Shown here piece by piece: positions 1 through 64,000 of a stretch of DNA of 64,000 bases (positions are counted from its first letter, which is position 1; each line of letters starts with the position of its first letter). The DNA comes from a bacterium (GTDB lineage Bacteria; UBA8248; JACPRG01; G963555815). The stretch covers positions 1,504,001 to 1,568,000 of the forward strand of contig OZ244653.1 in NCBI GenBank assembly GCA_965218795.1, read 5' to 3'. Made by a program: the position numbers and the translations under genes. The notes beneath the pieces were generated by a model, which saw only the letters and a program-made list of their open reading frames with translations, was not told the DNA's origin and searched no databases.

Positions 1-251
1 GCATCGTCCTTTTTCCGGATTGGCGCAGCCTTGACAACTTCCTCGAGTTTCTCCCGCCCCTGCCTTGCCTCCTCCAGCGCCTGTCTCGCCTCCTCCAGGG
101 TCTGTCTCGTCTTCTCCAGGGTCTGTTCAAGCCTGTTGATACGGGTTTCCAACTCTTCCAGCGTCGCCGCATTGACAACCACCGGGAACGACAGAGCCAA
201 AACAACGCACAACAAGCAATTCGTGAGAATTTTCTGAACAAAACCCATCAT
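1..251 (-). CDS. Partial secreted protein with N-terminal coiled coil (possibly outer-membrane porin), runs off window
   Basis: Manual translation MMGFVQKILTNCLLCVVLALSFPVVVNA-ATLEELETRINRLEQTLEKTRQTLEEARQALEEAR: signal peptide, then heptad repeats. Confidence 0.6.
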   Translation of the reverse strand, partial: MMGFVQKILTNCLLCVVLALSFPVVVNAATLEELETRINRLEQTLEKTRQTLEEARQALEEARQGREKLEEVVKAAPIRKKDD

Positions 252-618
252 TCCATTACCCCCCCCAGAAAATAATGTGTATGACATAGGTTTCTTTCCG
301 AACCACTTCCCGTTGCCCAAAATCGGGGTTGTTTGCGCCATCCCTGTAAGAGTCAGTCAATCGATCTCCACGGCGGGAAGTCGCCCGTGTTCTGCCGGAT
401 TCGTCGATCTTCAACCAGCAATTTGCTAATTTCACCAAACGAGGGCTAAAATGTCAACAGAATTATCTTTGGTAGTAAATCGTTGGGGATCGGCTTCGCC
501 GAAATCGCCCGAACACAGAGCCAGCACGGCAGGAGCGACCGTTCGCCCTCGGCAGTTGCTCCGGACCAACCCTTCTCTTATGACGTGACGCGCAGAACAC
601 CCAAAGGAGGATTCAGTG

Positions 619-1653
619 ATGAAACTCAAAGCTCTTACGCTCGCCGTCGTCGTCGCGCTCGGCATGGCGGGGGCCGCCGTCGCGCCCGGCAAGGCGGAAG
701 CCGTCTGCAAGGTCCATATCGGCGACCTCAACTGGGACAGCGCCAATTTCCACGACCAAGTGGTCGCCTTCATCCTGAAGCACGGATATGGCTGCGAGGT
801 GAATCTGACCTATGGCGGCACCCTCCCGATCATGGCGGCGCATTACCAGCAGAAGAACGACCTGATCATGGAGCTCTGGTACGACAACGTGAAGGACCAA
901 TACGACGACGCCAGGAAAAACGGCAAGGTCCGGATGCTGAGCGCCAACACGCCGGACAGCGAGCAGGGCTGGTACATCCCGCGCTACGTCCAGGAGGCGA
1001 ACCCGGGCCTCCGGTCGGTCCATGACCTGCCGAAGTACAAGCACCTGTTCACGGATCCCGAGGAGCCTTCGAAGGGGCGTTTCGTGAACTGCATCCCCGG
1101 CTGGTCCTGCGAGGTCATCAACTCGGTCAAGCTGCGCGCCTACGGGCTCGAGGAGAGCTTCACCAATTTCCGGCCGGGCTCGGGCGGCGCGCTCGCGGCG
1201 GCGATCAAGGGCGCCTATCTCAAGAAGAAACCGGTGCTCGCCTATTACTGGGTGCCAACGTCGCTTCAAGGTCAGCTCGATCTCGTCAAGCTCGAAGAGC
1301 CGGAATGGAACCAGGCCGATTGGAACGAGATGATGAAGCACGTCCTCGCGGTCAAGAAGGACGGCGAGGAAGCCATGGGCAACCCGACCAAGGCGACGGC
1401 CTACCGGACCATGGAGCTGCCGAAGTCGGTCAGCACCAGGTTAGCGACCCAAAACCCCGAGATCATCGCCTTCATCGAGAAGTACACCCTGCCGTCGAAT
1501 GCGGTCTCGCAGGTGCTGTTCTATCTCGAGAACGAGGCGAACGGCGACGCCAAGGACACCGCCATCCACTTCCTCAAGACCAATGACGTCTGGAAAGGCT
1601 GGGTTCCGGCCGACGTCGCCAGGAAAGTCGAAGCGGCGCTCGCCTCGGCCTGA
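619..1653 (+). CDS. proX: Glycine betaine/proline/histidine-type ABC transporter substrate-binding protein
   Basis: RBS AAGGAGG, signal peptide, NWDS, ELW, EQGWYIP, CIPGWSCE, YYWVP motifs; operon context. Confidence 0.88.
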   Translation: MKLKALTLAVVVALGMAGAAVAPGKAEAVCKVHIGDLNWDSANFHDQVVAFILKHGYGCEVNLTYGGTLPIMAAHYQQKNDLIMELWYDNVKDQYDDARKNGKVRMLSANTPDSEQGWYIPRYVQEANPGLRSVHDLPKYKHLFTDPEEPSKGRFVNCIPGWSCEVINSVKLRAYGLEESFTNFRPGSGGALAAAIKGAYLKKKPVLAYYWVPTSLQGQLDLVKLEEPEWNQADWNEMMKHVLAVKKDGEEAMGNPTKATAYRTMELPKSVSTRLATQNPEIIAFIEKYTLPSNAVSQVLFYLENEANGDAKDTAIHFLKTNDVWKGWVPADVARKVEAALASA

Positions 1654-1717
1654 GGCGCGCCCGCGCGGCGCCCTCCTCCGGGAGGCGCCGCATCGCATTC
1701 GTGAGGAGGTGTTCATC

Positions 1718-2617
1718 GTGGAATTACTGCGCAGCCTGTTGCCCGACTGGGCGGTCGAATGGCCGAAGAGCCTGAACCTGCCGCTCAACAGTTGGACCAA
1801 CGATTTCGTGCGATGGCTGGTCACGGAGTACGGCATCGTCTTCGAGGCCGTTTCCAATTCCATCCTCGCGGTGTTGGTCGGCCTCGAGCATTTCCTGCGC
1901 GACCTGCCCTGGACCGTCACGTTGCTGGGCGTGGTCGCGCTCACCTATCTTTCCAGCGGCCGCAAGTGGGGCGTGACCGCGCTCGTGGGCGGCTCTCTGC
2001 TGTTGATGGGCGTCGTCGATCCCAAGCTCTGGGACTCCGCGATGATGACCCTCTCGGTGATGCTGGTCTCGACCCTGATCTGCATCGTCGTCGGCATCCC
2101 GATCGGCATCGTCCTGTCCCACGGCGACCGTCTCCGGCACATCGTGCTGCCCGTGCTCGATCTGATGCAGACCATGCCGAGCTTCGTCTATCTCATTCCG
2201 GCGATCATGCTCTTCGGCCTCGGGGCGGTGCCGGCCGTGTTCGCCACCGTGATCTACGCGATTCCGCCGGTCATCCGCTTGACCGACCTCGGCATCCGCC
2301 TCGTCGACAAGGAGGTGGCCGAGGCTTCGGACTCCATGGGCGCAAGCCGCAGGCAGAAGCTGATCGGCGTGCAGATACCGATGGCGCTCCCCAACATCAT
2401 GCAGGGTCTCAACCAGACGACGATGATGGCGCTGGCGATGGTCGTGATCGCCTCGATGATAGGAACCCGCGGGCTCGGCAACGAGGTGTTGCTCGGCTTG
2501 CAGCAACTCAACGTCGGACGTGCGCTCGAAGCGGGCGTGGCGATTGTGCTGCTCGCCATCGTCATGGACCGGTCGACCCAGGCCTACGGCAGGCGGCTCA
2601 TCAAGGCCGCCGGATGA
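1718..2617 (+). CDS. proW: ProW-type ABC permease
   Basis: LDLMQTMPSFVYLIP and GLNQTTMMALAMVVIASMIG motifs; GTG start after GAGGAGG. Confidence 0.9.
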   Translation: MELLRSLLPDWAVEWPKSLNLPLNSWTNDFVRWLVTEYGIVFEAVSNSILAVLVGLEHFLRDLPWTVTLLGVVALTYLSSGRKWGVTALVGGSLLLMGVVDPKLWDSAMMTLSVMLVSTLICIVVGIPIGIVLSHGDRLRHIVLPVLDLMQTMPSFVYLIPAIMLFGLGAVPAVFATVIYAIPPVIRLTDLGIRLVDKEVAEASDSMGASRRQKLIGVQIPMALPNIMQGLNQTTMMALAMVVIASMIGTRGLGNEVLLGLQQLNVGRALEAGVAIVLLAIVMDRSTQAYGRRLIKAAG

Positions 2618-2627
2618 GAGCAGGACG

Positions 2628-3680
2628 ATGGCGCTGATCGAGCTCCGGAACGTCTACAAGATCTTCGGGGAGTCCCCGGCCATCGCGATGAACATGGCCG
2701 GGGACGGGGCCGACAAGAGAGAAGTGCTGGCCGAGACCGGATGCACGCTCGCCCTGCGAGACGTCAACCTCTCCGTCGAGCGCGGCGAAACCTTTGTAGT
2801 GATGGGCCTTTCCGGCTGCGGCAAATCCACCTTGCTCCGCCATATCAACCGGCTGATCGACCCGACCGCCGGTCAGGTGGTGGTCGACGGACAGGACGTG
2901 ATCCAACTCGCCCGGAAAGAACTGGTCGCGTTCCGCCGCAAGACCGCGAGCATGGTCTTTCAGCATTTCGCGCTCTTCCCCCACAAGACGGTGACGGAGA
3001 ACACGGCATACGGCCTCGAAGTCCAGGGGGTGGCGCGCGAGGAGCGCATCCGGCGCGCGCGGCGATGGATTGAGAGCGTCGGGCTCACGGGCTACGAGGA
3101 TGCGTACCCACACCAGCTCTCGGGCGGCATGCAGCAACGGGTGGGCCTGGCGCGGGCGCTCTGCATGGACGCCGAGATCCTGCTCATGGACGAGCCCTTC
3201 AGCGCCCTCGATCCGCTCATCCGCAATCAGATGCAGGACCAGTTGATCGAGCTCGAGCGCGAACTTCACAAGACCATCGTATTCATCACCCACGACCTGG
3301 ACGAGGCACTCAAGATGGGCGACCACGTCGCCATCCTGAAGGACGGCATTGTGGAACAGGCCGGCGGCCCGGAGGAGATCCTGCTGAATCCGGCCACAGA
3401 CTACGTGCGCGAGTTCGTGAAGGACGTGAACCACAGCCGCGTGGTGACGGCGGGTACGATCATGACGCCGCCGAACGGCGCGGAGGGCGGGCCGACCGTC
3501 ACGCGCGCCACGGTCATCCGGGACCTGCTGCCGAAGTGCCTGGAGAACGAGACACCGCTGCGGGTGATCGAAGACGACGGCTCCGTGGTCGGCGCCGTCT
3601 CGCGAGAGACCGTCCTGCGCGCTCTCGCCAAGCAGCCCGGGCCGGCTCTCCTCAGTGACCCCCGTCTGGTTCAACCATGA
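2628..3680 (+). CDS. proV: ProV-type ABC ATPase with degenerate CBS tail
   Basis: GLSGCGKST, LSGGMQQRVGLARAL, LLMDEPFSALDPLIR, FITHDLDEA. Confidence 0.92.
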   Translation: MALIELRNVYKIFGESPAIAMNMAGDGADKREVLAETGCTLALRDVNLSVERGETFVVMGLSGCGKSTLLRHINRLIDPTAGQVVVDGQDVIQLARKELVAFRRKTASMVFQHFALFPHKTVTENTAYGLEVQGVAREERIRRARRWIESVGLTGYEDAYPHQLSGGMQQRVGLARALCMDAEILLMDEPFSALDPLIRNQMQDQLIELERELHKTIVFITHDLDEALKMGDHVAILKDGIVEQAGGPEEILLNPATDYVREFVKDVNHSRVVTAGTIMTPPNGAEGGPTVTRATVIRDLLPKCLENETPLRVIEDDGSVVGAVSRETVLRALAKQPGPALLSDPRLVQP

Positions 3681-4050
3681 CGGCAAGTTCACCCATGTGA
3701 ACCCTGCGCGAGGGACTCGCAAGGACGCGAAACATGAGGCGGGACCATCGGACGGCCCTCTCTATTTTGGGTCCCGACGACGACTTTCGATATCTCGAGA
3801 GCCGGGCCCGCGTCGTGAAAATCCGCGAGAAACCGGACGGGTTCAAAAACACACGGGATACGACAACTACGGCGGATCCGGCGAGATTCGGGTCATGTAC
3901 GAAATTTTGCCGGAGCGAGCGACTGACCCGCCTCCCTCGTTGAGCCCGAGATGAAATGATATAATGGGGCTTGCGCTTGGCCGGGAGCGCGCCCGCGTAC
4001 CCGCACGATACATTGGATACCACAGGCATCGGATCGTTATGTAGCAGAAT

Positions 4051-6252
4051 ATGGCGCCCAAAGAACCGCTCAAGATACCCACCCTGCCCTTTGAAAACCT
4101 TCTACTGCCCGATTCCTTTCAGGAACTGGACGATCTGGCTTTCAACCTCCTATGGATTTGGACGGCCAAGACCAGGGCCCTTTTCCGCCGCGTCGAATGG
4201 CGCAACTTGAAACCGAAACGCCAAAACCCCGTCGAACAAATCCTCGGCCACGACTGGCACGAATGGGAAACCCTGATCGCGGACCCGGCCTTCGAGGAGA
4301 GCTATCAAGAAGCTCTCCAAGGGCTGCATCAATACATGAGCGGCCTTGAAGCCTCCTGGTTTCACAAGCGCTACGGAGACCCGGATACCGGACCCATCGC
4401 CTACTTTTCGATGGAGTACGGCCTTCACGACTGTCTCCAGCTTTACAGCGGCGGCCTCGGTGTCCTGTCCGGCGACCATTTAAAGGCCGCGAGCGACCTT
4501 GGAATCCCTCTCGTCGCCGTCGGCCTGCTCTATACACGCGGGTATTTCTACCAAGAGATCGGTCTGGAGGGGAGGCAACAGCACATCTATCCGAATTATG
4601 ATTTCTCGCGCCTCCCGATTCGCACGGTCAAGGCCCCACAGGGCGGCCCGCTCCTGGTTCCGGTCGAGTTCCCCGGCCGGACCGTTCATGCAAAGGTCTG
4701 GAAAGTTCAGGTGGGACGCGTGCCTCTACTCCTCCTCGACACCGACATCCGCGAAAACGATCCCGCCGATCGGTCCATCACCGGCCAGCTTTATGTCGCG
4801 GGCCGGGAAATGCGGCTCTGCCAGGAAATCGTCCTGGGCATCGGCGGCGTCCGGGCCCTCCGGGCCCTTGGGATCAAGCCCTCGGCCTGGCATCTCAACG
4901 AGGGGCACTCTGCCCTCCTCTGCCTGGAAAGGATCCGGGAGTTCGTGGACGAAGGCCGAAGCCGGGAGGAAGCCGCTGAAGAGGTGAGGGCCACCACCGC
5001 CTTTACCACCCACACGCCCGTTCCCGCCGGACAGGAACAATTCGACCGGGATCTGATGGAATGCCATCTCGCGCCTTTTACCGCGGGAACCGATTTGGAC
5101 AGCGCGGAGCTTCTGGCATTGGGCTCGCCCGTTCCGGAGCAAAAGGACATCTCTTCCTTCAGCCTGACCGCCCTCGCCCTCCGCCTCTCGGCCTACGCCA
5201 ACGGCGTCAGCGCGCTCCACGGAGAGGTCAGCCGAAGCATGTTCGGCTCCATACGCGATGAGACCCCCGAGGCTACGCCACCCATCGCCCATATCACCAA
5301 CGGGATACACGCGCCCACCTGGATCGGCCGGGACATCCGGCGGCTGCTGGACTCCCCGGACGGGGGCGATTGGACCGAGCTCTTTCACGACGGTGCCCGC
5401 GGCTGGGAGCGAGCCGTTGAACAGCTCCCCGACGAGGATCTCTGGACGGCCCACCAAAGCCAGAAGGACCGGCTCTTCCGGGTCGTTCGCCAGCAGGTCA
5501 GCGACCAGATGGCGCGTCACGGCGCCGGGCCGGACGAGTTACGGGCCACCCGGGAAATGTTTTCGCAGGAAATCTTCACGATCGGATTCGCGCGGCGGTT
5601 CGCCACGTACAAACGGGCCGAACTTCTGTTCAGCGATCCGGACCGACTGCACGCGCTCGTCAACGACGAAGACCGTCCCGTCCAGATCCTCTACTCGGGC
5701 AAGTCGCACCCGGCCGACGGGCCGGGGCAGGAAACCCTCCGCAGTGTTTATCAATTTTCGAAGGACCCCTCCTTCTCCGGCCGGATCGCGGTGTTGGAGA
5801 ACTACACCATGCGGCTTGGCCGCCTCCTCGTCGGGGGCGTCGACCTCTGGCTGAACACCCCACGGCGTCCCCATGAAGCTTCGGGGACCAGCGGGATGAA
5901 AGCGGCCCTGAACGGCGTCATCCATTGCAGCGTTCTGGACGGCTGGTGGGATGAGGGGTATGACGGGGAAACCGGATGGGCCGTCGGAGACAGGGAGGAG
6001 TTCGCTTCGGAGGAAGAGCAGGACCGGCACGATGCCGACTCCCTTTACGATCTCCTCGAAAACTCCATTCTCCCCCTTTACTATGAGCGCAACGAACAAG
6101 GCCTCCCCCGGGGCTGGCTGGAGATGATGAAAACCTCGATGGCCAGACTGGCGGTACGGTTCAGCGCAGACCGGATGGTCCGGGATTATACCGAGCAGGC
6201 ATATGTCCCCCTCGCCGGCGTCCCCCCGCAAGAGAGAAACCAAGCGTCTTGA
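4051..6252 (+). CDS. glgP: Alpha-glucan (glycogen/starch) phosphorylase
   Basis: YFSMEYG, YSGGLGVLSGDHLK, HLNEGH, FARRFATYKRA, EASGTSGMKAALNG (PLP Lys). Confidence 0.95.
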   Translation: MAPKEPLKIPTLPFENLLLPDSFQELDDLAFNLLWIWTAKTRALFRRVEWRNLKPKRQNPVEQILGHDWHEWETLIADPAFEESYQEALQGLHQYMSGLEASWFHKRYGDPDTGPIAYFSMEYGLHDCLQLYSGGLGVLSGDHLKAASDLGIPLVAVGLLYTRGYFYQEIGLEGRQQHIYPNYDFSRLPIRTVKAPQGGPLLVPVEFPGRTVHAKVWKVQVGRVPLLLLDTDIRENDPADRSITGQLYVAGREMRLCQEIVLGIGGVRALRALGIKPSAWHLNEGHSALLCLERIREFVDEGRSREEAAEEVRATTAFTTHTPVPAGQEQFDRDLMECHLAPFTAGTDLDSAELLALGSPVPEQKDISSFSLTALALRLSAYANGVSALHGEVSRSMFGSIRDETPEATPPIAHITNGIHAPTWIGRDIRRLLDSPDGGDWTELFHDGARGWERAVEQLPDEDLWTAHQSQKDRLFRVVRQQVSDQMARHGAGPDELRATREMFSQEIFTIGFARRFATYKRAELLFSDPDRLHALVNDEDRPVQILYSGKSHPADGPGQETLRSVYQFSKDPSFSGRIAVLENYTMRLGRLLVGGVDLWLNTPRRPHEASGTSGMKAALNGVIHCSVLDGWWDEGYDGETGWAVGDREEFASEEEQDRHDADSLYDLLENSILPLYYERNEQGLPRGWLEMMKTSMARLAVRFSADRMVRDYTEQAYVPLAGVPPQERNQAS

Positions 6253-6362
6253 ATGGAAGGCGCCGCACATCGGCCTGAGACAGCCGGTTCCCCCCATATC
6301 GGCTTTCCCCGAACATGATGAATGAAGGTCATGACAACTCCGTTTCGTCCACTGGAATTTAT

Positions 6363-6950
6363 CTTTTCTTTATAGTTTGTAACATGCCACAGAAACCGGA
6401 GATTGCCAAGTGGCGAGGAGTGAATTGATTCTGCGAGGGTTCCGTGTTCTGAAAACAGATGCGTTGGGTGGGACAAGTCAAAACTCCGAATGGAGCCCGA
6501 TGGGCGCTTCGTTCCCTCGATGCCAAGGCTGACGTCCGGACCAGCGTTGTCGTTCCCCGCCAGACCCGCTGCGTCCCGCACCGACTACAGGCGGTCCATG
6601 CCGCTCGACCCCGCCCCGAGGGACGGCGCCAGCCTCAGCGACAGGCCCCGGCCGTAACCGAGCAGGCCCCACGCCGACACGCGTTCGCTCAGGTTCACCG
6701 TCAGGTTGGACGTGGCGGGTAGCCGCCCGTCCGTACCAGCAACCGCTGCACCGACTTCGTGGAGCATCCGATGGCTGATGCGATCTCCGCGTGTGTCTGA
6801 CCGGCTCTGATCCGTTCTCTGATCTCGAGGCGATCACTCCTGCTTAGCCTTCCATGCTCCTCCCGTGGCCGCATCACCACCCCCCTGGCAATGAGTTGAT
6901 CATTACCAAGATGTTGCGTCGACCCCTTGAGACCGCCGGGGCAAATCCAG
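6363..6950 (-). repeat. Left inverted arm (588 bp): IS30-like end and HTH stub plus autotransporter-like fragment
   Basis: Direct sequence comparison with 9953-10668; lacks 141 bp present in right arm. Confidence 0.92.
6701..6940 (-). pseudogene. IS30-family-like left end and truncated transposase HTH
   Basis: MRPREEHGRLSRSDRLEIRERIRAGQTHAEIASAIGCSTKSVQRLL is HTH-like; preceded by GGCGGTCTCAAGGGGTCGACGCAAC, resembling IS30-family termini; no DDE domain. Confidence 0.6.
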
Positions 6951-6990
6951 GAGGCGCTTCTGAATTGGTGCGCATCGGCGCCGTTTCCCT

Positions 6991-7395
6991 TCACTCGTTT
7001 CGATCCTGCCTCGCCTGTACCAGGCAGTCATTAAACGATGCAGCCATGTTGCGGAGCAGGTTGAAGTACAACTCGGGTCCGCTCTCGATGGTCGAGCCCA
7101 AGGGATCGATAGTGCCGGCCCGCGCCGGCGTGCCTTCGATGATGGTATTGACGAGGCGCGGTTCGAACTGGGGTTCAGCGAACACACAGGTCACGGCCAG
7201 CTCGCGCACCTTGTCGCGGAGCTCCAAAACACGCCGGGCGCCAGGCGATCGCTCCGGGCTGACCACGGCCGAGCCGGCGGCGGTCAGGCCGAAGCGATCC
7301 TCGAAATACCTGTAGCCGTCATGAAAAACAATGAACGGCTTGCCGCGAACCGAAGCTACATCCGCGGCGATCTGCGTGGTCAGTTCGTCCAACCG
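6991..7395 (-). pseudogene. znuA: C-terminal fragment of zinc ABC substrate-binding protein
   Basis: KPFIVFHDGYRYFEDRFGL, SPGARR, CVFAEPQF, DPLG motifs; 5' part absent. Confidence 0.85.
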
Positions 7396-7397
7396 GT

Positions 7398-7670
7398 GCC
7401 CGAGCGCTGATACACCGGCCCGATCTGCTGGTCCTCGACGAACCGGTCCAGGGCGTCGATATCGCGGGGGCGGACGTGCTCCATGAACTGATCGACGAGA
7501 TTCGCCATGATCTCGGCTGCGGTGTCCTGTTGATCTCGCATGACCTCAAAACAGCCATGGATACCGGCGACGACATCGTGGTCCTGGTGCCCCACGAGCA
7601 TGACGAGCAGGCCCATGGCGGTGGCTCCGCGCTCGTTACCGGGTATCACGGCGACGAGCCGCCGGACTGA
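7398..7670 (+). pseudogene. znuC: C-terminal fragment of zinc ABC ATPase
   Basis: ARALIHRPDLLVLDEPVQGVD...GCGVLLISHDL; Walker A half absent. Confidence 0.8.
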
Positions 7671-7673
7671 GCC

Positions 7674-8333
7674 ATGCTGGACGACTTTCTCTCTCGCGCG
7701 CTGCTCGCCGGCATCGGACTGGCACTGGTCACCGGACCGGCGGGATGTTTTATCGTCTGGCGGCGGCTCGCCTATTTTGGCGAGACGATTGCGCATTCGG
7801 CTCTGCTCGGCGTTGCGCTCGCCATCCTGGTCGACCTCCACTTGTCGATCGGAATTTTTGCCACCGCCTCCATGGTCGTGCTGACGATGTTTTATCTCGA
7901 ACGGCGAGACACGCTTCCGGCCGACACATTGCTCGGCTTGCTCGCCCATGGCGGGCTCGCCCTCGGCCTCGTCATCCTGTCTTTCTTTCCGAACATGCGG
8001 CTGGATCTGCAGGCGCTGCTCTTCGGAGATATTCTTGCCGTATCACGCATCGATCTGGCTGTGATCTGGGTGGGTGCCGCCGTCGCGCTGGGGGTGTTGT
8101 GGTGGATCTGGCGTCCGCTGCTGGCAGCGACCGTCAGTGCCGATCTGGCCACCGTGGCGAGCCTGCGGCCGGAGCGCGCACGCCTAGTGTTCGGGATCCT
8201 CGTGGCGGCGGGCATTGTCGCGGTTGTGGGGGGATTGCTCGCCTCGGCGAAGTTCGACACGCCGGCTGGTCCCTCGATCGTCGTGACTGCATTGGCGCTG
8301 TTCATGGTCACCCGCATACGCCGTCCGGGGTAG
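7674..8333 (+). CDS. znuB: Zinc ABC permease, apparently internally deleted (219 aa)
   Basis: GPAGCFIVWRRLAYFGETIAHSALLG, LFGDILAV, DTPAGPSIVV; the usual VG.LLI.ALL.IPAA segment is missing. Confidence 0.8.
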   Translation: MLDDFLSRALLAGIGLALVTGPAGCFIVWRRLAYFGETIAHSALLGVALAILVDLHLSIGIFATASMVVLTMFYLERRDTLPADTLLGLLAHGGLALGLVILSFFPNMRLDLQALLFGDILAVSRIDLAVIWVGAAVALGVLWWIWRPLLAATVSADLATVASLRPERARLVFGILVAAGIVAVVGGLLASAKFDTPAGPSIVVTALALFMVTRIRRPG

Positions 8334-8508
8334 GCAGGAAGCGCTCGCTGAATTCCGCTCCATGGCCTTCACCGTTGCCGAATTCGCGAGACTGGTCGTT
8401 GGGCCCAAATGGTAAACCGAAGCAAGATCCCGCAACCACCATCGGAACCCCGGTCTTGTGACAGGCGAGGCTGCCATGGCGGGCGAATGGTACGAAACGG
8501 CGCGATGT

Positions 8509-9435
8509 TCAACAAGGCGCGGCGATGGAATCGTCGGTGCAGCCCTCCAACTCGATTTGCACCGTGACGTGGCTGATATCGAAGCGTTTGGCTAAGCGGG
8601 CTTGAATTTCGGCAGTGGCCGAATCCGGGTTGGCGCCCTCAATGATTCGTGCGTGCAGGGTCAGCAATGAGCGCTCTTGCGACAAGGACCAAGCGTGCAC
8701 ATGATGCACATCCTCGACGACGGCGATGTGCGAAACCAGATCCGGACCGATTTCACGGACCTCCAATTGCCCGGGAACGCCTTCAAGCAGCACATGCGCC
8801 GCATCCTTCACCAGAAACCAGGCGCTGCGCAGCACCAGCAGCCCGACCAGGACCGAGAGTAGCGGGTCGATCGGCATCCAGCCGGTCGTCATGATGATCA
8901 GCGCCGCGCCGACCGCCGCAGCCGAACCGAGCATGTCGCCCAGCACGTGCAAGAGGGCGCCACGGACATTCAGGTTGTTTCGGTCGGCTCCATGGAGCAC
9001 GACGAACGCGGCGACATTGACGACAAGGCCAAGGCCCGCCACCGCCAGCATCGGGCCGGCTTGCACCTCAGTCGGGTTGACGAGCCGGCCGGCTGCCTCG
9101 GCGAAGATCCAGCCCACGATGAATATAAGGCTAATACCGTTGGTAAAGGCGGCGAGAACCGGAAAGCGGTGGTAGCCGTAAGTGCGTGCCTTGTCGGCGG
9201 GGCGGCGGCTCAGCCGGAAGGCGATCCAGGCAAACAGCAGGGCCACCGTATCGACAAGCATGTGGGCGGCATCGGCCAGCAGCGCTAGAGATCCCGAGAT
9301 CACACCGCCGATCACCTCGGCGAACATGAAGCCCCCGGTCAGCAGCAGGGCCCAAAAGATGCCCCGTGCGTTGCTGCCATGCCCGGTCCCGGCATGTCCA
9401 TGGCCGTTCATATTGTGATTGCCGATCATGGGCAA
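8509..9435 (-). CDS. Cation diffusion facilitator (Zn/Co/Cd exporter, ZitB/CzcD-like)
   Basis: His-rich N-terminus, SLALLADAAHM, TYGYHR, ALLHVLGD, VHHVHAW, HVTVQIE. Confidence 0.92.
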   Translation of the reverse strand: MPMIGNHNMNGHGHAGTGHGSNARGIFWALLLTGGFMFAEVIGGVISGSLALLADAAHMLVDTVALLFAWIAFRLSRRPADKARTYGYHRFPVLAAFTNGISLIFIVGWIFAEAAGRLVNPTEVQAGPMLAVAGLGLVVNVAAFVVLHGADRNNLNVRGALLHVLGDMLGSAAAVGAALIIMTTGWMPIDPLLSVLVGLLVLRSAWFLVKDAAHVLLEGVPGQLEVREIGPDLVSHIAVVEDVHHVHAWSLSQERSLLTLHARIIEGANPDSATAEIQARLAKRFDISHVTVQIELEGCTDDSIAAPC

Positions 9436-9952
9436 GCCCTCGCCAACCGACGACCCGCCGCCGGAAAAGGTGGTTGCATCATTTTCGTCCGTATTGCAGC
9501 AAGTGCCGGGACAATCCTAGCGTGGCTTACCCTATCATGCTTCCCGCCGGCGTGGCCATACTCATCAAACGTCGGCGATCCGCTCAGCGGGCTCGCGGAA
9601 CTGCTTGATGGTCCAATCGGCGGCGTAATCTGAGTCACGCCGGCCGGCCATTGTTGATTAGCGGGGTGCGGTGCGATAGCCGCAGTTGCCGCCGCACCAA
9701 TGCGGAACCGGTGCAGTGACGCGAACGCCGAACGGCCACCGTCGGCGACGAGCGAGATGTCCGGCAGGCCCGGCTACGGAAACCGGCGAACATCGGCGGA
9801 GTGGATGAGAATCCCGATGTCGCCCATCCCGGCACAACTGAATCGTTACCAATAAATCGCCCATCCGGGCCATCACGGGTTGTCGGAACAGATACGGACG
9901 GATTCCACGGCCTGTCGGAACGATGACGTTTCACCCGGCGCAGGGCTGCGCA

Positions 9953-10668
9953 CTGGATTTGCCCCGGCGGTCTCAAGGGGTCGACGCACCATCTTGGTAA
10001 TGATCAACTCATTGCCAGGGGGTGGTGATGCGGCCACGGGAGGAGCATGGAAGGCTAAGCAGGAGTGATCTCCTCGAGATCAGAGCCGGTCAGACACACG
10101 CGGAGATCGCATCAGCCATCGGATGCTCCACGAAGTCGGTGCAGCGGTTGCTGGTACGGACGGGCGGCTACCCGCCACGTCCAACCTGACGGTGAACCTG
10201 AGCGAACGCGTGTCGGCGTGGGGCCTGCTCGGTTACGGCCGGGGCCTGTCGCTGAGGCTGGCGCCGTCCCTCGGGGCGGGGTCGAGCGGCATGGACCGCC
10301 TGTAGTCGGTGCGGGACGCAGCGGGTCTGGCGGGGAACGACAACGCTGGTCCGTCCGGCCGCCTGGACGCGGAGGTCGGCTACGGCCTGGGCGGTCCGTG
10401 GGACGTCGGGGTGGCGACCCCGTACGGGGGCCTCGCATTGTCCGAGGCGGGCTGGCGGACCAGGCGGACGGACATGCGCTGGCGGCTCGGTCCGGACGTC
10501 AGCCTTGGCATCGAGGGAACGAAGCGCCCATCGGGCTCCATTCGGAGTTTTGGCTTGTCCCACCCAACGCATCTGTTTTCAGAACACGGAACCCTCGCAG
10601 AATCAATTCACTCCTCGCCACTTGGCAATCTCCGGTTTCTGTGGCATGTTACAAACTATAAAGAAAAG
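9953..10668 (+). repeat. Right inverted arm (716 bp)
   Basis: Reverse complement of left arm; encodes barrel-like fragments NLSERVSAWGLLGYGRG and RLDAEVGYGL...TPYGGLAL. Confidence 0.92.
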
Positions 10669-10783
10669 GTAATCTTTCCTGCGGTGAATGCCCAAGCCCG
10701 TGCCTGGGGAGAAGTTTCAGGAGTGCAAGGCAGACCTCTCTCTGATTGCGACAAAAGCCCCTTGGCTGGAAAGGCTTCAGAAA

Positions 10784-13084
10784 ATGAGTGAACTCGCCTA
10801 CGTCGGGAAGAACGTCATCCGGTCGGATGCCTACGCCAAGGCCATGGGGGAGGCTCGATACACGGCCGACGTCAACCTCCCCGGCATGCTTCACGGACGC
10901 CTGCTGCGAAGCCCCCTCCCTCACGCCCGCATCCGGGGGATCCGGACCGAGGGCGCCGGGCAGGTCTCCGGCGTGAAGGCCGTCATTACCGGCGCGGACA
11001 CCCCCTACGCCTTCGGCGTCTCCCATTACGACCAGACCCCGCTGGCGATCGACAAGGTGCGTCACATCGGAGATCCGGTCGCGGCAGTCGCTGCGACGAC
11101 TTTTGACGCCGCCGAGGAGGCCCTGGCGCGGATTGAGGTCGATTACGAAGAATTGCCGGCGGTCTTTCACCCGGAACAGGCGATGGAGGCCGGCCAGCCT
11201 CTGATCCACGAGGACAAGGAGCGGAACATCGCCGCCCATATCCAATACAATGCCGGCGATGTGGACGAAGCCGTCCGGCAGGCCGCTCACGTCTTCGAGG
11301 ACGACTTCGAAACCTCCCGGCAGGCCCACCTGTGCATGGAGCCGCACGTTTGCGCGGCCCAGGTGGAACCCTCCGGAAGAATCACCTTTTATTACTCGAC
11401 CCAGGCCCCTTCCTATTCCCGGTCCCAGATGGCCAAGATCCTCAAGGTGCCGGAGAGCCAAATCCGCGTCATCACGCAAAACGTCGGCGGGGGCTTCGGC
11501 AGCAAGGCCACCGGAAAGTTTTGCATCGACTTCTGCGCCATTGAGCTGGCCCGCAAGGCGGGCCGTCCGGTGAAGATCGAGCACACGCGCGAAGAAGAGA
11601 CCGCGTACTCTACCTTTCGGCATCCGTTCATCGTCCACGTCAAGACCGCCCTGGACGACCAAGGCGTGATCACCGCGCGCGATGTCCGGGTGGTCATGGA
11701 TAACGGGGGGTATTGCGACTACGGGCCGGTGGTCTGCAACGTGGCCGGAGCCCTGGGCGGTACGCTCTACCGTTTCCAGAACTACCGCTACGAAGGGTTC
11801 GTCGTGTACACGAACAACCCATTCGGCGGTGCGATGCGGGGGCTGGGCAACCCCCAGATCACCTTCGCCTGCGAGACCCAGTTCAGCATGATTGCCGATC
11901 GGCTGGGAATGGACGAAGTCGATCTCAGGCTCAAGAACGCCGTTCGGGTCGGGGACGAGGCGGCCTCCGGAGCGCGGTTCGCCTCCTGCGGCCTGTCGGA
12001 ATGCATACGGGCCGTCGCGGATTCGATCGGCTGGGAGCAAGGGGGAGTCAAGGAAAAACGGCCGGCCGATTCCAAATATCGCGGCGTCGGGATCGCCTGC
12101 GGCGTCCACTTCGTGGGAGTTCGCCTGTCGCCCGGGATCGACGCCGACTTCGCCGGGGCGGCCGTCACGCTCAATGACGACGGGTCGATCAATCTCTCCA
12201 CGTCGGTCTGCGAAATCGGCAACGGGTCGAGCACGGTGCTGGCGCAGATGGCGGCGGAAGTGCTCGGCGTCCCGCCCGAGAAAATCATGGTCATCGCCGG
12301 GGATACCGACGTCATCCCGATGGGCTGGGGGGCGCGCGCCAGCCGCAATACCGCCATCGGAGGCGAGGCCGTGCGACGCGCGGCGGAGAAGGTCAAGGAA
12401 CAGGTCCTGAAGGTCGCCGCGGGGATGCTCGAGGCCAGAGGGGAGGATCTGGACGTCCGCGACGAGGGGGTTTCGGTGCGGGGCGCGCCCGAGCGCGCGC
12501 TTTCCCTGTCCGATATCGTCAAGGCCAACCGCTACCGCAAGGACGGACAGGCCATGTGGGCGCAGGTGCATTACGATGCCCCGAGCGAGCTGGCGGACAA
12601 GAAAACGGGACGGGGTAATTTTTCCAGCGCCTTCGCCTTCGGGGCCAAGGCGGTGGAGGTGGAAGTGGACCCGGAGACCGGCGAGGTGCGGATCCTGCGG
12701 GTCATCTCGGCTTCGGATATCGGCCGGGTGATCCATCCCCAGGGCGCCCAAGCGCAGATCGAGGGGGGATTCGCCCAATCCCTCGGCTTCACGCTGATGG
12801 AAGAGATCGTCTGCCAGGAAGGCCAGGTCACCAATCCCAACCTCATCGAGTACAAGGTGCCCACGACCCTGGATTTCACCCCGGTGGAAGGGATTTTCAT
12901 CGAGGAGGGCGACCCCCAGGGGCCCTGGGGAGCGAAGGGAATCGGCGAGATGGTGACCGTGGACGGAGGTCCGGCCATCGTGGCCGCGATACACGATGCC
13001 GTCGGGGTGTGGGCCACCGCTCTGCCCGTGACGCCGGACCGGCTGTGGCGCGGACTGAGCGAAACGGACAACCCTGACGGCTGA
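10784..13084 (+). CDS. Xanthine dehydrogenase-family molybdopterin-binding subunit (4-hydroxybenzoyl-CoA reductase alpha-like)
   Basis: RSPLPHARI, VGGGFGSK, AMRGLGNPQ, QIEGG, GAKGIGE. Confidence 0.9.
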   Translation: MSELAYVGKNVIRSDAYAKAMGEARYTADVNLPGMLHGRLLRSPLPHARIRGIRTEGAGQVSGVKAVITGADTPYAFGVSHYDQTPLAIDKVRHIGDPVAAVAATTFDAAEEALARIEVDYEELPAVFHPEQAMEAGQPLIHEDKERNIAAHIQYNAGDVDEAVRQAAHVFEDDFETSRQAHLCMEPHVCAAQVEPSGRITFYYSTQAPSYSRSQMAKILKVPESQIRVITQNVGGGFGSKATGKFCIDFCAIELARKAGRPVKIEHTREEETAYSTFRHPFIVHVKTALDDQGVITARDVRVVMDNGGYCDYGPVVCNVAGALGGTLYRFQNYRYEGFVVYTNNPFGGAMRGLGNPQITFACETQFSMIADRLGMDEVDLRLKNAVRVGDEAASGARFASCGLSECIRAVADSIGWEQGGVKEKRPADSKYRGVGIACGVHFVGVRLSPGIDADFAGAAVTLNDDGSINLSTSVCEIGNGSSTVLAQMAAEVLGVPPEKIMVIAGDTDVIPMGWGARASRNTAIGGEAVRRAAEKVKEQVLKVAAGMLEARGEDLDVRDEGVSVRGAPERALSLSDIVKANRYRKDGQAMWAQVHYDAPSELADKKTGRGNFSSAFAFGAKAVEVEVDPETGEVRILRVISASDIGRVIHPQGAQAQIEGGFAQSLGFTLMEEIVCQEGQVTNPNLIEYKVPTTLDFTPVEGIFIEEGDPQGPWGAKGIGEMVTVDGGPAIVAAIHDAVGVWATALPVTPDRLWRGLSETDNPDG

Positions 13085-13291
13085 TGGATCATTCAAAATA
13101 AACATGTTGGGGGAATCAAAAACACTCACGAGTTGTTGCCGATCCCTCGGGCGGTTTGCTAGGATGAGGAGTGAAATCATCCTGATACTCGGAAATGGGC
13201 AAAATGCTCTTCGTTCGCGGGGAATCCGATCGGCGAATTCCAATCCTGCGGTGAAATGTCGGAAGTTTCCATTCAGAGGAGATTGGAGAAG

Positions 13292-14560
13292 ATGAAAAAA
13301 CCTTTGTTGAAACGAATCTTTTGCGCTGGGATGCTCCTTGCGTTTGCGATGGTGTTCGCCGGTCCGCAAGTGCCCGGCGCGCTGGCGCAGAAGCCCATCA
13401 AGATTGGATTCGGTATGGCTCTGACGGGCGGGCTCGCGGCCAACGGAAAGGCGGCGGTTCTGGCCATGCAGATCTGGGCTGAGGATGTGAACAAGAAAGG
13501 CGGGATTCTCGGCCGCAAGGTCGAGCTCGTCTTCTACGACGACCAGACGAAACCCGCCACCGTACCGGGCATTTATACGAAGCTCCTCGACATCGACAAG
13601 GTGGACTTCGTGGTCTCAGGATACGGCACGAACCTCATCGCGCCGGCCATGCCCATCGTCATGGAGCGCGGGCTGGTGTTCATGGGCTTGTTCGGTCTCG
13701 CGGTCAACGAGAAATTCAACTACAACAACTACTTCCAGATCATGCCGGCGGGTCCGGATCCCCGGAGGGACTGGTCGAGGGGATTCTTCGAGATCGCCAT
13801 GGGTCAGAACCCCAAGCCGAAGACCATCGCGCTGATCGGGGCGGACGCCGAATTCGCCCGGAACGCGGTCTCCGGCGCCCGGGACAACGCCAAAAAACTC
13901 GGGCTCAAGATCGTCTACGACAATACCTACCCGCCCGGCACGCCGGACTTTACGCCGGTGGCCCGGGCCATCAAGGCGGCGAATCCCGACATCGTCTACG
14001 TGGGATCTTATCCTCCAGGGTCGGTCGGTTTCACCCGCGCGGCGTATGAGGTCGGGCTCAAGCCGAAGATGCTCGGCGGCGGGATGGTCGGCCTGCAGTA
14101 CGCTGTCTTCCTCTCGAAGCTCGGCTCGAAGTTGAACGGGATCATCAATTACGACTTCTGGGTGCCCGAGGCGACGCTGAATTTCCCGGGGATCGAGGGA
14201 TTTCTGAAGAAGTACCAGGCGAAGGCCAAGAAGATCGGCGTGGATCCCCTGGGGCACTATCTGCCGCCCTGGGCCTATGCCTATCTGGAGGTTCTGGGCC
14301 AGGCCATCGCGGGTGCGAAGAGCACGGACCAGAAGAAGGTGGGCGCATACATCCGAAGCCACACCTTCAATACGATTGTCGGCAAGGTCAAATTCGGCTC
14401 GAACGGCGAGTGGGCCAAAACCCGGACCCTCCAGGTTCAGTTCCAGGGCATCGAGGGTTCCGGCGTCGGCCAATTCAGTAAGCCCGGCAAACGGGTGGTT
14501 CTCTACCCGAAAGAGTGGAAATCCGGCCAGGTGATGTACCCCTACTCCAAGGTCAAGTAA
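13292..14560 (+). CDS. Liv-type ABC substrate-binding protein
   Basis: Signal peptide, IKIGFGMALTG, VNKKGGILGRKVELVFYDDQ. Confidence 0.9.
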   Translation: MKKPLLKRIFCAGMLLAFAMVFAGPQVPGALAQKPIKIGFGMALTGGLAANGKAAVLAMQIWAEDVNKKGGILGRKVELVFYDDQTKPATVPGIYTKLLDIDKVDFVVSGYGTNLIAPAMPIVMERGLVFMGLFGLAVNEKFNYNNYFQIMPAGPDPRRDWSRGFFEIAMGQNPKPKTIALIGADAEFARNAVSGARDNAKKLGLKIVYDNTYPPGTPDFTPVARAIKAANPDIVYVGSYPPGSVGFTRAAYEVGLKPKMLGGGMVGLQYAVFLSKLGSKLNGIINYDFWVPEATLNFPGIEGFLKKYQAKAKKIGVDPLGHYLPPWAYAYLEVLGQAIAGAKSTDQKKVGAYIRSHTFNTIVGKVKFGSNGEWAKTRTLQVQFQGIEGSGVGQFSKPGKRVVLYPKEWKSGQVMYPYSKVK

Positions 14561-14581
14561 GAGAGAGTCAGCGCGGAAAAG

Positions 14582-14622
14582 CAGGGGCACGCCCCCCCTC
14601 CACCAGGGGGGGCCGTGCCCTT
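14582..14622 (+). other. GC-rich intergenic stem-loop after SBP gene (mRNA stabiliser/attenuator)
   Basis: AGGGGCACGCCCCCCCT-CCACC-AGGGGGGGCCGTGCCCTT imperfect inverted repeat. Confidence 0.55.
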
Positions 14623-14645
14623 GTTTGCACTGAGGGGATGCTTGT

Positions 14646-15527
14646 TTGTTCAGCTTTGAACTGCTGTTGAACTCCATCGTGGCGGGATTGCTGGTAGGCG
14701 GGTTTTACGCGGCCGTGACCCTGGGGCTGTCCCTGGTCTTCGGTCTGCTGGATGTGGTGAACATCGCCCATCCCGTATTCGTCATCATGGGCTCCTACGT
14801 GACCTTCATGATGTTTGAGCGCTTCGGGGTGGACCCCATCCTATCGGGCTTGCTCTTCATGCCGGTTTTTTATCTTCTCGGGGTTGCCGTTTACCGGATT
14901 TACTACAACAGCTTCGAAAAGAAGGGGGCCGAATCCCTGCGGGGTTTGGTCTTTTTCTTCGGCGTTCTGTTTATCATCGAGGTTGCGCTGATCATCCTCT
15001 ACGGGGTGGATTACCGTCTGCTCGAGCCCTCCTATATCGGAGAGTCGATCCAGATCGGAGGTCTGGGAGTCGCCACCCGGCTGCTCGTGCCCTTCGCGGG
15101 CGGCTGCCTCCTGACGCTGGCGCTCTACCTGTTTCTCTCCAAGACCTTCTATGGAAAGGCCATCATGGGGGTGTCCCAGGACGGCCTCGCCCTCCGCCTC
15201 ATGGGGGCCGACCCAGTCAAGATTAAATCAATCGCCTTCGGAATCGGCATCGCTACGGCGAGCCTCGCGGGCGCCCTGCTGATCATCCTCGCCACGGTGG
15301 AGCCCTCCATCAACCGGGAGTATATCGGGCGGGTGTTCGCCATTGTCGTCCTGGGCGGCATGGGCAGCATCAGCGGAACGCTTGTGGCCTCTCTGATCCT
15401 GGGTCTTGCGGAAAGCCTGACGTCGACCTTCTACGGCCCATCCTGGGCTCTGGCGGTCTCCTTCGGGATACTCTTGATCGTCCTGGCCGTCCGGCCGTCC
15501 GGCCTGTTCGGGAGAAGCAGCACTTGA
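14646..15527 (+). CDS. Branched-chain amino acid-type ABC permease (LivH-like)
   Basis: GLSLVFGLLDVVNIAH, VVLGGMGSI, hydrophobic. Confidence 0.9.
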   Translation: MFSFELLLNSIVAGLLVGGFYAAVTLGLSLVFGLLDVVNIAHPVFVIMGSYVTFMMFERFGVDPILSGLLFMPVFYLLGVAVYRIYYNSFEKKGAESLRGLVFFFGVLFIIEVALIILYGVDYRLLEPSYIGESIQIGGLGVATRLLVPFAGGCLLTLALYLFLSKTFYGKAIMGVSQDGLALRLMGADPVKIKSIAFGIGIATASLAGALLIILATVEPSINREYIGRVFAIVVLGGMGSISGTLVASLILGLAESLTSTFYGPSWALAVSFGILLIVLAVRPSGLFGRSST

Positions 15528-16471
15528 AAAACAAAATTCTCCTCCTGCTCGGACTGGCGGTCATCGCCGCCGCTTTCATCCTGACCGGCCTCATCCAGAA
15601 CCAATATATTTATTTTTCAACCTACGTGATCCTTCAGTACATCGTCCTGGCGACCGCCTGGAACATCCTTGGAGGCTACACGGGTTATGTGAACTTCGGA
15701 ACCGCCGGATTTTTCGCCGTCGGCGCCTATACCACCGTCGCTCTGCTCAAAGCCTTCAACGCTCATTTTCTCGTGATCCTCGTCTGCGGTGGCATCTTTT
15801 CCGGGCTTCTGGGCCTCGGGATCGGCTATCTCACCCTCCGGCTTCGAGGCGTCTTCTTTGCCATCGCCACGCTGGCGCTCGCCGTCGTCCTGAAGACCTT
15901 CGTGGACAATTGGGAGTTCGTCGGCGGCGCCCGTGGGACCTACGTGATCCGGCCGAGGGAGATTCCCCTGTTTTCGAATTATGTGGAATTCCTGTTCGTC
16001 ATGATGATGGTGCTCGCCGTCCTGTCGGTAACCATTGCCTGGTTCATTGAAAAATCCTGGGTTGGGCGGGGTCTCGCCGCTATCCGGGACAACGAAGAGG
16101 CGGCCGAGTGCATGGGCGTGCCGGTGCTGAAGCTCAAGCTGTTCGCAACGACTGTCAGCGGCTTCTTGATGGGTGTCGCGGGAGCCCCCTTCCCCTACTA
16201 CATCACCTATTTGGAGCCGTCCTCCGCGTTCAGCCTGGATTATGCCGTCAACAGCCTGGCCATGCCGCTGATCGGGGGGACAACCACTTGGATTGGTCCC
16301 GTGATCGGTGCGGTCCTGCTGGGTACGGCCCAGCAGCTCCTCACGGTCACGATTTCTTCTGAATGGGCCCTCTTCTTCGTGGGGGTCGTGCTGGTGGGTT
16401 TCGTCATCCTCGCACCCGAAGGAATCGTCGGTCTGATCAGAAAAATCGCCGGCAAGAAGGGAGCTTCATGA
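15524..16471 (+). CDS. ABC permease (LivM-like)
   Basis: WNILGGYTGYVNFG, LRLRGVFFAIATLA, AIRDNEEAA. Confidence 0.9.
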   Translation: MKNKILLLLGLAVIAAAFILTGLIQNQYIYFSTYVILQYIVLATAWNILGGYTGYVNFGTAGFFAVGAYTTVALLKAFNAHFLVILVCGGIFSGLLGLGIGYLTLRLRGVFFAIATLALAVVLKTFVDNWEFVGGARGTYVIRPREIPLFSNYVEFLFVMMMVLAVLSVTIAWFIEKSWVGRGLAAIRDNEEAAECMGVPVLKLKLFATTVSGFLMGVAGAPFPYYITYLEPSSAFSLDYAVNSLAMPLIGGTTTWIGPVIGAVLLGTAQQLLTVTISSEWALFFVGVVLVGFVILAPEGIVGLIRKIAGKKGAS

Positions 16472-17196
16472 ACGACAAGCTCCTCGACGTCCAGACCGTG
16501 ACCAAGCGATTTGGAGGCTTCCACGCCTTGACCGAAGTCAGCATCCACGTGAACAACGGTGAGAGATTCGGGCTCATCGGGCCGAACGGCTCCGGTAAGA
16601 CCACCCTCATCAACTGCGTCTCCGGCGCCCTGCCCTGCGACGGCGGACAGGTCTATTTCGATGGCCACAACATTACGACCGCCGCCGGATACAAGCGCGT
16701 CCGGATGGGGCTCGTGCGGAGTTTTCAGATCCCGAAGCCATTCGTGAGCATGACGGTGGTCGAGAACCTCCGGATCCCCCTGGAATACGCCGCCCACTAC
16801 AAGTCGCACCACGGCCTGGACACCCGGGCGGAGGCGATGGAGATCCTCGAGCTCATTGATCTCGACGGCAAGGCCGACATCCGGCCGTCAGGCCTCACCC
16901 AAATTGACATGCGACGTCTGGAGCTCGCCAGGGCCCTGGCGGCAAATCCCAAACTCCTGATCCTGGACGAGTGCATGGCGGGACTTTCGAGCGCGGAGGT
17001 CGACGAGATCATCAAGATCCTCATCCGGTTGAATGAGCGCGAGATCACCATCATCATGATTGAGCACATCATGCGGGCCGTGATGAGCTTCTCAGAGCGA
17101 ATCGCCGTCCTCGACGCAGGGAAGAAAATCGCCGAGGGCGTGCCGGACGAAATCGTCAACAACAAGGAAGTGGAAAGGGCCTACCTTGGCGAATAG
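16468..17196 (+). CDS. ABC ATPase (LivG-like)
   Basis: GPNGSGKTT, LDE, IEH, VERAYLG. Confidence 0.9.
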   Translation: MNDKLLDVQTVTKRFGGFHALTEVSIHVNNGERFGLIGPNGSGKTTLINCVSGALPCDGGQVYFDGHNITTAAGYKRVRMGLVRSFQIPKPFVSMTVVENLRIPLEYAAHYKSHHGLDTRAEAMEILELIDLDGKADIRPSGLTQIDMRRLELARALAANPKLLILDECMAGLSSAEVDEIIKILIRLNEREITIIMIEHIMRAVMSFSERIAVLDAGKKIAEGVPDEIVNNKEVERAYLGE

Positions 17197-17917
17197 CATC
17201 GTCGTCAAGAACGTGAATGCCGGCTACGGCGCGGTCAAAGTGCTTCACGACGTCTCCATGGAGGTACGGGACGGGGAGACGGTCGCCCTGCTGGGGACGA
17301 ACGGCAACGGCAAGAGCACGCTGCTCAAGTGCATCATGGGCATCGCGACCCCCGACAGCGGCGAGATCATCCTCAATCTGGACGGCGAGCGTATCGATCT
17401 GATCGGTAAGCCCGCCGAGGAGATCGTGAACATGGGCGTGGCCCTCGTTCCGGAGGGGAGGAGGCTCTTTCCGATGCTGACGGTGGAAGAGAACCTCGAA
17501 CTGGGGGCCTACCGCCCCCAGGCCCGGAGCAGAATCGAGCCCAACAAGCGATTCTGCTACGAAGCCTTCCCGGTTCTGGAGGAGCGCAGGCAGCAGCAGG
17601 CCGGAAGCATGAGCGGGGGTGAGCAGCAGATGCTGGCCATTGCCCGGGCCCTGATGTCCTCGCCCAAGGTGCTGCTCGTGGACGAGCCGTCGGTCGGCCT
17701 TGCGCCCATCCTTGTCAGCCGCGTCATCTCGAAGATCAAGGAGCTGAAGGAACAACAAAACCTCACGGTTCTGATGGCGGAGCAAAACTTCAACCAAGCC
17801 ATTAAAATCGCCGACCGGGGCTACATCATCGTCGAGGGCAAGATCGCTTTCGAGGGACAGACGGCCGAGGAACTCAGCGGACACGACTTGGTGAAGAGAT
17901 ACTACCTCGGCGTCTGA
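17186..17917 (+). CDS. ABC ATPase (LivF-like)
   Basis: GTNGNGKST, VPEGRRLF, MSGGEQQMLAIARAL. Confidence 0.9.
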   Translation: MANSIVVKNVNAGYGAVKVLHDVSMEVRDGETVALLGTNGNGKSTLLKCIMGIATPDSGEIILNLDGERIDLIGKPAEEIVNMGVALVPEGRRLFPMLTVEENLELGAYRPQARSRIEPNKRFCYEAFPVLEERRQQQAGSMSGGEQQMLAIARALMSSPKVLLVDEPSVGLAPILVSRVISKIKELKEQQNLTVLMAEQNFNQAIKIADRGYIIVEGKIAFEGQTAEELSGHDLVKRYYLGV

Positions 17918-18062
17918 TCCCTTTCGTCCGGTATCCACCGTCTCCGATCGCCCCCTCCTCCACCGGTGGAAACCCGCGTCCGTTTCAGGGATACTTTTCT
18001 CCCAAGAGGACCATGTCCGGCGCTCCCGCCGGGCGGTCGAAACCTATAAGACCCTGCCAGTC

Positions 18063-19055
18063 ATGCGCCGTCTTGCGTCTTCGGTCCGTTTCATCCTGTT
18101 CATCGTTCTCCTCTGGGGGGCGAACGGGAGCGCTTCGTCCGTATCCGGGCGGGAGAAATCAGAGCCGCCTGCTTTTATGGGATACGCGGAGAAAGACCTG
18201 GAATGGGCCCGGGCCATCACAGGCTGGCCGACCTTTCAGGCCACGCGAAACCTCCGCTTCCAGGCCGACCAGGAGGTTTTCCAATTCCTGATCAATCATC
18301 CGGATTTCGCCGCAGCCGTCAGCCGCGGCATCGGCCACGAAAAATTTTTCGTGACCCGGAAAGAAGACAACCTTTTCGATATCCGGCACGGCCACGCCAA
18401 AGGCATATTCTGGACGGTGGAGCGAAACCCGGGCCGGGCCGCCTATCTGGCGGTGGGGATTTACGACAACCCGGCCTTCAGTTGGCTCGGAATCGTTGTC
18501 CGGGCCCGGGCGTACGTGATCGAAACATTCAAGTGGAAGCCTGCCAAAGGATCCCCTCCGGGAGAGGCCACGGTTTCCATCCGTGCATATCTTCGGGTCG
18601 AGAACGCTTTTTGGGGATGGATATTCAAGTTGATCGCCCCCCTCGTCCGGACGCCCTTCGAGGATAAGCTGACCGGAGCCTACCGAATCGCGCCCGAGCT
18701 GAGCCAGATGGCCTTTGAGGACGGCAACGGATTCTTGAAGAAAATCGAAACAATCCAGGGGCTCGATCCCGAACGGTCCCGGCGGTTCATCGAATTAGTC
18801 AGGAAGCAGAAGAAGGGGCCGACATCCCGGCGGTCCTCCAGGTCCGGTCCCGCGCGATACTCACGGCAATTTTCCAAACCCACACACGCGTTCCGGACAT
18901 GCCGGCCCACATCGGCCATTGAGAGGGTCGGGCAGCGTCCATCATTGATGACGGCCACCAAGACCCCCGCGCGCGAAAACGACTCGGCCAGGAATCAGTG
19001 TAGGGCGGGCGTCTCGCCCGCGCTGAGGTCATCCTTATCCATGAAGCGTCGATAA
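18063..19055 (+). CDS. Hypothetical exported protein; C-terminus probably extended by read-through into the opposing pseudogene
   Basis: Signal-peptide-like N-terminus, FLINHPDFAAA; tail after ~18810 overlaps the minus-strand remnant. Confidence 0.6.
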   Translation: MRRLASSVRFILFIVLLWGANGSASSVSGREKSEPPAFMGYAEKDLEWARAITGWPTFQATRNLRFQADQEVFQFLINHPDFAAAVSRGIGHEKFFVTRKEDNLFDIRHGHAKGIFWTVERNPGRAAYLAVGIYDNPAFSWLGIVVRARAYVIETFKWKPAKGSPPGEATVSIRAYLRVENAFWGWIFKLIAPLVRTPFEDKLTGAYRIAPELSQMAFEDGNGFLKKIETIQGLDPERSRRFIELVRKQKKGPTSRRSSRSGPARYSRQFSKPTHAFRTCRPTSAIERVGQRPSLMTATKTPARENDSARNQCRAGVSPALRSSLSMKRR

Positions 19056-19260
19056 CCGCCACGGATGAAGGTGAGAACCGGAGCGGAATCTTTGGAGGGA
19101 AGAAAAAGAACCAGGCTCTCCGCTTCGCTCGGACCATAGGAGACGTCGAGGGCATTCCGGCTGTCCGAGCGGTATTGCAGGCTGCGGTTGGCCCAGTCCG
19201 GAAAGATTTCCACGTGCTCCAACAATACGGCCCGCGCGTCGTATTGTTCTTTTAGTTGTT
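18860..19260 (-). pseudogene. Arylformamidase/alpha-beta hydrolase remnant
   Basis: QYDARA..LDVSYGPSEAESLVLF..PVLTFIRGGYRRFMDKDDLS then stop, resuming VLVAVIND.RCP; degenerate HGGYW motif. Confidence 0.65.
18999..19022 (+). repeat. GTAG-type REP-like palindrome (second copy near 19316-19340)
   Basis: GTAGGGCGGGCGTCTCGCCCGC and GTAGGGCGGGCATCCTGCCCG. Confidence 0.65.
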
Positions 19261-19383
19261 CGGCGAATATCGGCCGAAAACAATGTTTGCCATCCCTACG
19301 CCTCCAAGCGCCGCGGTAGGGCGGGCATCCTGCCCGGCGCGCAGAATCCCCCTCTGCGTCTCCGGGTCCGGCCACTGAGGCCG

Positions 19384-20088
19384 CTATACACCGAGATATC
19401 GATGCTTCAGGTCATCCCGTTCGGCCAAGGCTACCGAATCCCCCGACCAGACCACACGGCCCTTCTCCATGATGTAGTGCCTGTCCGCAATGGGCGTCAG
19501 GGCTTCCAGGTTTCGATCAATCACCAGAATGGCTTGTCCTCCAGCCTTCAAGCGTTCCAGACACTTCCAGATATCATCACAAATCAGGGGAGCCAGCCCC
19601 TCTGTTGCTTCATCCAGGACAAGCAGCCTGGAGTTCGTCATCAACGCCCGCCCGATGGCAAGCATTTGCTGCTCGCCGCCCGAGAGGGTCCCCCCGAGAA
19701 AGTTACGCCGCTCGTTCAGCTTCGGGAACATCTCATAGATACCCTCGAGCGTCCAGGGATTCTTCATATTCGAGCGGTTGGCCGCCGTGGCCACCAGGTT
19801 TTCTCTCACCGTTAGATTCGGGAAGACCTGACGACCCTCGGGGACGAGCCCAAGACCCGAGCGCGCGACGACGTAGCTGGGCCGGTTGTGAATCTCGACT
19901 CCCTCGAACAGGATGCGGCCGGATCGCGGCGGCGTCAGGCCGGTAATGGAACGGACGGTCGTCGTCTTCCCCATCCCGTTTCTGCCCATGAGGGTCACGA
20001 CCTCCCCCGGGCCGACCTCCAGGCTGACGCCGAACAGGACCTGGCTCCTGCCGTAGAAGGTTTCGATCCGGTCGACCTGGAGCATCAC
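19384..20088 (-). CDS. ABC ATPase (LivF-like)
   Basis: GRNGMGKTT, VPEGRQVF, LSGGEQQMLAIGRAL. Confidence 0.9.
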   Translation of the reverse strand: MMLQVDRIETFYGRSQVLFGVSLEVGPGEVVTLMGRNGMGKTTTVRSITGLTPPRSGRILFEGVEIHNRPSYVVARSGLGLVPEGRQVFPNLTVRENLVATAANRSNMKNPWTLEGIYEMFPKLNERRNFLGGTLSGGEQQMLAIGRALMTNSRLLVLDEATEGLAPLICDDIWKCLERLKAGGQAILVIDRNLEALTPIADRHYIMEKGRVVWSGDSVALAERDDLKHRYLGV

Positions 20089-20834
20089 CCCTCCTCCCCC
20101 AGGTAGGCCCGCCGGACCGCCGGATCCTCACGTATCGATTCCGGCTGACCCGTCGCAATGGCCTGTCCGTACACTAGGACGGTGATTCGGTCGGCCAGAG
20201 CAAACACCGCGTCCATGTCGTGTTCCACGAGGAGGATCGCAACTTCGCCCTTGAGGCTTCCGAGCATCTCCACCATTCGTGTGGACTCTTCGGGTCCCAT
20301 CCCGGCCATAGGCTCATCCAGCAATAACAGCGAGGGGTTCGTGGCGAGGGTCATGGCAATCTCCAGCTGGCGCTGCTCCCCGTGGGCAAGATTGGCGGCC
20401 GGAACGTCCGCGCGCTTTCCCAGCCCGACCCGGCCCAGGACCTCCCGGGCGGGCACATGCAGACGCGCGTCGGTCCGCGCCCGCTTCCAAAAACGAAACG
20501 AATGCCCGTCGTGCGCCTGGATCGCCATGGACACATTGTCTTCCGCGGTGAAGCCCGAGAGAAGGGAAGTGATCTGAAACGACCGGGCCAGCCCGAGGCG
20601 CGATCGCGCGTGGACCGGCAGACGGGTGATGTCGCGCCCCTCGAACCGGACGTCGCCCGCGTCGGGGAGAAGCTCCCCGGAGAGCTGCGCAATGGCCGTG
20701 GTCTTGCCCGCACCGTTGGGCCCGATCACCGCGTGAATCTCGCCCGGCATGACATCCAGGCATAGGGCGTCCGTCGCCCGGACCGCTCCGAAGGCTTTCG
20801 TCATGTCCCGCGCGATCAGAAGCGGATCAGCCAT
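20085..20834 (-). CDS. ABC ATPase (LivG-like)
   Basis: GPNGAGKTT, LAHGEQRQLE, LDEPMAG, VEHDM. Confidence 0.9.
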   Translation of the reverse strand: MADPLLIARDMTKAFGAVRATDALCLDVMPGEIHAVIGPNGAGKTTAIAQLSGELLPDAGDVRFEGRDITRLPVHARSRLGLARSFQITSLLSGFTAEDNVSMAIQAHDGHSFRFWKRARTDARLHVPAREVLGRVGLGKRADVPAANLAHGEQRQLEIAMTLATNPSLLLLDEPMAGMGPEESTRMVEMLGSLKGEVAILLVEHDMDAVFALADRITVLVYGQAIATGQPESIREDPAVRRAYLGEEG

Positions 20835-21822
20835 TCCGCGCCCCCGAATCCTCGATCCACCCGAAGAGGCCTCTCCGTGCGAACAGAACGACAACGATCA
20901 TCACGAGCCCGAGGATCAGCATCCAGTGCTCGGTATAGATGGAGAGGACCTCCTCCAGGAGGAGAAAAACCGCGGCTCCGAACACAGGGCCGTAGAGCGT
21001 GCCCATCCCGCCCAGGATGACCATGATCATGATCTCCCCCGAGACCGTCCAGTGCATCAGGTTCGGGCTGACGAATTCAGTCTGGTTTGCGATCAGAGCG
21101 CCTGACAATCCGCCGATGGCTCCCGCAATCACAAAACAGGTCAGCTTATACCGATAGACGGGAAACCCGAGCGCGCTCATCCGTCGCTCGTTTTCCTTGC
21201 AGCCGCGGATTACCATCCCGAAGCGGGAGCCAACCAACCGGCGGCTGAAATACAGAAAAAGAAGCAGTAAGGCCAGGCAGAGGTAGTAGAACGTCCCATC
21301 GTCGCTGAGGTCCAGTCCCCCGAAACTGTTTCGGGAGACCATGCTCAGTCCGTCATCGCCGCCGTACTTCTCGAGGGAGATAAAGAAGAAGTACATCATT
21401 TGGGCGAAGGCCAAGGTGATCATGATGAAGTAGATGCCGCTCGTCCGGAGGCTGACCCCGCCGATGATGAAGGCCAGGACCCCCGAAAGGAAGACCGCCA
21501 ACGGCCAGGAGGCGAAGGCGTTTTCCGTCCCGTGGATGGGAAGCCAGCTGAACACGGGCGTGTCTTCGACGCTGTGGAACGCCAGGATATCGACCACGTA
21601 GGCCCCCGCCCCGAAAAACGCGGCGTGGCCGAGACTCACCATACCCCCGAACCCTAAAATCAGGTCCAGGCTCACTGCGGCCAGGGCGTAAATCAGAATC
21701 CGGCTGAACAGGCTGATGATGAAGGGCTCTTGAAGCGCGGCAGCGGCGGGAGGGAGTCCGATCAAAAGGACCACCCCGCCAAAGAGCATCCAGCCTTTCG
21801 GGGATGGCCGGAATTCAGGCAT
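20827..21822 (-). CDS. ABC permease (LivM-like)
   Basis: GFGGMVSLGHAAFFG, YFIMITLAFAQ, GGDDG. Confidence 0.9.
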   Translation of the reverse strand: MPEFRPSPKGWMLFGGVVLLIGLPPAAAALQEPFIISLFSRILIYALAAVSLDLILGFGGMVSLGHAAFFGAGAYVVDILAFHSVEDTPVFSWLPIHGTENAFASWPLAVFLSGVLAFIIGGVSLRTSGIYFIMITLAFAQMMYFFFISLEKYGGDDGLSMVSRNSFGGLDLSDDGTFYYLCLALLLLFLYFSRRLVGSRFGMVIRGCKENERRMSALGFPVYRYKLTCFVIAGAIGGLSGALIANQTEFVSPNLMHWTVSGEIMIMVILGGMGTLYGPVFGAAVFLLLEEVLSIYTEHWMLILGLVMIVVVLFARRGLFGWIEDSGARNG

Positions 21823-22735
21823 AGGCGGGCAACAATCCGCGAGGCTTCCAGGCCAGGATGACGGCCATCAGGATGTAGATGGCCATCGAGGCGAGGGACG
21901 CGCCCGCCCCGTCGGCCGTGGCGGCGTCGAGGAACAATTTGAAAAATACCGGCAGGAAGGCCCGGCCCAGGGTGTCGATCAGTCCGATCATGATCGCTCC
22001 AAGCAATGCGCCCTTGATGGAGCCAATCCCCCCGATGACGATCACAACAAAGGTCAGGATCAGAATGTCTTCGCCCATCCCCACCTCGACGGCGAAGATC
22101 GGTCCCGCCATCACGCCCGCCACCCCGGCCAGCATGGCGCCCAGCCCGAAGACCAGCGTGTACAGCAGTTTCACGTTGACGCCCATGGCGCCCACCATCT
22201 CACGGTTGCTCGCGCTGGCGCGGATCAGCATCCCCAGTCGGGTCTTGGTGATCAGGAAATAGAGGAAGACGCCGACACCGATGCCCGCAACGATGATCGC
22301 AAGCCGGAAAGCGGGATACGGGGCGCCGGGGATGATCTCCACCGTCCCCGAGAGGGCTTTCGGCACGTCCAAAAAGAGGGCTGAGGGGCCCCAGACAATC
22401 TTCGTCAGCTCGTTGAAAAAGAGAATGAGGCCAAAAGTCGCCAAGACCTGATCCAGATGGTCGCGGGCGTACAGCGTGCGCAGCGCGATCATCTCCACCA
22501 CCATGCCCACCACCGCCGCCCCGGGCAGGGCGACCAGGACCCCGAGGACGAACGAGCCCGTGATTTGAAAGATGGTGGCGCAAAGGTACGCCCCGACCAT
22601 GTAGAGCGAGCCGTGGGCCAGGTTGATGAGGTCCATGATGCCGAAAACGAGGGTCAGCCCGGCCGCCATCAGAAACAGCATCACCCCGAATTGCAGACCG
22701 TTCAGGAATTGTTCGAGGAACAAAAGGAAGGTCAT
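21815..22735 (-). CDS. ABC permease (LivH-like)
   Basis: GLTLVFGIMDLINLAHGSLYM, VVIVIGGIGS. Confidence 0.9.
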   Translation of the reverse strand: MTFLLFLEQFLNGLQFGVMLFLMAAGLTLVFGIMDLINLAHGSLYMVGAYLCATIFQITGSFVLGVLVALPGAAVVGMVVEMIALRTLYARDHLDQVLATFGLILFFNELTKIVWGPSALFLDVPKALSGTVEIIPGAPYPAFRLAIIVAGIGVGVFLYFLITKTRLGMLIRASASNREMVGAMGVNVKLLYTLVFGLGAMLAGVAGVMAGPIFAVEVGMGEDILILTFVVIVIGGIGSIKGALLGAIMIGLIDTLGRAFLPVFFKLFLDAATADGAGASLASMAIYILMAVILAWKPRGLLPAYA

Positions 22736-22804
22736 TGTGCACACGAATTGGGAGGATGAAGAGCGGGCGGCGGAACCTCCCGGTCGCCGCCGCCCCTTAT
22801 TCCC

Positions 22805-23977
22805 TTACTTCATCTTGCACTGATCGACATATGCGTTCGAACGCATCGAGAACGCTTTGCCCAAGGTCTTATTGGTGATCGTTCCGTTCTCATCCACGAC
22901 GATCCGGGTGTAGATGTCGTGAATGGGGTGGTGGTTCGAGGAGAACTTGAAATCACCCCGGACGGACTCGAAATCCGCCCGCCGCAGGGCTTCGCGGAAT
23001 TGGTCCTTCTTGGACATATCGCCTCCGACGGCCTTGACGGCGCTGCCGATCAGCTTGGCGGCGTCATAGCCCTGGCTGGCGAACATCGAGGGCAGGCGGC
23101 CGTACTTTTTCTTGAAATCGGCCACGAACCGCTTGTTGGCCGCGTTGGGCAGATCCTTGTTCTATTGGGTGGTGTTGACGACGCCCAGGGCGGCCTTGCC
23201 GGCGGCCTTGAGGATCGTCTGATCGAAGGAGAAACCCGGGCCGTACAGATCGATCTTGCCCACCAGGCCCGCCTGGTTCCACTGCTTCAGGAAGCTGATA
23301 CCCATCCCGCCCGGCAGGAAGAAGTAGACCGCCTGCGGGTTGGCGCTGCGAACCGCGGCGATCTCCGCCGCGTAATCCTTCAGACCGAGCTTGACGTACA
23401 CCTCGCCCGCGAGATTTTTCTTGTAGAAACGGCGGAATCCCTTGACCATATCCTTGCCCGCAGGGTAATTGACCGAGAGCGCGTAGACCTTGTTGAGGCC
23501 CTTGTCGGTCAGGTACTGTCCCATGGCTTCGGGGAGGTTATCGTTCTGCCAAGAGGTGTTGAAGTAATTCTTGTGGCAGCGCTTGCCGGCCAGGTAGGAA
23601 GGGCCTGCGTTGGGGCTGACGTAGAAAATCCCCTTGCGAACGACCTTGGGAACGACGGCGATGGCGATGTTGGACCAGATGATCCCGGTCATGATGTCGA
23701 CCTTGTCCCGCTTGACGAACCGGTCGGAAATCTGCTTCGCCCGGCCGGGCTTTCGCGCCGAGTCCTCCACCAGCAGTTTTACGGGATAACCGCCGAGCTT
23801 GCCGCCCTCCTGGTCGACAGCGAGCTTGAATCCATCCCGAACATCGATCCCCAATGCGCTTGCGCCGCCGGACAGGGTGGTGATCATCCCGATCTTCACC
23901 TCCGCCACGGCGCCGGAGGTCATCAGAAACAGTACGGCAACGGCCAATCCGATCATTCGTCTCATGATCCAAGTCAC
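22805..23977 (-). pseudogene. Liv-type ABC substrate-binding protein interrupted by one in-frame TAG (23162-23164)
   Basis: The two ORFs share a frame: ...VVNTTQ*NKDLPNAANKRFVADF... Confidence 0.8.
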
Positions 23978-24126
23978 TCCCTGCTAGAGAACCAGTACGA
24001 ACACGAAAACCGAGCCTGAACATCCTTAAGAAACAAATCGGCGACAATCCAGGCCAATGTTTCCAATTCATCGGAAAACAGTATTTTTATGACTATCCGT
24101 TATAAGAGTAAATGAATTTTGATGCA

Positions 24127-24140
24127 ATGGTCTGACCCAT
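24127..24140. promoter_or_regulatory. GntR/FadR-type operator-like palindrome in AT-rich divergent promoter region
   Basis: ATGGTCTGACCCAT resembles the TGGT-N3-ACCA consensus. Confidence 0.4.
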
Positions 24141-24194
24141 CAGCTATGTTCTTTTCAAGTATAAACTGGAGATCATGGGGGTAGATTCCAGTGG

Positions 24195-24270
24195 CAGGCC
24201 AAACGGCATCTTGGCCGTCAAAAGTTTTTCGAGGGGCTTGGAGACAGTTTTTCAAAAATGTCCCCAAGGA
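24195..24270 (-). repeat. Dispersed repeat family A, copy 1 (inverted)
   Basis: Reverse complement reads GGGGACATTTTTGAAAAACTGTC...CCCCTCGAAAAACTTTTGACGGCCAAG. Confidence 0.85.
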
Positions 24271-24305
24271 AAGAGCCGCTTCCTGACCATCATTGAGACA
24301 GCCTC

Positions 24306-25280
24306 ATGAGCAGACTCATCACGCTCGACCGGATCAAAAAAGCCCGGCAAGAACTGCCTGCCGTCATCCGGTGGACGCCGGTTCTGCCCCTCGCCCGGGA
24401 CCTCCCGGAAGTGGGCTGCGAGACCCTCTTCCTCAAGGCCGAGAATCTCCAGGTCACGGGCGCGTACAAACCCCGCGCGGCCTTCACAATCCTGAACGCC
24501 CTCTCCGCCGACGTCCGGTCCAAAGGCGTGGTGATGAGCTCTTCGGGTAACTTTGCCCAGGCGTTCGCTTATGCGGGAGCCAGCGGAGGGGTGCCCGTGG
24601 CGGTCGTCATGCCGGAGCAGACCAGTCCCTACAAGGTGGATGCCACGCGAGGCTGCGGGGCGGAGGTCTGCTTTTGCGAAAATTCCCTCGCGCGCCAGCC
24701 GACGGTCGAACGCATCTCGAAGGAACGGGGGATGACCGCCATCAACACATGGGAGGACCCGATGACGATCGCGGGCCACGGCACCCTCGGACTGGAAATC
24801 CTGGACGACCTGCCGGAGGTCGAGCAGGTCCTGGTTCCGGTGGGCAGCGCGGGACTGGCCGCGGGCATCGCCGCGGCGGTGAAGGAATCGCGTCCCGACG
24901 TCAGGGTCGTCGGCGTTCAGCCCGAGCGGGCCAACGCGGCGTATATATCCCTGCAAAAGGGCGAGCCCACGACCATCGACGACTGGGACAGCATGGCCGA
25001 CGGCCTCGCGCCCGTGCGTCCGGGCGACCTCCCCTTCCGCCACATCCAAGAGTACCTCGACGGCATCGTCCTGATTACGGAACAGGACATCGCCGCCGCG
25101 TTCAGGACGATGCTCCATCGGACCAAAATTCTCGCCGAACCCTCCGGAGCGGTCGCCCCCGCGGCCTACCTGACCGGCAAGGTGGACCTGGACAGGAAAA
25201 CGGTCGCCATCGTGACCGGAGGAAACCTGACCCAAGAGGTCATGGACAAGATGATGGCGATGCGCCCGCAGCAACCTTAA
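24306..25280 (+). CDS. PLP-dependent threonine/serine dehydratase-family protein
   Basis: KAENLQVTGAYKPR, SSGNFAQ, GHGTLGLE, EPSGA, TGGN; no ACT domain. Confidence 0.88.
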   Translation: MSRLITLDRIKKARQELPAVIRWTPVLPLARDLPEVGCETLFLKAENLQVTGAYKPRAAFTILNALSADVRSKGVVMSSSGNFAQAFAYAGASGGVPVAVVMPEQTSPYKVDATRGCGAEVCFCENSLARQPTVERISKERGMTAINTWEDPMTIAGHGTLGLEILDDLPEVEQVLVPVGSAGLAAGIAAAVKESRPDVRVVGVQPERANAAYISLQKGEPTTIDDWDSMADGLAPVRPGDLPFRHIQEYLDGIVLITEQDIAAAFRTMLHRTKILAEPSGAVAPAAYLTGKVDLDRKTVAIVTGGNLTQEVMDKMMAMRPQQP

Positions 25281-25298
25281 GAAGCGGAAGGCAGGCGC

Positions 25299-25392
25299 GG
25301 CGTATTCTTTGGGGGGACATTTTGAAAACTGTCCCCCCCAATCCCCCCCGAAAACTTTTTGACGGCCAAGCCTGAGGCTTAGCCTGCTCGCG
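25299..25392 (+). repeat. Dispersed repeat family A, copy 2
   Basis: GGGGGACATTTTGAAAACTGTCCCCCC...CCCCCGAAAACTTTTTGACGGCCAAGCC. Confidence 0.88.
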
Positions 25393-25568
25393 CTTTCCTC
25401 CTTTATGATGTGTCTTGATGAATGGGGACAAATCCCGTCCATCACGTCGGGTTGGGCAGCATGACGGGCTCGAAAGTTCTCAAGAGAAAGCTCTCAAGAT
25501 CAGAGCGGGATGGACGGATTCGGATCTCACGGGTCCGGCACCGGCCTCCCGCCGACGGGGGAAATACC

Positions 25569-26789
25569 ATGCCGCCGAAGGCCTTGAACAGCGATTACCG
25601 GATGTCGAGGGGGTTGACGCCGAAGGTCCCCCTGAAAGAGCTTCAGGTCCGATACCGAAGGCTTCAGCGGTCCTGCCGGGAGACCGGTTACGATGCCGTC
25701 CTGGTCTACGGCTCGCCTATTGAGCCCTCCTGGATGCGCTATTTCGCCAATTACGTCCACCCGCTCGCCATCGGAGATTCCTTTCTGCTTGCGGCGCCGC
25801 GGCGGCGGCCGATCCTCCTGGTGGACCAGGAGTGGTATCTGGCCAACGCCCGGGAGATGTCCTGGGTGGACAACGTCCGGGCGTACCCGTACGTCGAGTT
25901 CGATTGGGGCTACGACGTCCTCGTCCGGCTGTTCCGCAGGCTGTTCCGCTTTTGCGCGAAAGGGATCATCGGCGTCTGCGACGTGGACATGCCGGCCAAG
26001 TATCACCGTGCGCTGCGCGAGGCGCTGCCCAAGGCAGAGCTGCGCGATGCGACGTCCCTGCTTTGGTCGGTCCTGGAGGAGAAGAGCGCCTACGACATTT
26101 CGATGATCCGCAAGGCGGCGAAGATCGGCGACAGGGTCATGCGGGCGGCGCTGGAGGCGTGCGCGGCCGGAGTGCCCGAGTACGAGGTGGGGCTGGCCGC
26201 GGAGCGGGTGGCGTGGGAGAACGGCTGCGAGTACGGCAGCGGGAGCCAGTCGCGGACGCACATCTACGTGGCCACGGGGAGCGAGGTGCCCAGCAACGTG
26301 CGGCCCTACCGCTTCTCGCGCAAGCCGCTCCGCAGGGGCGAGATGTTCTTCATCGACCTGTCGATTTGTTACCAGGGGTATTACAGCGACCTGTGCCGGA
26401 CCGTGTGCGTCGGCCCGCCGAGCCGGAGGCAGCAAGACGTGTACGACGCCGTGATGGAGATCCACCGGGCGCTGTTCGCCGCCATGCAGCCGGGCGTGAC
26501 GGGGGAGGCGCTCTGGCGCATCGGGCTGGAGGTCGCGCGACGGGCCGGGTTGGGCGGGAAAGTGAACGCCGTCTGGGCGGGCCATGGCACGGGCCTGGCC
26601 GTCTCGGAGGCTCCCTTCTTCGCGCCGGGGGACCGGCACCCGCTGAAGGTGAATACCTTCGTCAACCTGGAGCCCGGACTTTTTCCGGGCGGCCGGACCG
26701 GCAACTGTTCCGTTGAGGACACCGCCTTCATCGGAGAGAACAAGACCCGCTTCGTCACCCGGTGCCCCCGGGCGCTTCATATTGCGTGA
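25569..26789 (+). CDS. M24 (Xaa-Pro peptidase/creatinase-like) hydrolase
   Basis: IDLSICYQGYYSDLCRT, GHGTGL, NLEPG, VEDT. Confidence 0.85.
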   Translation: MPPKALNSDYRMSRGLTPKVPLKELQVRYRRLQRSCRETGYDAVLVYGSPIEPSWMRYFANYVHPLAIGDSFLLAAPRRRPILLVDQEWYLANAREMSWVDNVRAYPYVEFDWGYDVLVRLFRRLFRFCAKGIIGVCDVDMPAKYHRALREALPKAELRDATSLLWSVLEEKSAYDISMIRKAAKIGDRVMRAALEACAAGVPEYEVGLAAERVAWENGCEYGSGSQSRTHIYVATGSEVPSNVRPYRFSRKPLRRGEMFFIDLSICYQGYYSDLCRTVCVGPPSRRQQDVYDAVMEIHRALFAAMQPGVTGEALWRIGLEVARRAGLGGKVNAVWAGHGTGLAVSEAPFFAPGDRHPLKVNTFVNLEPGLFPGGRTGNCSVEDTAFIGENKTRFVTRCPRALHIA

Positions 26790-26849
26790 CCGCTGCCGAC
26801 CTCATTCGCGGATGGAGGCAGGATGCTCGAGCATTCAGACGATCTTCAC

Positions 26850-27073
26850 TGATCTGGTCGGAATCAACAGATTGCGGCGCTCGGCCCTCCCTGCAAGACG
26901 ATTATTCCAAGATTGTCGCCTTCCGCAACATCATCGCCCACGACTATGATGTTCTGGGCCCGGCCGATCGTTTGGAGCGTCACCCAGGTGGACCTCCCGA
27001 GACTCCTGGAGCAAGCGAAAGCTCTCTTATCCGATGGCCGACCGAAACCAGTGAAGATTCCAAGCCGGTTTGA
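26850..27073 (+). pseudogene. HepT/DUF86 (HEPN) RNase toxin remnant
   Basis: KIVAFRNIIAHDYD (RX4HXY), then frameshift to IVWSVTQVDLPRLLEQ; no 5' half or MNT partner. Confidence 0.7.
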
Positions 27074-27244
27074 AGTCAGATAACAATCTCTGACATCATT
27101 GATGGAGAAGATGTTCGTCTCGTGAGGAATCAGGCCTTATCGGCAGCGGGAGAGTTCTATCAACCCCGGTGGAGGTGATTCTCCGTCCAGCCTCCAGGTT
27201 GATTCCGCTATTGTTCTGGCCCCACCCCATCCCTCGGAATCTCG

Positions 27245-28183
27245 ATGACGCCCGCTCACGCCATCCTCGTGGCCATCATATCGTCCATGTGCTTTGCAGT
27301 ATCCGAGATCACAGTGCGGAACGCACTCCGGTACGGGGCGCCCATCATCACCTGCATCCTCACGCTGGCCGTCCAGTGCATCATCCTGACGGTTTTCATC
27401 CTGATCACGGGGCAATTCTCGGAAATCAACGCGGAGGGCGTGCGGTGGTTCCTCCTGGCGGGCGTTCTGAATCCGTTCCTGTTCATCTCGTTCTATTTCC
27501 TGGGGATTCAGCGCATCGGCGTGACGCGCGCCGCGCCCATCAAGGGGTCCGCGCCCATCTTTGCTCTGATCTTCGCGGTGGGCATGCTGGGGGAACGGCT
27601 TGGGGCCGTTCAGTACCTGGGCATTGCGTTGGTTGTCGGGGGGATCCTGACGATCTCGATCGAGGGCTGGAGTTCGCGGCGGGTCGCTGCGTCCTCGGCG
27701 GAGGGTGCGGCGGGCGGGAGCGGCGAAGCGGGGGCTTCGGGCGGACGGCAGCCCGCGAAGATCGATTATCTGTTTCCGCTTCTAGCGGGCGTTGCCACGG
27801 GCGGGGCCTCGATTCTGTTCAAGATTGCGATGCAGAAGATGCCTTCCCCCTTGGTGGGGGCCTGGATCGGGAACCTGATGGGGCTGCCGTTGTTCCCGTT
27901 CGTGGCTTTGTTGTTTCCGAAAGAGCAGCGATACCGTATCAGCCGGCCGGCGTTTCCGTGGCTCCTGGTGACCGGCGCGTTCGTCGTAGGGGCGATGTAC
28001 ACATTGATCCTCTCGCTCAGCCTGGGCCAGGTCGCGATCGTTTTTACCCTCGTCCAGACCTCCCCGCTGTTTGTGCTTGCGTTATCGGTGCTGTTTTTTC
28101 GTCAGCTGGAGCGGGTGACGCCGAGGGTCTTCCTCGGGGCCGTCCTCACCGTCGGAGGCGGGGCGTTGGTGAGCTTGTTTTGA
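27245..28183 (+). CDS. DMT/EamA family transporter
   Basis: Two ~5-TM repeats, LGERL and LERVT motifs. Confidence 0.88.
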   Translation: MTPAHAILVAIISSMCFAVSEITVRNALRYGAPIITCILTLAVQCIILTVFILITGQFSEINAEGVRWFLLAGVLNPFLFISFYFLGIQRIGVTRAAPIKGSAPIFALIFAVGMLGERLGAVQYLGIALVVGGILTISIEGWSSRRVAASSAEGAAGGSGEAGASGGRQPAKIDYLFPLLAGVATGGASILFKIAMQKMPSPLVGAWIGNLMGLPLFPFVALLFPKEQRYRISRPAFPWLLVTGAFVVGAMYTLILSLSLGQVAIVFTLVQTSPLFVLALSVLFFRQLERVTPRVFLGAVLTVGGGALVSLF

Positions 28184-28342
28184 GGGGAGGAACCGGACCC
28201 TTCCTTGATCCTGGCCGCTATGTCTCTTGTGGTGCGGGGCGTCGGCATTCTCCAGGGCCATATGGGTCATGTCACCATTGGCGTTGTGGATGATTGCGGC
28301 ATGGTGTAGGGTATAAGAAACTCATATTGTTCTACCCTGGGG

Positions 28343-28606
28343 ATGGCGATGGGCCTCAACATCAAGAACGATGAAACCTGTCGGCTCGCTGGCGAACTGG
28401 CTCGGTTGACCGGTGAGACCATGACCGGCGCCATTACCGTCGCGCTGCGCGAACGCCTTGAGCGCGAGAGGAGCGCGCGCAGTGTCGAAACCCGCGTTCA
28501 AGAGTTGCGCGTCATCGCGGAGCGCTGCGCCAGGCTTCTGGATCCGGGGCCGTCGGCCGTGGAGCATGGCGACGTGCTCTACGACGAGCGAGGATTGCCC
28601 AAGTGA
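28343..28606 (+). CDS. vapB: Type II antitoxin VapB
   Basis: LNIKNDETCRLAGELARLTGETMTGAI..LYDERGLP; overlaps vapC. Confidence 0.9.
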   Translation: MAMGLNIKNDETCRLAGELARLTGETMTGAITVALRERLERERSARSVETRVQELRVIAERCARLLDPGPSAVEHGDVLYDERGLPK

Positions 28607-28992
28607 TCGTCGATAGCTCGGCGTTGCTCGCCGTTCTGTACCGCGAGCCGGACGCGGAACGCTACGAGACGGCGATCGCCGCAGTCCCGAACTGCCGCAT
28701 GTCGGTTGTCAACGCGCTGGAGGCATCCATCGTCGTGGAAGGTCGAGGCGGAGCGGCTGCGGGTCACGAACTCGACGTATTCCTGGAACGCGCCGGGATC
28801 GAATTGACGCCGGTCACGGTGGAACACGCGGCAGCGGCCCGGCGCGCCTGGCGTCGCTTCGGCAAGGGCAATCACCCTGCGGCGCTGAACTTTGGGGACT
28901 GCTTCGCCTATGCGCTCGCCGATGTGACGGGTGAGCCGCTGCTGTTCAAGGGCGAGGACTTCGCCCGCACCGATGTTGAAGCGGCGGGATGA
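28603..28992 (+). CDS. vapC: PIN-domain toxin VapC
   Basis: MIVDSSALLA, HPAALNFGDCFAYALA, PLLFKGEDF. Confidence 0.93.
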   Translation: MIVDSSALLAVLYREPDAERYETAIAAVPNCRMSVVNALEASIVVEGRGGAAAGHELDVFLERAGIELTPVTVEHAAAARRAWRRFGKGNHPAALNFGDCFAYALADVTGEPLLFKGEDFARTDVEAAG

Positions 28993-29077
28993 GCGAAGGC
29001 CCGGATTGCCCTTGGCTCTTTCTCGTCCGTCCGGCGAACCGACCCACCACCGCTCCCTTCCAGCGGCGTAGACTTTG

Positions 29078-29148
29078 GGCGTATTCTTCGGGGGACATTT
29101 TGAAAACTGTCCCCCCAAAGCCCCCCCGAAAACTTTCTGGCGGCCCTG
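29078..29148 (+). repeat. Dispersed repeat family A, copy 3
   Basis: GGCGTATTCTTCGGGGGACATTTTGAAAACTGTCCCCCC...CCCCCGAAAACTTT. Confidence 0.88.
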
Positions 29149-29293
29149 ATGCAGGTGAGGGGACACCCAATCGCAGACCGAAAGGCATTTCCAGGAGAAG
29201 GTCAATGGATATTCCCTGGCGTCACGACCCGTGGGATCCTTGCCATGCACGGACGCTCTGGATTCCTGTTGCAGCCTGTCCCCGAAGGCTTTT

Positions 29294-29392
29294 ATCGGGG
29301 GCAGGAATGACCGAGAACCTGCCCCTGCATGGTTTCAGCAGGGGGCGCGCCAATCCGAAAGTCACTCATCAAGCATGGTGTCCCAGAATCCG
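29294..29392 (+). repeat. Repeat family B, copy 1 (~100 bp direct repeat)
   Basis: ATCGGGGGCAGGAATGACCGAGA..GCCCCTGCATGGTTTCAGCAGGGGG..ATCCGAAAGTCA..CCCAGAATCCG, also at 31866-31966. Confidence 0.88.
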
Positions 29393-29435
29393 ACAAACTA
29401 CCCATCCGACACTGATCTCATATCCATGACGCGGT

Positions 29436-31178
29436 TCACAGCTTAGGCTTGACGCTCTTCGCCACACCGACAATCGCGTCCAGCTTTTCGCTGATCTCGG
29501 AGTCGATCTCCTCTTCGGGAACATACCCGGCGAGCTCGTAAAACTGCTTCTTGGCCATAAGATTGGGCAAATCAAGTTTCTTGAAATAGGCGCTAAAGAG
29601 AGGGGCAAGAAATTCGTCGCTCACCTTGACGTCGGCCTCCCATGGCGACGGCTTCCCCAGAGTCTTCATGGCCTCCTCTATCTCGGTAATGGCTTCTCGA
29701 ATCGCCGCGAGCCGCCTATTGACTTCCGCCTTCGTAAAAAGGGGCAGCGGCTCGTCTGCTGATGCCGAGCTTCGCGCATAAGCCTCCAGGGTCGCTCGAG
29801 TGCAAAAACAGTTTTCGATCTCACACTTTTTCCACATCAGGCATTCGAGTGAACCGCTTTCCGGCATACCGGCTTCGAGACGGTCGAAGAGGGCCACGCC
29901 TTTCAAGTCTGGAAAAGCCTCTCTGAGGCCGTGATAGTGGCGTGCGGCCTGCGTTGGTTGGTTCCCAACGTAATGCACGAAAGGACGCTCCAGCGTTTGG
30001 ATCGCGTCCTGATCGCCGAGGCGTTCGGCGAAAGCCTGCAATATCGCCAAATCCGTCGAACCTTCGAGATAAAGAACCCAACCCGTCTGTTCGGCCTGAT
30101 AGTACTGATCGAACCCGATCTCCCTGAGCGCCTTTTGCACCTGGCTCCCTTTGTCTCCGAGCCGATGGGGTCGGCCGACGAAGGCGATGACCATATCCTT
30201 GTCGGCGGCTTCGTTCAGAAGCACCTCTGAATGGCTCGCCGCGATGATCTGATTGCCGCGCTCCAGGGCGACATCGGTGATCAGCTTGTAGATTTGACGC
30301 TGGCGAAGGATTTCGAGATGCGCGTCGGGTTCGTCCAAAAGGATGACCGCGCCGGGATTGGCGTACATGTACGCCAGGATCAGCAAGGTTTGCTGCAACC
30401 CCCGTCCGCTGGAGGACAGATCGAGGCGGGTCTCACGCTCTCGATAATCCATCACGATTTCCCCCCGCTCCTTTATATAACGGGGGTCGTCGAGTTCGGC
30501 TCCGAAGAGGGCGCTGATCCGGGCCGTCAGCTTTTTCCACAGATCGGGGGTCTCGCTCTGAATCCTGAAGCAAAGATTACGTAAAACCTCGGCCGTTCGC
30601 CCTTCTCCCACCCGCACGTTTATCGCGCCTTGGTCGAGCCGCGTCTCGGTCGCCGCGAGACCGGACATGGGGGGAAGGAAGGCGATCTGCGTCGATCCGG
30701 CATCTTCGGGAACCGGCATCCGCTCCGGCGGCGCCTTGCCCTCACCCGCGCCGAGCCGCAGCGGACGGCAATAGAACGACTCTTCGTTCGCATAGTCGAA
30801 TTCGAGGCCGCAAGCCCACGCCTTGTCCTGACTGACGCCCTCGACGATGAGGTCGATCCGGACGTTATTCGTCCGCTGGCTGCCCTGAACTTTTCGCACG
30901 TCCCGTACATGGAGTTCGCGCCACAAGAGGGCCGCTTTCGGCACGGGTATGGCAAGGAGATCCCTACGGTTGACGGTGACGCCCGGGCGATTCTCCGGCG
31001 CAGTTCTCCCTGAGCGTTTCTCGTTCCAGCGTTTCAGGCCGATATCCCAAAGAGCAAGGGCCTGCATGGCCGAGGTCTTCCCTGAGTTGTTCGGACCGAT
31101 GAACACCACGGGATTCCCCAGCTCGATCTCGACCTCGCCGAAGCGTTTGAAGTTGCGGATGGTGAGCCTGGTAAGCAT
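29436..31178 (-). CDS. ABC-type ATPase with C-terminal TOPRIM-like domain (OLD-family-like ATP-dependent nuclease)
   Basis: TIRNFKRF, GPNNSGKT, SSGRG, LLDEPDAHL, ASHS, then YLEGSTD and LFDR; RBS AGGAG before ATG at 31178. Confidence 0.75.
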   Translation of the reverse strand: MLTRLTIRNFKRFGEVEIELGNPVVFIGPNNSGKTSAMQALALWDIGLKRWNEKRSGRTAPENRPGVTVNRRDLLAIPVPKAALLWRELHVRDVRKVQGSQRTNNVRIDLIVEGVSQDKAWACGLEFDYANEESFYCRPLRLGAGEGKAPPERMPVPEDAGSTQIAFLPPMSGLAATETRLDQGAINVRVGEGRTAEVLRNLCFRIQSETPDLWKKLTARISALFGAELDDPRYIKERGEIVMDYRERETRLDLSSSGRGLQQTLLILAYMYANPGAVILLDEPDAHLEILRQRQIYKLITDVALERGNQIIAASHSEVLLNEAADKDMVIAFVGRPHRLGDKGSQVQKALREIGFDQYYQAEQTGWVLYLEGSTDLAILQAFAERLGDQDAIQTLERPFVHYVGNQPTQAARHYHGLREAFPDLKGVALFDRLEAGMPESGSLECLMWKKCEIENCFCTRATLEAYARSSASADEPLPLFTKAEVNRRLAAIREAITEIEEAMKTLGKPSPWEADVKVSDEFLAPLFSAYFKKLDLPNLMAKKQFYELAGYVPEEEIDSEISEKLDAIVGVAKSVKPKL

Positions 31179-31493
31179 CGGAGAACTCCTTGACGATTCT
31201 CTCCACCACCCGCATCTTCCCTGAAACGAGCCTGGCGACAGCGCATCACGAGGAGCGGTAAGGGTACGGGATTCCGGGACGTGCAGTCGAATTTTTTCCT
31301 TTGAGACTAGCACGCATGATTGGACGCTGCCACCCGTGACACCCCCGCGATTTGTCACGCCGTTGTAACGGTGCAGTTCATTTGGCCGATAGGATGAAAT
31401 GAAAGAGAAGAAAAAAGCGAACGTTATTTCAAGCCGCGAAAACGCGCGATCCATCGGGTCGATTCCGTGTTTTGGGGTGGGTAACAGCGAAGA

Positions 31494-31613
31494 TGTCGGG
31501 TTACGCTTCGCTAACCCGACCTGCAATCTTCAGCCCGCCCGGTCCTTGGGGCAAACACCGTAGGTCGGATTAGCGGAGCGTAATCCGACGAAACCGGGCT
31601 AACCCGACCTGCA
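31494..31613. repeat. Cluster of GTAG/GCAG REP-like palindromes
   Basis: GTCGGGTTACGCTTCGCTAACCCGACCTGC, GTAGGTCGGATTAGCGGAGCGTAATCCGAC, GCTAACCCGACCTGC. Confidence 0.75.
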
Positions 31614-31728
31614 ATCTATTCGTTATCGTCGAGCGGCTTGCCACGCCATTCCAGCGGCTCGCCCGTCTTCGCGTCGAGGGCGAACACAGGAGTTCGCCCC
31701 TGCGGAGTCCTCACCCCGGTCATTCCGC

Positions 31729-31966
31729 CCCACTCCCGTCATTCCCGCGAAGCCTGCCCTCGAATGTTCCCCGCTTACTGCCTGCGGGGACAAGCTCAGT
31801 CGGGGGGCGGGAATCCATAGGCCCCCGACTGCTGCCTGTGGGGGCGACCGGTAACCCCGCGCTTAATCGGGGGCAGGAATGACCGAGAGCCCGCCCCTGC
31901 ATGGTTTCAGCAGGGGGGCACACCCATCCGAAAGTCATTCATTAAGTAGGGTGTCCCCAGAATCCG
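31729..31966 (+). repeat. CGTCATTCCCGCG..GCGGGAATCC palindromic element plus repeat family B copy 2
   Basis: CCGTCATTCCCGCGAAG...GCGGGAATCCA, followed by ~100 bp matching 29294-29392. Confidence 0.8.
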
Positions 31967-32304
31967 GAAGACTGACTAACAATAACCAGACACGACTATA
32001 CATATGTATGTTACACATACGGAAAACACGTATATGTTTATAACATATTGATTTTATTGTCATAATATTTTTATATCTTGGTGATAAATAATACCTCTGT
32101 CTCAAGCAATGAGACTCGTTGCAAATCCGAAGCGGGGGTTTGGCCTCAAATTTCAAATGACCTGGCGGCACGATAGCTGCCGATGGGTCTTGCAGGGCCG
32201 ATTGACAGGTCCGTCTCGCACCGCTATACTTCAATCAGCATAGCGGTGCGAGGGTTGAGAGCGCCTCAGGAGGGCGAATCCTCCAATCCGCTTTGAAATC
32301 TTGA

Positions 32305-32628
<324 letters not shown>

Positions 32629-32643
32629 TTCGCCCCAAACGCG

Positions 32644-32680
32644 AAAAGCCTCCCGCCCTTTTGGATGGGAGGCTTTTTTG
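32644..32680 (+). terminator. Intrinsic terminator
   Basis: AAAAGCCTCCC...GGGAGGCTTTTTT just after ferredoxin stop. Confidence 0.85.
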
Positions 32681-33167
32681 TACCGAGAGACAAATCCGCA
32701 GACGCCGGCGAGGCGCGCCGAACGCGGGAAGGGGGCTCCGCGGGTTTCACGAATTCGGGAATCGGACGAAGGAAAAACGGGCGATGGGTGCATCGTCACC
32801 CTACAGGCCGCGCGAAAGGACATCGTCCCAAGCGCGGCGAAATCGAGGCGGCGCGCTGCCGCCTGTTTGTGACCTCGGGTAGGGTCGATGCGGAAATCGC
32901 GGCGGGGCCAGCCCCGCTCGCCCGAGGGCTTCGGCTCGGATTCGGGACTGCAACCGGGATTCCACCTGCTCCCGAAGGCAAGGGATTTCAACCATTCCGC
33001 TTGACGGTCGTGATCGCTCTGATACAATAAAATTGATTTTTTTACAGATGAATCTCTGTAGCTCCCTCTCCAAAACTACCCTTGCGCTCGGTTCTGTACG
33101 GGGGAAGGGTGGACTCTTAGCCGGGAGAGGACGTTCAAACTCCACCACTTGATTCGGAGGGTTTTCC

Positions 33168-34202
33168 ATGAAGAAGCTGTCCATACTCACCTTTTTGTTG
33201 GCCGGCATCATGGCCTTGTCGGCATGGGCCGAGGCCAGAGACATCAAGATGGCCTACATTCCCTGCGGCCGGGTGAACGACAAGTCCTGGAGCGAGGCGG
33301 GCTACATCGGGGCCAAGCAGGGGAAGGCATACTTCGAGTCCAAGGGGCACAAGGTCAAGCTGGACTACACCGAGAGCGTCCCGGTGGCCAAGGTCGAGGC
33401 GGCGGCCCGCGATTACGCCTCCCGCGGCTACAGCCCCATCATCCTTCACTGCGGCACCTTCGTCGAAGCCACCCTGCGCGCGGCCAAGGACCATCCCAAC
33501 ACCTGGTTCCTCCAGGCCGCGGCGACCAAGTCGGCCAAGAACGTGGCCGTCTACGATCCGGCTCAGAATGAAGGCCCGTTCGTGGCGGGATACCTGGCCG
33601 GACTGATGAGCAAGACCGGACGCGTCGGAGCCATCGGCGGGTTCAACTGGCCCATCCTGGCCCGCCAGGTCGAAGGGTTCCGCTTCGGCGCGCGGTACGC
33701 CAACCCCAACATCAAGGCGTTCCATACCTACATCAACAGCTGGGAGGACGCCGCCAAGGCCAAGGAGGCCGCCTTGGCACAGATCGACAGCGGCGCGGAC
33801 GTCATCTTCGCGGCTACGGACCAGGCCGCGCGGGGGGCCTTCAGCGCCGCCAAGGCCCGCAAGGTCTACGCCATCGCCAGCTATGCCCCCCAGCACTCCC
33901 TGGCGCCCGACACGATCCTCACCAGCGTCCTGTACGACCTGCCGCTGTTGATCAAGAAGATGGTCATCAAAATGGACGACGGCAGTCTGAAGGGCGTCGT
34001 CTATTCGATGGGAATGTCCGAGGGGATCGGAACCTTCGCCCGGAACCCCAAGATGGACAAGGTGATACCGGCTGATGTCAGGGCAAAAGTGAAAAAGCTC
34101 GAGGAAGCCGTCAAGAGCGGCAAGCTCAAGATCCCCGAATACGGCAAGCCCGGTGAATCCGACAAGCACGACCCCCGCAAGGTCGTCGGAGGGATGATGT
34201 AG
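33168..34202 (+). CDS. BMP-family (nucleoside/purine-type) ABC substrate-binding protein
   Basis: Signal peptide, DKSWSEAG, AGYLAGLMSKTG, GADVIF. Confidence 0.88.
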   Translation: MKKLSILTFLLAGIMALSAWAEARDIKMAYIPCGRVNDKSWSEAGYIGAKQGKAYFESKGHKVKLDYTESVPVAKVEAAARDYASRGYSPIILHCGTFVEATLRAAKDHPNTWFLQAAATKSAKNVAVYDPAQNEGPFVAGYLAGLMSKTGRVGAIGGFNWPILARQVEGFRFGARYANPNIKAFHTYINSWEDAAKAKEAALAQIDSGADVIFAATDQAARGAFSAAKARKVYAIASYAPQHSLAPDTILTSVLYDLPLLIKKMVIKMDDGSLKGVVYSMGMSEGIGTFARNPKMDKVIPADVRAKVKKLEEAVKSGKLKIPEYGKPGESDKHDPRKVVGGMM

Positions 34203-34408
34203 CCGCGACCCGACGGATCTGGATCTCAGCAGGAGGCAGGCCGAAGAAGATTCACCGGATGTTCGGCGTCTTCAACGCCGGGGTTGGGCATCATGGGCGA
34301 TACCTTCGGCCCGGCCAACCCCGGCCTGCTTCTCTCCGTTCGACTCATCCTCCCTCTTCTGATCATTTCTTCAGAAGGGCTCAGTGAACGACCTTTGGAG
34401 GTGGAAAA

Positions 34409-35743
34409 TTGGCCAAGCGGGTTCGCAAATCCGTCGTACCCAAGGGACTGCCGATGCCCAAAATGAAATACTCCCCGGGCATTCATGCCGGACCTTGGCT
34501 GTTTCCGTCCGGGCAATTCGCCTCGGATTTCTCGGCCAACGGCGTGGCCCCGGAGGCGACGCGGGACCCGCAAAGCCCGGATCTCCAGCCCAGCGAGCTC
34601 CGGCTCCAAAGCCGTTACATCTGGAAGAACCTGAAGCGGGTCCTGGACGCTGGAGACTCCTCGCTGGATCACGTCGTGCGGATGGACCACTTTTTCGTCC
34701 ACCGGGACTTCGAGGACGCGGTCATCCCATCCATCGACGAGTACCTCCTCGTCCGCGACGAGTTCTTCCCGGACCCGGACACCCGTCCCACCGCGAACTC
34801 CATGAGTTGCAGCAATCTGTTGTGCAAGCCCGGAATCCTCGAGATTGACTTCGTGGCCGTGACGAAGAAGAGCAAGTGGGTCAAGGAGACCATCCAGTCC
34901 AGCCGGGTGGCGGGCCCGCCCGAGGGCCACAGCCACGCCGTTCGCGTGGGGCCCTACGTCTTCTGCTCCTCGGCCCTCGCCAGTGATTTGGTGCACGGCG
35001 TCGATCCGGCGACCGCGGCCAGCAAGAACATATGGTGCGGGAACGATCTGGAGAACCAGACGCGCTCGATCCTCGACCAACTGGCTCTCATCCTCGAAGA
35101 TGCGGGGTCGGCTCTGGATCTGACCGCCAAGGCCCAGGTGTACCTGACGCCGGAAGGCATGAACGACGTCTACCGCTTTGATGAGGTGTGGCGGGAGCAC
35201 TTCCCCAAGAATCCTCCGGCCCGGACCCTCATCCCGGTCGACAGCCTCGGAGTCAAGGGTTGCGCGGTCGCGATCAGCCTCGTCGCCGTCACCGCGGACA
35301 GCGGCATCAAGCTGGAGACGGTGAACGCGCGGGGGGTTCCCAAATGGCCCCTGCATGAACCCCACGCCATGAAGGCGGGGAATCTCGTCTTTCTGTCCAG
35401 CACCCTCGCCACGGACAACAAAGGGTGCTTCCCCAGCGAGCTCAGGCTCAACCCGAACTGGCCCTGGTACGAGAAATACGAAAAACCCATCATCCAACAG
35501 ATGGAGTACATCCTGGGCAATGCCGAGAAGGTCATCCAGGCCGGCGGCGGCTCAGGCCACGACAACGTCGTCCGCCGCCAGTGCTTTCATACCGACTATG
35601 ACGAATTCATCCTGACCTGGGAGGTCTGGAGGTCCAAGTATCCCCACGCCCCCCCGGCCAGCACGACGATTGAGGAAGCCAACTGCCCCCTGCCCGTTTC
35701 CGGGGCCACCATGATGCTCGACCTTTGGGCGTACGTTCCCTAG
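34409..35743 (+). CDS. Rid (RidA/YjgF)-family protein with three tandem domains
   Basis: Three repeats of G.[WYL][LV]F.S ... Q....L..L...G ... P[AT]; TTG start after GGAGG. Confidence 0.8.
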   Translation: MAKRVRKSVVPKGLPMPKMKYSPGIHAGPWLFPSGQFASDFSANGVAPEATRDPQSPDLQPSELRLQSRYIWKNLKRVLDAGDSSLDHVVRMDHFFVHRDFEDAVIPSIDEYLLVRDEFFPDPDTRPTANSMSCSNLLCKPGILEIDFVAVTKKSKWVKETIQSSRVAGPPEGHSHAVRVGPYVFCSSALASDLVHGVDPATAASKNIWCGNDLENQTRSILDQLALILEDAGSALDLTAKAQVYLTPEGMNDVYRFDEVWREHFPKNPPARTLIPVDSLGVKGCAVAISLVAVTADSGIKLETVNARGVPKWPLHEPHAMKAGNLVFLSSTLATDNKGCFPSELRLNPNWPWYEKYEKPIIQQMEYILGNAEKVIQAGGGSGHDNVVRRQCFHTDYDEFILTWEVWRSKYPHAPPASTTIEEANCPLPVSGATMMLDLWAYVP

Positions 35744-35796
35744 AACTTTGACCGGTCAGGGATGAATGCCCGGTAGAGGGCGGGGGCCCTGCGCGC

Positions 35797-36420
35797 ATGA
35801 ACCGCACGGATGCCGGAAGAAAAATCGTGTTCGAACATCGCCTCCCCGCGCGGACGGGGACCGCCCTCGAGGTTCGCAAGGGCCAGGTCTTCCGGGTGAT
35901 CGACGTCGAGGGCCAGCAGGTGGGGGACTTCGTCTGCTTCAGGCTGGATGACCCTATGCAATATTTCTCTCAGTCCCAGACGCGGAAGATCAACCGCTCC
36001 ATCCTGCTCTCCACCGGCGGCAGGCTCTGCTCCAACCTCTGCGACACGATGTTCACCATCGGAGAGGACAAGGTCGGCCGGCACGACATCCTCTACTCGC
36101 CCTGCGGCCCCCACGATTACCGGATTCTCTACGATGCCCCCGATCACCCTAGCTGCCGGGAAAACCTGAATCAGGCCCTGGCCCATTACGGGATTCAGCC
36201 GCACCAGCTGCCGCCGGTCTTCAACATCTTCATGAACACCTCCATCGGGTCCGACGGCGAGTTGATCTGCCTTGAGCCGACTTCCAAGCCGGGCGATTAC
36301 GTCGATCTGCATGCCGAGACAGACTGTCTGGTCGCAATCTCCGCCTGCCCCCAGGACCTGACGCCGTGCAACGCGGGCCGACCGACCGACTTGATATTGG
36401 AGGTATGGGAGCCCGAATGA
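35797..36420 (+). CDS. DUF1989 (urea carboxylase-associated/CgdAB-like) protein
   Basis: IDVEGQQVGDF, GRHDILYSPC, SCRENL, FNIFMN, ISACPQ. Confidence 0.88.
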   Translation: MNRTDAGRKIVFEHRLPARTGTALEVRKGQVFRVIDVEGQQVGDFVCFRLDDPMQYFSQSQTRKINRSILLSTGGRLCSNLCDTMFTIGEDKVGRHDILYSPCGPHDYRILYDAPDHPSCRENLNQALAHYGIQPHQLPPVFNIFMNTSIGSDGELICLEPTSKPGDYVDLHAETDCLVAISACPQDLTPCNAGRPTDLILEVWEPE

Positions 36421-36476
36421 GTTGCAGGTCTTAGGGGGCCGACCCCCTCACCAATGGATCTTGAAGGAGGAAACCC

Positions 36477-36638
36477 GTGTCGAAACCCAAGAAGGTCACA
36501 ATTCAGGTCAACGGTCAGCAATACAAACTGATCAAAGAATTGCGGGAAAAAGGGGAGTACGGCAAAACCGACGGAGAAGTCGTGCGCGCGGCCTTCAACG
36601 AATGGGGCAAGAAGAAGCGGCTGGCCCGCCCCTCGTAA
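36477..36638 (+). CDS. 53-aa ribbon-helix-helix-like protein (absent from ORF track)
   Basis: RBS AAGGAGG, GTG start; MSKPKKVTIQVNGQQYKLIKELREKGEYGKTDGEVVRAAFNEWGKKKRLARPS. Confidence 0.7.
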   Translation: MSKPKKVTIQVNGQQYKLIKELREKGEYGKTDGEVVRAAFNEWGKKKRLARPS

Positions 36639-36729
36639 GATCGGCGGAGCCGGAGCCTCCGCCCGTCCCCTCCATCGGCCGAAGAACCCAAGCTCTCCGC
36701 TCTCTATCCCAACGGAAAGGTCATCAGTC

Positions 36730-37674
36730 ATGAGTGAACGCAAGCTGGTAGACGAGTACACAATGGATCCGACCACGGGACGCGGAGTGCCCGTCAAGCG
36801 CGGTCAGGTCCTACGCATCGAGCAGGTCGGGAAAGGCCAGTGTCTCGACTTCAACGCCTACAACCTCAACGACTACAAGGAACAGTTCCATTGCGGCCGG
36901 ACCCGTCACATGCACGGCCTGAACCCCACCAAGGGCGACCATTTGTGGTCCGCCCCACCGCGCGACCGGATCATGTTTTCCATCATCGAGGACACCGTGG
37001 GCACCAATGACGTGAACTATCCCCGGTGCAGTGCCTTTCTCTACGAGTACCAGTTCGGATACGACGGCTACCCCGCCCACAGCAACTGTCACGACATCTT
37101 CGCCGAGACCATCCGGGAATGGGGCCTGACGCCGGACGACGTTCACGATTCCTTCAACGGGTGGATGCACACCGGCGTGCGGGATAACGGTCAATTGTTC
37201 ATCGATCGGATGCTGGCCCGGGAAGGGGACTACATCGAGCTCCTGTCGCAGATCGACAACCTCGCGGTGCCCATCTGCTGCGGGGCGGACGTGTTCGCGA
37301 CGAGCAACTACGAGCTGAAGGGCCTGAAGGTCCAAATCTTCGACGGCAGCGACGAGGACCAAGAGAAACTGGTCGATCAGAATTACGATCACCAGCGGGC
37401 CGTCGATCAATTTACCGTACAAAAGATCAAAGCGGAGCGTGAGTTGAGCGTCGCCCCGGATTACGTGGCCCAGTGGCCCTGGCTGGAAGCAGTCAAGGAG
37501 CGGATCCCCGTGGAGGTCGAGCTGGACGCGCGGGAGGCTCGGCTGCTCGAGGAACTGAAAGGCGATCCTGATTTCTTCGATTTTTCCGATGAAGAGATTG
37601 TGCGTTTTTGCTTCTACCGGTGGTGGGCGGAGAAGTACATGAGGGGACCGAAGCAGCTCAAAACCCTGGGCTGA
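36730..37674 (+). CDS. DUF1989 protein with C-terminal extension ending in an RHH-like segment
   Basis: GQCLDFNAYN, PRC, NCHDIF, DVHDSFN, GDYIELL; tail IPVEVELDAREARLLEELK..SDEEIVRFCFYRWW. Confidence 0.8.
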   Translation: MSERKLVDEYTMDPTTGRGVPVKRGQVLRIEQVGKGQCLDFNAYNLNDYKEQFHCGRTRHMHGLNPTKGDHLWSAPPRDRIMFSIIEDTVGTNDVNYPRCSAFLYEYQFGYDGYPAHSNCHDIFAETIREWGLTPDDVHDSFNGWMHTGVRDNGQLFIDRMLAREGDYIELLSQIDNLAVPICCGADVFATSNYELKGLKVQIFDGSDEDQEKLVDQNYDHQRAVDQFTVQKIKAERELSVAPDYVAQWPWLEAVKERIPVEVELDAREARLLEELKGDPDFFDFSDEEIVRFCFYRWWAEKYMRGPKQLKTLG

Positions 37675-37984
37675 GCCGGTTGACCGCGTCCCCGGAGAGC
37701 GTGCCGGGCGTCCCGGAGGGCGGTCTCATTTTGGGAAATCCACAACATCGAGCAGGGGCTGCCCGTCCCTGCTCGATGTTCGTCGGACCGCTTGCCGGGG
37801 GCAGGCACGGCCTGCACGGACATTTGCCGCGCACATGAGCTTTCGATATTCGATGCACCCGTCAAGCCCGGCGGCGACGCCTCCAAAATGCCCCCTACTC
37901 GAACCTCCAAAAACCGGGGAACACGGAGCCCCCGGCGGCTCATGACCGGCCCGGAATCACCGGGCGGGAGGGAATCCGAAACCC

Positions 37985-38692
37985 ATGAGCGAAGCGCGCT
38001 CCCAATTTCAGCGGGGCCTCAAAGACATCCTGCCCGTTGTCATCGGGCTTACAGTCATTGGGTTTTTCTTTGGCGTATCGGCGCGGACGGCCGGTCTCAG
38101 TTGGGCGGAGACGGGCTTGATGTCCGCCCTGGTCTACGCGGGACCCTCTCAATTCGTTGCCATCGGCCTCCTCCAGCAGGGATCGACCTATTCGTCGATC
38201 GTGTTGACCACCTTCATCGTCAATCTCCGGTACGTTCTGTACGCCTCCTCGCTGGGGCAACATTTCAAGGACAAGTCGCCCGGCTGGCTTTCCCTGATTG
38301 GTTTCGGGCTGGTGGATGCGGCCTACGCGGTCTCCATCGCAGAGTGCGTCCGGAATCCGGACCGCCCGCGGAAAGACATGTACTACCTCGGGACATCCGC
38401 CTTGATTTACTTCACCTGGATTCCGGCGAGCATCGTGGGGGGGATTGTGATCACCGCACTCCCGGGGATCCGGAACCTGGGTCTCGAATTCATCAATCCG
38501 GCCGTGTACATCGCCCTCTTGATCTCTCTTATGAAGAACTGGATCGAAGTCATGACGGCCATCCTTGCAATCCCCGTGTTGATCTTGATCTCATCGCTTC
38601 TTCCGCACGTTCACGCCGTTCTTGTCACAATGATTCTGGTCATTCTCGCAGGAGGGTCTATCAGGTGGTTGCGCCAGCCGTCTTCGGACTGA
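37985..38692 (+). CDS. azlC: AzlC-family exporter subunit
   Basis: MSALVYAGPSQF, VNLRYVLYASSL. Confidence 0.88.
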   Translation: MSEARSQFQRGLKDILPVVIGLTVIGFFFGVSARTAGLSWAETGLMSALVYAGPSQFVAIGLLQQGSTYSSIVLTTFIVNLRYVLYASSLGQHFKDKSPGWLSLIGFGLVDAAYAVSIAECVRNPDRPRKDMYYLGTSALIYFTWIPASIVGGIVITALPGIRNLGLEFINPAVYIALLISLMKNWIEVMTAILAIPVLILISSLLPHVHAVLVTMILVILAGGSIRWLRQPSSD

Positions 38693-38991
38693 TCCTCGGT
38701 ATGGCGGTGGTCACGCACCTGACCCGGGGACCCGTTTTGGCCCTGGCCGGCCGCCTTCGTCTTCCGGCCTACCTCCGTCATTGCCTGGAGGTTGCGCCCA
38801 GTGCCGCCATGGCCACGCTGACCGTATCGTTCGTCGTCTACCCCGGGGGAGATTTTGCCGGCGTCGGGTCCAACCCTGCCGTGTACGCGGCCTTGGTGAC
38901 GCTCGGCGCGGCCTATTACCTGCGGAGCATCGTTTGGGTGGCCCCCGTGGGCGTGCTGGCACTCAATCTTTTCCGGTGGCTTCTCGGTTGA
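38665..38991 (+). CDS. azlD: AzlD-family exporter subunit
   Basis: ILGMAVVTHLTR.P, small hydrophobic ORF overlapping azlC. Confidence 0.75.
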   Translation: MVAPAVFGLILGMAVVTHLTRGPVLALAGRLRLPAYLRHCLEVAPSAAMATLTVSFVVYPGGDFAGVGSNPAVYAALVTLGAAYYLRSIVWVAPVGVLALNLFRWLLG

Positions 38992-39057
38992 GAGGTTCTC
39001 GACGGCCCCGCCGCGGTTGGATGTGGGGTAGAATACCGCTCCGGCGGATTTGAAAGG

Positions 39058-40593
39058 ATGTCGATGAAGCCCGTCCTGCGGATGGAAGGCATCACCAAAG
39101 CGTATCCCGGCGTCGTCGCCAATGATACGGTTTCGCTCGAGTTGAACCAGGGAGAAATCCTGGCGCTTCTCGGTGAGAACGGAGCGGGAAAAAGCACCCT
39201 GATGAAGATCCTCTACGGGTTGGAGATCCCCGACGGAGGACGGATCGATCTTCGCGGCGAAAGCCTTCATCTGGAATCCCCGAAGGACGCGATCCGCGCG
39301 GGGATCGGGATGGTCCATCAGCATTTCATGCTGGTTCCCACCCTGACGGTAGTGGAAAACATTGCGCTGGGCCTCTCCTCGGGTCGGGAGCCCTTCACCA
39401 ATCTCAAAGCGGCGGAGGAGCGGATCCGCGAGATTTCATCTCAGTACCGGCTGGATGTCGAGCCTCGCTCGAAGGTCTGGCAGTTGTCCGTCGGCGAGCA
39501 GCAACGGGTCGAGATCATCAAGGCCATCTACCGCGGGACGGATATCCTGATTCTCGACGAGCCCACGGCGGTGCTGACCCCCCAGGAGGTCGCCAAGCTG
39601 TTCACCACTCTCCGCGCCCTGACCGACGAGGGCCACTCAGTGATCTTCATCTCCCACAAACTGGATGAGGTGATGGAGATCAGCCGGCGCGTCATGGTCA
39701 TGCGTCTGGGCAAGGCGGTGGGCACGGTGGCGGCGGCGGACACGAACGCCGAGGAGCTCGTCCGGATGATGGTCGGACGGGACGTCATGTTCCGTCTGGA
39801 TAAGAAGGAAAAGGTCCAGGGCGACATCATCCTGGAGGTGAAGGACCTGGAAGTGTCGGACGATCGGAACCTCCCCGCCGTCCGGGGAGTCGGGTTCCGG
39901 GTCCATGAAGGGGAGATCTACGGGATTGCCGGCGTGGACGGAAACGGGCAGCGGGAGCTCGTGGAGGCAATCACGGGCTTGAGGCGGGTCCAGGGCGGAA
40001 CCGTTTCCCTGATGGGCCGGGACGTCACCGGCGACTCTCCGAAACGTCTGCTCAAGATGGGTCTCGGCCACATCCCGGAAGACCGCCACAAAAGCGGCCT
40101 GATCCTGAGGTTCACCCTCGAGGAAAACGCCGTTCTCATCAACCATCACTTCCTGCCCTTTTCGCGCAACGGCATCCTCCAGCGGCAGGAGATCCGGAAT
40201 TTCATCGACGACGTGATTCAGACCTTCGACGTTCGCACCAGCGGGCGCGAGTTGCCCGCGAGCTCGCTTTCGGGGGGAAACCAGCAAAAGCTCGTCCTCG
40301 GTCGGGAGATATCGAGAAAGCCGAAGCTGATGGTGGCCGCCCAGCCCACGCGCGGACTGGACGTCGGGGCCATTGAATTCGTTCACAGCCAATTGTTGCG
40401 CCAGCGCGACGAGGGCGTCGCGATCCTTCTGATATCCGTCGAGCTGGAGGAGCTCTTCGCCCTGAGCGACACGATGGCCGTCATCTACAAAGGGGAATTC
40501 ATGGGGGAAACCCCCGCCGACCGGGTCTCCGTCGAAGAGGTGGGTTTCATGATGGCCGGCAAGCGAAGCGCTCTGGAGGCGAACGCGTCTTGA
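39058..40593 (+). CDS. Dual-domain ABC ATPase (nucleoside/CUT2 type)
   Basis: GENGAGKST, VHQHFMLV, LSGGNQQK, QPTRGLDVGA. Confidence 0.92.
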   Translation: MSMKPVLRMEGITKAYPGVVANDTVSLELNQGEILALLGENGAGKSTLMKILYGLEIPDGGRIDLRGESLHLESPKDAIRAGIGMVHQHFMLVPTLTVVENIALGLSSGREPFTNLKAAEERIREISSQYRLDVEPRSKVWQLSVGEQQRVEIIKAIYRGTDILILDEPTAVLTPQEVAKLFTTLRALTDEGHSVIFISHKLDEVMEISRRVMVMRLGKAVGTVAAADTNAEELVRMMVGRDVMFRLDKKEKVQGDIILEVKDLEVSDDRNLPAVRGVGFRVHEGEIYGIAGVDGNGQRELVEAITGLRRVQGGTVSLMGRDVTGDSPKRLLKMGLGHIPEDRHKSGLILRFTLEENAVLINHHFLPFSRNGILQRQEIRNFIDDVIQTFDVRTSGRELPASSLSGGNQQKLVLGREISRKPKLMVAAQPTRGLDVGAIEFVHSQLLRQRDEGVAILLISVELEELFALSDTMAVIYKGEFMGETPADRVSVEEVGFMMAGKRSALEANAS

Positions 40594-41660
40594 GCCTCCT
40601 GGACGGCACGAAAGCACTCATCCGGGGACAGCACGGGCACGGATTCTTCTCCCGATTCAGGGATTTCCTGATGGGTCTCGCCGCCCTGCTGGGCGCGTTT
40701 ATCGTCTGCGGGATCCTGCTCGCCTATTTCGGCGTCAATCCGCTGAAGGCCTACGGGCTGCTGTTCGCGGGCGCGTTCGGAACGGTGAACAATCTGGCTG
40801 AAACCCTGATCCAGGCCTCCCCGTTACTCCTGACCGGGTTGGGGGTCGCCATCTGCTTTCAGTGCGGGGTCTGGAACGTCGGCGCGGAGGGACAACTGTA
40901 TATCGGAGCCATCGCGACGGTCGGCCTCGGCGTCAATTTTCTGGGTCTTCCCACCTACCTGCTGCTCCCGGTCTGTATCGTCGGGGCGTTCATCGCGGGC
41001 GGTCTGTGGGGATTGCTCCCGGGATGGCTGAAGGTCCGGTTCGGGGCGAACGAGGTCATCGTGACCATCATGATGAACTACATCGCCATCATCTTCTCGA
41101 CGTACCTGATCAGCGGCCCCTGGGCCTCCGGGTTCACGCCCGTCACCAAATCCATCGATGACGCCGCGCGGCTGCCGATGCTCATTCAGGGAACCCGGCT
41201 GCACAGCGGGTTTATCCTCGGCTTGATCATGTCGGGGCTGTTGGCGTTTCTCATGTATCGGACCGTCTTCGGGTACCAGATCCGGGCGATCGGCAACAAC
41301 CCCAACGCGGCCCGGTACGCGGGCATCTCGGTCGGCAATCGGATGATGCTGACCCTGGCCATCGGCGGGGGCCTGGCCGGTCTCGCGGGACTGGGCGAGG
41401 TGGCCGGCATCCACGGGAACATGCCCGATCAGATCTCCCCGGGGTACGGTTTCATCGGCATCGTCGTCGCGCTCCTGGGCGGACTGCACCCAGTGTGGAT
41501 TATCTTCTCCTCCCTGTTTTTTTCCGCGCTTCTCGTGGGCGCCGAATCCATGCAGCGGGTGGTGGGGATACCAGTGGCGCTGGTTTGGGTGCTCCAGGGA
41601 TCGATCGTGATTTTCATCTTGGCCAGCCGTCTGTTGACCCAGTACACCTCCTCGTCATGA
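40590..41660 (+). CDS. Nucleoside-type ABC permease
   Basis: NVGAEGQ, NEVIVTIMMNY, GYGFIGIVVALLG. Confidence 0.9.
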   Translation: MSLLDGTKALIRGQHGHGFFSRFRDFLMGLAALLGAFIVCGILLAYFGVNPLKAYGLLFAGAFGTVNNLAETLIQASPLLLTGLGVAICFQCGVWNVGAEGQLYIGAIATVGLGVNFLGLPTYLLLPVCIVGAFIAGGLWGLLPGWLKVRFGANEVIVTIMMNYIAIIFSTYLISGPWASGFTPVTKSIDDAARLPMLIQGTRLHSGFILGLIMSGLLAFLMYRTVFGYQIRAIGNNPNAARYAGISVGNRMMLTLAIGGGLAGLAGLGEVAGIHGNMPDQISPGYGFIGIVVALLGGLHPVWIIFSSLFFSALLVGAESMQRVVGIPVALVWVLQGSIVIFILASRLLTQYTSSS

Positions 41661-41684
41661 CGGGGAACTGAGGGAGCCGGGGTT

Positions 41685-42665
41685 TTGGACGTTCTTCTGG
41701 ATCATTTCTTCTGGATCTCCATCGGCGCGGCGATGATCCGAATCGCCACACCCATTCTGTACGCCGCGCTGGGCGAAATCGTCGCGGAGGACTCGGGCCT
41801 GCTGAACATCGGCATCGAGGGAATGATGACGATGGGAGCCTGGGGGGGATTCATGGGGGCCTATTTCTTCGGCGGAATTTGGGTCGGCGTCCTCACCGGG
41901 GCCCTCATGGGCTTTCTGATGGGGATCCTGACCGGGTGGCTCTGCATCGGCCGGGGGGCGGATCAGATCATCACGGGAATCATCATCAATATTTTCTGTT
42001 TGGGGATTACGAGTCTGACATACAAGAAAACCTTTGAAAAAATGACCGACCTGCCGGAGGTCGAATCGTTCCAGCCGTTCACCGTTCCCTTTCTGAGCGA
42101 CATTCCCTACCTCGGACGGATCCTCTTCGGCCATATTCCTCTCGTGTATTTCGCCTTCTTGCTGGTGCCGATCTTCTGGGTCCTGATCTACAAGTTGTCC
42201 TGGGGCTTGAAGGTCCGCGCGGTGGGCGAGCATCCCGAAGCCGCCGACACCGCGGGCGTCAACGTCTGGCGCGTGCGGTACATGGCCATCGGAATCGCCG
42301 GGGCGATGGCCGCCCTGGGCGGCGCGACCCTGTCCATCGGCCAGTTGAACATCTTCATGGACAACATGACGGCGGGCCGGGGGTTCATCGCCCTGGCGGT
42401 TGTCGTCTTCGGAGGCTGGAACCCCTGGAAGGTGATGGGGGCCTGCCTGCTTTTCGGGTTCGCTGAAGCGCTTCAGCTCCGCCTGCAGGCGCTGAACGTT
42501 CCGGTCCCGCACGAATTCCTGCTCATGATTCCCTACGTGCTGACCGTCGTCGTGTTGGTCGGAGGCGCGGGCAAGGCCGAGTACCCCGCCGCGATCAACA
42601 TCCCCTACCTGAAGAAGCGCGCCACTGGGAAGGCGCATGCGCAGAAGGCTTCGACGGAAGCCTGA
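41685..42665 (+). CDS. Nucleoside-type ABC permease
   Basis: SGLLNIGIEG, AVGEHPEAADTAG, GRGFIALA. Confidence 0.9.
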   Translation: MDVLLDHFFWISIGAAMIRIATPILYAALGEIVAEDSGLLNIGIEGMMTMGAWGGFMGAYFFGGIWVGVLTGALMGFLMGILTGWLCIGRGADQIITGIIINIFCLGITSLTYKKTFEKMTDLPEVESFQPFTVPFLSDIPYLGRILFGHIPLVYFAFLLVPIFWVLIYKLSWGLKVRAVGEHPEAADTAGVNVWRVRYMAIGIAGAMAALGGATLSIGQLNIFMDNMTAGRGFIALAVVVFGGWNPWKVMGACLLFGFAEALQLRLQALNVPVPHEFLLMIPYVLTVVVLVGGAGKAEYPAAINIPYLKKRATGKAHAQKASTEA

Positions 42666-42714
42666 ATCGACGGAAGATGGACATGGAGATCCCCGGCAAC
42701 CGGAGGCGCGCCGC

Positions 42715-45069
42715 GTGAGGCCCCGTAAGAACAATTGGTTTGGGTCGCGAATGAGACGGAAAGAGGACCAACGCCTGTTGACCGGCCGGGGACGGTACCT
42801 GGACGATCTCTCCTGCCCGGCGGCGCTTCATGCCGCGTTCCTGCGCTCGCCTTACGCCCACGCGCGAATCATCGATCTCGATCTAAGCGGCTGTCGGGGG
42901 GCCGGCGCCGCCGCCGCGCACAAGGCCGAAGACCTCGGCGATCTCTGGCAGCCGTTTCCCACGCCCGTTCCGCATCCGGATTTGCGGGGGCGCAACTGGC
43001 CCCCCCTCGCCAGGGACAAGGTCAATTTCGTCGGGGAGCCGGTTGCGGTGGCCGTTGCGGAAAGCCGCGCCGCCGCCGAAGACGCGATCGAGGCGATCCG
43101 GGCCGAATATGAAATCCTGCCCGTGGCCCATCATCCGGTCCAGGCCCTGGAGCCGGGAGCGCCGCTTGTCCATGACGAGCTCGACGACAACCTGGCCATC
43201 CGGTTGGAGGCCAACATCGGCGACGCGGACAAGGCCCTGGCCGAAGCGCCCCGCGTGGAATCCCTGCGGTTGAAAATCCAGCGGGGAGGCGGCGGCTCGA
43301 TGGAGTGCCGGGGGGTCCTCGCCCAGTACGATCCGCTCTACGACAAGCTGGTCGTTCACTCCTCGACGCAGATTCCGCATTTCGTCCGGCAGAAGCTGGC
43401 CTTCCTCCTCCGGCGGACCCCGGAATCGATTGACGTGATTGCGACGGACGTGGGGGGCGGTTTCGGGCCGAAGGCGACGGTCTACCCCGAGGAGTTCATG
43501 ATTCCGTGGCTGGCCATGAAGCTGGAGCAGCCGGTGAAGTGGACCGAAGACCGGATGGAATATATCCAGACCGGCGTTCAGGAGCGGGAACAGATCCATC
43601 AGGTGACCGTGGGGTTCGACGATGAGGGGCGGATCCTCGCGCTCAAGGACGAGGCCGTCGCAGACTTGGGCGCGTATCCCGCCTGGGGGATCGTTACGCC
43701 GATCCTCACCCTGATGGCCATTCCAGGCCCGTACAAGATCAAGCATTTCTCCGGCGAAATGAACGTGGCCTACACCCACCGCGTCGCCGTAGCGCCAGTG
43801 CGCGGCGCGGGACGCCCTCAGGCGACGTTCGTCATCGAGCGGACCGTGGATCACATCGCCCGGACGCTGGGTCTCGACCGGGCGGAGGTCCGGCTTCGGA
43901 ATTTCGTCCAGCCGGACGAATTTCCCTACGAGGTAGGGCTCCCGACGCGCGAAGGCGTGATGACCTATGACAGCGGCAGTTACCCGGAGCTTTTCCGCAA
44001 GGTTCTGGAGAAGGCCGGCTACGAATCGCTGGCAAAGAAAAACCCGCGGGACGCGGGCGCTTCATCAAAGACCCTCACCGGTATCGGGCTTTCCTTCCAT
44101 GTTGAAGAGACCGGCGCTGGGCCGTTCGAGGGGGCCCGGATCCGGGTGGAAGCCGACGGCCGGGCGATTGTCTCGACCGGGGCCTGTTCCCAGGGCCAGG
44201 GCCACGAGACGATATTCTCCCAGGTCGCGGCGGACGCGCTCGGGATTTCCCCCGAGGATGTCACCGTGATCGCGGGGGACACCCGACAGATCACGTACGG
44301 CATCGGAACCTTGGCCAGCCGGAGTTCGGTCACCGCCTGCTCCGCCATCGTGCAGGCGGCCGACACCCTGCAAGAGAAGGCGCTGGCCCTCGGGGCCGAG
44401 TACTTCGAGGCCGGGCGGGAAGACCTGGAGATCGGGGAGGGCCGCGTGTTCGTCAAGGGGTCGCCGGACCGATCCGTCGGACTGGGCGAATTGGCGAGCT
44501 TTTCTTTGGGCGCGTCTCCCGGGATCATCCTGCCGCCCGGAATGAAGCCGGGCCTGGAGGCCGAGGAATATTTCGCGCCCGAGAAAGCCGCTTACTCGGC
44601 CGGGGCCCACGTCGCCGTGGTCGAGGTCGACCCGGAGACGGGTTTCGTCAGGGTTCTCCGGTATGTCGCGGGACACGACTGCGGTAAGGTCATCAATCCC
44701 CTGCTGATCGACGGCCAGATCCGCGGAGGGGTGGTCCACGGAATCGGAGACTCCTTCATCGAGGAAGTGGCCTTCGATGAAAACGGCCAGCCGCTGGCCT
44801 CCAGCTTTCTGGATTACCTCCTCCCGTTGGCAACCGACGCTCCGGAAGTGGAAACCGTCCATATGGAAACGCCTTGCCCGCATAACCTCGTCGGCGTCAA
44901 GGGAGCCGGAGAGAGCGGGACGATTGCGGCGTTGGCGGCCGTCATCTCGGCGATCGAAGACGCCCTTCAGCCCCTGGGCATTCAAATTCGCGAATCGCCG
45001 GTGCCCCCGGCACGGCTGCACGCCCTGGTCCGGGACGCGGCGGACCGCTCATCCGCTTCATCCGATTGA
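42715..45069 (+). CDS. Xanthine oxidase-family Mo subunit (CoxL form II-like)
   Basis: RKEDQRLLTGRG, DVGGGFGPK, PVRGAGRP, QGQGHET, GVKGAGE. Confidence 0.9.
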   Translation: MRPRKNNWFGSRMRRKEDQRLLTGRGRYLDDLSCPAALHAAFLRSPYAHARIIDLDLSGCRGAGAAAAHKAEDLGDLWQPFPTPVPHPDLRGRNWPPLARDKVNFVGEPVAVAVAESRAAAEDAIEAIRAEYEILPVAHHPVQALEPGAPLVHDELDDNLAIRLEANIGDADKALAEAPRVESLRLKIQRGGGGSMECRGVLAQYDPLYDKLVVHSSTQIPHFVRQKLAFLLRRTPESIDVIATDVGGGFGPKATVYPEEFMIPWLAMKLEQPVKWTEDRMEYIQTGVQEREQIHQVTVGFDDEGRILALKDEAVADLGAYPAWGIVTPILTLMAIPGPYKIKHFSGEMNVAYTHRVAVAPVRGAGRPQATFVIERTVDHIARTLGLDRAEVRLRNFVQPDEFPYEVGLPTREGVMTYDSGSYPELFRKVLEKAGYESLAKKNPRDAGASSKTLTGIGLSFHVEETGAGPFEGARIRVEADGRAIVSTGACSQGQGHETIFSQVAADALGISPEDVTVIAGDTRQITYGIGTLASRSSVTACSAIVQAADTLQEKALALGAEYFEAGREDLEIGEGRVFVKGSPDRSVGLGELASFSLGASPGIILPPGMKPGLEAEEYFAPEKAAYSAGAHVAVVEVDPETGFVRVLRYVAGHDCGKVINPLLIDGQIRGGVVHGIGDSFIEEVAFDENGQPLASSFLDYLLPLATDAPEVETVHMETPCPHNLVGVKGAGESGTIAALAAVISAIEDALQPLGIQIRESPVPPARLHALVRDAADRSSASSD

Positions 45070-45162
45070 GCCGAAGCGGCCCGGATCTCCAGGGACCCGG
45101 AAGACAACACGAGGAAATTACACAAATGAAGGATCGGGACCGCACGCCCACGGGGGGGTGCC

Positions 45163-47433
45163 ATGTCTGAAACCGTCTATGTGGGGAAGGCCCTTCCGCG
45201 GTCGGATGCCCCGTTGAAGGTCACCGGCCGTGCCAAGTACGGATCCGACCATTACAAGAACGATATGCTGGTCGGCCGCGTCGTGCGAAGCCCGTATCCC
45301 CACGCTCGGATCCTGAACCTCGACACTTCCGAAGCGGAGAAGTTGAGGGGGGTGAAGGCCCTCGTCACCGGGAAGGACCTCGTCCGTCCGGTGGGAATGT
45401 TCATTGAGGATGAGCCTCTGCTTGCGGTCGATCGCGTTCGTTATCTCGGAGAGGGGGTCGCGGCCGTCGCCGCCACGTCCGCGGACGTCGCGGAGGACGC
45501 GCTTTCACTGATTCGTGTGGAGTACGAGGAGCTGCCCGCTGTTTTCGACACCGAAGCCGCCATGACCGAGGACGCGCCCCGCGTCCATGACGACCGGGGA
45601 AATGTGGCGGATGAGTTCCGCGTGACGTTCGGAGATGTGGAGAATGGCTTCCGGGAGGCCGACGTCATCGTGGAGAACCGGTACACGACCGGCCGGGTCG
45701 CTCACCTGGCCCTGGAGCCGCGGTCCACCCTGGCCACCTATGAGCCGGGGGGCAAGCTCACCGTCGAAAAGTCCTCCCAGTCGGTCTACAACGAGCGGGC
45801 CCTGCTCTCCCAGGCCCTGGGCATCCCGCAGAGTAAGATTCGCGTCATCAGCTCGTTCGTGGGAGGGGCCTTCGGGAGCAAGGAAGAGCCGATGGCCTTG
45901 GATGCGGGCGCGACGCTGCTTTCGATGAAGACGGGACAGCCCGTCAAGATCACACACTCACGGGAAGACGAGTTCCTCACTCGGTTACGGCACCCCTTCA
46001 TCATCGACGCGCGTCACGGAGCCAGAAAGGACGGCTCTCTCACCGCCGTTCACTACAGACTTCTGATCGACAACGGCGCGTACACCAGCCTGGGCACCGC
46101 CATCTCCCGTGCGGCCTCGACGCTCGGCGGATCGCTGTACCGGATCCCTCATTATCTGGCGGAGAGCTGCCTTGTCTACACCCATCATCCGCCCTGCGGC
46201 GCGATGCGCGGATTCGGGAACCCCCAGATCACCTTCGCGCAGGAACAGCAAATGGATCAGCTGGCCTCGGCTTTGGGTATGGACCCGGTGGAGTTCCGTC
46301 TGCGAAACGCCGTCGAGACCGGGGATGAAACCGCATCCGGCGCCGTGCTGAAGAGTTGCGGCCTGAAGGAGTGCATCCAGAAGGCGGCGGAACAATTCGG
46401 CTGGGCGGAGAAGCGGGGCCGTCCGAAGCCCCACCGGGGGATCGCCCTGGCCTGCGGGGTCCACTTCACGAGCAGCCGGGAGACCCCGTTGGATTGCTCT
46501 GCCGTGACGCTGAAGATGAACATGGACGGGAGTCTCATCCTGATCGCGGGGACCTCCGAGATGGGGACGGGTTCGGATACGCTGCTGGGACAGATCGCGG
46601 CGGAGATTCTAGGCATCCCCCCGGAGGAGATCGAAATCATCCGCGGTGACACGGAAACCACACCCTTTTGCCTCGGAATTTGGGGAAGCCGCGTCACGAC
46701 GATGGCCGGCAAGGCGACCCAGATGGCGGCGAATGAGGTGAAGGATAACCTGGCGAACGCCGTCGCGGAGAAACTGGAAGTGGACCCGGGCGACCTCGTT
46801 TTTCGGGACAAGCGGGTCTTTGTCCAGGGATCTCGGGAGCAGGGGATGGACATGGCCGACGCGGTCATGCTGGCCATCATGCGGCAGGACGGCCAGGAAG
46901 TCATCACCAAGGCGCAGTACGACGCTGTCTCGGAAGTCCTCGACGAGGAGACCGGCCGGGGGAACTACTCGCAGGCGTGGTCCTTCACCGCCAAGTTTGT
47001 GGAGGTGGAAGTCAACCCGGAGACCGGTGAGGTGAAGGTCGAGAACCTGATCTCCGCCGTCGACCTGGGCAGGGCGATCAACCCCAAAGGCGCAGAAGGG
47101 CAAATCGAAGGGAGCGCCCAGATGGGGCTCGGATTCGCCCTGTCCGAGGAGTGCGCCTGGGAGAAGGGTCTTCCGACGAACGCCACACTGGTCGATTACA
47201 AGATGCCAGCCTCTATCGACATGCCTCCCGTCCAGCCGATCCTGGTGGAGTCCGACGACCCGTACGGTCCCTTCGGCGCCAAGGGCCTGGGCGAGATGGC
47301 CCTCGTGGGGGTGGCCGCGGCGGTGGCGAACGCCGTCCATGAAGCCGCGGGCGTTCGAATCAAGGACGCACCAATCACATCCGAAAAGGTGTATCTCGGT
47401 CTGCAAAACCTGCCCACGGGTTCCGAGCGCTGA
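45163..47433 (+). CDS. Xanthine dehydrogenase-family Mo subunit, paralog of 10784-13084
   Basis: VGGAFGSK, AMRGFGNPQ, GQIEG, GAKGLGE. Confidence 0.9.
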   Translation: MSETVYVGKALPRSDAPLKVTGRAKYGSDHYKNDMLVGRVVRSPYPHARILNLDTSEAEKLRGVKALVTGKDLVRPVGMFIEDEPLLAVDRVRYLGEGVAAVAATSADVAEDALSLIRVEYEELPAVFDTEAAMTEDAPRVHDDRGNVADEFRVTFGDVENGFREADVIVENRYTTGRVAHLALEPRSTLATYEPGGKLTVEKSSQSVYNERALLSQALGIPQSKIRVISSFVGGAFGSKEEPMALDAGATLLSMKTGQPVKITHSREDEFLTRLRHPFIIDARHGARKDGSLTAVHYRLLIDNGAYTSLGTAISRAASTLGGSLYRIPHYLAESCLVYTHHPPCGAMRGFGNPQITFAQEQQMDQLASALGMDPVEFRLRNAVETGDETASGAVLKSCGLKECIQKAAEQFGWAEKRGRPKPHRGIALACGVHFTSSRETPLDCSAVTLKMNMDGSLILIAGTSEMGTGSDTLLGQIAAEILGIPPEEIEIIRGDTETTPFCLGIWGSRVTTMAGKATQMAANEVKDNLANAVAEKLEVDPGDLVFRDKRVFVQGSREQGMDMADAVMLAIMRQDGQEVITKAQYDAVSEVLDEETGRGNYSQAWSFTAKFVEVEVNPETGEVKVENLISAVDLGRAINPKGAEGQIEGSAQMGLGFALSEECAWEKGLPTNATLVDYKMPASIDMPPVQPILVESDDPYGPFGAKGLGEMALVGVAAAVANAVHEAAGVRIKDAPITSEKVYLGLQNLPTGSER

Positions 47434-47445
47434 CGATCCAGCCCC

Positions 47446-47841
47446 CTACTCTTCTCCGACCACGGCAATCGCCTGGATCTCGATCATCATGTCGGGGCGG
47501 GCAAAGCCGGAGACCGTGATCAGCGCGGCGGCCGGAAAATTGTCGGGAAAGTACTGACGGCGGATCTTCGGAACGATATCCGCACCATAACGCGTATCGA
47601 GCGTGAACACCGTCGTGGTGACGATATCCTGAAGCGTTCCCCCCGCGCGCTTCAAGGTCCGCTCGATTTCCCGCATTGATGCGTGGGCCTGCGCCTCGAA
47701 GTCTCCGGCCAGGGAATTGCCGTCCTCATCCTCGGCCATCCCGACGCCGGCCAGCCAAACGATCTTTCCGCCCGTGGTCACCACCGCGGGGGAAAATCCC
47801 CGTTTCTCTTCCCAGGTTCCCTTGTGGTATTCCCTTGGCAT
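47446..47841 (-). CDS. Single-domain Rid-family protein lacking the catalytic Arg
   Basis: FSPAV, DFEAQ, FPAAALITVSGFA, IEIQAIAV. Confidence 0.85.
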   Translation of the reverse strand: MPREYHKGTWEEKRGFSPAVVTTGGKIVWLAGVGMAEDEDGNSLAGDFEAQAHASMREIERTLKRAGGTLQDIVTTTVFTLDTRYGADIVPKIRRQYFPDNFPAAALITVSGFARPDMMIEIQAIAVVGEE

Positions 47842-47899
47842 CTCCGTCTCCTCTTCAAATCCTGTCCCCGAAGGCTTCCGTCGGGGGTACCCTTCCCAA

Positions 47900-48085
47900 A
47901 ACCTCGGTGTGAATGACACTTACACCTACATGCTCCTGACTTTCTGGGTCTACCTCCCGAGCGCCGCCATTAAGCAGACGTTCTCGGTCATCGTAGCCTG
48001 CGTGCACGGATGCATCGGCATCCATTTCCGGCTGCGGCTGAAACGCTCGTATTCGGCGGCCAGATCGCTCTTGTACGCCGGGGGT
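47900..48085 (+). pseudogene. Fragment resembling the membrane N-terminus of 2Fe-2S adenylate/guanylate cyclases
   Basis: VACVHGCIGIHFRLRLKRSY recalls the W.HGCIG.HFWLR motif; no start or cyclase domain. Confidence 0.45.
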
Positions 48086-48094
48086 CTGGAAGAT

Positions 48095-49050
48095 GTCTCT
48101 TGTCCGGCGTTCTTTTCTTCGGGCGCGTGGTCGGTCGCCACCCAGTTCACAACGCCGTCAGGAGGCCCCCGCACAGGGCGTCCGCGTCCTCGCGGCTTCG
48201 AAGGGGAGGATACACGGAAGCAAACGGACCCAGCCGGACCAAGTCGTGCCGGGCCAAGAACAGATGTTGGGGATTGACTTTCACGCCCACGGGTTGCCCC
48301 GCTGCCCTGGCGGAACGGAGGTGATCGATCCCTTCCTTTGTGCTGACCTGGCGGAAGTTCACGGGAACCCCCAGTTCTTTTGTCATGTTCAGGACCCGGA
48401 GGGTCGCGGCCGCCTCCGTCTTGTTGGGCCGGGCGTCGGCCTGGGCCTCGGGGTCTTTGCGCCCGCAGATCGCTCGTCGGGCTTGCGCGGCCAGCGCCGT
48501 GTCCATGGCGTAGACCATGATGGGAGTCCGGGTCTCGAAAGTGGCCTTCAGCGCTTCCCGGATTCGTCTTCGTCGGAAAAGATTGTTGGCGCATCGGCCA
48601 TGAGAAGCTCAACAGACACGGCGCCCTCCCGCTTCAGTTCGCCGATCGCCCCGGATCGCCCGGGCAGCGCGTTATGCCGGTGACCCCGAAGTCCACGTGC
48701 GATTGGCCCCGGCCCAAGTCTCGTATGCTCCGGACTGTCTGCGCGTCAATGCTCGCGGGCTCCGTGTTGGGCTGCGCGACGATAGCCGTCACCCCGCCCA
48801 CGGCGGCTTCGGCCGTTCCAGTCGAAAAATCTTATTTGTGTGTGAACCCGGGGTCGCGAAGATGAACGTGAGCGTCGACCACGCCGGGCAGAACGAGTTG
48901 ATCGAAGGCTTCGATCCGCTCACGGCCGTCCAAGGCGCCCGGTTTCCCGATGGCCGAGATTCTTCCCTCTCGGATGCCGATGTCCCCCCGCCGGACTCCC
49001 TCGGGCGTGACGACAAGACCACCGGCGATGACCGTGTCATGCGCTGTCAT
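48095..49050 (-). pseudogene. Dihydroorotase/allantoinase-family amidohydrolase, multiply disrupted
   Basis: [47 protein letters not shown] spread across frames and stops. Confidence 0.85.
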
Positions 49051-49131
49051 TCGATGGAACCGTCCTCATTTCGGTCCGGATCCCGGACGCGAGGTCGTCG
49101 GCTGAGGTGTACAGAAGGCTTCGAGAATAGA

Positions 49132-49169
49132 GAGGGCCCTCACAGGCTGGCTCAACCGGTGAGGGCCCC
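49132..49169 (-). other. Stem-loop 3' of NMT1-like SBP gene
   Basis: GGGCCCTCAC...GTGAGGGCCC inverted repeat. Confidence 0.55.
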
Positions 49170-49203
49170 GTGGCGGTTCTTACGCCTTCTTCGCTCGATT
49201 CGA

Positions 49204-50190
49204 TTACCTGGGCAAGAAGGCGTTGGTGTAAACGTCTTCGGTTTTCACCCGGACCTTGAGCGGGGTGTACTTCGTGATGATGTCAACCGTTCGGTCCATC
49301 TTTTTCGGGTCCATGTACCCCAAGCCGTTTTCCAGGACCCCCTTGTCAATCATCAGCTCCCGGGTCCTGATGTACTGCTGGCGGACGAGCTCCTGGCTCA
49401 TGGTTGGGGCGTATTTGTAGAAAGACTTCAGGCACTTGTCCATGTAGACCAGGCAATGCCCCCAGGCCTCCACGTTGGCTTTCACAAATCGCCGGACCAA
49501 TCCGGGATTGCTTTGGATGATGTCGTCTTTCGTAATGACCCCGTTGGCATAGATGTCCACGCCCCAGTCGCTGTATAAGAAGAGCCTGCCTTCTTTGCCT
49601 TGCTCTTTCCCCTTTGCGATGATCGTGGGCGTTTCATCGTAATATATGGGAAGCACGTCGACCTTGTCCGAGAGCAGGCTGGGATTCATGGCGCCGTAGC
49701 CCATGGTGACCCAAGTGACGGAGTTGGGGTCCAGGCCGTTAGCGCGGGCAAAGGCCGGGAAGACCTTCTTGACGGAGTTAGCCTCGGGGGATCCGATCTT
49801 GATGCCCGCCAAATCCTTGGGCGTCTTGAACCCCTTTTCCTTGAAGAAGAAGATCCCCATGGGTGTCTTGGCATACTGCATGGCAACCTCTTTCACCTTG
49901 GCCCCCTGGGAGCGTGCGATGATGAGGGAGCCTACGTCGGCGAATCCAAAGGGGGCCACGTTCGACGCGACCCGCTTGATGGTATCGCCCGAACCGTGGC
50001 CGCGCTCCATCGTGACGTCTCGGCCTTCTTTTTTGAAGAAGCCGAGGTCTTTGGCGGCGAACATACCGACATGCTCGCCGTAGAACACCCAGTCAAGGAG
50101 CCAAAGAACCCGATCGGCGGCGTAGGCGCTTCCCACCGAGAGAGCCAGAAAACACAAAGTGGCCAAAAGGCAGGCTTTCAAGCGTTTCAT
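49204..50190 (-). CDS. NMT1/THI5-like ABC substrate-binding protein (no transporter partners adjacent)
   Basis: LLDW..GEH, GFFKKEG, GHGSGDT, PKDLAG, YTNAFLP. Confidence 0.85.
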   Translation of the reverse strand: MKRLKACLLATLCFLALSVGSAYAADRVLWLLDWVFYGEHVGMFAAKDLGFFKKEGRDVTMERGHGSGDTIKRVASNVAPFGFADVGSLIIARSQGAKVKEVAMQYAKTPMGIFFFKEKGFKTPKDLAGIKIGSPEANSVKKVFPAFARANGLDPNSVTWVTMGYGAMNPSLLSDKVDVLPIYYDETPTIIAKGKEQGKEGRLFLYSDWGVDIYANGVITKDDIIQSNPGLVRRFVKANVEAWGHCLVYMDKCLKSFYKYAPTMSQELVRQQYIRTRELMIDKGVLENGLGYMDPKKMDRTVDIITKYTPLKVRVKTEDVYTNAFLPR

Positions 50191-50831
50191 GTTCCCCTCC
50201 TTTATCCGATTTCCGAAAAGGCGCACATGTTGCCCCATACCCTTTTCTGATACAGGATTGACCGCTTATCCAAGAAGGCTCCTGCACGAGGCGCCTTCCA
50301 ATTTGTCGCATTGAATAGAAATTACCGGAGACGGATTTTTTCGTCAATTCAATTTAGTGTTGATTGAGGAGGGGAAGTTCTTGGTCCAGCTCGCCGGGGT
50401 CCTACGTTGTTGCCGGATGATGAGGGCTCCGGAGAAACCGGACCGCTGCACCGGAACCCGATAAGGATGTGCTTCAAGGCCAGAGGGCGTCCGTGGCGGG
50501 CCGCGGAGCGGGACACACCGGGAAAGTCGTCCCAAGAGCCCCCCTTGACGATGTATTTGGACTCATCCCATTCGGCCTAGGTGGAGATCCATTCGAACAC
50601 CATACCCGCCATATCCATGATCCCGTACGGGTTGGCTCTCGATGGCTACCCCCCCTGTAGGTGAACAAAAATAATTGCAAATGGCCTGAAAAATCCCCCC
50701 ACCTTATCACCGTATTCCACGGCTTTCCGGATTCTTCCCCCATCTTGGGTTTGCAGGTGAAACGTGCCAAAGTGGAGAATCTGGACATTTTTCACAGGAC
50801 CCTGTCACCAACAAATGGCGGAGGAGGATTC

Positions 50832-51767
50832 ATGTCGAGAGTTTTGACCGTTGGCGGCGCACAACTCGGCCCGATCGCGCGGAACGAGCCGCGCTCGTCC
50901 GTGATCCAGCGGATGCTCGCCCTTATGCGGGAGGCCAAGCACCGGGGTTGCGGCCTCATCGTTTACCCGGAACTCGCCCTCACGAGCTTTTTCCCGCGCT
51001 GGTATATCGAGGATGAGGAAGAACTGAACAGCTTTTATGAGCGCGAAATGCCGAACGAGGAGACCCGCCCGCTCTTCGAGGAGGCGGCCCGGCTTCAAAT
51101 CGGCTTTCACCTGGGCTACGCGGAGTTGACCGAGGAAAACGGGCAAACCCGCCGGTACAATACCGCCGTCCTCGTCGACCCCGCCGGCCGGATCATCGGC
51201 AAGTACCGTAAGATTCACCTCCCCGGCCATGGGGAGCACGAACCGGAACGCTTGTTTCAGCACCTTGAGAAGCGATACTTCGACGTGGGGAACCTCGGCT
51301 TCCCGGTGTGGAAGGCCATGGACGCTTCAATGGGTATCCTCATCTGCAACGATCGCCGCTGGCCCGAGGCTTTTCGTGTCCTGGGCCTGCAAGGGGTCGA
51401 GCTCGTCCTCATCGGCTACAACACCCCGGCGCTCAACGGCCTGCTTTTCGAGCCGCCCCACCTGCGCGCCTTCCACAACCATCTTTCCATGCAGGCGGGG
51501 GCTTATCAGAACGCCGCATGGGTCGTCGGAGTAGCGAAGGCCGGCCGTGAGGAAGGCATCGACATGTTGGGATGCAGCGCCATCATCTCGCCGACGGGCG
51601 AGATCGCGGCTCAGGCCTCGACCCTTGAGGACGAATTGATCGTGACGGATTGCGACTTGGACGCGGGCCGATACCTCAAAGAGACCACCTTTCAGTTCTC
51701 CGCCCACCGCCGCCCGGAGCATTATGGCCTGATTGTCGAGACCACCGGTATCGTGCCGCCGAAATAG
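50832..51767 (+). CDS. N-carbamoyl-D-amino acid amidohydrolase (nitrilase family)
   Basis: YPELALTSFFPRW, YRKIHLPGH, QHLEKRYF, ICNDRRWPE, GYNTP, QAGAYQN. Confidence 0.92.
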   Translation: MSRVLTVGGAQLGPIARNEPRSSVIQRMLALMREAKHRGCGLIVYPELALTSFFPRWYIEDEEELNSFYEREMPNEETRPLFEEAARLQIGFHLGYAELTEENGQTRRYNTAVLVDPAGRIIGKYRKIHLPGHGEHEPERLFQHLEKRYFDVGNLGFPVWKAMDASMGILICNDRRWPEAFRVLGLQGVELVLIGYNTPALNGLLFEPPHLRAFHNHLSMQAGAYQNAAWVVGVAKAGREEGIDMLGCSAIISPTGEIAAQASTLEDELIVTDCDLDAGRYLKETTFQFSAHRRPEHYGLIVETTGIVPPK

Positions 51768-51909
51768 GGTTCATCAGAGCCGGGGAGAAGTCCATTCATC
51801 AGGGCCGGATTCCCCTGTTGGACCGCCCGTGCCGTGCCGCCTGATCGAAGGAAAGCGGTGTTACAATTCATGGACTGAGCCCGCCCAATCAATGAGGAGG
51901 AACGCCTCC

Positions 51910-52704
51910 ATGCCGAATGTGACTGTGAAGGGATTGAGACTGAACTATCTGGTACGAGGCGAGGGGCCGCCCATGATTCTTTCCCACGGGTTTCAAAACT
52001 CCAACTTCGCGTTTCGGCCGATTATGGATCGGCTTGCCGAACGGTTTCAGATATTCGCTCTCGATAAGCGGGGACACGGGGATTCCGACAAACCTCCCGG
52101 ACCCTATCGGATTCAGGATTTCGCGGACGACCTCCTCGGGTTTCTCGATGTCATGAACTTGGACCAGGTGGATTTTCTCGGCCACAGCATGGGCGGGCGG
52201 ACGGGCACGCTCTTCTCGATTGAGCACAGCGATCGGTTGAGCCGTCTGATGCTGGTATCCTCCTCGGCGGGCGCCCCGTCCGGCGAGTATCGCAAGCACT
52301 TCGCGCTGCTCGAGCAAGTCGCCATTGCGGAAGGGATGGAGGCCGTGTTCGACCACGAGGAGTTTCGCCGGCCGCTTCCCCCCCCATTGCTGGAGGGCCC
52401 GCTTGCGGAGGAGTATCGCGGACGCTTTTTGAAGAATACGCCAGCGACCTTCACCGACACGGCGCACGCCCTCTTCACCATGCCGGACGTAACCGACCGT
52501 CTGGGCGAGATCAGCGTCCCGACCTGGGTCTGCTATGGAGAGAACGATCCCGGCCCGCTCGACTTCAGCGACCTTTATCTGGAAAGAATCCCGAACTGCA
52601 AGCGGGTCATCCTCGACGGCTCGGGCCATTACCCGATCTGGGACAGCACCGAACGCTTCCTGAAAGCTCTTGATGAGTTTTTAGCGAAAGTTCCGATTCC
52701 TTAA
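51910..52704 (+). CDS. Alpha/beta hydrolase
   Basis: HGF, DKRGHGDS, GHSMGG, GENDP, GHY. Confidence 0.9.
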   Translation: MPNVTVKGLRLNYLVRGEGPPMILSHGFQNSNFAFRPIMDRLAERFQIFALDKRGHGDSDKPPGPYRIQDFADDLLGFLDVMNLDQVDFLGHSMGGRTGTLFSIEHSDRLSRLMLVSSSAGAPSGEYRKHFALLEQVAIAEGMEAVFDHEEFRRPLPPPLLEGPLAEEYRGRFLKNTPATFTDTAHALFTMPDVTDRLGEISVPTWVCYGENDPGPLDFSDLYLERIPNCKRVILDGSGHYPIWDSTERFLKALDEFLAKVPIP

Positions 52705-52730
52705 TCATCAGAGCCCAGTCCGACTGTCTT

Positions 52731-52819
52731 GTTCTCCCGGGGGACATTTTGAAAACCGCCCGCCCCGGGTCCCCCTCTAAAACTTTTGACGGCCAAGCCG
52801 ATGGCTTGGCCTGATCGCG
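52731..52819 (+). repeat. Dispersed repeat family A, copy 4
   Basis: GGGGACATTTTGAAAAC...AAAACTTTTGACGGCCAAGCC..GGCTTGGCCTG. Confidence 0.82.
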
Positions 52820-52987
52820 ACGGCACGACTTCGGATTAAGGCCGGTCTGTCAGCACGGAACGTCAGAGACCCATTCTCATCCGCGGAATGGCCGGCACGC
52901 CAGTGCCCAAAAGCGCCCCTCATCTTCAGAGCCAAATCGACCACTCGTTGTCTTCTGGATCCTATCGCTTTGCTTCCTGCTGCCCGC

Positions 52988-53824
52988 TTAGCCCCAGAGG
53001 AGCGCCATGTCGTCGGCGTCCAGCGGCAGGTCGGCAGCGGCGACGTTCTCCCGAAGGTGCTTGATTGAGCTCGTTCCGGGAATCGGAAGGATGACGTCCG
53101 ATCGCCGGAGCAACGCCGCCAGCATGACCTGCGCGACGGTCGCGCCGTGCTTGCCGGCCACCTGCCGATAGGCTTTGTCCCGGGGCAGGTTCCCGTTCGC
53201 CAGCGGCCTCCAGGGGATAAACGCTATGCGCTTCTCCTCGCAATATTCCAGTACGTCGTCATCGGTACGCGAGGTGACGTTGTAGAGGTTCTGCACGGAG
53301 ACGACCTCAATCTCCCGGCAGGCCTCTTCGAGCTGGGCGAGGCTGACGTTGGATACGCCGATGTGCCGGATTTTGCCCTCCCGCTGAAATTCCTTGAACG
53401 CGCCGATGGATTCCGAAAACGGGACGCGGGAGTCGGGCGTGTGAAACTGGTAGAGATCGATGCGGTCGACCCGAAGCCGCTTCAGGCTCCCCTCCAGAGC
53501 CTCGCGCAGGTGCTCGGGTCTGCCGTCCGGAACCCAGGACGGCTCGGTGTCATGCAGGAAACCGCCCTTCGTGGCGATGACCAATCCGTCATAGGGGTGG
53601 AGGGCCTCGCGGACGACGTCCTCTGAATGCCCCGGCCCGTAGGAGTCGGCCGTATCGATGAAGTTCACGCCCAGCCGGACGGCCTCTTTCACAAGCTCCG
53701 CCGCCCCGGGACGCGGCGGCCCGAAGGCCCTGCCGGTCGTGACGAAGAGGGTCCCGAACCCCAGCCGCCGGATTTCGAGATCCCCGCCCAGATTGAACGT
53801 TTCTTGATACCTGTCAGTCGCCAT
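52988..53824 (-). CDS. Aldo/keto reductase
   Basis: IDTADSYG, IATKGG, SLKRL, IGVSN, PIPGTS. Confidence 0.92.
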   Translation of the reverse strand: MATDRYQETFNLGGDLEIRRLGFGTLFVTTGRAFGPPRPGAAELVKEAVRLGVNFIDTADSYGPGHSEDVVREALHPYDGLVIATKGGFLHDTEPSWVPDGRPEHLREALEGSLKRLRVDRIDLYQFHTPDSRVPFSESIGAFKEFQREGKIRHIGVSNVSLAQLEEACREIEVVSVQNLYNVTSRTDDDVLEYCEEKRIAFIPWRPLANGNLPRDKAYRQVAGKHGATVAQVMLAALLRRSDVILPIPGTSSIKHLRENVAAADLPLDADDMALLWG

Positions 53825-53836
53825 GTCTGCTCCGCT

Positions 53837-54262
53837 CTACTCGCGAATCTGGCCGTATACGCGCTCTGGAGGCACCAGCACCACCGTACCCTCCTGCTTC
53901 ACCATGGCTTGGTCGTATTCCTCCCAGTCGGGATGATCCTGGTCGCCGCAGGCCCGGTACACCTCCCGGAGCATGATCCGGACCTTCTCGGCGTCCGTGT
54001 TGTTGTAATCGAACAACTGCGCGTTGCCTTCCACGCTGACCCAGCTCCGCCAGTCTTTTGCGACCGTCAGAATGGTGCACCGCGGATCGCGCTGCAAGTT
54101 CCTGACCTTTTTCGATTTGCCGTGCACGGACACGAATGCCGCGCTGCCTTGATACGCCCCGCATACGACGATGCTCGAGTGCGCCGCCCCGTTGGACTGA
54201 TGGGTGGTCACAATGCCCCAATGATGCCGCTCCATAAACGGTCGGGCCTGTTCAAAATCCAT
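53837..54262 (-). CDS. PPOX-class (split beta-barrel) flavin/F420-dependent oxidoreductase
   Basis: KVRNLQRDPR, WVSVEG, HPDWEEYDQAM. Confidence 0.85.
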   Translation of the reverse strand: MDFEQARPFMERHHWGIVTTHQSNGAAHSSIVVCGAYQGSAAFVSVHGKSKKVRNLQRDPRCTILTVAKDWRSWVSVEGNAQLFDYNNTDAEKVRIMLREVYRACGDQDHPDWEEYDQAMVKQEGTVVLVPPERVYGQIRE

Positions 54263-54594
54263 ATCGCCGTTTTTCTCCTCCCCCGCTGTGACACGGACCC
54301 GGGCCTCTCCCCTGTCGGCCGAATTCCCCCGTTCCGTCTTTGAAAAGGATCCATCTCACGCAGAAAGCGAATGGGTCCCGTCAAGCATACCAAAAAACAG
54401 GCCTTGCGCCGTGCTCCACGATCCTCATCAGCCGGTCAGCCCCGAAGGGAGCGGATGACCAGCCTGCCACATCGCGGGGTTCGGGCCGCGACTCCCTGGT
54501 CCGCCTCCCCGGCCTGGGGCATTGGACGGTCGCTCAGCTTGCGCAGAGGAAATTGAACGGGGAGCCATCGGCTCAACAGTCGATGAGACCGGCG

Positions 54595-56788
54595 TTACTC
54601 TTCCTGATACGGTCCCCGGACGACTTTTGCTCTCGCACCCTGGCCGCCGGCGGGGGGGGTCGCCACGTAATGCGCCGGCGGGTCCTGACCGTTGGTCGCG
54701 CGCCGGCGCGCCTGCTCCGGCGATTCCAGCAGGTCCTTCGCGGCCAACGCGGCTTCCCGGTCAACCGGAACCGGCCCGGGCGCATCGGGGGGCGGCATCA
54801 TATTGGCGTGGTAATAGGCGAACTTTTGTTTCGCCGAATCGATCTTTCGATGCGGATCGATATCCCGCTCGTTGGTCCCCCTGGCCTCCACCGCCACTCC
54901 GTCAACCAATTCGTGATCGAACCACCATTTCTTCGCCGGGTTTCGTTTTCCGTTCCCCAGCCGGTCGTCGAGCCAGGTAAAGACGGGTACCCTGACGGGG
55001 TTGAGCCACTTCGCGTGGATCCCCAGCCAGCTGATAAACCGGGTCACCAGCGGACCGTCGACATCGATGACCTGGTTCAGCGGACATGTCTTCATGCACC
55101 GGCCGCAAGCCGATCCCTTGGGATTGGTCAACCGATAGCGGGTGCAGCGCTCGACCTCCGGCTTCCACATCTCATAGCCGTTGAACATCACCTTGCCGCC
55201 GACCGTGATGGCGTCGCAGGGGCATTCCCGGGCGCACTTGAGACAATTGCCGCAGAAATACTGCAGGTCGAAATCAATCGGCTTGTCGACTTCCAGGGGG
55301 ATGTCCGTGGTCAGCGCCACTGACTTGAACCGCGGCCCGACGAAGGGGTTGAGGACCAGTTCTCCAATTCGGCTCAACTCACCCAGACCTGCCCAGAGAA
55401 CCAGCGGAATATGAAGGACGTCGCTGTCGGCATTGGTCTGAGGACGCGCCGGGAACCCGATACTCCGGAGGACTTCCGCCATGACGCCCGCGATCTCCCC
55501 CCCGCGCAAATAAGCCCGCATGGATTGAGCGCCTGAGATCCAGTCGTCGCCGCTCGCCCCTTCCATCGTATCGAACTCCTGATCGATCAACATCACGATC
55601 GCATACTTGTGATAGGTATCGATCGGCGTTCCGTCCTCTCTGTGGGAAAACCAGGCATAACGGGGAATTTCGCAAATTCCCGTCAGATCGGAGCCGAGGA
55701 AATAGGACAGCGACTTCAGCGCCCGCGCATTCGCGGATGGATCCCCATAGCGGCCCGGATCGGCTTCGGCCGACTCGCCGTCCTGATAGGGAACCATCGA
55801 CCGCACCAGGCGCAGCTGACTGAAAGACAGGGGAGTCTTGAACGCGAAGCGCGATCGCTCCTTCTGGGCCCGTTCTCCCAAGTCGCCCTGAAGCGCCCGT
55901 TCGAAAAACGCGGCGCGTTTGGGGATCCGTGGCACCTCATCGTCAAGGATCAGAGTCGTCGGGCGATCGACACGCTTCACGGTCTCCATGGGATACCGGC
56001 TGTCGTGCGTTTGCCGCCGGGCGCGCCGGTTGCGTTCCCGTCCCGACTGCGCCCCGTTGAGCCCCCACCAATATCGAATCCCCTTGGCCCGCAGGGCGTT
56101 CGTGTGGAGAGGCCGGTCCACGGCGATCTCATAATCGGTCGAAACCACGGAGAGCGAGAATTTCCTGCCCACATAGGGGTTTACGATTTCATTCCCCTGA
56201 CGCACGACAAGACCCGCAAGCACCGCCAGGCGATCCGCATCCAGGAACTCGTAACCGGCGAGATGCGCCCGGGCCGAGAAGCCCATGTTCCGGATATGCC
56301 CGGCCACGACCACTGCGATCTCGGCACACCGCATCTCGGAGGCGGCGCCGACCGCCGGCACAATCCACTCCCTGGCGAGATTGCCGGGTTCCGGGACTCG
56401 ACCGTGCTCGACGAGAACCACGACAGCGTAATCATGCGCCTCCCTCTCGGCGTCGAGAAGCCAAGCATGATCGGGAATCCGGCAAGTCCCCACCTGACTC
56501 GCGTCCATGAAGTAGGCGGCACCTTTGAGGTCCATCACCCTTCGGCCGGGATCGTCCGGCAGCGGAGCTCGAACCGGAACACACTCCTGCACGTCCAACC
56601 TGGCAAAGATTTCGCGGTAACGATCGATGGCGTCAACTGAGGATGCCGTTGTTCGGCATACGATTCGGAAGGAGGCAGGGCGGCCTTTCAGATTCGACGG
56701 CGGTGACGGAGTCGTCACGCGGCAGGGTCTCCAGTGGAAACGGGCCCAGATGATAAGGGCGGTTCCTCGACTTCAAATAAAAGAACAT
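54595..56788 (-). CDS. rdhA: Cobalamin-dependent reductive dehalogenase (catabolic NpRdhA type) with +1 frameshift near 56638
   Basis: AGLGELSRIG, NPFVGPRFKS, CGNCLKCARECP, CGRCMKTCP; N-terminus MFFYLKSRNRPYHLGPFPLE lies in another frame. Confidence 0.88.
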
Positions 56789-56823
56789 CGCGTTGTTTCT
56801 CTTTGTACGTTACCGTTGTCCTT

Positions 56824-56890
56824 CTTCATTCCCAATGAAACCAGAGCCGCTTCCGTCTGCCGCTCCTGAACTGGACCATTGGGAATGAAG
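56824..56890. promoter_or_regulatory. Perfect 14-bp inverted repeat in rdhA leader
   Basis: CTTCATTCCCAATG ... CATTGGGAATGAAG. Confidence 0.5.
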
Positions 56891-57226
56891 TTCCGTATCA
56901 GTCCACGTCCCGGTGAACTGCTCCGAACTGTCTTGCTGTCCTTATCCGCCACCGTCTGGGTTCGCTTGGACAGAGGCCACCCCCATCATACTTGCAATCG
57001 AAACAATGGATCGATGAAATGATTGCGTGTGCCCCGGCCTTGAAAGGCAGGGTTGGACGGGATGCCCGTCCGTTCGCGTTTCGGCGGAACGCCGCGCCAT
57101 ACCAAGTTACTCCCCCGATGATTCGGGACATGGCTATTATAAACTTTTCAGAACTGAAGAAGATTGAATCCCTCTCTTTCAGCAATCAACTTTCATGTGT
57201 GAATCAACGCCCGAGGGGGAAGTCGG

Positions 57227-58012
57227 ATGGAGTTTGTCCTGAAAATGGCCGGGCTTGGGGTCGTCGGCTTCGCGGTAGGGTTCATCGGCGCGATGGTGGG
57301 CCTCGTTCTGGGCTCGCTCCGCCTTCCGGTGGTCGTGGCGGTGACGGCCACCCCGGGGATTGCCGCCGGAACCAACATCGCCATCAGCGCCATGACCGCC
57401 CTCTCGGGGACCCTTCGTCACTGGCGGGAAGGCAGGGTAAGCGGTGTTCTTCTGGCGAGCATGGGCTCCGCTTCGATGGTCGGGGCATTTTTCGGCGGGT
57501 TCTACAGCCGGCTCCTTCCTTCCTCCATCCTTTTCGCCCTGATCGGGCTCGTCCTCGCCCAGTCGGGAATCAATCTGGGGTTTTCCCGAAGCGGGCCCTC
57601 AAGCAAAGGCTCCACCTCGCCCCCTGAGAAGCCGGTCGGGGGCGCGCGCGTGGCCTGCCTTGCGGCCGCCTTGGGTCTGGTGGTGGGAATTCTCGGCGGG
57701 ATGGTCGGGCTCGTATTGGGGGCGCTCAGGCTTCCGGCGATGATCCGCTGGATGGGCGTGGACCCCCGTATCGCCGCGGGCACCAACATGGCCGTCGGTT
57801 TTCTGGTCGGCCTGTTCGGCTTTTTAGGACATTGGCTTCACGCAGAGTTCAATCTCTGGGTGTTGGCGGTCATGGGAGGGGGAGCCATGTGGGGGTCCAA
57901 CCGCGGGGCCAGGATGACGGGCCTAGTGGAGCCGAACGCGCTGAAGCGGTGGATCGGCCGGCTGCTCTGCCTCATCGCCGCATTCATGTTCTTCCGGGCG
58001 GTCAGCGACTGA
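57227..58012 (+). CDS. TauE/SafE (TSUP) family transporter
   Basis: Two repeats of G.VGLVLG.LRLP and IAAGTN. Confidence 0.88.
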   Translation: MEFVLKMAGLGVVGFAVGFIGAMVGLVLGSLRLPVVVAVTATPGIAAGTNIAISAMTALSGTLRHWREGRVSGVLLASMGSASMVGAFFGGFYSRLLPSSILFALIGLVLAQSGINLGFSRSGPSSKGSTSPPEKPVGGARVACLAAALGLVVGILGGMVGLVLGALRLPAMIRWMGVDPRIAAGTNMAVGFLVGLFGFLGHWLHAEFNLWVLAVMGGGAMWGSNRGARMTGLVEPNALKRWIGRLLCLIAAFMFFRAVSD

Positions 58013-58084
58013 TTGGGATAGAGACCCCGGGTCTCGCGCAGCGGGAGGTGGCCCGCCTGCGGCCCTGCGCCTTCCTCCCCGCTG

Positions 58085-58794
58085 TCATTTTCCCCCGTTG
58101 GCCGTCCGTGAACCCGCCAGGGAGGGCTCCGCGTCGCGGTAGGTGTCCAGGGCCCCGAAGACCTCTTTGGCATCGGCAACCTGTCCGAACAGGAAATCCA
58201 TGTTCTTCAGGGCCGTCCGGTGCAGTTCCTCGTCCCACGTCGCCACGCAATCACGGACCACCACGTTGTAGTAGTCGTAGAAGAAGGCGTGCCGGACGGT
58301 GGATTCAACGCAGACATGCGTGGCAATACCGATAAAGATGAGCGTCCGGATTCCCATGCTCCTCAGAATCAGATTGAGATCGGTGTCGATAAACGCGTTG
58401 AACCGGTGTTTGGCAACGATGATATCCTCCTTCAGGGGCTGTACCTCGCCGTAAAATTCGCATCCCCAGGTTCCGTCCACGCACAAGGGATGTTCATGGT
58501 AGACACCGCTGCGGGTTCGCCGGGCTTGGGAGAGAAAGACGTCCGAAAGGTAGCGGTTGTCTTCGGCATTGTAGACACATTTGATGAAGATGACCGGGAT
58601 CCCCCGCCCTCGGATCTCGGGGATGAATCGGCTCAGATCGGCCTCGATATCCCCAAACCGCTGGACATCAAACCGACGCGGCCGAAAACGCCTTCCTGGG
58701 CCACGAAATCGTTCTGATAATCCACAACGATAAGGGCAGTATGCCTGGGGTCCACCTTTTCTTCCAGGGTCAAAAGCATGTCCTTAGCCATCAT
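58085..58794 (-). pseudogene. Isochorismatase/cysteine hydrolase (RutB-like) with -1 frameshift near 58670
   Basis: TALIVVDYQNDF in one frame; KHRFNAF, GIATHVCVESTVR in another. Confidence 0.85.
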
Positions 58795-59256
58795 CGCTTC
58801 TCCCTATCGTGCGGTGAGCCGGCGTCTCCTTGCGGACCGGTTCCTAGCTTTGAGCCAATTTTTTGTCGATAACCCACAAGAGCATATACCGATTTCCGGA
58901 TATTATGCACGGGCCGGCGCCGCCGGGGCAACCTTTTTGCTGCACACGCCCTCCCCCGCGGCTTTTCACGGTTCCAGAGGATCCGGACCTGAAGCGGAGA
59001 ATGGGGATAGTCCTTGAATTTGCACTTCCAACCGACTATGGTTTTCCTATGACCTGTGTGCTACGGCTGGGAATCGAACATGCGCTGCCGCTCCTGTGCT
59101 CAAGAAGGTGCCGGGCCTCTTTTGGCCGCCGCCCTTCCGAATCGCGCAGCTCCCCCGGCGTAAGCAGACCCGGACGCTCTTTTCAATCGAAGATGGGAGA
59201 TGGGACCGGCGCCGTTTCAAGCTCCGGACCTTGTTCCCTCACAGGGAGGAACCCCC

Positions 59257-61881
59257 ATGGTTGGCACGCTGGATAATGAGGCGGAGGTGGAGGCGAAACA
59301 GACGGCCTCGGACTGGGTGCGTACGGCCTGCATCCTCTGCCTCAACCGCTGCGGGATCCTTGCCCACCGCACCGAGGACGGCTACGTCGACAAGATCGTC
59401 GGCGACCCGGAAAACCCGCACAACGAAGGGAAGACCTGCGCCAAGGGGAACTCGGGGATGGAAGGAATCGCCACCGAGACGAGAATCACGACCCCCCTGC
59501 GAAGGACCAACCCGGAAAAGGGTATCGGCGTCGACCCCGGTTTCGAACCCATTTCCTGGGAAGCGGCCCTGGACGAGGTCGCGCGGAACCTCAAGGAGGT
59601 CTACGAAGAGGACCCCACTCAGCTTCTGATCTTCATCTTCGACGCCTTCCATTTGCGGGGTTCCTTTCTTCCTTCTTTCGCCACCGGATTCGGGTCGCCG
59701 CAGTTCAGTTCGGGGGGTGCGGCGTTCTTCTGCGGGAACAACGTCCATCCGATTCACATCCTGATGCAAAATGCCTTCGAGGGAACCCCGGACCCCCACT
59801 ACAGCGAGTACATTCTCCACTTCGGCTCCCAGTACGGATCGGTGGTCCACTACGACACGATGAAGAGCACCCGCATGCTGGCGGGGAGGCGGCCCGGAAA
59901 GATGAAGCAGGTCGTCGTTGACCCTGTTTGCAGCCCCGCCGCCTCCAGGGCCGAGGAGTGGGTTCCTATTCGTCCGGGCACCGACGCCGCCCTCATCCTG
60001 GGAATGGCCAACCTGATGCTCAACGAGAACGGGCACTACGACGGACCCTTCCTCCGGAAATCCACCAATGCGCCCTACCTGGTCGGAGAGGATGAGCTGT
60101 ACGTCCGCGACCCCGAGACCGACAAGCCCCTCGTCTGGGACGCCGCCACCAACTCGGCCAAGCCGTTTGACGCCGATGTGGGAGAGTTCGCCCTGGAAGG
60201 GCTTTTCGAGGTGAACGGGAAGCCCGCCAAGACGGCCTTCCAGGCGCTCAAGGAGCACGTGACCCGTTATACGCCGGAATTCGTCGAGGAGGTGACTACA
60301 GTTCCCCGGGATACCGTTCGCCGTCTGGCCCGGGAGTACGGAGAGGCCGCGCACATCGGCGAGACCATCGAGATCGACGGCGTGGAGCTCCCCTTCCGCC
60401 CTGCCTCGGTGACCTGGTACCGGGGGCTGTCGGCGCACAAGCATTCGTTCCTGGCGGGTCTGTCCATCAGCCTGCTTCCGACCCTCATTGGAGGGCTCGA
60501 CGTTCCCGGCGGGCTTCTGGGCGATCCCTACGCCAGCGGGGGCAGGGGGATCTCCGGCCGGAGATACTCGGTCGAAGCGAGCCCCGACGGCCTCCTCATT
60601 CCGAAGGTCAGCACCAAGGGGGGAGCCGTGGGCGGAGGACTCATCGCGGGACCCTATCCGCCTCGCAAGGCCCGGCCGCCCCTCACGCCGCAAATGTTCG
60701 AACTCCTCCCGGTTAGCGGCGTAGGCGCCGTCTTCTACCTGCTCACCTCTGAGAAGGAGGACGTGTACAAACCGCCCCCCTTCCCCAAGATGCTCATTCA
60801 GCATCAATCCAATATCGTCAAGACCTCGGGACCTCCGGATACTGTGGAGCGTTTCCTCAAGCGCATCCCCTTCATCACCAGCATCACGCGGCACATGGAG
60901 GAGACGACGGAGTTCGCCGACATCGTCCTGCCGGACCTCCATCATCTGGAGCGGCTGGTCCCCTTCGTCTACAACAACATCGGCTCCGGCGATAGTTGTC
61001 TCACGACCTACGGGTCCAAACCGGTCGTGCACCCGACCTTCGATCACCCCTTTGAAGGGGAGTACGTGGATGTGATGCAGATCTTCCTGGAGCTGGCTCG
61101 GCGGGCCGGATTCCTGGGAGACTTCTACGAGGCCTTCAACCTCATCGCGGGGCTCCAGGGCGAATACCGTCTCGACCCCCAGGGTCAGTACGCGTACCAG
61201 GAAATCGTGGACCGGTTTCTGAAGAATGAGCTGGGGCCGGACAAAGGGCTGGAGTGGTATATGGAGGACGGCTTGTGGTCGGGAGAGAAGGCCGTCGAAG
61301 ACAAGTACCCGCGCCCTTTCGTTACGCCCCGGTGCCAGATCTACTTCGAATTCTTGAAGCCTGCGGGCGAGGACGTTCGGCAGATGACCCGGAAACTGGA
61401 TATCCCCTGGGATACCCAGGACTACCAAGTCCTCCCCGATTGGAAACCCGGACCTTCGTATCGGCACCCGGCTCCTCACGACCTCTGCGTGATCAACATG
61501 AAGGTGCCGAACCACGCCCTCTCACACACCCATCGGAATCCGCTCCTTCAGTCGCTTTCCGCCCGTCACAGCGACCTTCGAACCGTCTGGATCAACACCC
61601 GGACCGCGGCGGACCGGGGCATTGAGGAGGGTGATTGGATCGTGATCGAGACCCCCGAGGGAAGGCGGCAAAGGGCCATCGCGAGGGTCACCGAGCTCAT
61701 TCATCCGGAAGCTCTGGCGACACAGGGCTGCGGCGGCGGTTGGGTGGACCCCGCCACGAGACAGGAGGTCGACTTCAACGCCCTGCTCGCCATCGACGAG
61801 GACCACATCGATTTCATCAACGGAGCGCTCGACTCCGTCATCGCCGCGCGGGTCTTCAAGGATGGCGAGGCGAGGAATTGA
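59257..61881 (+). CDS. DMSO reductase-family molybdopterin oxidoreductase catalytic subunit (PadB-like), no Tat signal
   Basis: CILCLNRC...CAKG, PLRRTNP, VVVDP, PIRPGTD, ADIVLPD, WINT.TA..RGI. Confidence 0.88.
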   Translation: MVGTLDNEAEVEAKQTASDWVRTACILCLNRCGILAHRTEDGYVDKIVGDPENPHNEGKTCAKGNSGMEGIATETRITTPLRRTNPEKGIGVDPGFEPISWEAALDEVARNLKEVYEEDPTQLLIFIFDAFHLRGSFLPSFATGFGSPQFSSGGAAFFCGNNVHPIHILMQNAFEGTPDPHYSEYILHFGSQYGSVVHYDTMKSTRMLAGRRPGKMKQVVVDPVCSPAASRAEEWVPIRPGTDAALILGMANLMLNENGHYDGPFLRKSTNAPYLVGEDELYVRDPETDKPLVWDAATNSAKPFDADVGEFALEGLFEVNGKPAKTAFQALKEHVTRYTPEFVEEVTTVPRDTVRRLAREYGEAAHIGETIEIDGVELPFRPASVTWYRGLSAHKHSFLAGLSISLLPTLIGGLDVPGGLLGDPYASGGRGISGRRYSVEASPDGLLIPKVSTKGGAVGGGLIAGPYPPRKARPPLTPQMFELLPVSGVGAVFYLLTSEKEDVYKPPPFPKMLIQHQSNIVKTSGPPDTVERFLKRIPFITSITRHMEETTEFADIVLPDLHHLERLVPFVYNNIGSGDSCLTTYGSKPVVHPTFDHPFEGEYVDVMQIFLELARRAGFLGDFYEAFNLIAGLQGEYRLDPQGQYAYQEIVDRFLKNELGPDKGLEWYMEDGLWSGEKAVEDKYPRPFVTPRCQIYFEFLKPAGEDVRQMTRKLDIPWDTQDYQVLPDWKPGPSYRHPAPHDLCVINMKVPNHALSHTHRNPLLQSLSARHSDLRTVWINTRTAADRGIEEGDWIVIETPEGRRQRAIARVTELIHPEALATQGCGGGWVDPATRQEVDFNALLAIDEDHIDFINGALDSVIAARVFKDGEARN

Positions 61882-62122
61882 GGCCCGGGCCTCTTCGCCT
61901 TGATTCTACGGTGCAGGCCCTGGTTGGATTGCCCACAAAGCGCGCCCGAGACGAACCATGACCGTTCGTACTTTGGCGGTGAGTCGCCATTGAAGTTTCC
62001 CCAAAACCGTCTTGCAGTCTCGCCAACCTTTCTAAAACCATTTGCCCCCAGAGATCCACTGACTTCCATTTGTGAAAGATGGATTTCGGATCGGATTGCG
62101 GAAGCCGGTCTGACGCCCTGAA

Positions 62123-62332
62123 TCACTTTGTGTGCACCTTAAGAGGGAGAAGAGTGGAATGATTCACATTCAAAGCTCCGGATAGATGTAAAGAACTTAG
62201 TTGCGCCACCGCATCCTTCACGCTGAACATGGGCCTGAACGCATTCAAAATCACCCCCGCGGCAAGAACGGCCAGGATGAAGATAACCGACTTCTGCAAC
62301 TTTATTTCATGTCTGATCACGTTATCTTTCAT
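62123..62332 (-). CDS. Small single-TM/secreted hypothetical protein
   Basis: MKDNVIRHEIKLQKSVIFILAVLAAGVILNA; purine-rich RBS; lower GC. Confidence 0.5.
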   Translation of the reverse strand: MKDNVIRHEIKLQKSVIFILAVLAAGVILNAFRPMFSVKDAVAQLSSLHLSGALNVNHSTLLPLKVHTK

Positions 62333-62764
62333 GGTTTTCTCCCTTAAAACAGGTTGTAACCTTGTCACTCCTCCATCAACTCCAAAACCCAATCCATGAC
62401 TCGAAGGGTATCGGGGGAAAAAGCGTTATTTTAGGGGGAGTGGGGACCTTCTTGTATGGAGGGACGGGTCAATCAGTTTTGGAATTACTTGCCATTATGG
62501 GATAATTACATAACGAAGATTGAGATGCCACTACATGTTGTGGTTAGCCCAAAACACAACATCTTATGGTCTGTTCCGTCAAGTATATAACCGCGAAAAA
62601 ATCAGAGGGCCAGTTTCGGCCCTGTTCATGGGCCCTGGCGTGCCGGCCATTTTGCGGATACAATTTTGTGACAGATTCCAGTCTTAGAGGCGGCCCCGCG
62701 GGCAAACCCCAAAGACCGCTGTCCGCGAGGCCGGTCAAACAATAAACAATAAAGGAGACGTCCC

Positions 62765-63568
62765 ATGATTCGCAGGGAATGGAATGGTGACTTTGTCGTC
62801 ATCACCCAGCCCGAGCACGCTCGGCTTTCGGGGGTCCTCGCGGAACCCTGGGGCGCCGGCGAGTTCGTCCGTCCCGAACCCTGGGATGAAGTTCTCCTCG
62901 CGACGTACGAGCACGACGGCGGCTGGGTGGAATGGGAGGAACGGCCTACCCTGGACGCCGACCATCTCCTGACCAACTTCAACGGAACGACCCCCGAAGT
63001 CACCATCGACAACTTCCGGCGCGGTGTGCAGAAGGTCTACGACAAGGGACGCCCCTATGCGGCCGCTCTGGTCAGCCGCCACGCGGCCAACGTCTATGAG
63101 CTCATCCTCCGGATCCGCGCCTTGGAACCGAAAGACGCGCCCAAGTACGAGGCCTACATCGAAGAGCTGGAAGCCGGTCAGGCGGAGATCTTCCGCGAAC
63201 TGGCCGACCAGCCGAAATTCGAGCAAGCGGTGGCAAAGGAGAATTTCCACCGCAACGGCCGATTCCTGACGGTGCTGGATTTGCTCGCCCTCATCCTGTG
63301 CAACGGGTGGACGCACCTCGACCACATGGCGGAGGTTCCCATCGGAATCGATACGTTTGGCGAGGTGGGCGTGAAATGGTCGGACCCGGGCGGTCCGAAG
63401 GGATTATGTCTCGAGGTGACGCCCTGGCCCTATCCCCTTGATTCTCTGGAAACCTCCGTCGCGGGCTGCCGCATTCCGGGGCATCCATTCGATTCGGAAG
63501 AGGATCTCCACGCCGCGCTGCGGGAGGCCCCGCCGGTCGAGATAAACTTCCGCCTGATCCCCGGCTGA
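62765..63568 (+). CDS. DUF3891-family protein
   Basis: ITQPEHARLSG.LA..WG, HDGGW, LVSRH, PWP; RBS AAGGAG. Confidence 0.8.
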   Translation: MIRREWNGDFVVITQPEHARLSGVLAEPWGAGEFVRPEPWDEVLLATYEHDGGWVEWEERPTLDADHLLTNFNGTTPEVTIDNFRRGVQKVYDKGRPYAAALVSRHAANVYELILRIRALEPKDAPKYEAYIEELEAGQAEIFRELADQPKFEQAVAKENFHRNGRFLTVLDLLALILCNGWTHLDHMAEVPIGIDTFGEVGVKWSDPGGPKGLCLEVTPWPYPLDSLETSVAGCRIPGHPFDSEEDLHAALREAPPVEINFRLIPG

Positions 63569-63715
63569 GCTCGACTGCCTGATTTGCCTTTGGCCGTTCG
63601 ACTTGAAAGCCCGTTGGCCGACCGGGATTATCTGGATGGCGGCCGATCGACGGCTGAAGGGAAAAACCGCGCCCTCCGCCCGGGGGGGGCTTCACCTTGT
63701 GAGGATCGCGGCAAA

Positions 63716-64000
63716 ATGAACGACCTTGCGGCCAAAGGCCGAAAGCGGGCCATTGTCATAGGCGGCAGCTTTGCGGGATTGATGGCGGCCCGGGTCCTGA
63801 GCGATCACTTCGCGCAGGTCACGATCCTTGAACGCGACAAAACCCATGACCGGCCGGAAGCGCGCAAGGGGCAACCCCAGGTTCGTCACGTGCACGGCCT
63901 GCTGCCCAACGGACTTCGCCTGCTGACCCGGTACTTCCCCGATTTGCCCGACGGCATGCGCGGGGGCGGCTCCAAAATCACCGATATGGGAGCCGCAATC
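63716..64000 (+). CDS. Partial FAD-dependent oxidoreductase/monooxygenase
   Basis: AIVIGGSFAGLMAARVL..VTILERD..RKGQPQ.RHVHGLL; open to window end. Confidence 0.85.
   Translation, partial: MNDLAAKGRKRAIVIGGSFAGLMAARVLSDHFAQVTILERDKTHDRPEARKGQPQVRHVHGLLPNGLRLLTRYFPDLPDGMRGGGSKITDMGAAI

Follow-up and report, generated by a model that had tools for sequence, protein, structure and literature searches.

Tn5 and Tn10 are bounded by complete insertion sequence (IS) copies with outside ends, encode a working transposase and are framed by 9-bp target duplications. In active Tn6330, two whole ISApl1 copies stand in direct orientation, and decay removes nearly all of them at joints of 1–4 bp. Hin/Gin, the fim switch and shufflons operate with short specific sites of some tens of bp, a recombinase encoded next to them, and either a promoter or alternative gene ends. 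A 4.3-kb unit in the window, i.e. the whole 64,000-nucleotide stretch of bacterial DNA that was analysed, resembles each of these systems in part. As in Tn5 and Tn10, inverted IS-derived arms surround a few kb of passenger genes, but complete IS copies, outside ends, a working transposase and 9-bp duplications are all absent. Like Hin/Gin, the fim switch and shufflons, the unit has a potentially flippable segment framed by inverted repeats, whereas specific sites, recombinase, promoter or alternative gene ends were not found here. Classification as a compound transposon was tried and rejected: an outward-facing pair of ends, a transposase, a target duplication and a second or empty site were all missing.

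The likeness to Tn6330 (ISApl1-mcr-1-ISApl1) consists in IS30-family ends around a short acquired cargo, and it extends to Tn6330 derivatives in which, according to the portion of PMC5821093 considered here, IS copies were lost or truncated by illegitimate deletions and the cargo was left immobile and fixed. Unlike Tn6330, our unit has left-end stubs only, which are inverted with their tips toward the cargo; 480 bp of non-IS DNA are co-duplicated with each stub, and neither target duplications nor empty sites are known. A further parallel is offered by yeast, where fold-back and inverted-duplication rearrangements primed at breaks likewise feature an inverted copy beside a unique spacer and novel illegitimate joints without target duplication, in cases that come from selection or break-induction experiments (PMC10622511, in the part consulted). 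In contrast to these yeast cases and to those from Salmonella, the spacer measures 3 kb and the copy 0.72 kb, one edge coincides with an IS tip, and the mechanism is one that we infer. Tandem inversion duplications of Salmonella are inverted-duplication rearrangements comparable to those of yeast.

Structure of the inverted arms

A repeat search of the window identified the two arms (Table 1) as an inverted pair of four collinear blocks, I1–I4. Global alignment over 733 columns gave 575 identities among 579 aligned bases, with mismatches at 6362/10669, 6478/10553, 6831/10071 and 6914/9989, three private indels of 141, 12 and 1 bp and a longest identical run of 268 bp, well above chance. The 141 bp missing from the left arm correspond in the alignment to right-arm positions 10354–10494, and the joint can slide within flanking CGGACC/GGTCCG-type repeats. 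Between two CTCTGATC (= GATCAGAG) repeats, 12 bp are missing from the right arm, and the left arm has one additional C at 6880. Direct repeats were sought in the outer flanks (ggaat/TTATC... and ...GGTAA/tctttcc) and in the inner flanks, and none was found. Weak similarity (12/17) extends some 15 bp past both outer arm ends.

Table 1. Features of the 4.3-kb unit and of its two flanking genes (positions in the window)
Feature	Position	Strand	Remarks and basis
Alpha-glucan phosphorylase, glgP-type (DUF3417 + Phosphorylase)	4051..6252	+	Left flank; Pfam, synteny
Left arm	6359..6950 (592 bp)	-	Reads outward; 141-bp barrel loss, joint near 6536-6545; repeat search, alignment
AT-rich outer tail, left arm	6359..6490	.	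Composition, own-genome BLAST, Rfam/tRNA/promoter searches
Barrel pseudogene fragment, left arm	6491..6708	-	Deleted version; translation, homologs
IS30-family left end, left arm	6709..6950	-	First 57 transposase codons (HTH); blastn/tblastn
znuA' pseudogene	6991..7392	-	Last ~128 of ~340 residues; ZnuA profile 142-263 of 263 (Pfam)
'znuC pseudogene	7398..7667	+	Begins at about residue 140, just before Walker B; internal gap
znuB	7674..8333	+	In-frame loss of 42 residues, 219 aa vs 275; Pfam, BLASTP
CDF (ZitB/CzcD-like) cation exporter	8509..9435	-	Intact; sole apparently whole cargo gene
Tyrosine integrase C-terminal tail remnant	9571..9628	-	19 aa, YAADWTIKQFREPAERIAD; homology search
Right arm	9953..10672 (720 bp)	+	Most complete copy; repeat search, alignment, translation
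IS30 stub, right arm	9953-10181	+	Minus 12 bp = 4 codons
Barrel fragment, right arm	10182 to ~10548	+	In-frame stop at about 10303-10305
AT-rich outer tail, right arm	~10549-10672		
Molybdopterin large subunit, xanthine dehydrogenase/aldehyde oxidase type (xdh)	10784..13084	+	Right flank; Pfam

On the cargo side, both arms carry the left end of an IS whose traces occur at 10 loci of the genome. The tip reads ...CCGGGGCAAATCCAG at 6950 (plus strand) in the left arm and is followed by the inverted-repeat core, the stubs stop at IS position ~241–246 of 1217, and their DNA is 94–99% identical to other genome copies (positions 12–241 of the 1217-bp element). The only full-length copy, with 1217 bp and matching end repeats, has its transposase split across two frames; its C-terminal ORF matches NF033563 transpos_IS30 (E 6.4e-75, 252 bits, cut-off 80), while a stub alone stays sub-threshold for HTH_38 (22.1 bits vs a Pfam cut-off of 27). 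By these matches the arm stubs are assigned to the IS30 family. Of the remaining copies, one is disrupted by a different IS, a second lacks its 5' end and the others are fragments, and an intact cognate transposase is not present at any of the 10 loci. Within 6359–10672 neither ORF nor Pfam analysis revealed a transposase body; the right IS end is absent from the unit, and IS positions above ~246 are missing in both arms. The IS tips of both arms abut and face the cargo, which makes them inside ends. Comparison with the flanks of copies c2837 (left end), c168 (right end) and c2368, which diverge at the same TGGAGTTACC/CCGGCGG... position, shows that the inner arm edge coincides with the IS tip within 1 nt.

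By homology, the middle part comes from inside a pseudogene for an autotransporter-type C-terminal beta-barrel and is a fragment with an in-frame stop. It matched 5 of 1300 candidates at E<=0.01 and aligned to large surface proteins at their very C-termini, among them P0153 (1698 aa, LRR domains) at residues 1605–1682; P0156 (732 aa, Calx-beta) and P0154 finish in ...HW and ...RW. Look-alikes in the protein atlas are generic outer-membrane barrels with low recognition, and Pfam and NCBIfam provided no match at E<=1 except one at chance level (0.074). The AT-rich tail of about 125–130 bp (GC about 0.48–0.52) contains no Rfam family, tRNA or promoter-like site that we could find, and BLAST detected no further copy of the outer ~130 bp in the genome. 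The 0.72-kb stretch would already have been chimeric when it was copied.

Much of this had been anticipated by the original prediction. It had placed the inverted copies at 6363–6950 and 9953–10668, correct apart from 4 bp missing at each outer end, and its 141-bp left-arm and 12-bp right-arm deletions are seen in the global alignment. The proposed three-part arm (IS30 end, autotransporter-barrel-like piece, AT-rich end) is supported by genome BLAST, C-terminal homologs and GC content, and the IS30-like end with HTH stub beside the cargo, reading outward, by blastn/tblastn and by NF033563 on the full copy. The statement that catalytic transposase and target duplication are not evident agrees with the Pfam/ORF analysis and with the lack of flank repeats. 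A BLAST comparison of the arm parts with the genome, which had also been proposed, separated a multi-locus IS part from the non-IS 350–490 bp of each arm, which match only the other arm and one 78-bp paralog (82%).

Cargo, flanks and occurrence in other genomes

The cargo starts with the remains of znu genes for zinc transport. The znuA' remnant aligns to S. meliloti ZnuA residues 213–339 (BLASTP) and is joined back-to-back to 'znuC, which lacks the N-terminal ATP-binding half, and contigs of runs X1 and X5 show an additional 142-bp deletion in znuB (7744–7885). The following gene is a cation diffusion facilitator (CDF) as judged by full-length model match: it contains PF01545 and PF16916 (Pfam), has full-length homologs and scores 269 bits against TIGR01297 (cut-off 82), while the ZitB equivalog, covering model positions 7–298 of 313, yields 316 bits, below its cut-off of 408 and too low for a metal to be assigned. 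CDF homologs at E<=1e-20 were found in 0 of 50 other genomes of the phylum; among the 120 CDF matches listed, the named ones belong to Rhodospirillales/Defluviicoccus only (79–81% aa identity), and about 12 other assemblies contain the gene at >=90% identity. The integrase remnant has no Pfam match, and no recognisable coding sequence was found in the remainder of 9436–9952. Going by these matches, the 3.0-kb cargo is foreign and mostly dead, with alphaproteobacterial sequences as closest named relatives.

The right flank, xdh, with its start assigned to the ATG at 10784 by ortholog alignment, is native and syntenic in a relative of the same genus (G001) and on contig C6 of a genome from a second genus (G004). 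The right arm ends ~110 bp upstream of this start. In the two relatives an NMT1-like gene is separated from xdh by 0.8–1.0 kb; in the genome studied here the distance is ~12 kb and accommodates a porin gene, an OpuA-type ABC transporter, glgP and then the 4.3-kb unit. By synteny, the unit thus closes, on the xdh side, a ~12-kb insertion that is lineage-specific and absent from both relatives, and glgP is part of this insertion and not of the native neighbourhood. The empty glgP–xdh site that the original prediction proposed to look for in relatives does not exist; the NMT1-like gene and xdh are adjacent instead, and glgP itself resides in the insertion.

The non-IS part of the arm is carried by one of 40 relatives, G004, and when 185,579 species genomes were scanned for exact matches, again a single stretch with arm sequence was returned, the G004 contig; two metagenome scans gave 0 matches. 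In G004, glgP is accompanied by a single arm and by 73 bp of cargo (96–97% identity), after which another IS cuts the stretch. The arm, located on contig C4, has the same left-arm context and shares both junctions with our genome, and it lacks ~130 bp at a different place (corresponding to right-arm positions 10246–10375). The database protein P0152, again from a left-arm context, has lost 27 bp in addition to ~130 bp whose joint differs slightly. An allele series results in which the right arm is complete, our left arm lacks 141 bp, and G004 and P0152 have deletions of their own. On comparison of these alleles, the arm is shown to decay by different slippage deletions in different lineages, from which it follows that no selection maintains the arm sequence. 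No intermediate state was found in the genomes, for example a right junction with a complete IS30, or a left arm only together with intact cargo.

Possible origins of the unit

Short segments flanked by inverted repeats are a familiar artefact of long-read assemblies, and the genome consists of a single contig, but a fold-back or chimeric join made by the assembler is exceedingly unlikely. Contigs from four public runs (four studies; one run may be the source sample) cover the neighbourhoods of all four junctions, outer and inner, in independent runs and studies. The passage from glgP into the left arm (34 nt in) is contained in contigs of 4/4 runs, that from the right arm (34 nt inside) to xdh in contigs of 3/4, with X1 reaching 15 nt, and X5 and X6 provide unbroken 517-nt contigs over 10152–10668. 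Since contigs of independent runs bridge the outer junctions, the structure is not an assembly fold-back, and private indels plus four SNPs between the arms and the left arm with both junctions in another genus (G004) also speak against it; the private deletions had been cited to this effect in the original prediction. The contigs end inside the repeats, and cargo orientation is not readable from them. A programmed cassette, in which the arms would serve as switch sites that flip the CDF/znu segment to alter expression, is very improbable; an invertible cassette had been the second option of the original prediction. Identical runs of up to 268 bp are ample for homologous recombination, and a T>C exchange at 10310 in X1, X5 and X6, on contigs that in X5 and X6 run through the arm without branching, is a weak hint of arm exchange. 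However, a scan of the ORFs between -2.3 kb and +14.5 kb revealed no invertase or recombinase gene, integrase persists only as a 19-aa tail, the arms and their surroundings contain 0 promoter-like sites, the arms are freely eroding pseudogene debris, and all cargo genes except one are broken. Among invertible options passive homologous flipping alone appears plausible.

It has also been considered that the unit is a non-autonomous composite or fold-back transposon that moves as a whole with a transposase supplied in trans and has its ends in the outer ~130 bp; the original prediction had put forward a non-autonomous composite element with its true ends there. Long terminal inverted repeats around cargo, scattered IS30-family fragments in the genome and the position of the right arm end only ~110 bp from the xdh start, at the insertion edge, would fit such an element. 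We nevertheless regard it as improbable, for the IS tips point at the cargo, the outer ends are without the IS30 repeat core CCGGCGGTCTCAAG and without target duplication, an intact cognate transposase is missing from the genome, and arm sequence is not conserved between lineages. Nor was a second insertion site found, with one locus in our genome, the same left junctions in G004, and 0 and 1 matches in the collection scans. Another unlikely scenario is a one-ended, IS30-driven copy, by which the truncated IS would have been copied from its tip, past the lost right end, into the flank and pasted inverted 3 kb away; equally doubtful is its corollary that 480 bp of unrelated flank were taken along and the 720-bp arm was the mobilised unit. 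One-ended mobilisation is known from other IS families (ISEcp1, IS91), and as there the unit terminates in DNA unrelated to the IS, in addition to beginning within 1 nt of the IS tip. Template switching in copy-out is discussed for the IS30 family in the portion of PMC5821093 considered, which would favour the scenario, but the same portion ascribes single-ended ISApl1 structures to deletion and not to mobility. Neither arm is flanked by a 2–3 bp duplication, the outer end resembles the IS tip only loosely over ~10 nt (TGGAATTTATC vs TGGATTTGCC) and not in the repeat core, and there are only two arm copies at a single locus. If true, one-ended copying would allow a crippled IS30 to duplicate the DNA beside it and in this manner to build long inverted repeats round a cargo.

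We favour the interpretation, with a probability of roughly two in three, that the 4.3-kb unit is an immobile relic, which arose through a single segmental duplication, inverted and with an IS30 tip as its anchor, and is eroding by slippage deletions. The order of events that we infer begins with the acquisition of foreign DNA, whereupon an IS30-family element would have inserted beside the 3' end of znuA and a deletion would have joined IS position ~241–246 to the barrel pseudogene. A single inverted copy of this chimera would then have been placed across the cargo from the original, its inner edge lying within 1 nt of the IS tip, most likely by recombination- or replication-based copying and probably not by transposition. 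Strand invasion or fold-back priming may have used IS30 homology offered by a second IS30 end to the right of the cargo, followed by synthesis of 720 bp outward and an illegitimate join ~110 bp upstream of xdh, and erosion would have gone on ever since. The recombination/fold-back account needs this second IS30 end, which is not observed, and the inner duplication edge at the IS30 tip resembles a transposase-made junction and counts against it. Mobilisation in trans may have taken place in the past, when the IS family was still active. For cargo flanked by IS30-family elements, decay and fixation have a precedent in Tn6330, as described in the portion of PMC5821093 considered.

Significance for the genome

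The present-day consequences of the arrangement are passive, and the CDF gene is fixed in place; given the identical runs of up to 268 bp, it is possible that RecA flips the 3-kb cargo or converts one arm to the other. Overall, the locus is best read as a rearrangement scar and as ordinary genome decay. It serves as a caution, as it has the look of a composite transposon with long inverted arms, IS ends and metal-transport cargo and yet is an immobile scar, which automated annotation would mislabel. Specialists in transposition may find a single point of interest, namely the duplication edge at the IS30 tip. Beyond that, the unit provides a case study of foreign DNA fixed and then eroded in an IS-rich genome by fusion of an IS stub with debris, duplication and lineage-wise loss, with the repeat-rich barrel-coding DNA as the part that loses different pieces per lineage. 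The CDF exporter, as the one intact gene, may matter for the metal tolerance of the organism.

Anatomy of the inverted arms

A repeat search of 5000-12500 returned four collinear inverted blocks that pair the two arms of the 4.3-kb unit lying between glgP and xdh (see the table below). In a global alignment the arms span 733 columns with 4 mismatches and three indels, the longest identical run measuring 268 bp. The left arm is devoid of 141 bp (the gap corresponds to 10354-10494 of the right arm and its joint can slide within flanking CGGACC-type repeats) and has one additional C at position 6880, while the right arm is 12 bp shorter between two CTCTGATC repeats. Arm coordinates and both deletions had been predicted correctly to within 4 bp. 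Direct repeats occur neither at the outer flanks (…ggaat/TTATC… and …GGTAA/tctttcc…) nor at the inner ones. A check of alternative arm boundaries for target duplications, made at several places, revealed a single recurrence, a 5-nt CTGCG near the two ends of the right arm, which is off-register and was judged, without a formal control, to be due to chance. Past the clear arm ends, 6345-6362 and 10669-10688 are loosely similar (about 12/17 with a 3-nt indel, CCACTGGAATTTATC versus CCGCAGGAAAGATTACC), and the GGA..TT.CC part of this similarity, which may itself be fortuitous, loosely resembles the IS tip TGGATTTGCC. Self-comparison of the genome yielded 12 inverted pairs of at least 250 bp within 30 kb. 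Four of the eleven non-focal pairs were examined; three are multicopy IS elements (6, 11 and 16 genome matches) and the fourth is a two-copy pair of 298 bp and 90% identity. Among the pairs examined, the focal one alone has long near-identical two-copy arms of largely non-IS DNA.

Features of the 4.3-kb unit and its surroundings (window positions)
Feature	Position	Strand	Remarks
Interval of the ~12-kb insertion	about -1420 to 10783		G000:C1 ~1502580-1514783
Left arm	6359-6950		
IS30-family stub, left arm	6709-6950		
Cargo	6951-9952		
znuA'	in cargo	minus	only last ~128 of ~340 residues left
'znuC fragment	in cargo		fused back-to-back with znuA'; begins just before Walker B; internal gap
znuB	in cargo		in-frame loss of 42 residues
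CDF exporter	8509-9435	minus	full length
Tyrosine integrase C-terminal tail	9571-9628		19 residues encoded; intact integrase paralogs elsewhere in genome
Remainder of 9436-9952			nothing recognisable
Right arm	9953-10672		
IS30-family stub, right arm	9953-10181		
True xdh start	10784		ATG, 111 bp past right arm

When 6200-10800 was compared with the whole genome by BLAST, only the cargo-proximal stub of each arm recurred elsewhere; the other 350-490 bp matched just the opposite arm and one 78-bp paralog of 82% identity at position 4363546. The stub corresponds to the left end of a 1217-bp element with a single full-length copy (G000:C1 2994510-2995726, locus L004 1490-2706) that has matching end repeats. 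The transposase of this copy is split over two frames, a 132-aa HTH ORF and a 341-aa catalytic ORF, the latter C-terminal ORF matching NF033563, IS30 family transposase (E 6.4e-75, 252 bits, cut-off 80). A second copy is broken by another IS, a third is 5'-truncated, and traces of the element are found at 10 loci, both arms counted. We see no intact transposase for this element anywhere in the genome, and it appears extinct there. Of the IS, positions 12 to ~241-246 survive in the arms, comprising the end repeat and the first 57 codons, and the stub by itself is matched by HTH_38 below threshold (22.1 bits vs 27). The flanks of three other IS copies diverge at TGGAGTTACC/CCGGCGG…, within 1 nt of the point where the arms cease to match, so the duplicated stretch is bounded on its inner side by the IS tip, which abuts the cargo. 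No unbroken palindromic IS30 target modelled on the tip motif turned up with as many as 3 mismatches allowed, so TGGAGTTACC is better explained as belonging to the IS end than as a target half-site. Elsewhere in the genome, two IS30 left-end fragments cut at different points (G000:C1 552774-553065, L006, and 2936822-2937061, L007) directly adjoin the 3' end of a tRNA-Asn(GTT) gene, each with a near-identical 413-aa ORF beside it, which we take to resemble a Y-family polymerase. This arrangement could have arisen by site-specific insertion where the tRNA gene ends or by segmental duplication.

The middle part of the arm, translated outward, reads …SNLTVNLSERVSAWGLLGYGRG…DRL*SVRDAAGLAGND…RLDAEVGYGLGGPWDVGVATPYGGLALSEAGW…SLGIEGTKR; it contains a stop and lacks both of its ends. 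A language model likens it to generic outer-membrane barrels, at a low level of recognition. A homology search with relaxed length gave 5 matches at E<=0.01 among 1300 candidates, situated at the very C-terminal ends of large surface proteins, among them P0153 (1698 aa, LRR domains; aligned at residues 1605-1682) and P0156 (732 aa, Calx-beta), which ends in …AAVHW. The proposed autotransporter-barrel-like nature of this fragment is borne out by homology to such C-termini but not by any Pfam or NCBIfam model. The AT-rich portion makes up the outer ~125 bp of the arm and contains no Rfam match, tRNA or promoter-like site. The original prediction had observed the arms and their order of IS30-like end, barrel-like fragment and AT-rich end correctly.

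Cargo and support from independent sequencing runs

Judged from its sequence, the cargo looks foreign. At E<=1e-20, none of 50 other genomes from the phylum contains a match to the CDF exporter, and the named CDF proteins among the 120 matches listed belong solely to Rhodospirillales/Defluviicoccus (79-81%). The best fit of the znu remnants is the alphaproteobacterial znuA/znuC/znuB layout. At an identity of at least 90%, the CDF gene is also found in about 12 other database sequences, on contigs of up to 3.1 Mb. Rfam gave no matches on 5800-11200 at E<=1, ruling out a NiCo/czcD-type riboswitch or any other RNA of a known family, both within the arms and ahead of the CDF gene, and since 1-16000 is free of tRNA genes, an attachment site of the tRNA type is absent. 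The promoter scan returned no promoter-like sites; terminator-like sites number 7 vs 2.9 expected, none of them at the arm ends, and the predicted RNA fold of right-arm tail and xdh leader is less stable than shuffled sequences (z +1.7).

Seven public runs from four studies contain the stretch, and the Logan contigs of four of them, one per study (X1, X2, X5 and X6), were compared; one run may be the source sample. Contigs from the glgP side enter the left arm by 34 nt, to 6392, in all four runs, those leading into xdh begin at 10639 (X2, X5, X6) or 10658 (X1), and those from the cargo side enter the right arm by 29-30 nt (8830-9982 in X2, 9428-9981 in X5). An unbranched 517-nt contig covers 10152-10668 in both X5 and X6, and a 195-nt contig of X2 (10324-10518) includes the 10354-10494 segment that is missing from the left arm. 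Because contigs stop inside the repeats, none spanning the arms, cargo orientation is not readable from them. In X5 and X6, the hole at 6404-6637 and the depth of the 517-nt contig (1.2-1.9 times the flanks) would fit two identical full-length arms, contig depth and holes in themselves being no evidence. Position 10310 is C in X1, X5 and X6 and T in both arms of the source genome, a weak hint at exchange between arms. Low-support joints (7619>10979, 9849>9897 and 7268>9038) were disregarded; they have sides 21-31 nt long or include inserted letters.

Contigs of X1 and X5 skip 142 bp of znuB (7744-7885) with 11 nt shared at the joint, and X2 contigs cover this segment without a skip; the skip is a strain polymorphism, and decay of the cargo is ongoing. 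A second version of the znuA' 3' region (6978-7299), diverged by ~3-7%, is present in the same X2, X5 and X6 samples. In X6 it resides on a 467-nt contig, the first 145 nt of which are unlike the left arm, and it may represent this DNA in a different setting or organism.

Genomic context and arm alleles in relatives

A relative from the same genus (G001) is collinear with the source genome (G000) over 14 kb as far as the NMT1-like gene, followed by ~1 kb with a UPF0047 gene and then directly by xdh. The NMT1-like gene and xdh are likewise adjacent, with 0.8 kb between them, on contig C6 of G004, a relative from another genus. The spacing of 0.8-1.0 kb in these relatives compares with ~12 kb in G000, where a porin, a small coiled-coil ORF, an OpuA-type (glycine-betaine) ABC transporter, glgP and the 4.3-kb unit follow each other; the UPF0047 gene of G001, used as query, was not found in G000. 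An empty glgP-xdh site, which the original prediction had suggested looking for in relatives, therefore does not exist. Rather, glgP belongs to the insertion, of which the 4.3-kb unit is the xdh-side end. The intergenic DNA upstream of xdh in G000, G001 and G004 is too diverged for base-level mapping of the insertion's right boundary.

G004 also contains, on contig C4 (897542-908412, L024), a 10.9-kb block that matches window -2290 to 7020 with 95-97% identity and spans the NMT1-like gene, a second one in this genome, glgP, the entire left arm and 73 bp of cargo. As xdh is only 79% identical between G000 and G004, sequence comparison suggests that the block has recently been exchanged between genera. 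The homology is broken at window position 7020 by a 1117-bp IS with seven copies at ~99% in G000, beyond which nothing in G004 matches the cargo. A second copy of this IS is absent from 893000-925000, leaving a simple composite-transposon transfer of the block unsupported. The G004 arm has both left-arm junctions in common with G000, retains the 141 bp and the 12 bp and has its own deletion of ~130 bp (right-arm positions 10246-10375). Database protein P0152, encoded on a 7.7-kb contig, reads through a further arm in left-arm context, which has lost ~130 bp, the joint being slightly displaced, and another 27 bp. From these differing deletions we conclude that the barrel-coding repeats shed DNA independently in each lineage and that the arm is under no maintaining selection; we also conclude that, of all copies, the right arm has remained the most complete and that the left-arm site is older than the exchange between G000 and G004. 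The arm is present in one of 40 relatives, and among 185,579 species genomes solely in the G004 contig; two metagenome scans, with the stub/barrel joint and the AT tail, gave no matches in collections from which records close to the source genome may be missing.

Origin of the 4.3-kb unit

The joint of IS stub and barrel and that of barrel and AT tail are both common to the two arms, so that the chimera predates the copying and was copied once, as a block, from the IS tip. The general background used here covers IS30 target choice, one-ended transposition of ISEcp1 and IS91, Tn5/Tn10 and the homology lengths needed by RecA. The most likely route, which we infer with a probability of about one in three, starts from IS30 homology as the priming site. 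Under this scheme another IS30 end, on the right side of the cargo, would have primed copying by strand invasion or fold-back; synthesis would have moved away from the cargo, across the truncated stub and on into flanking DNA, and would have stopped where the copy was joined illegitimately to sequence upstream of xdh. Such primed copying would place the duplication edge at the IS tip because homology between the two IS copies starts there, and would account for the inverted orientation and the missing target duplication. A one-ended copy driven by transposase is a bolder and rather improbable alternative.

The original reading as a mobile element is not supported: only inside-facing left ends are present, and a working composite or fold-back transposon fails on every count, with no right end, transposase, target duplication or second site. 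A programmed switch is also unsupported, as no recombinase was found among the ORFs scanned, no promoter was found and the arms are debris. PMC5821093 describes decay and fixation via illegitimate deletions for Tn6330, an IS30-family composite that in these respects parallels the 4.3-kb unit. Break-primed fold-back inverted duplications, as treated in PMC10622511, provide a parallel for the inverted arm copy. All in all, the 4.3-kb unit is best read as ordinary, if tidy, decay of the genome driven by IS elements, in which a single foreign gene has stayed intact.
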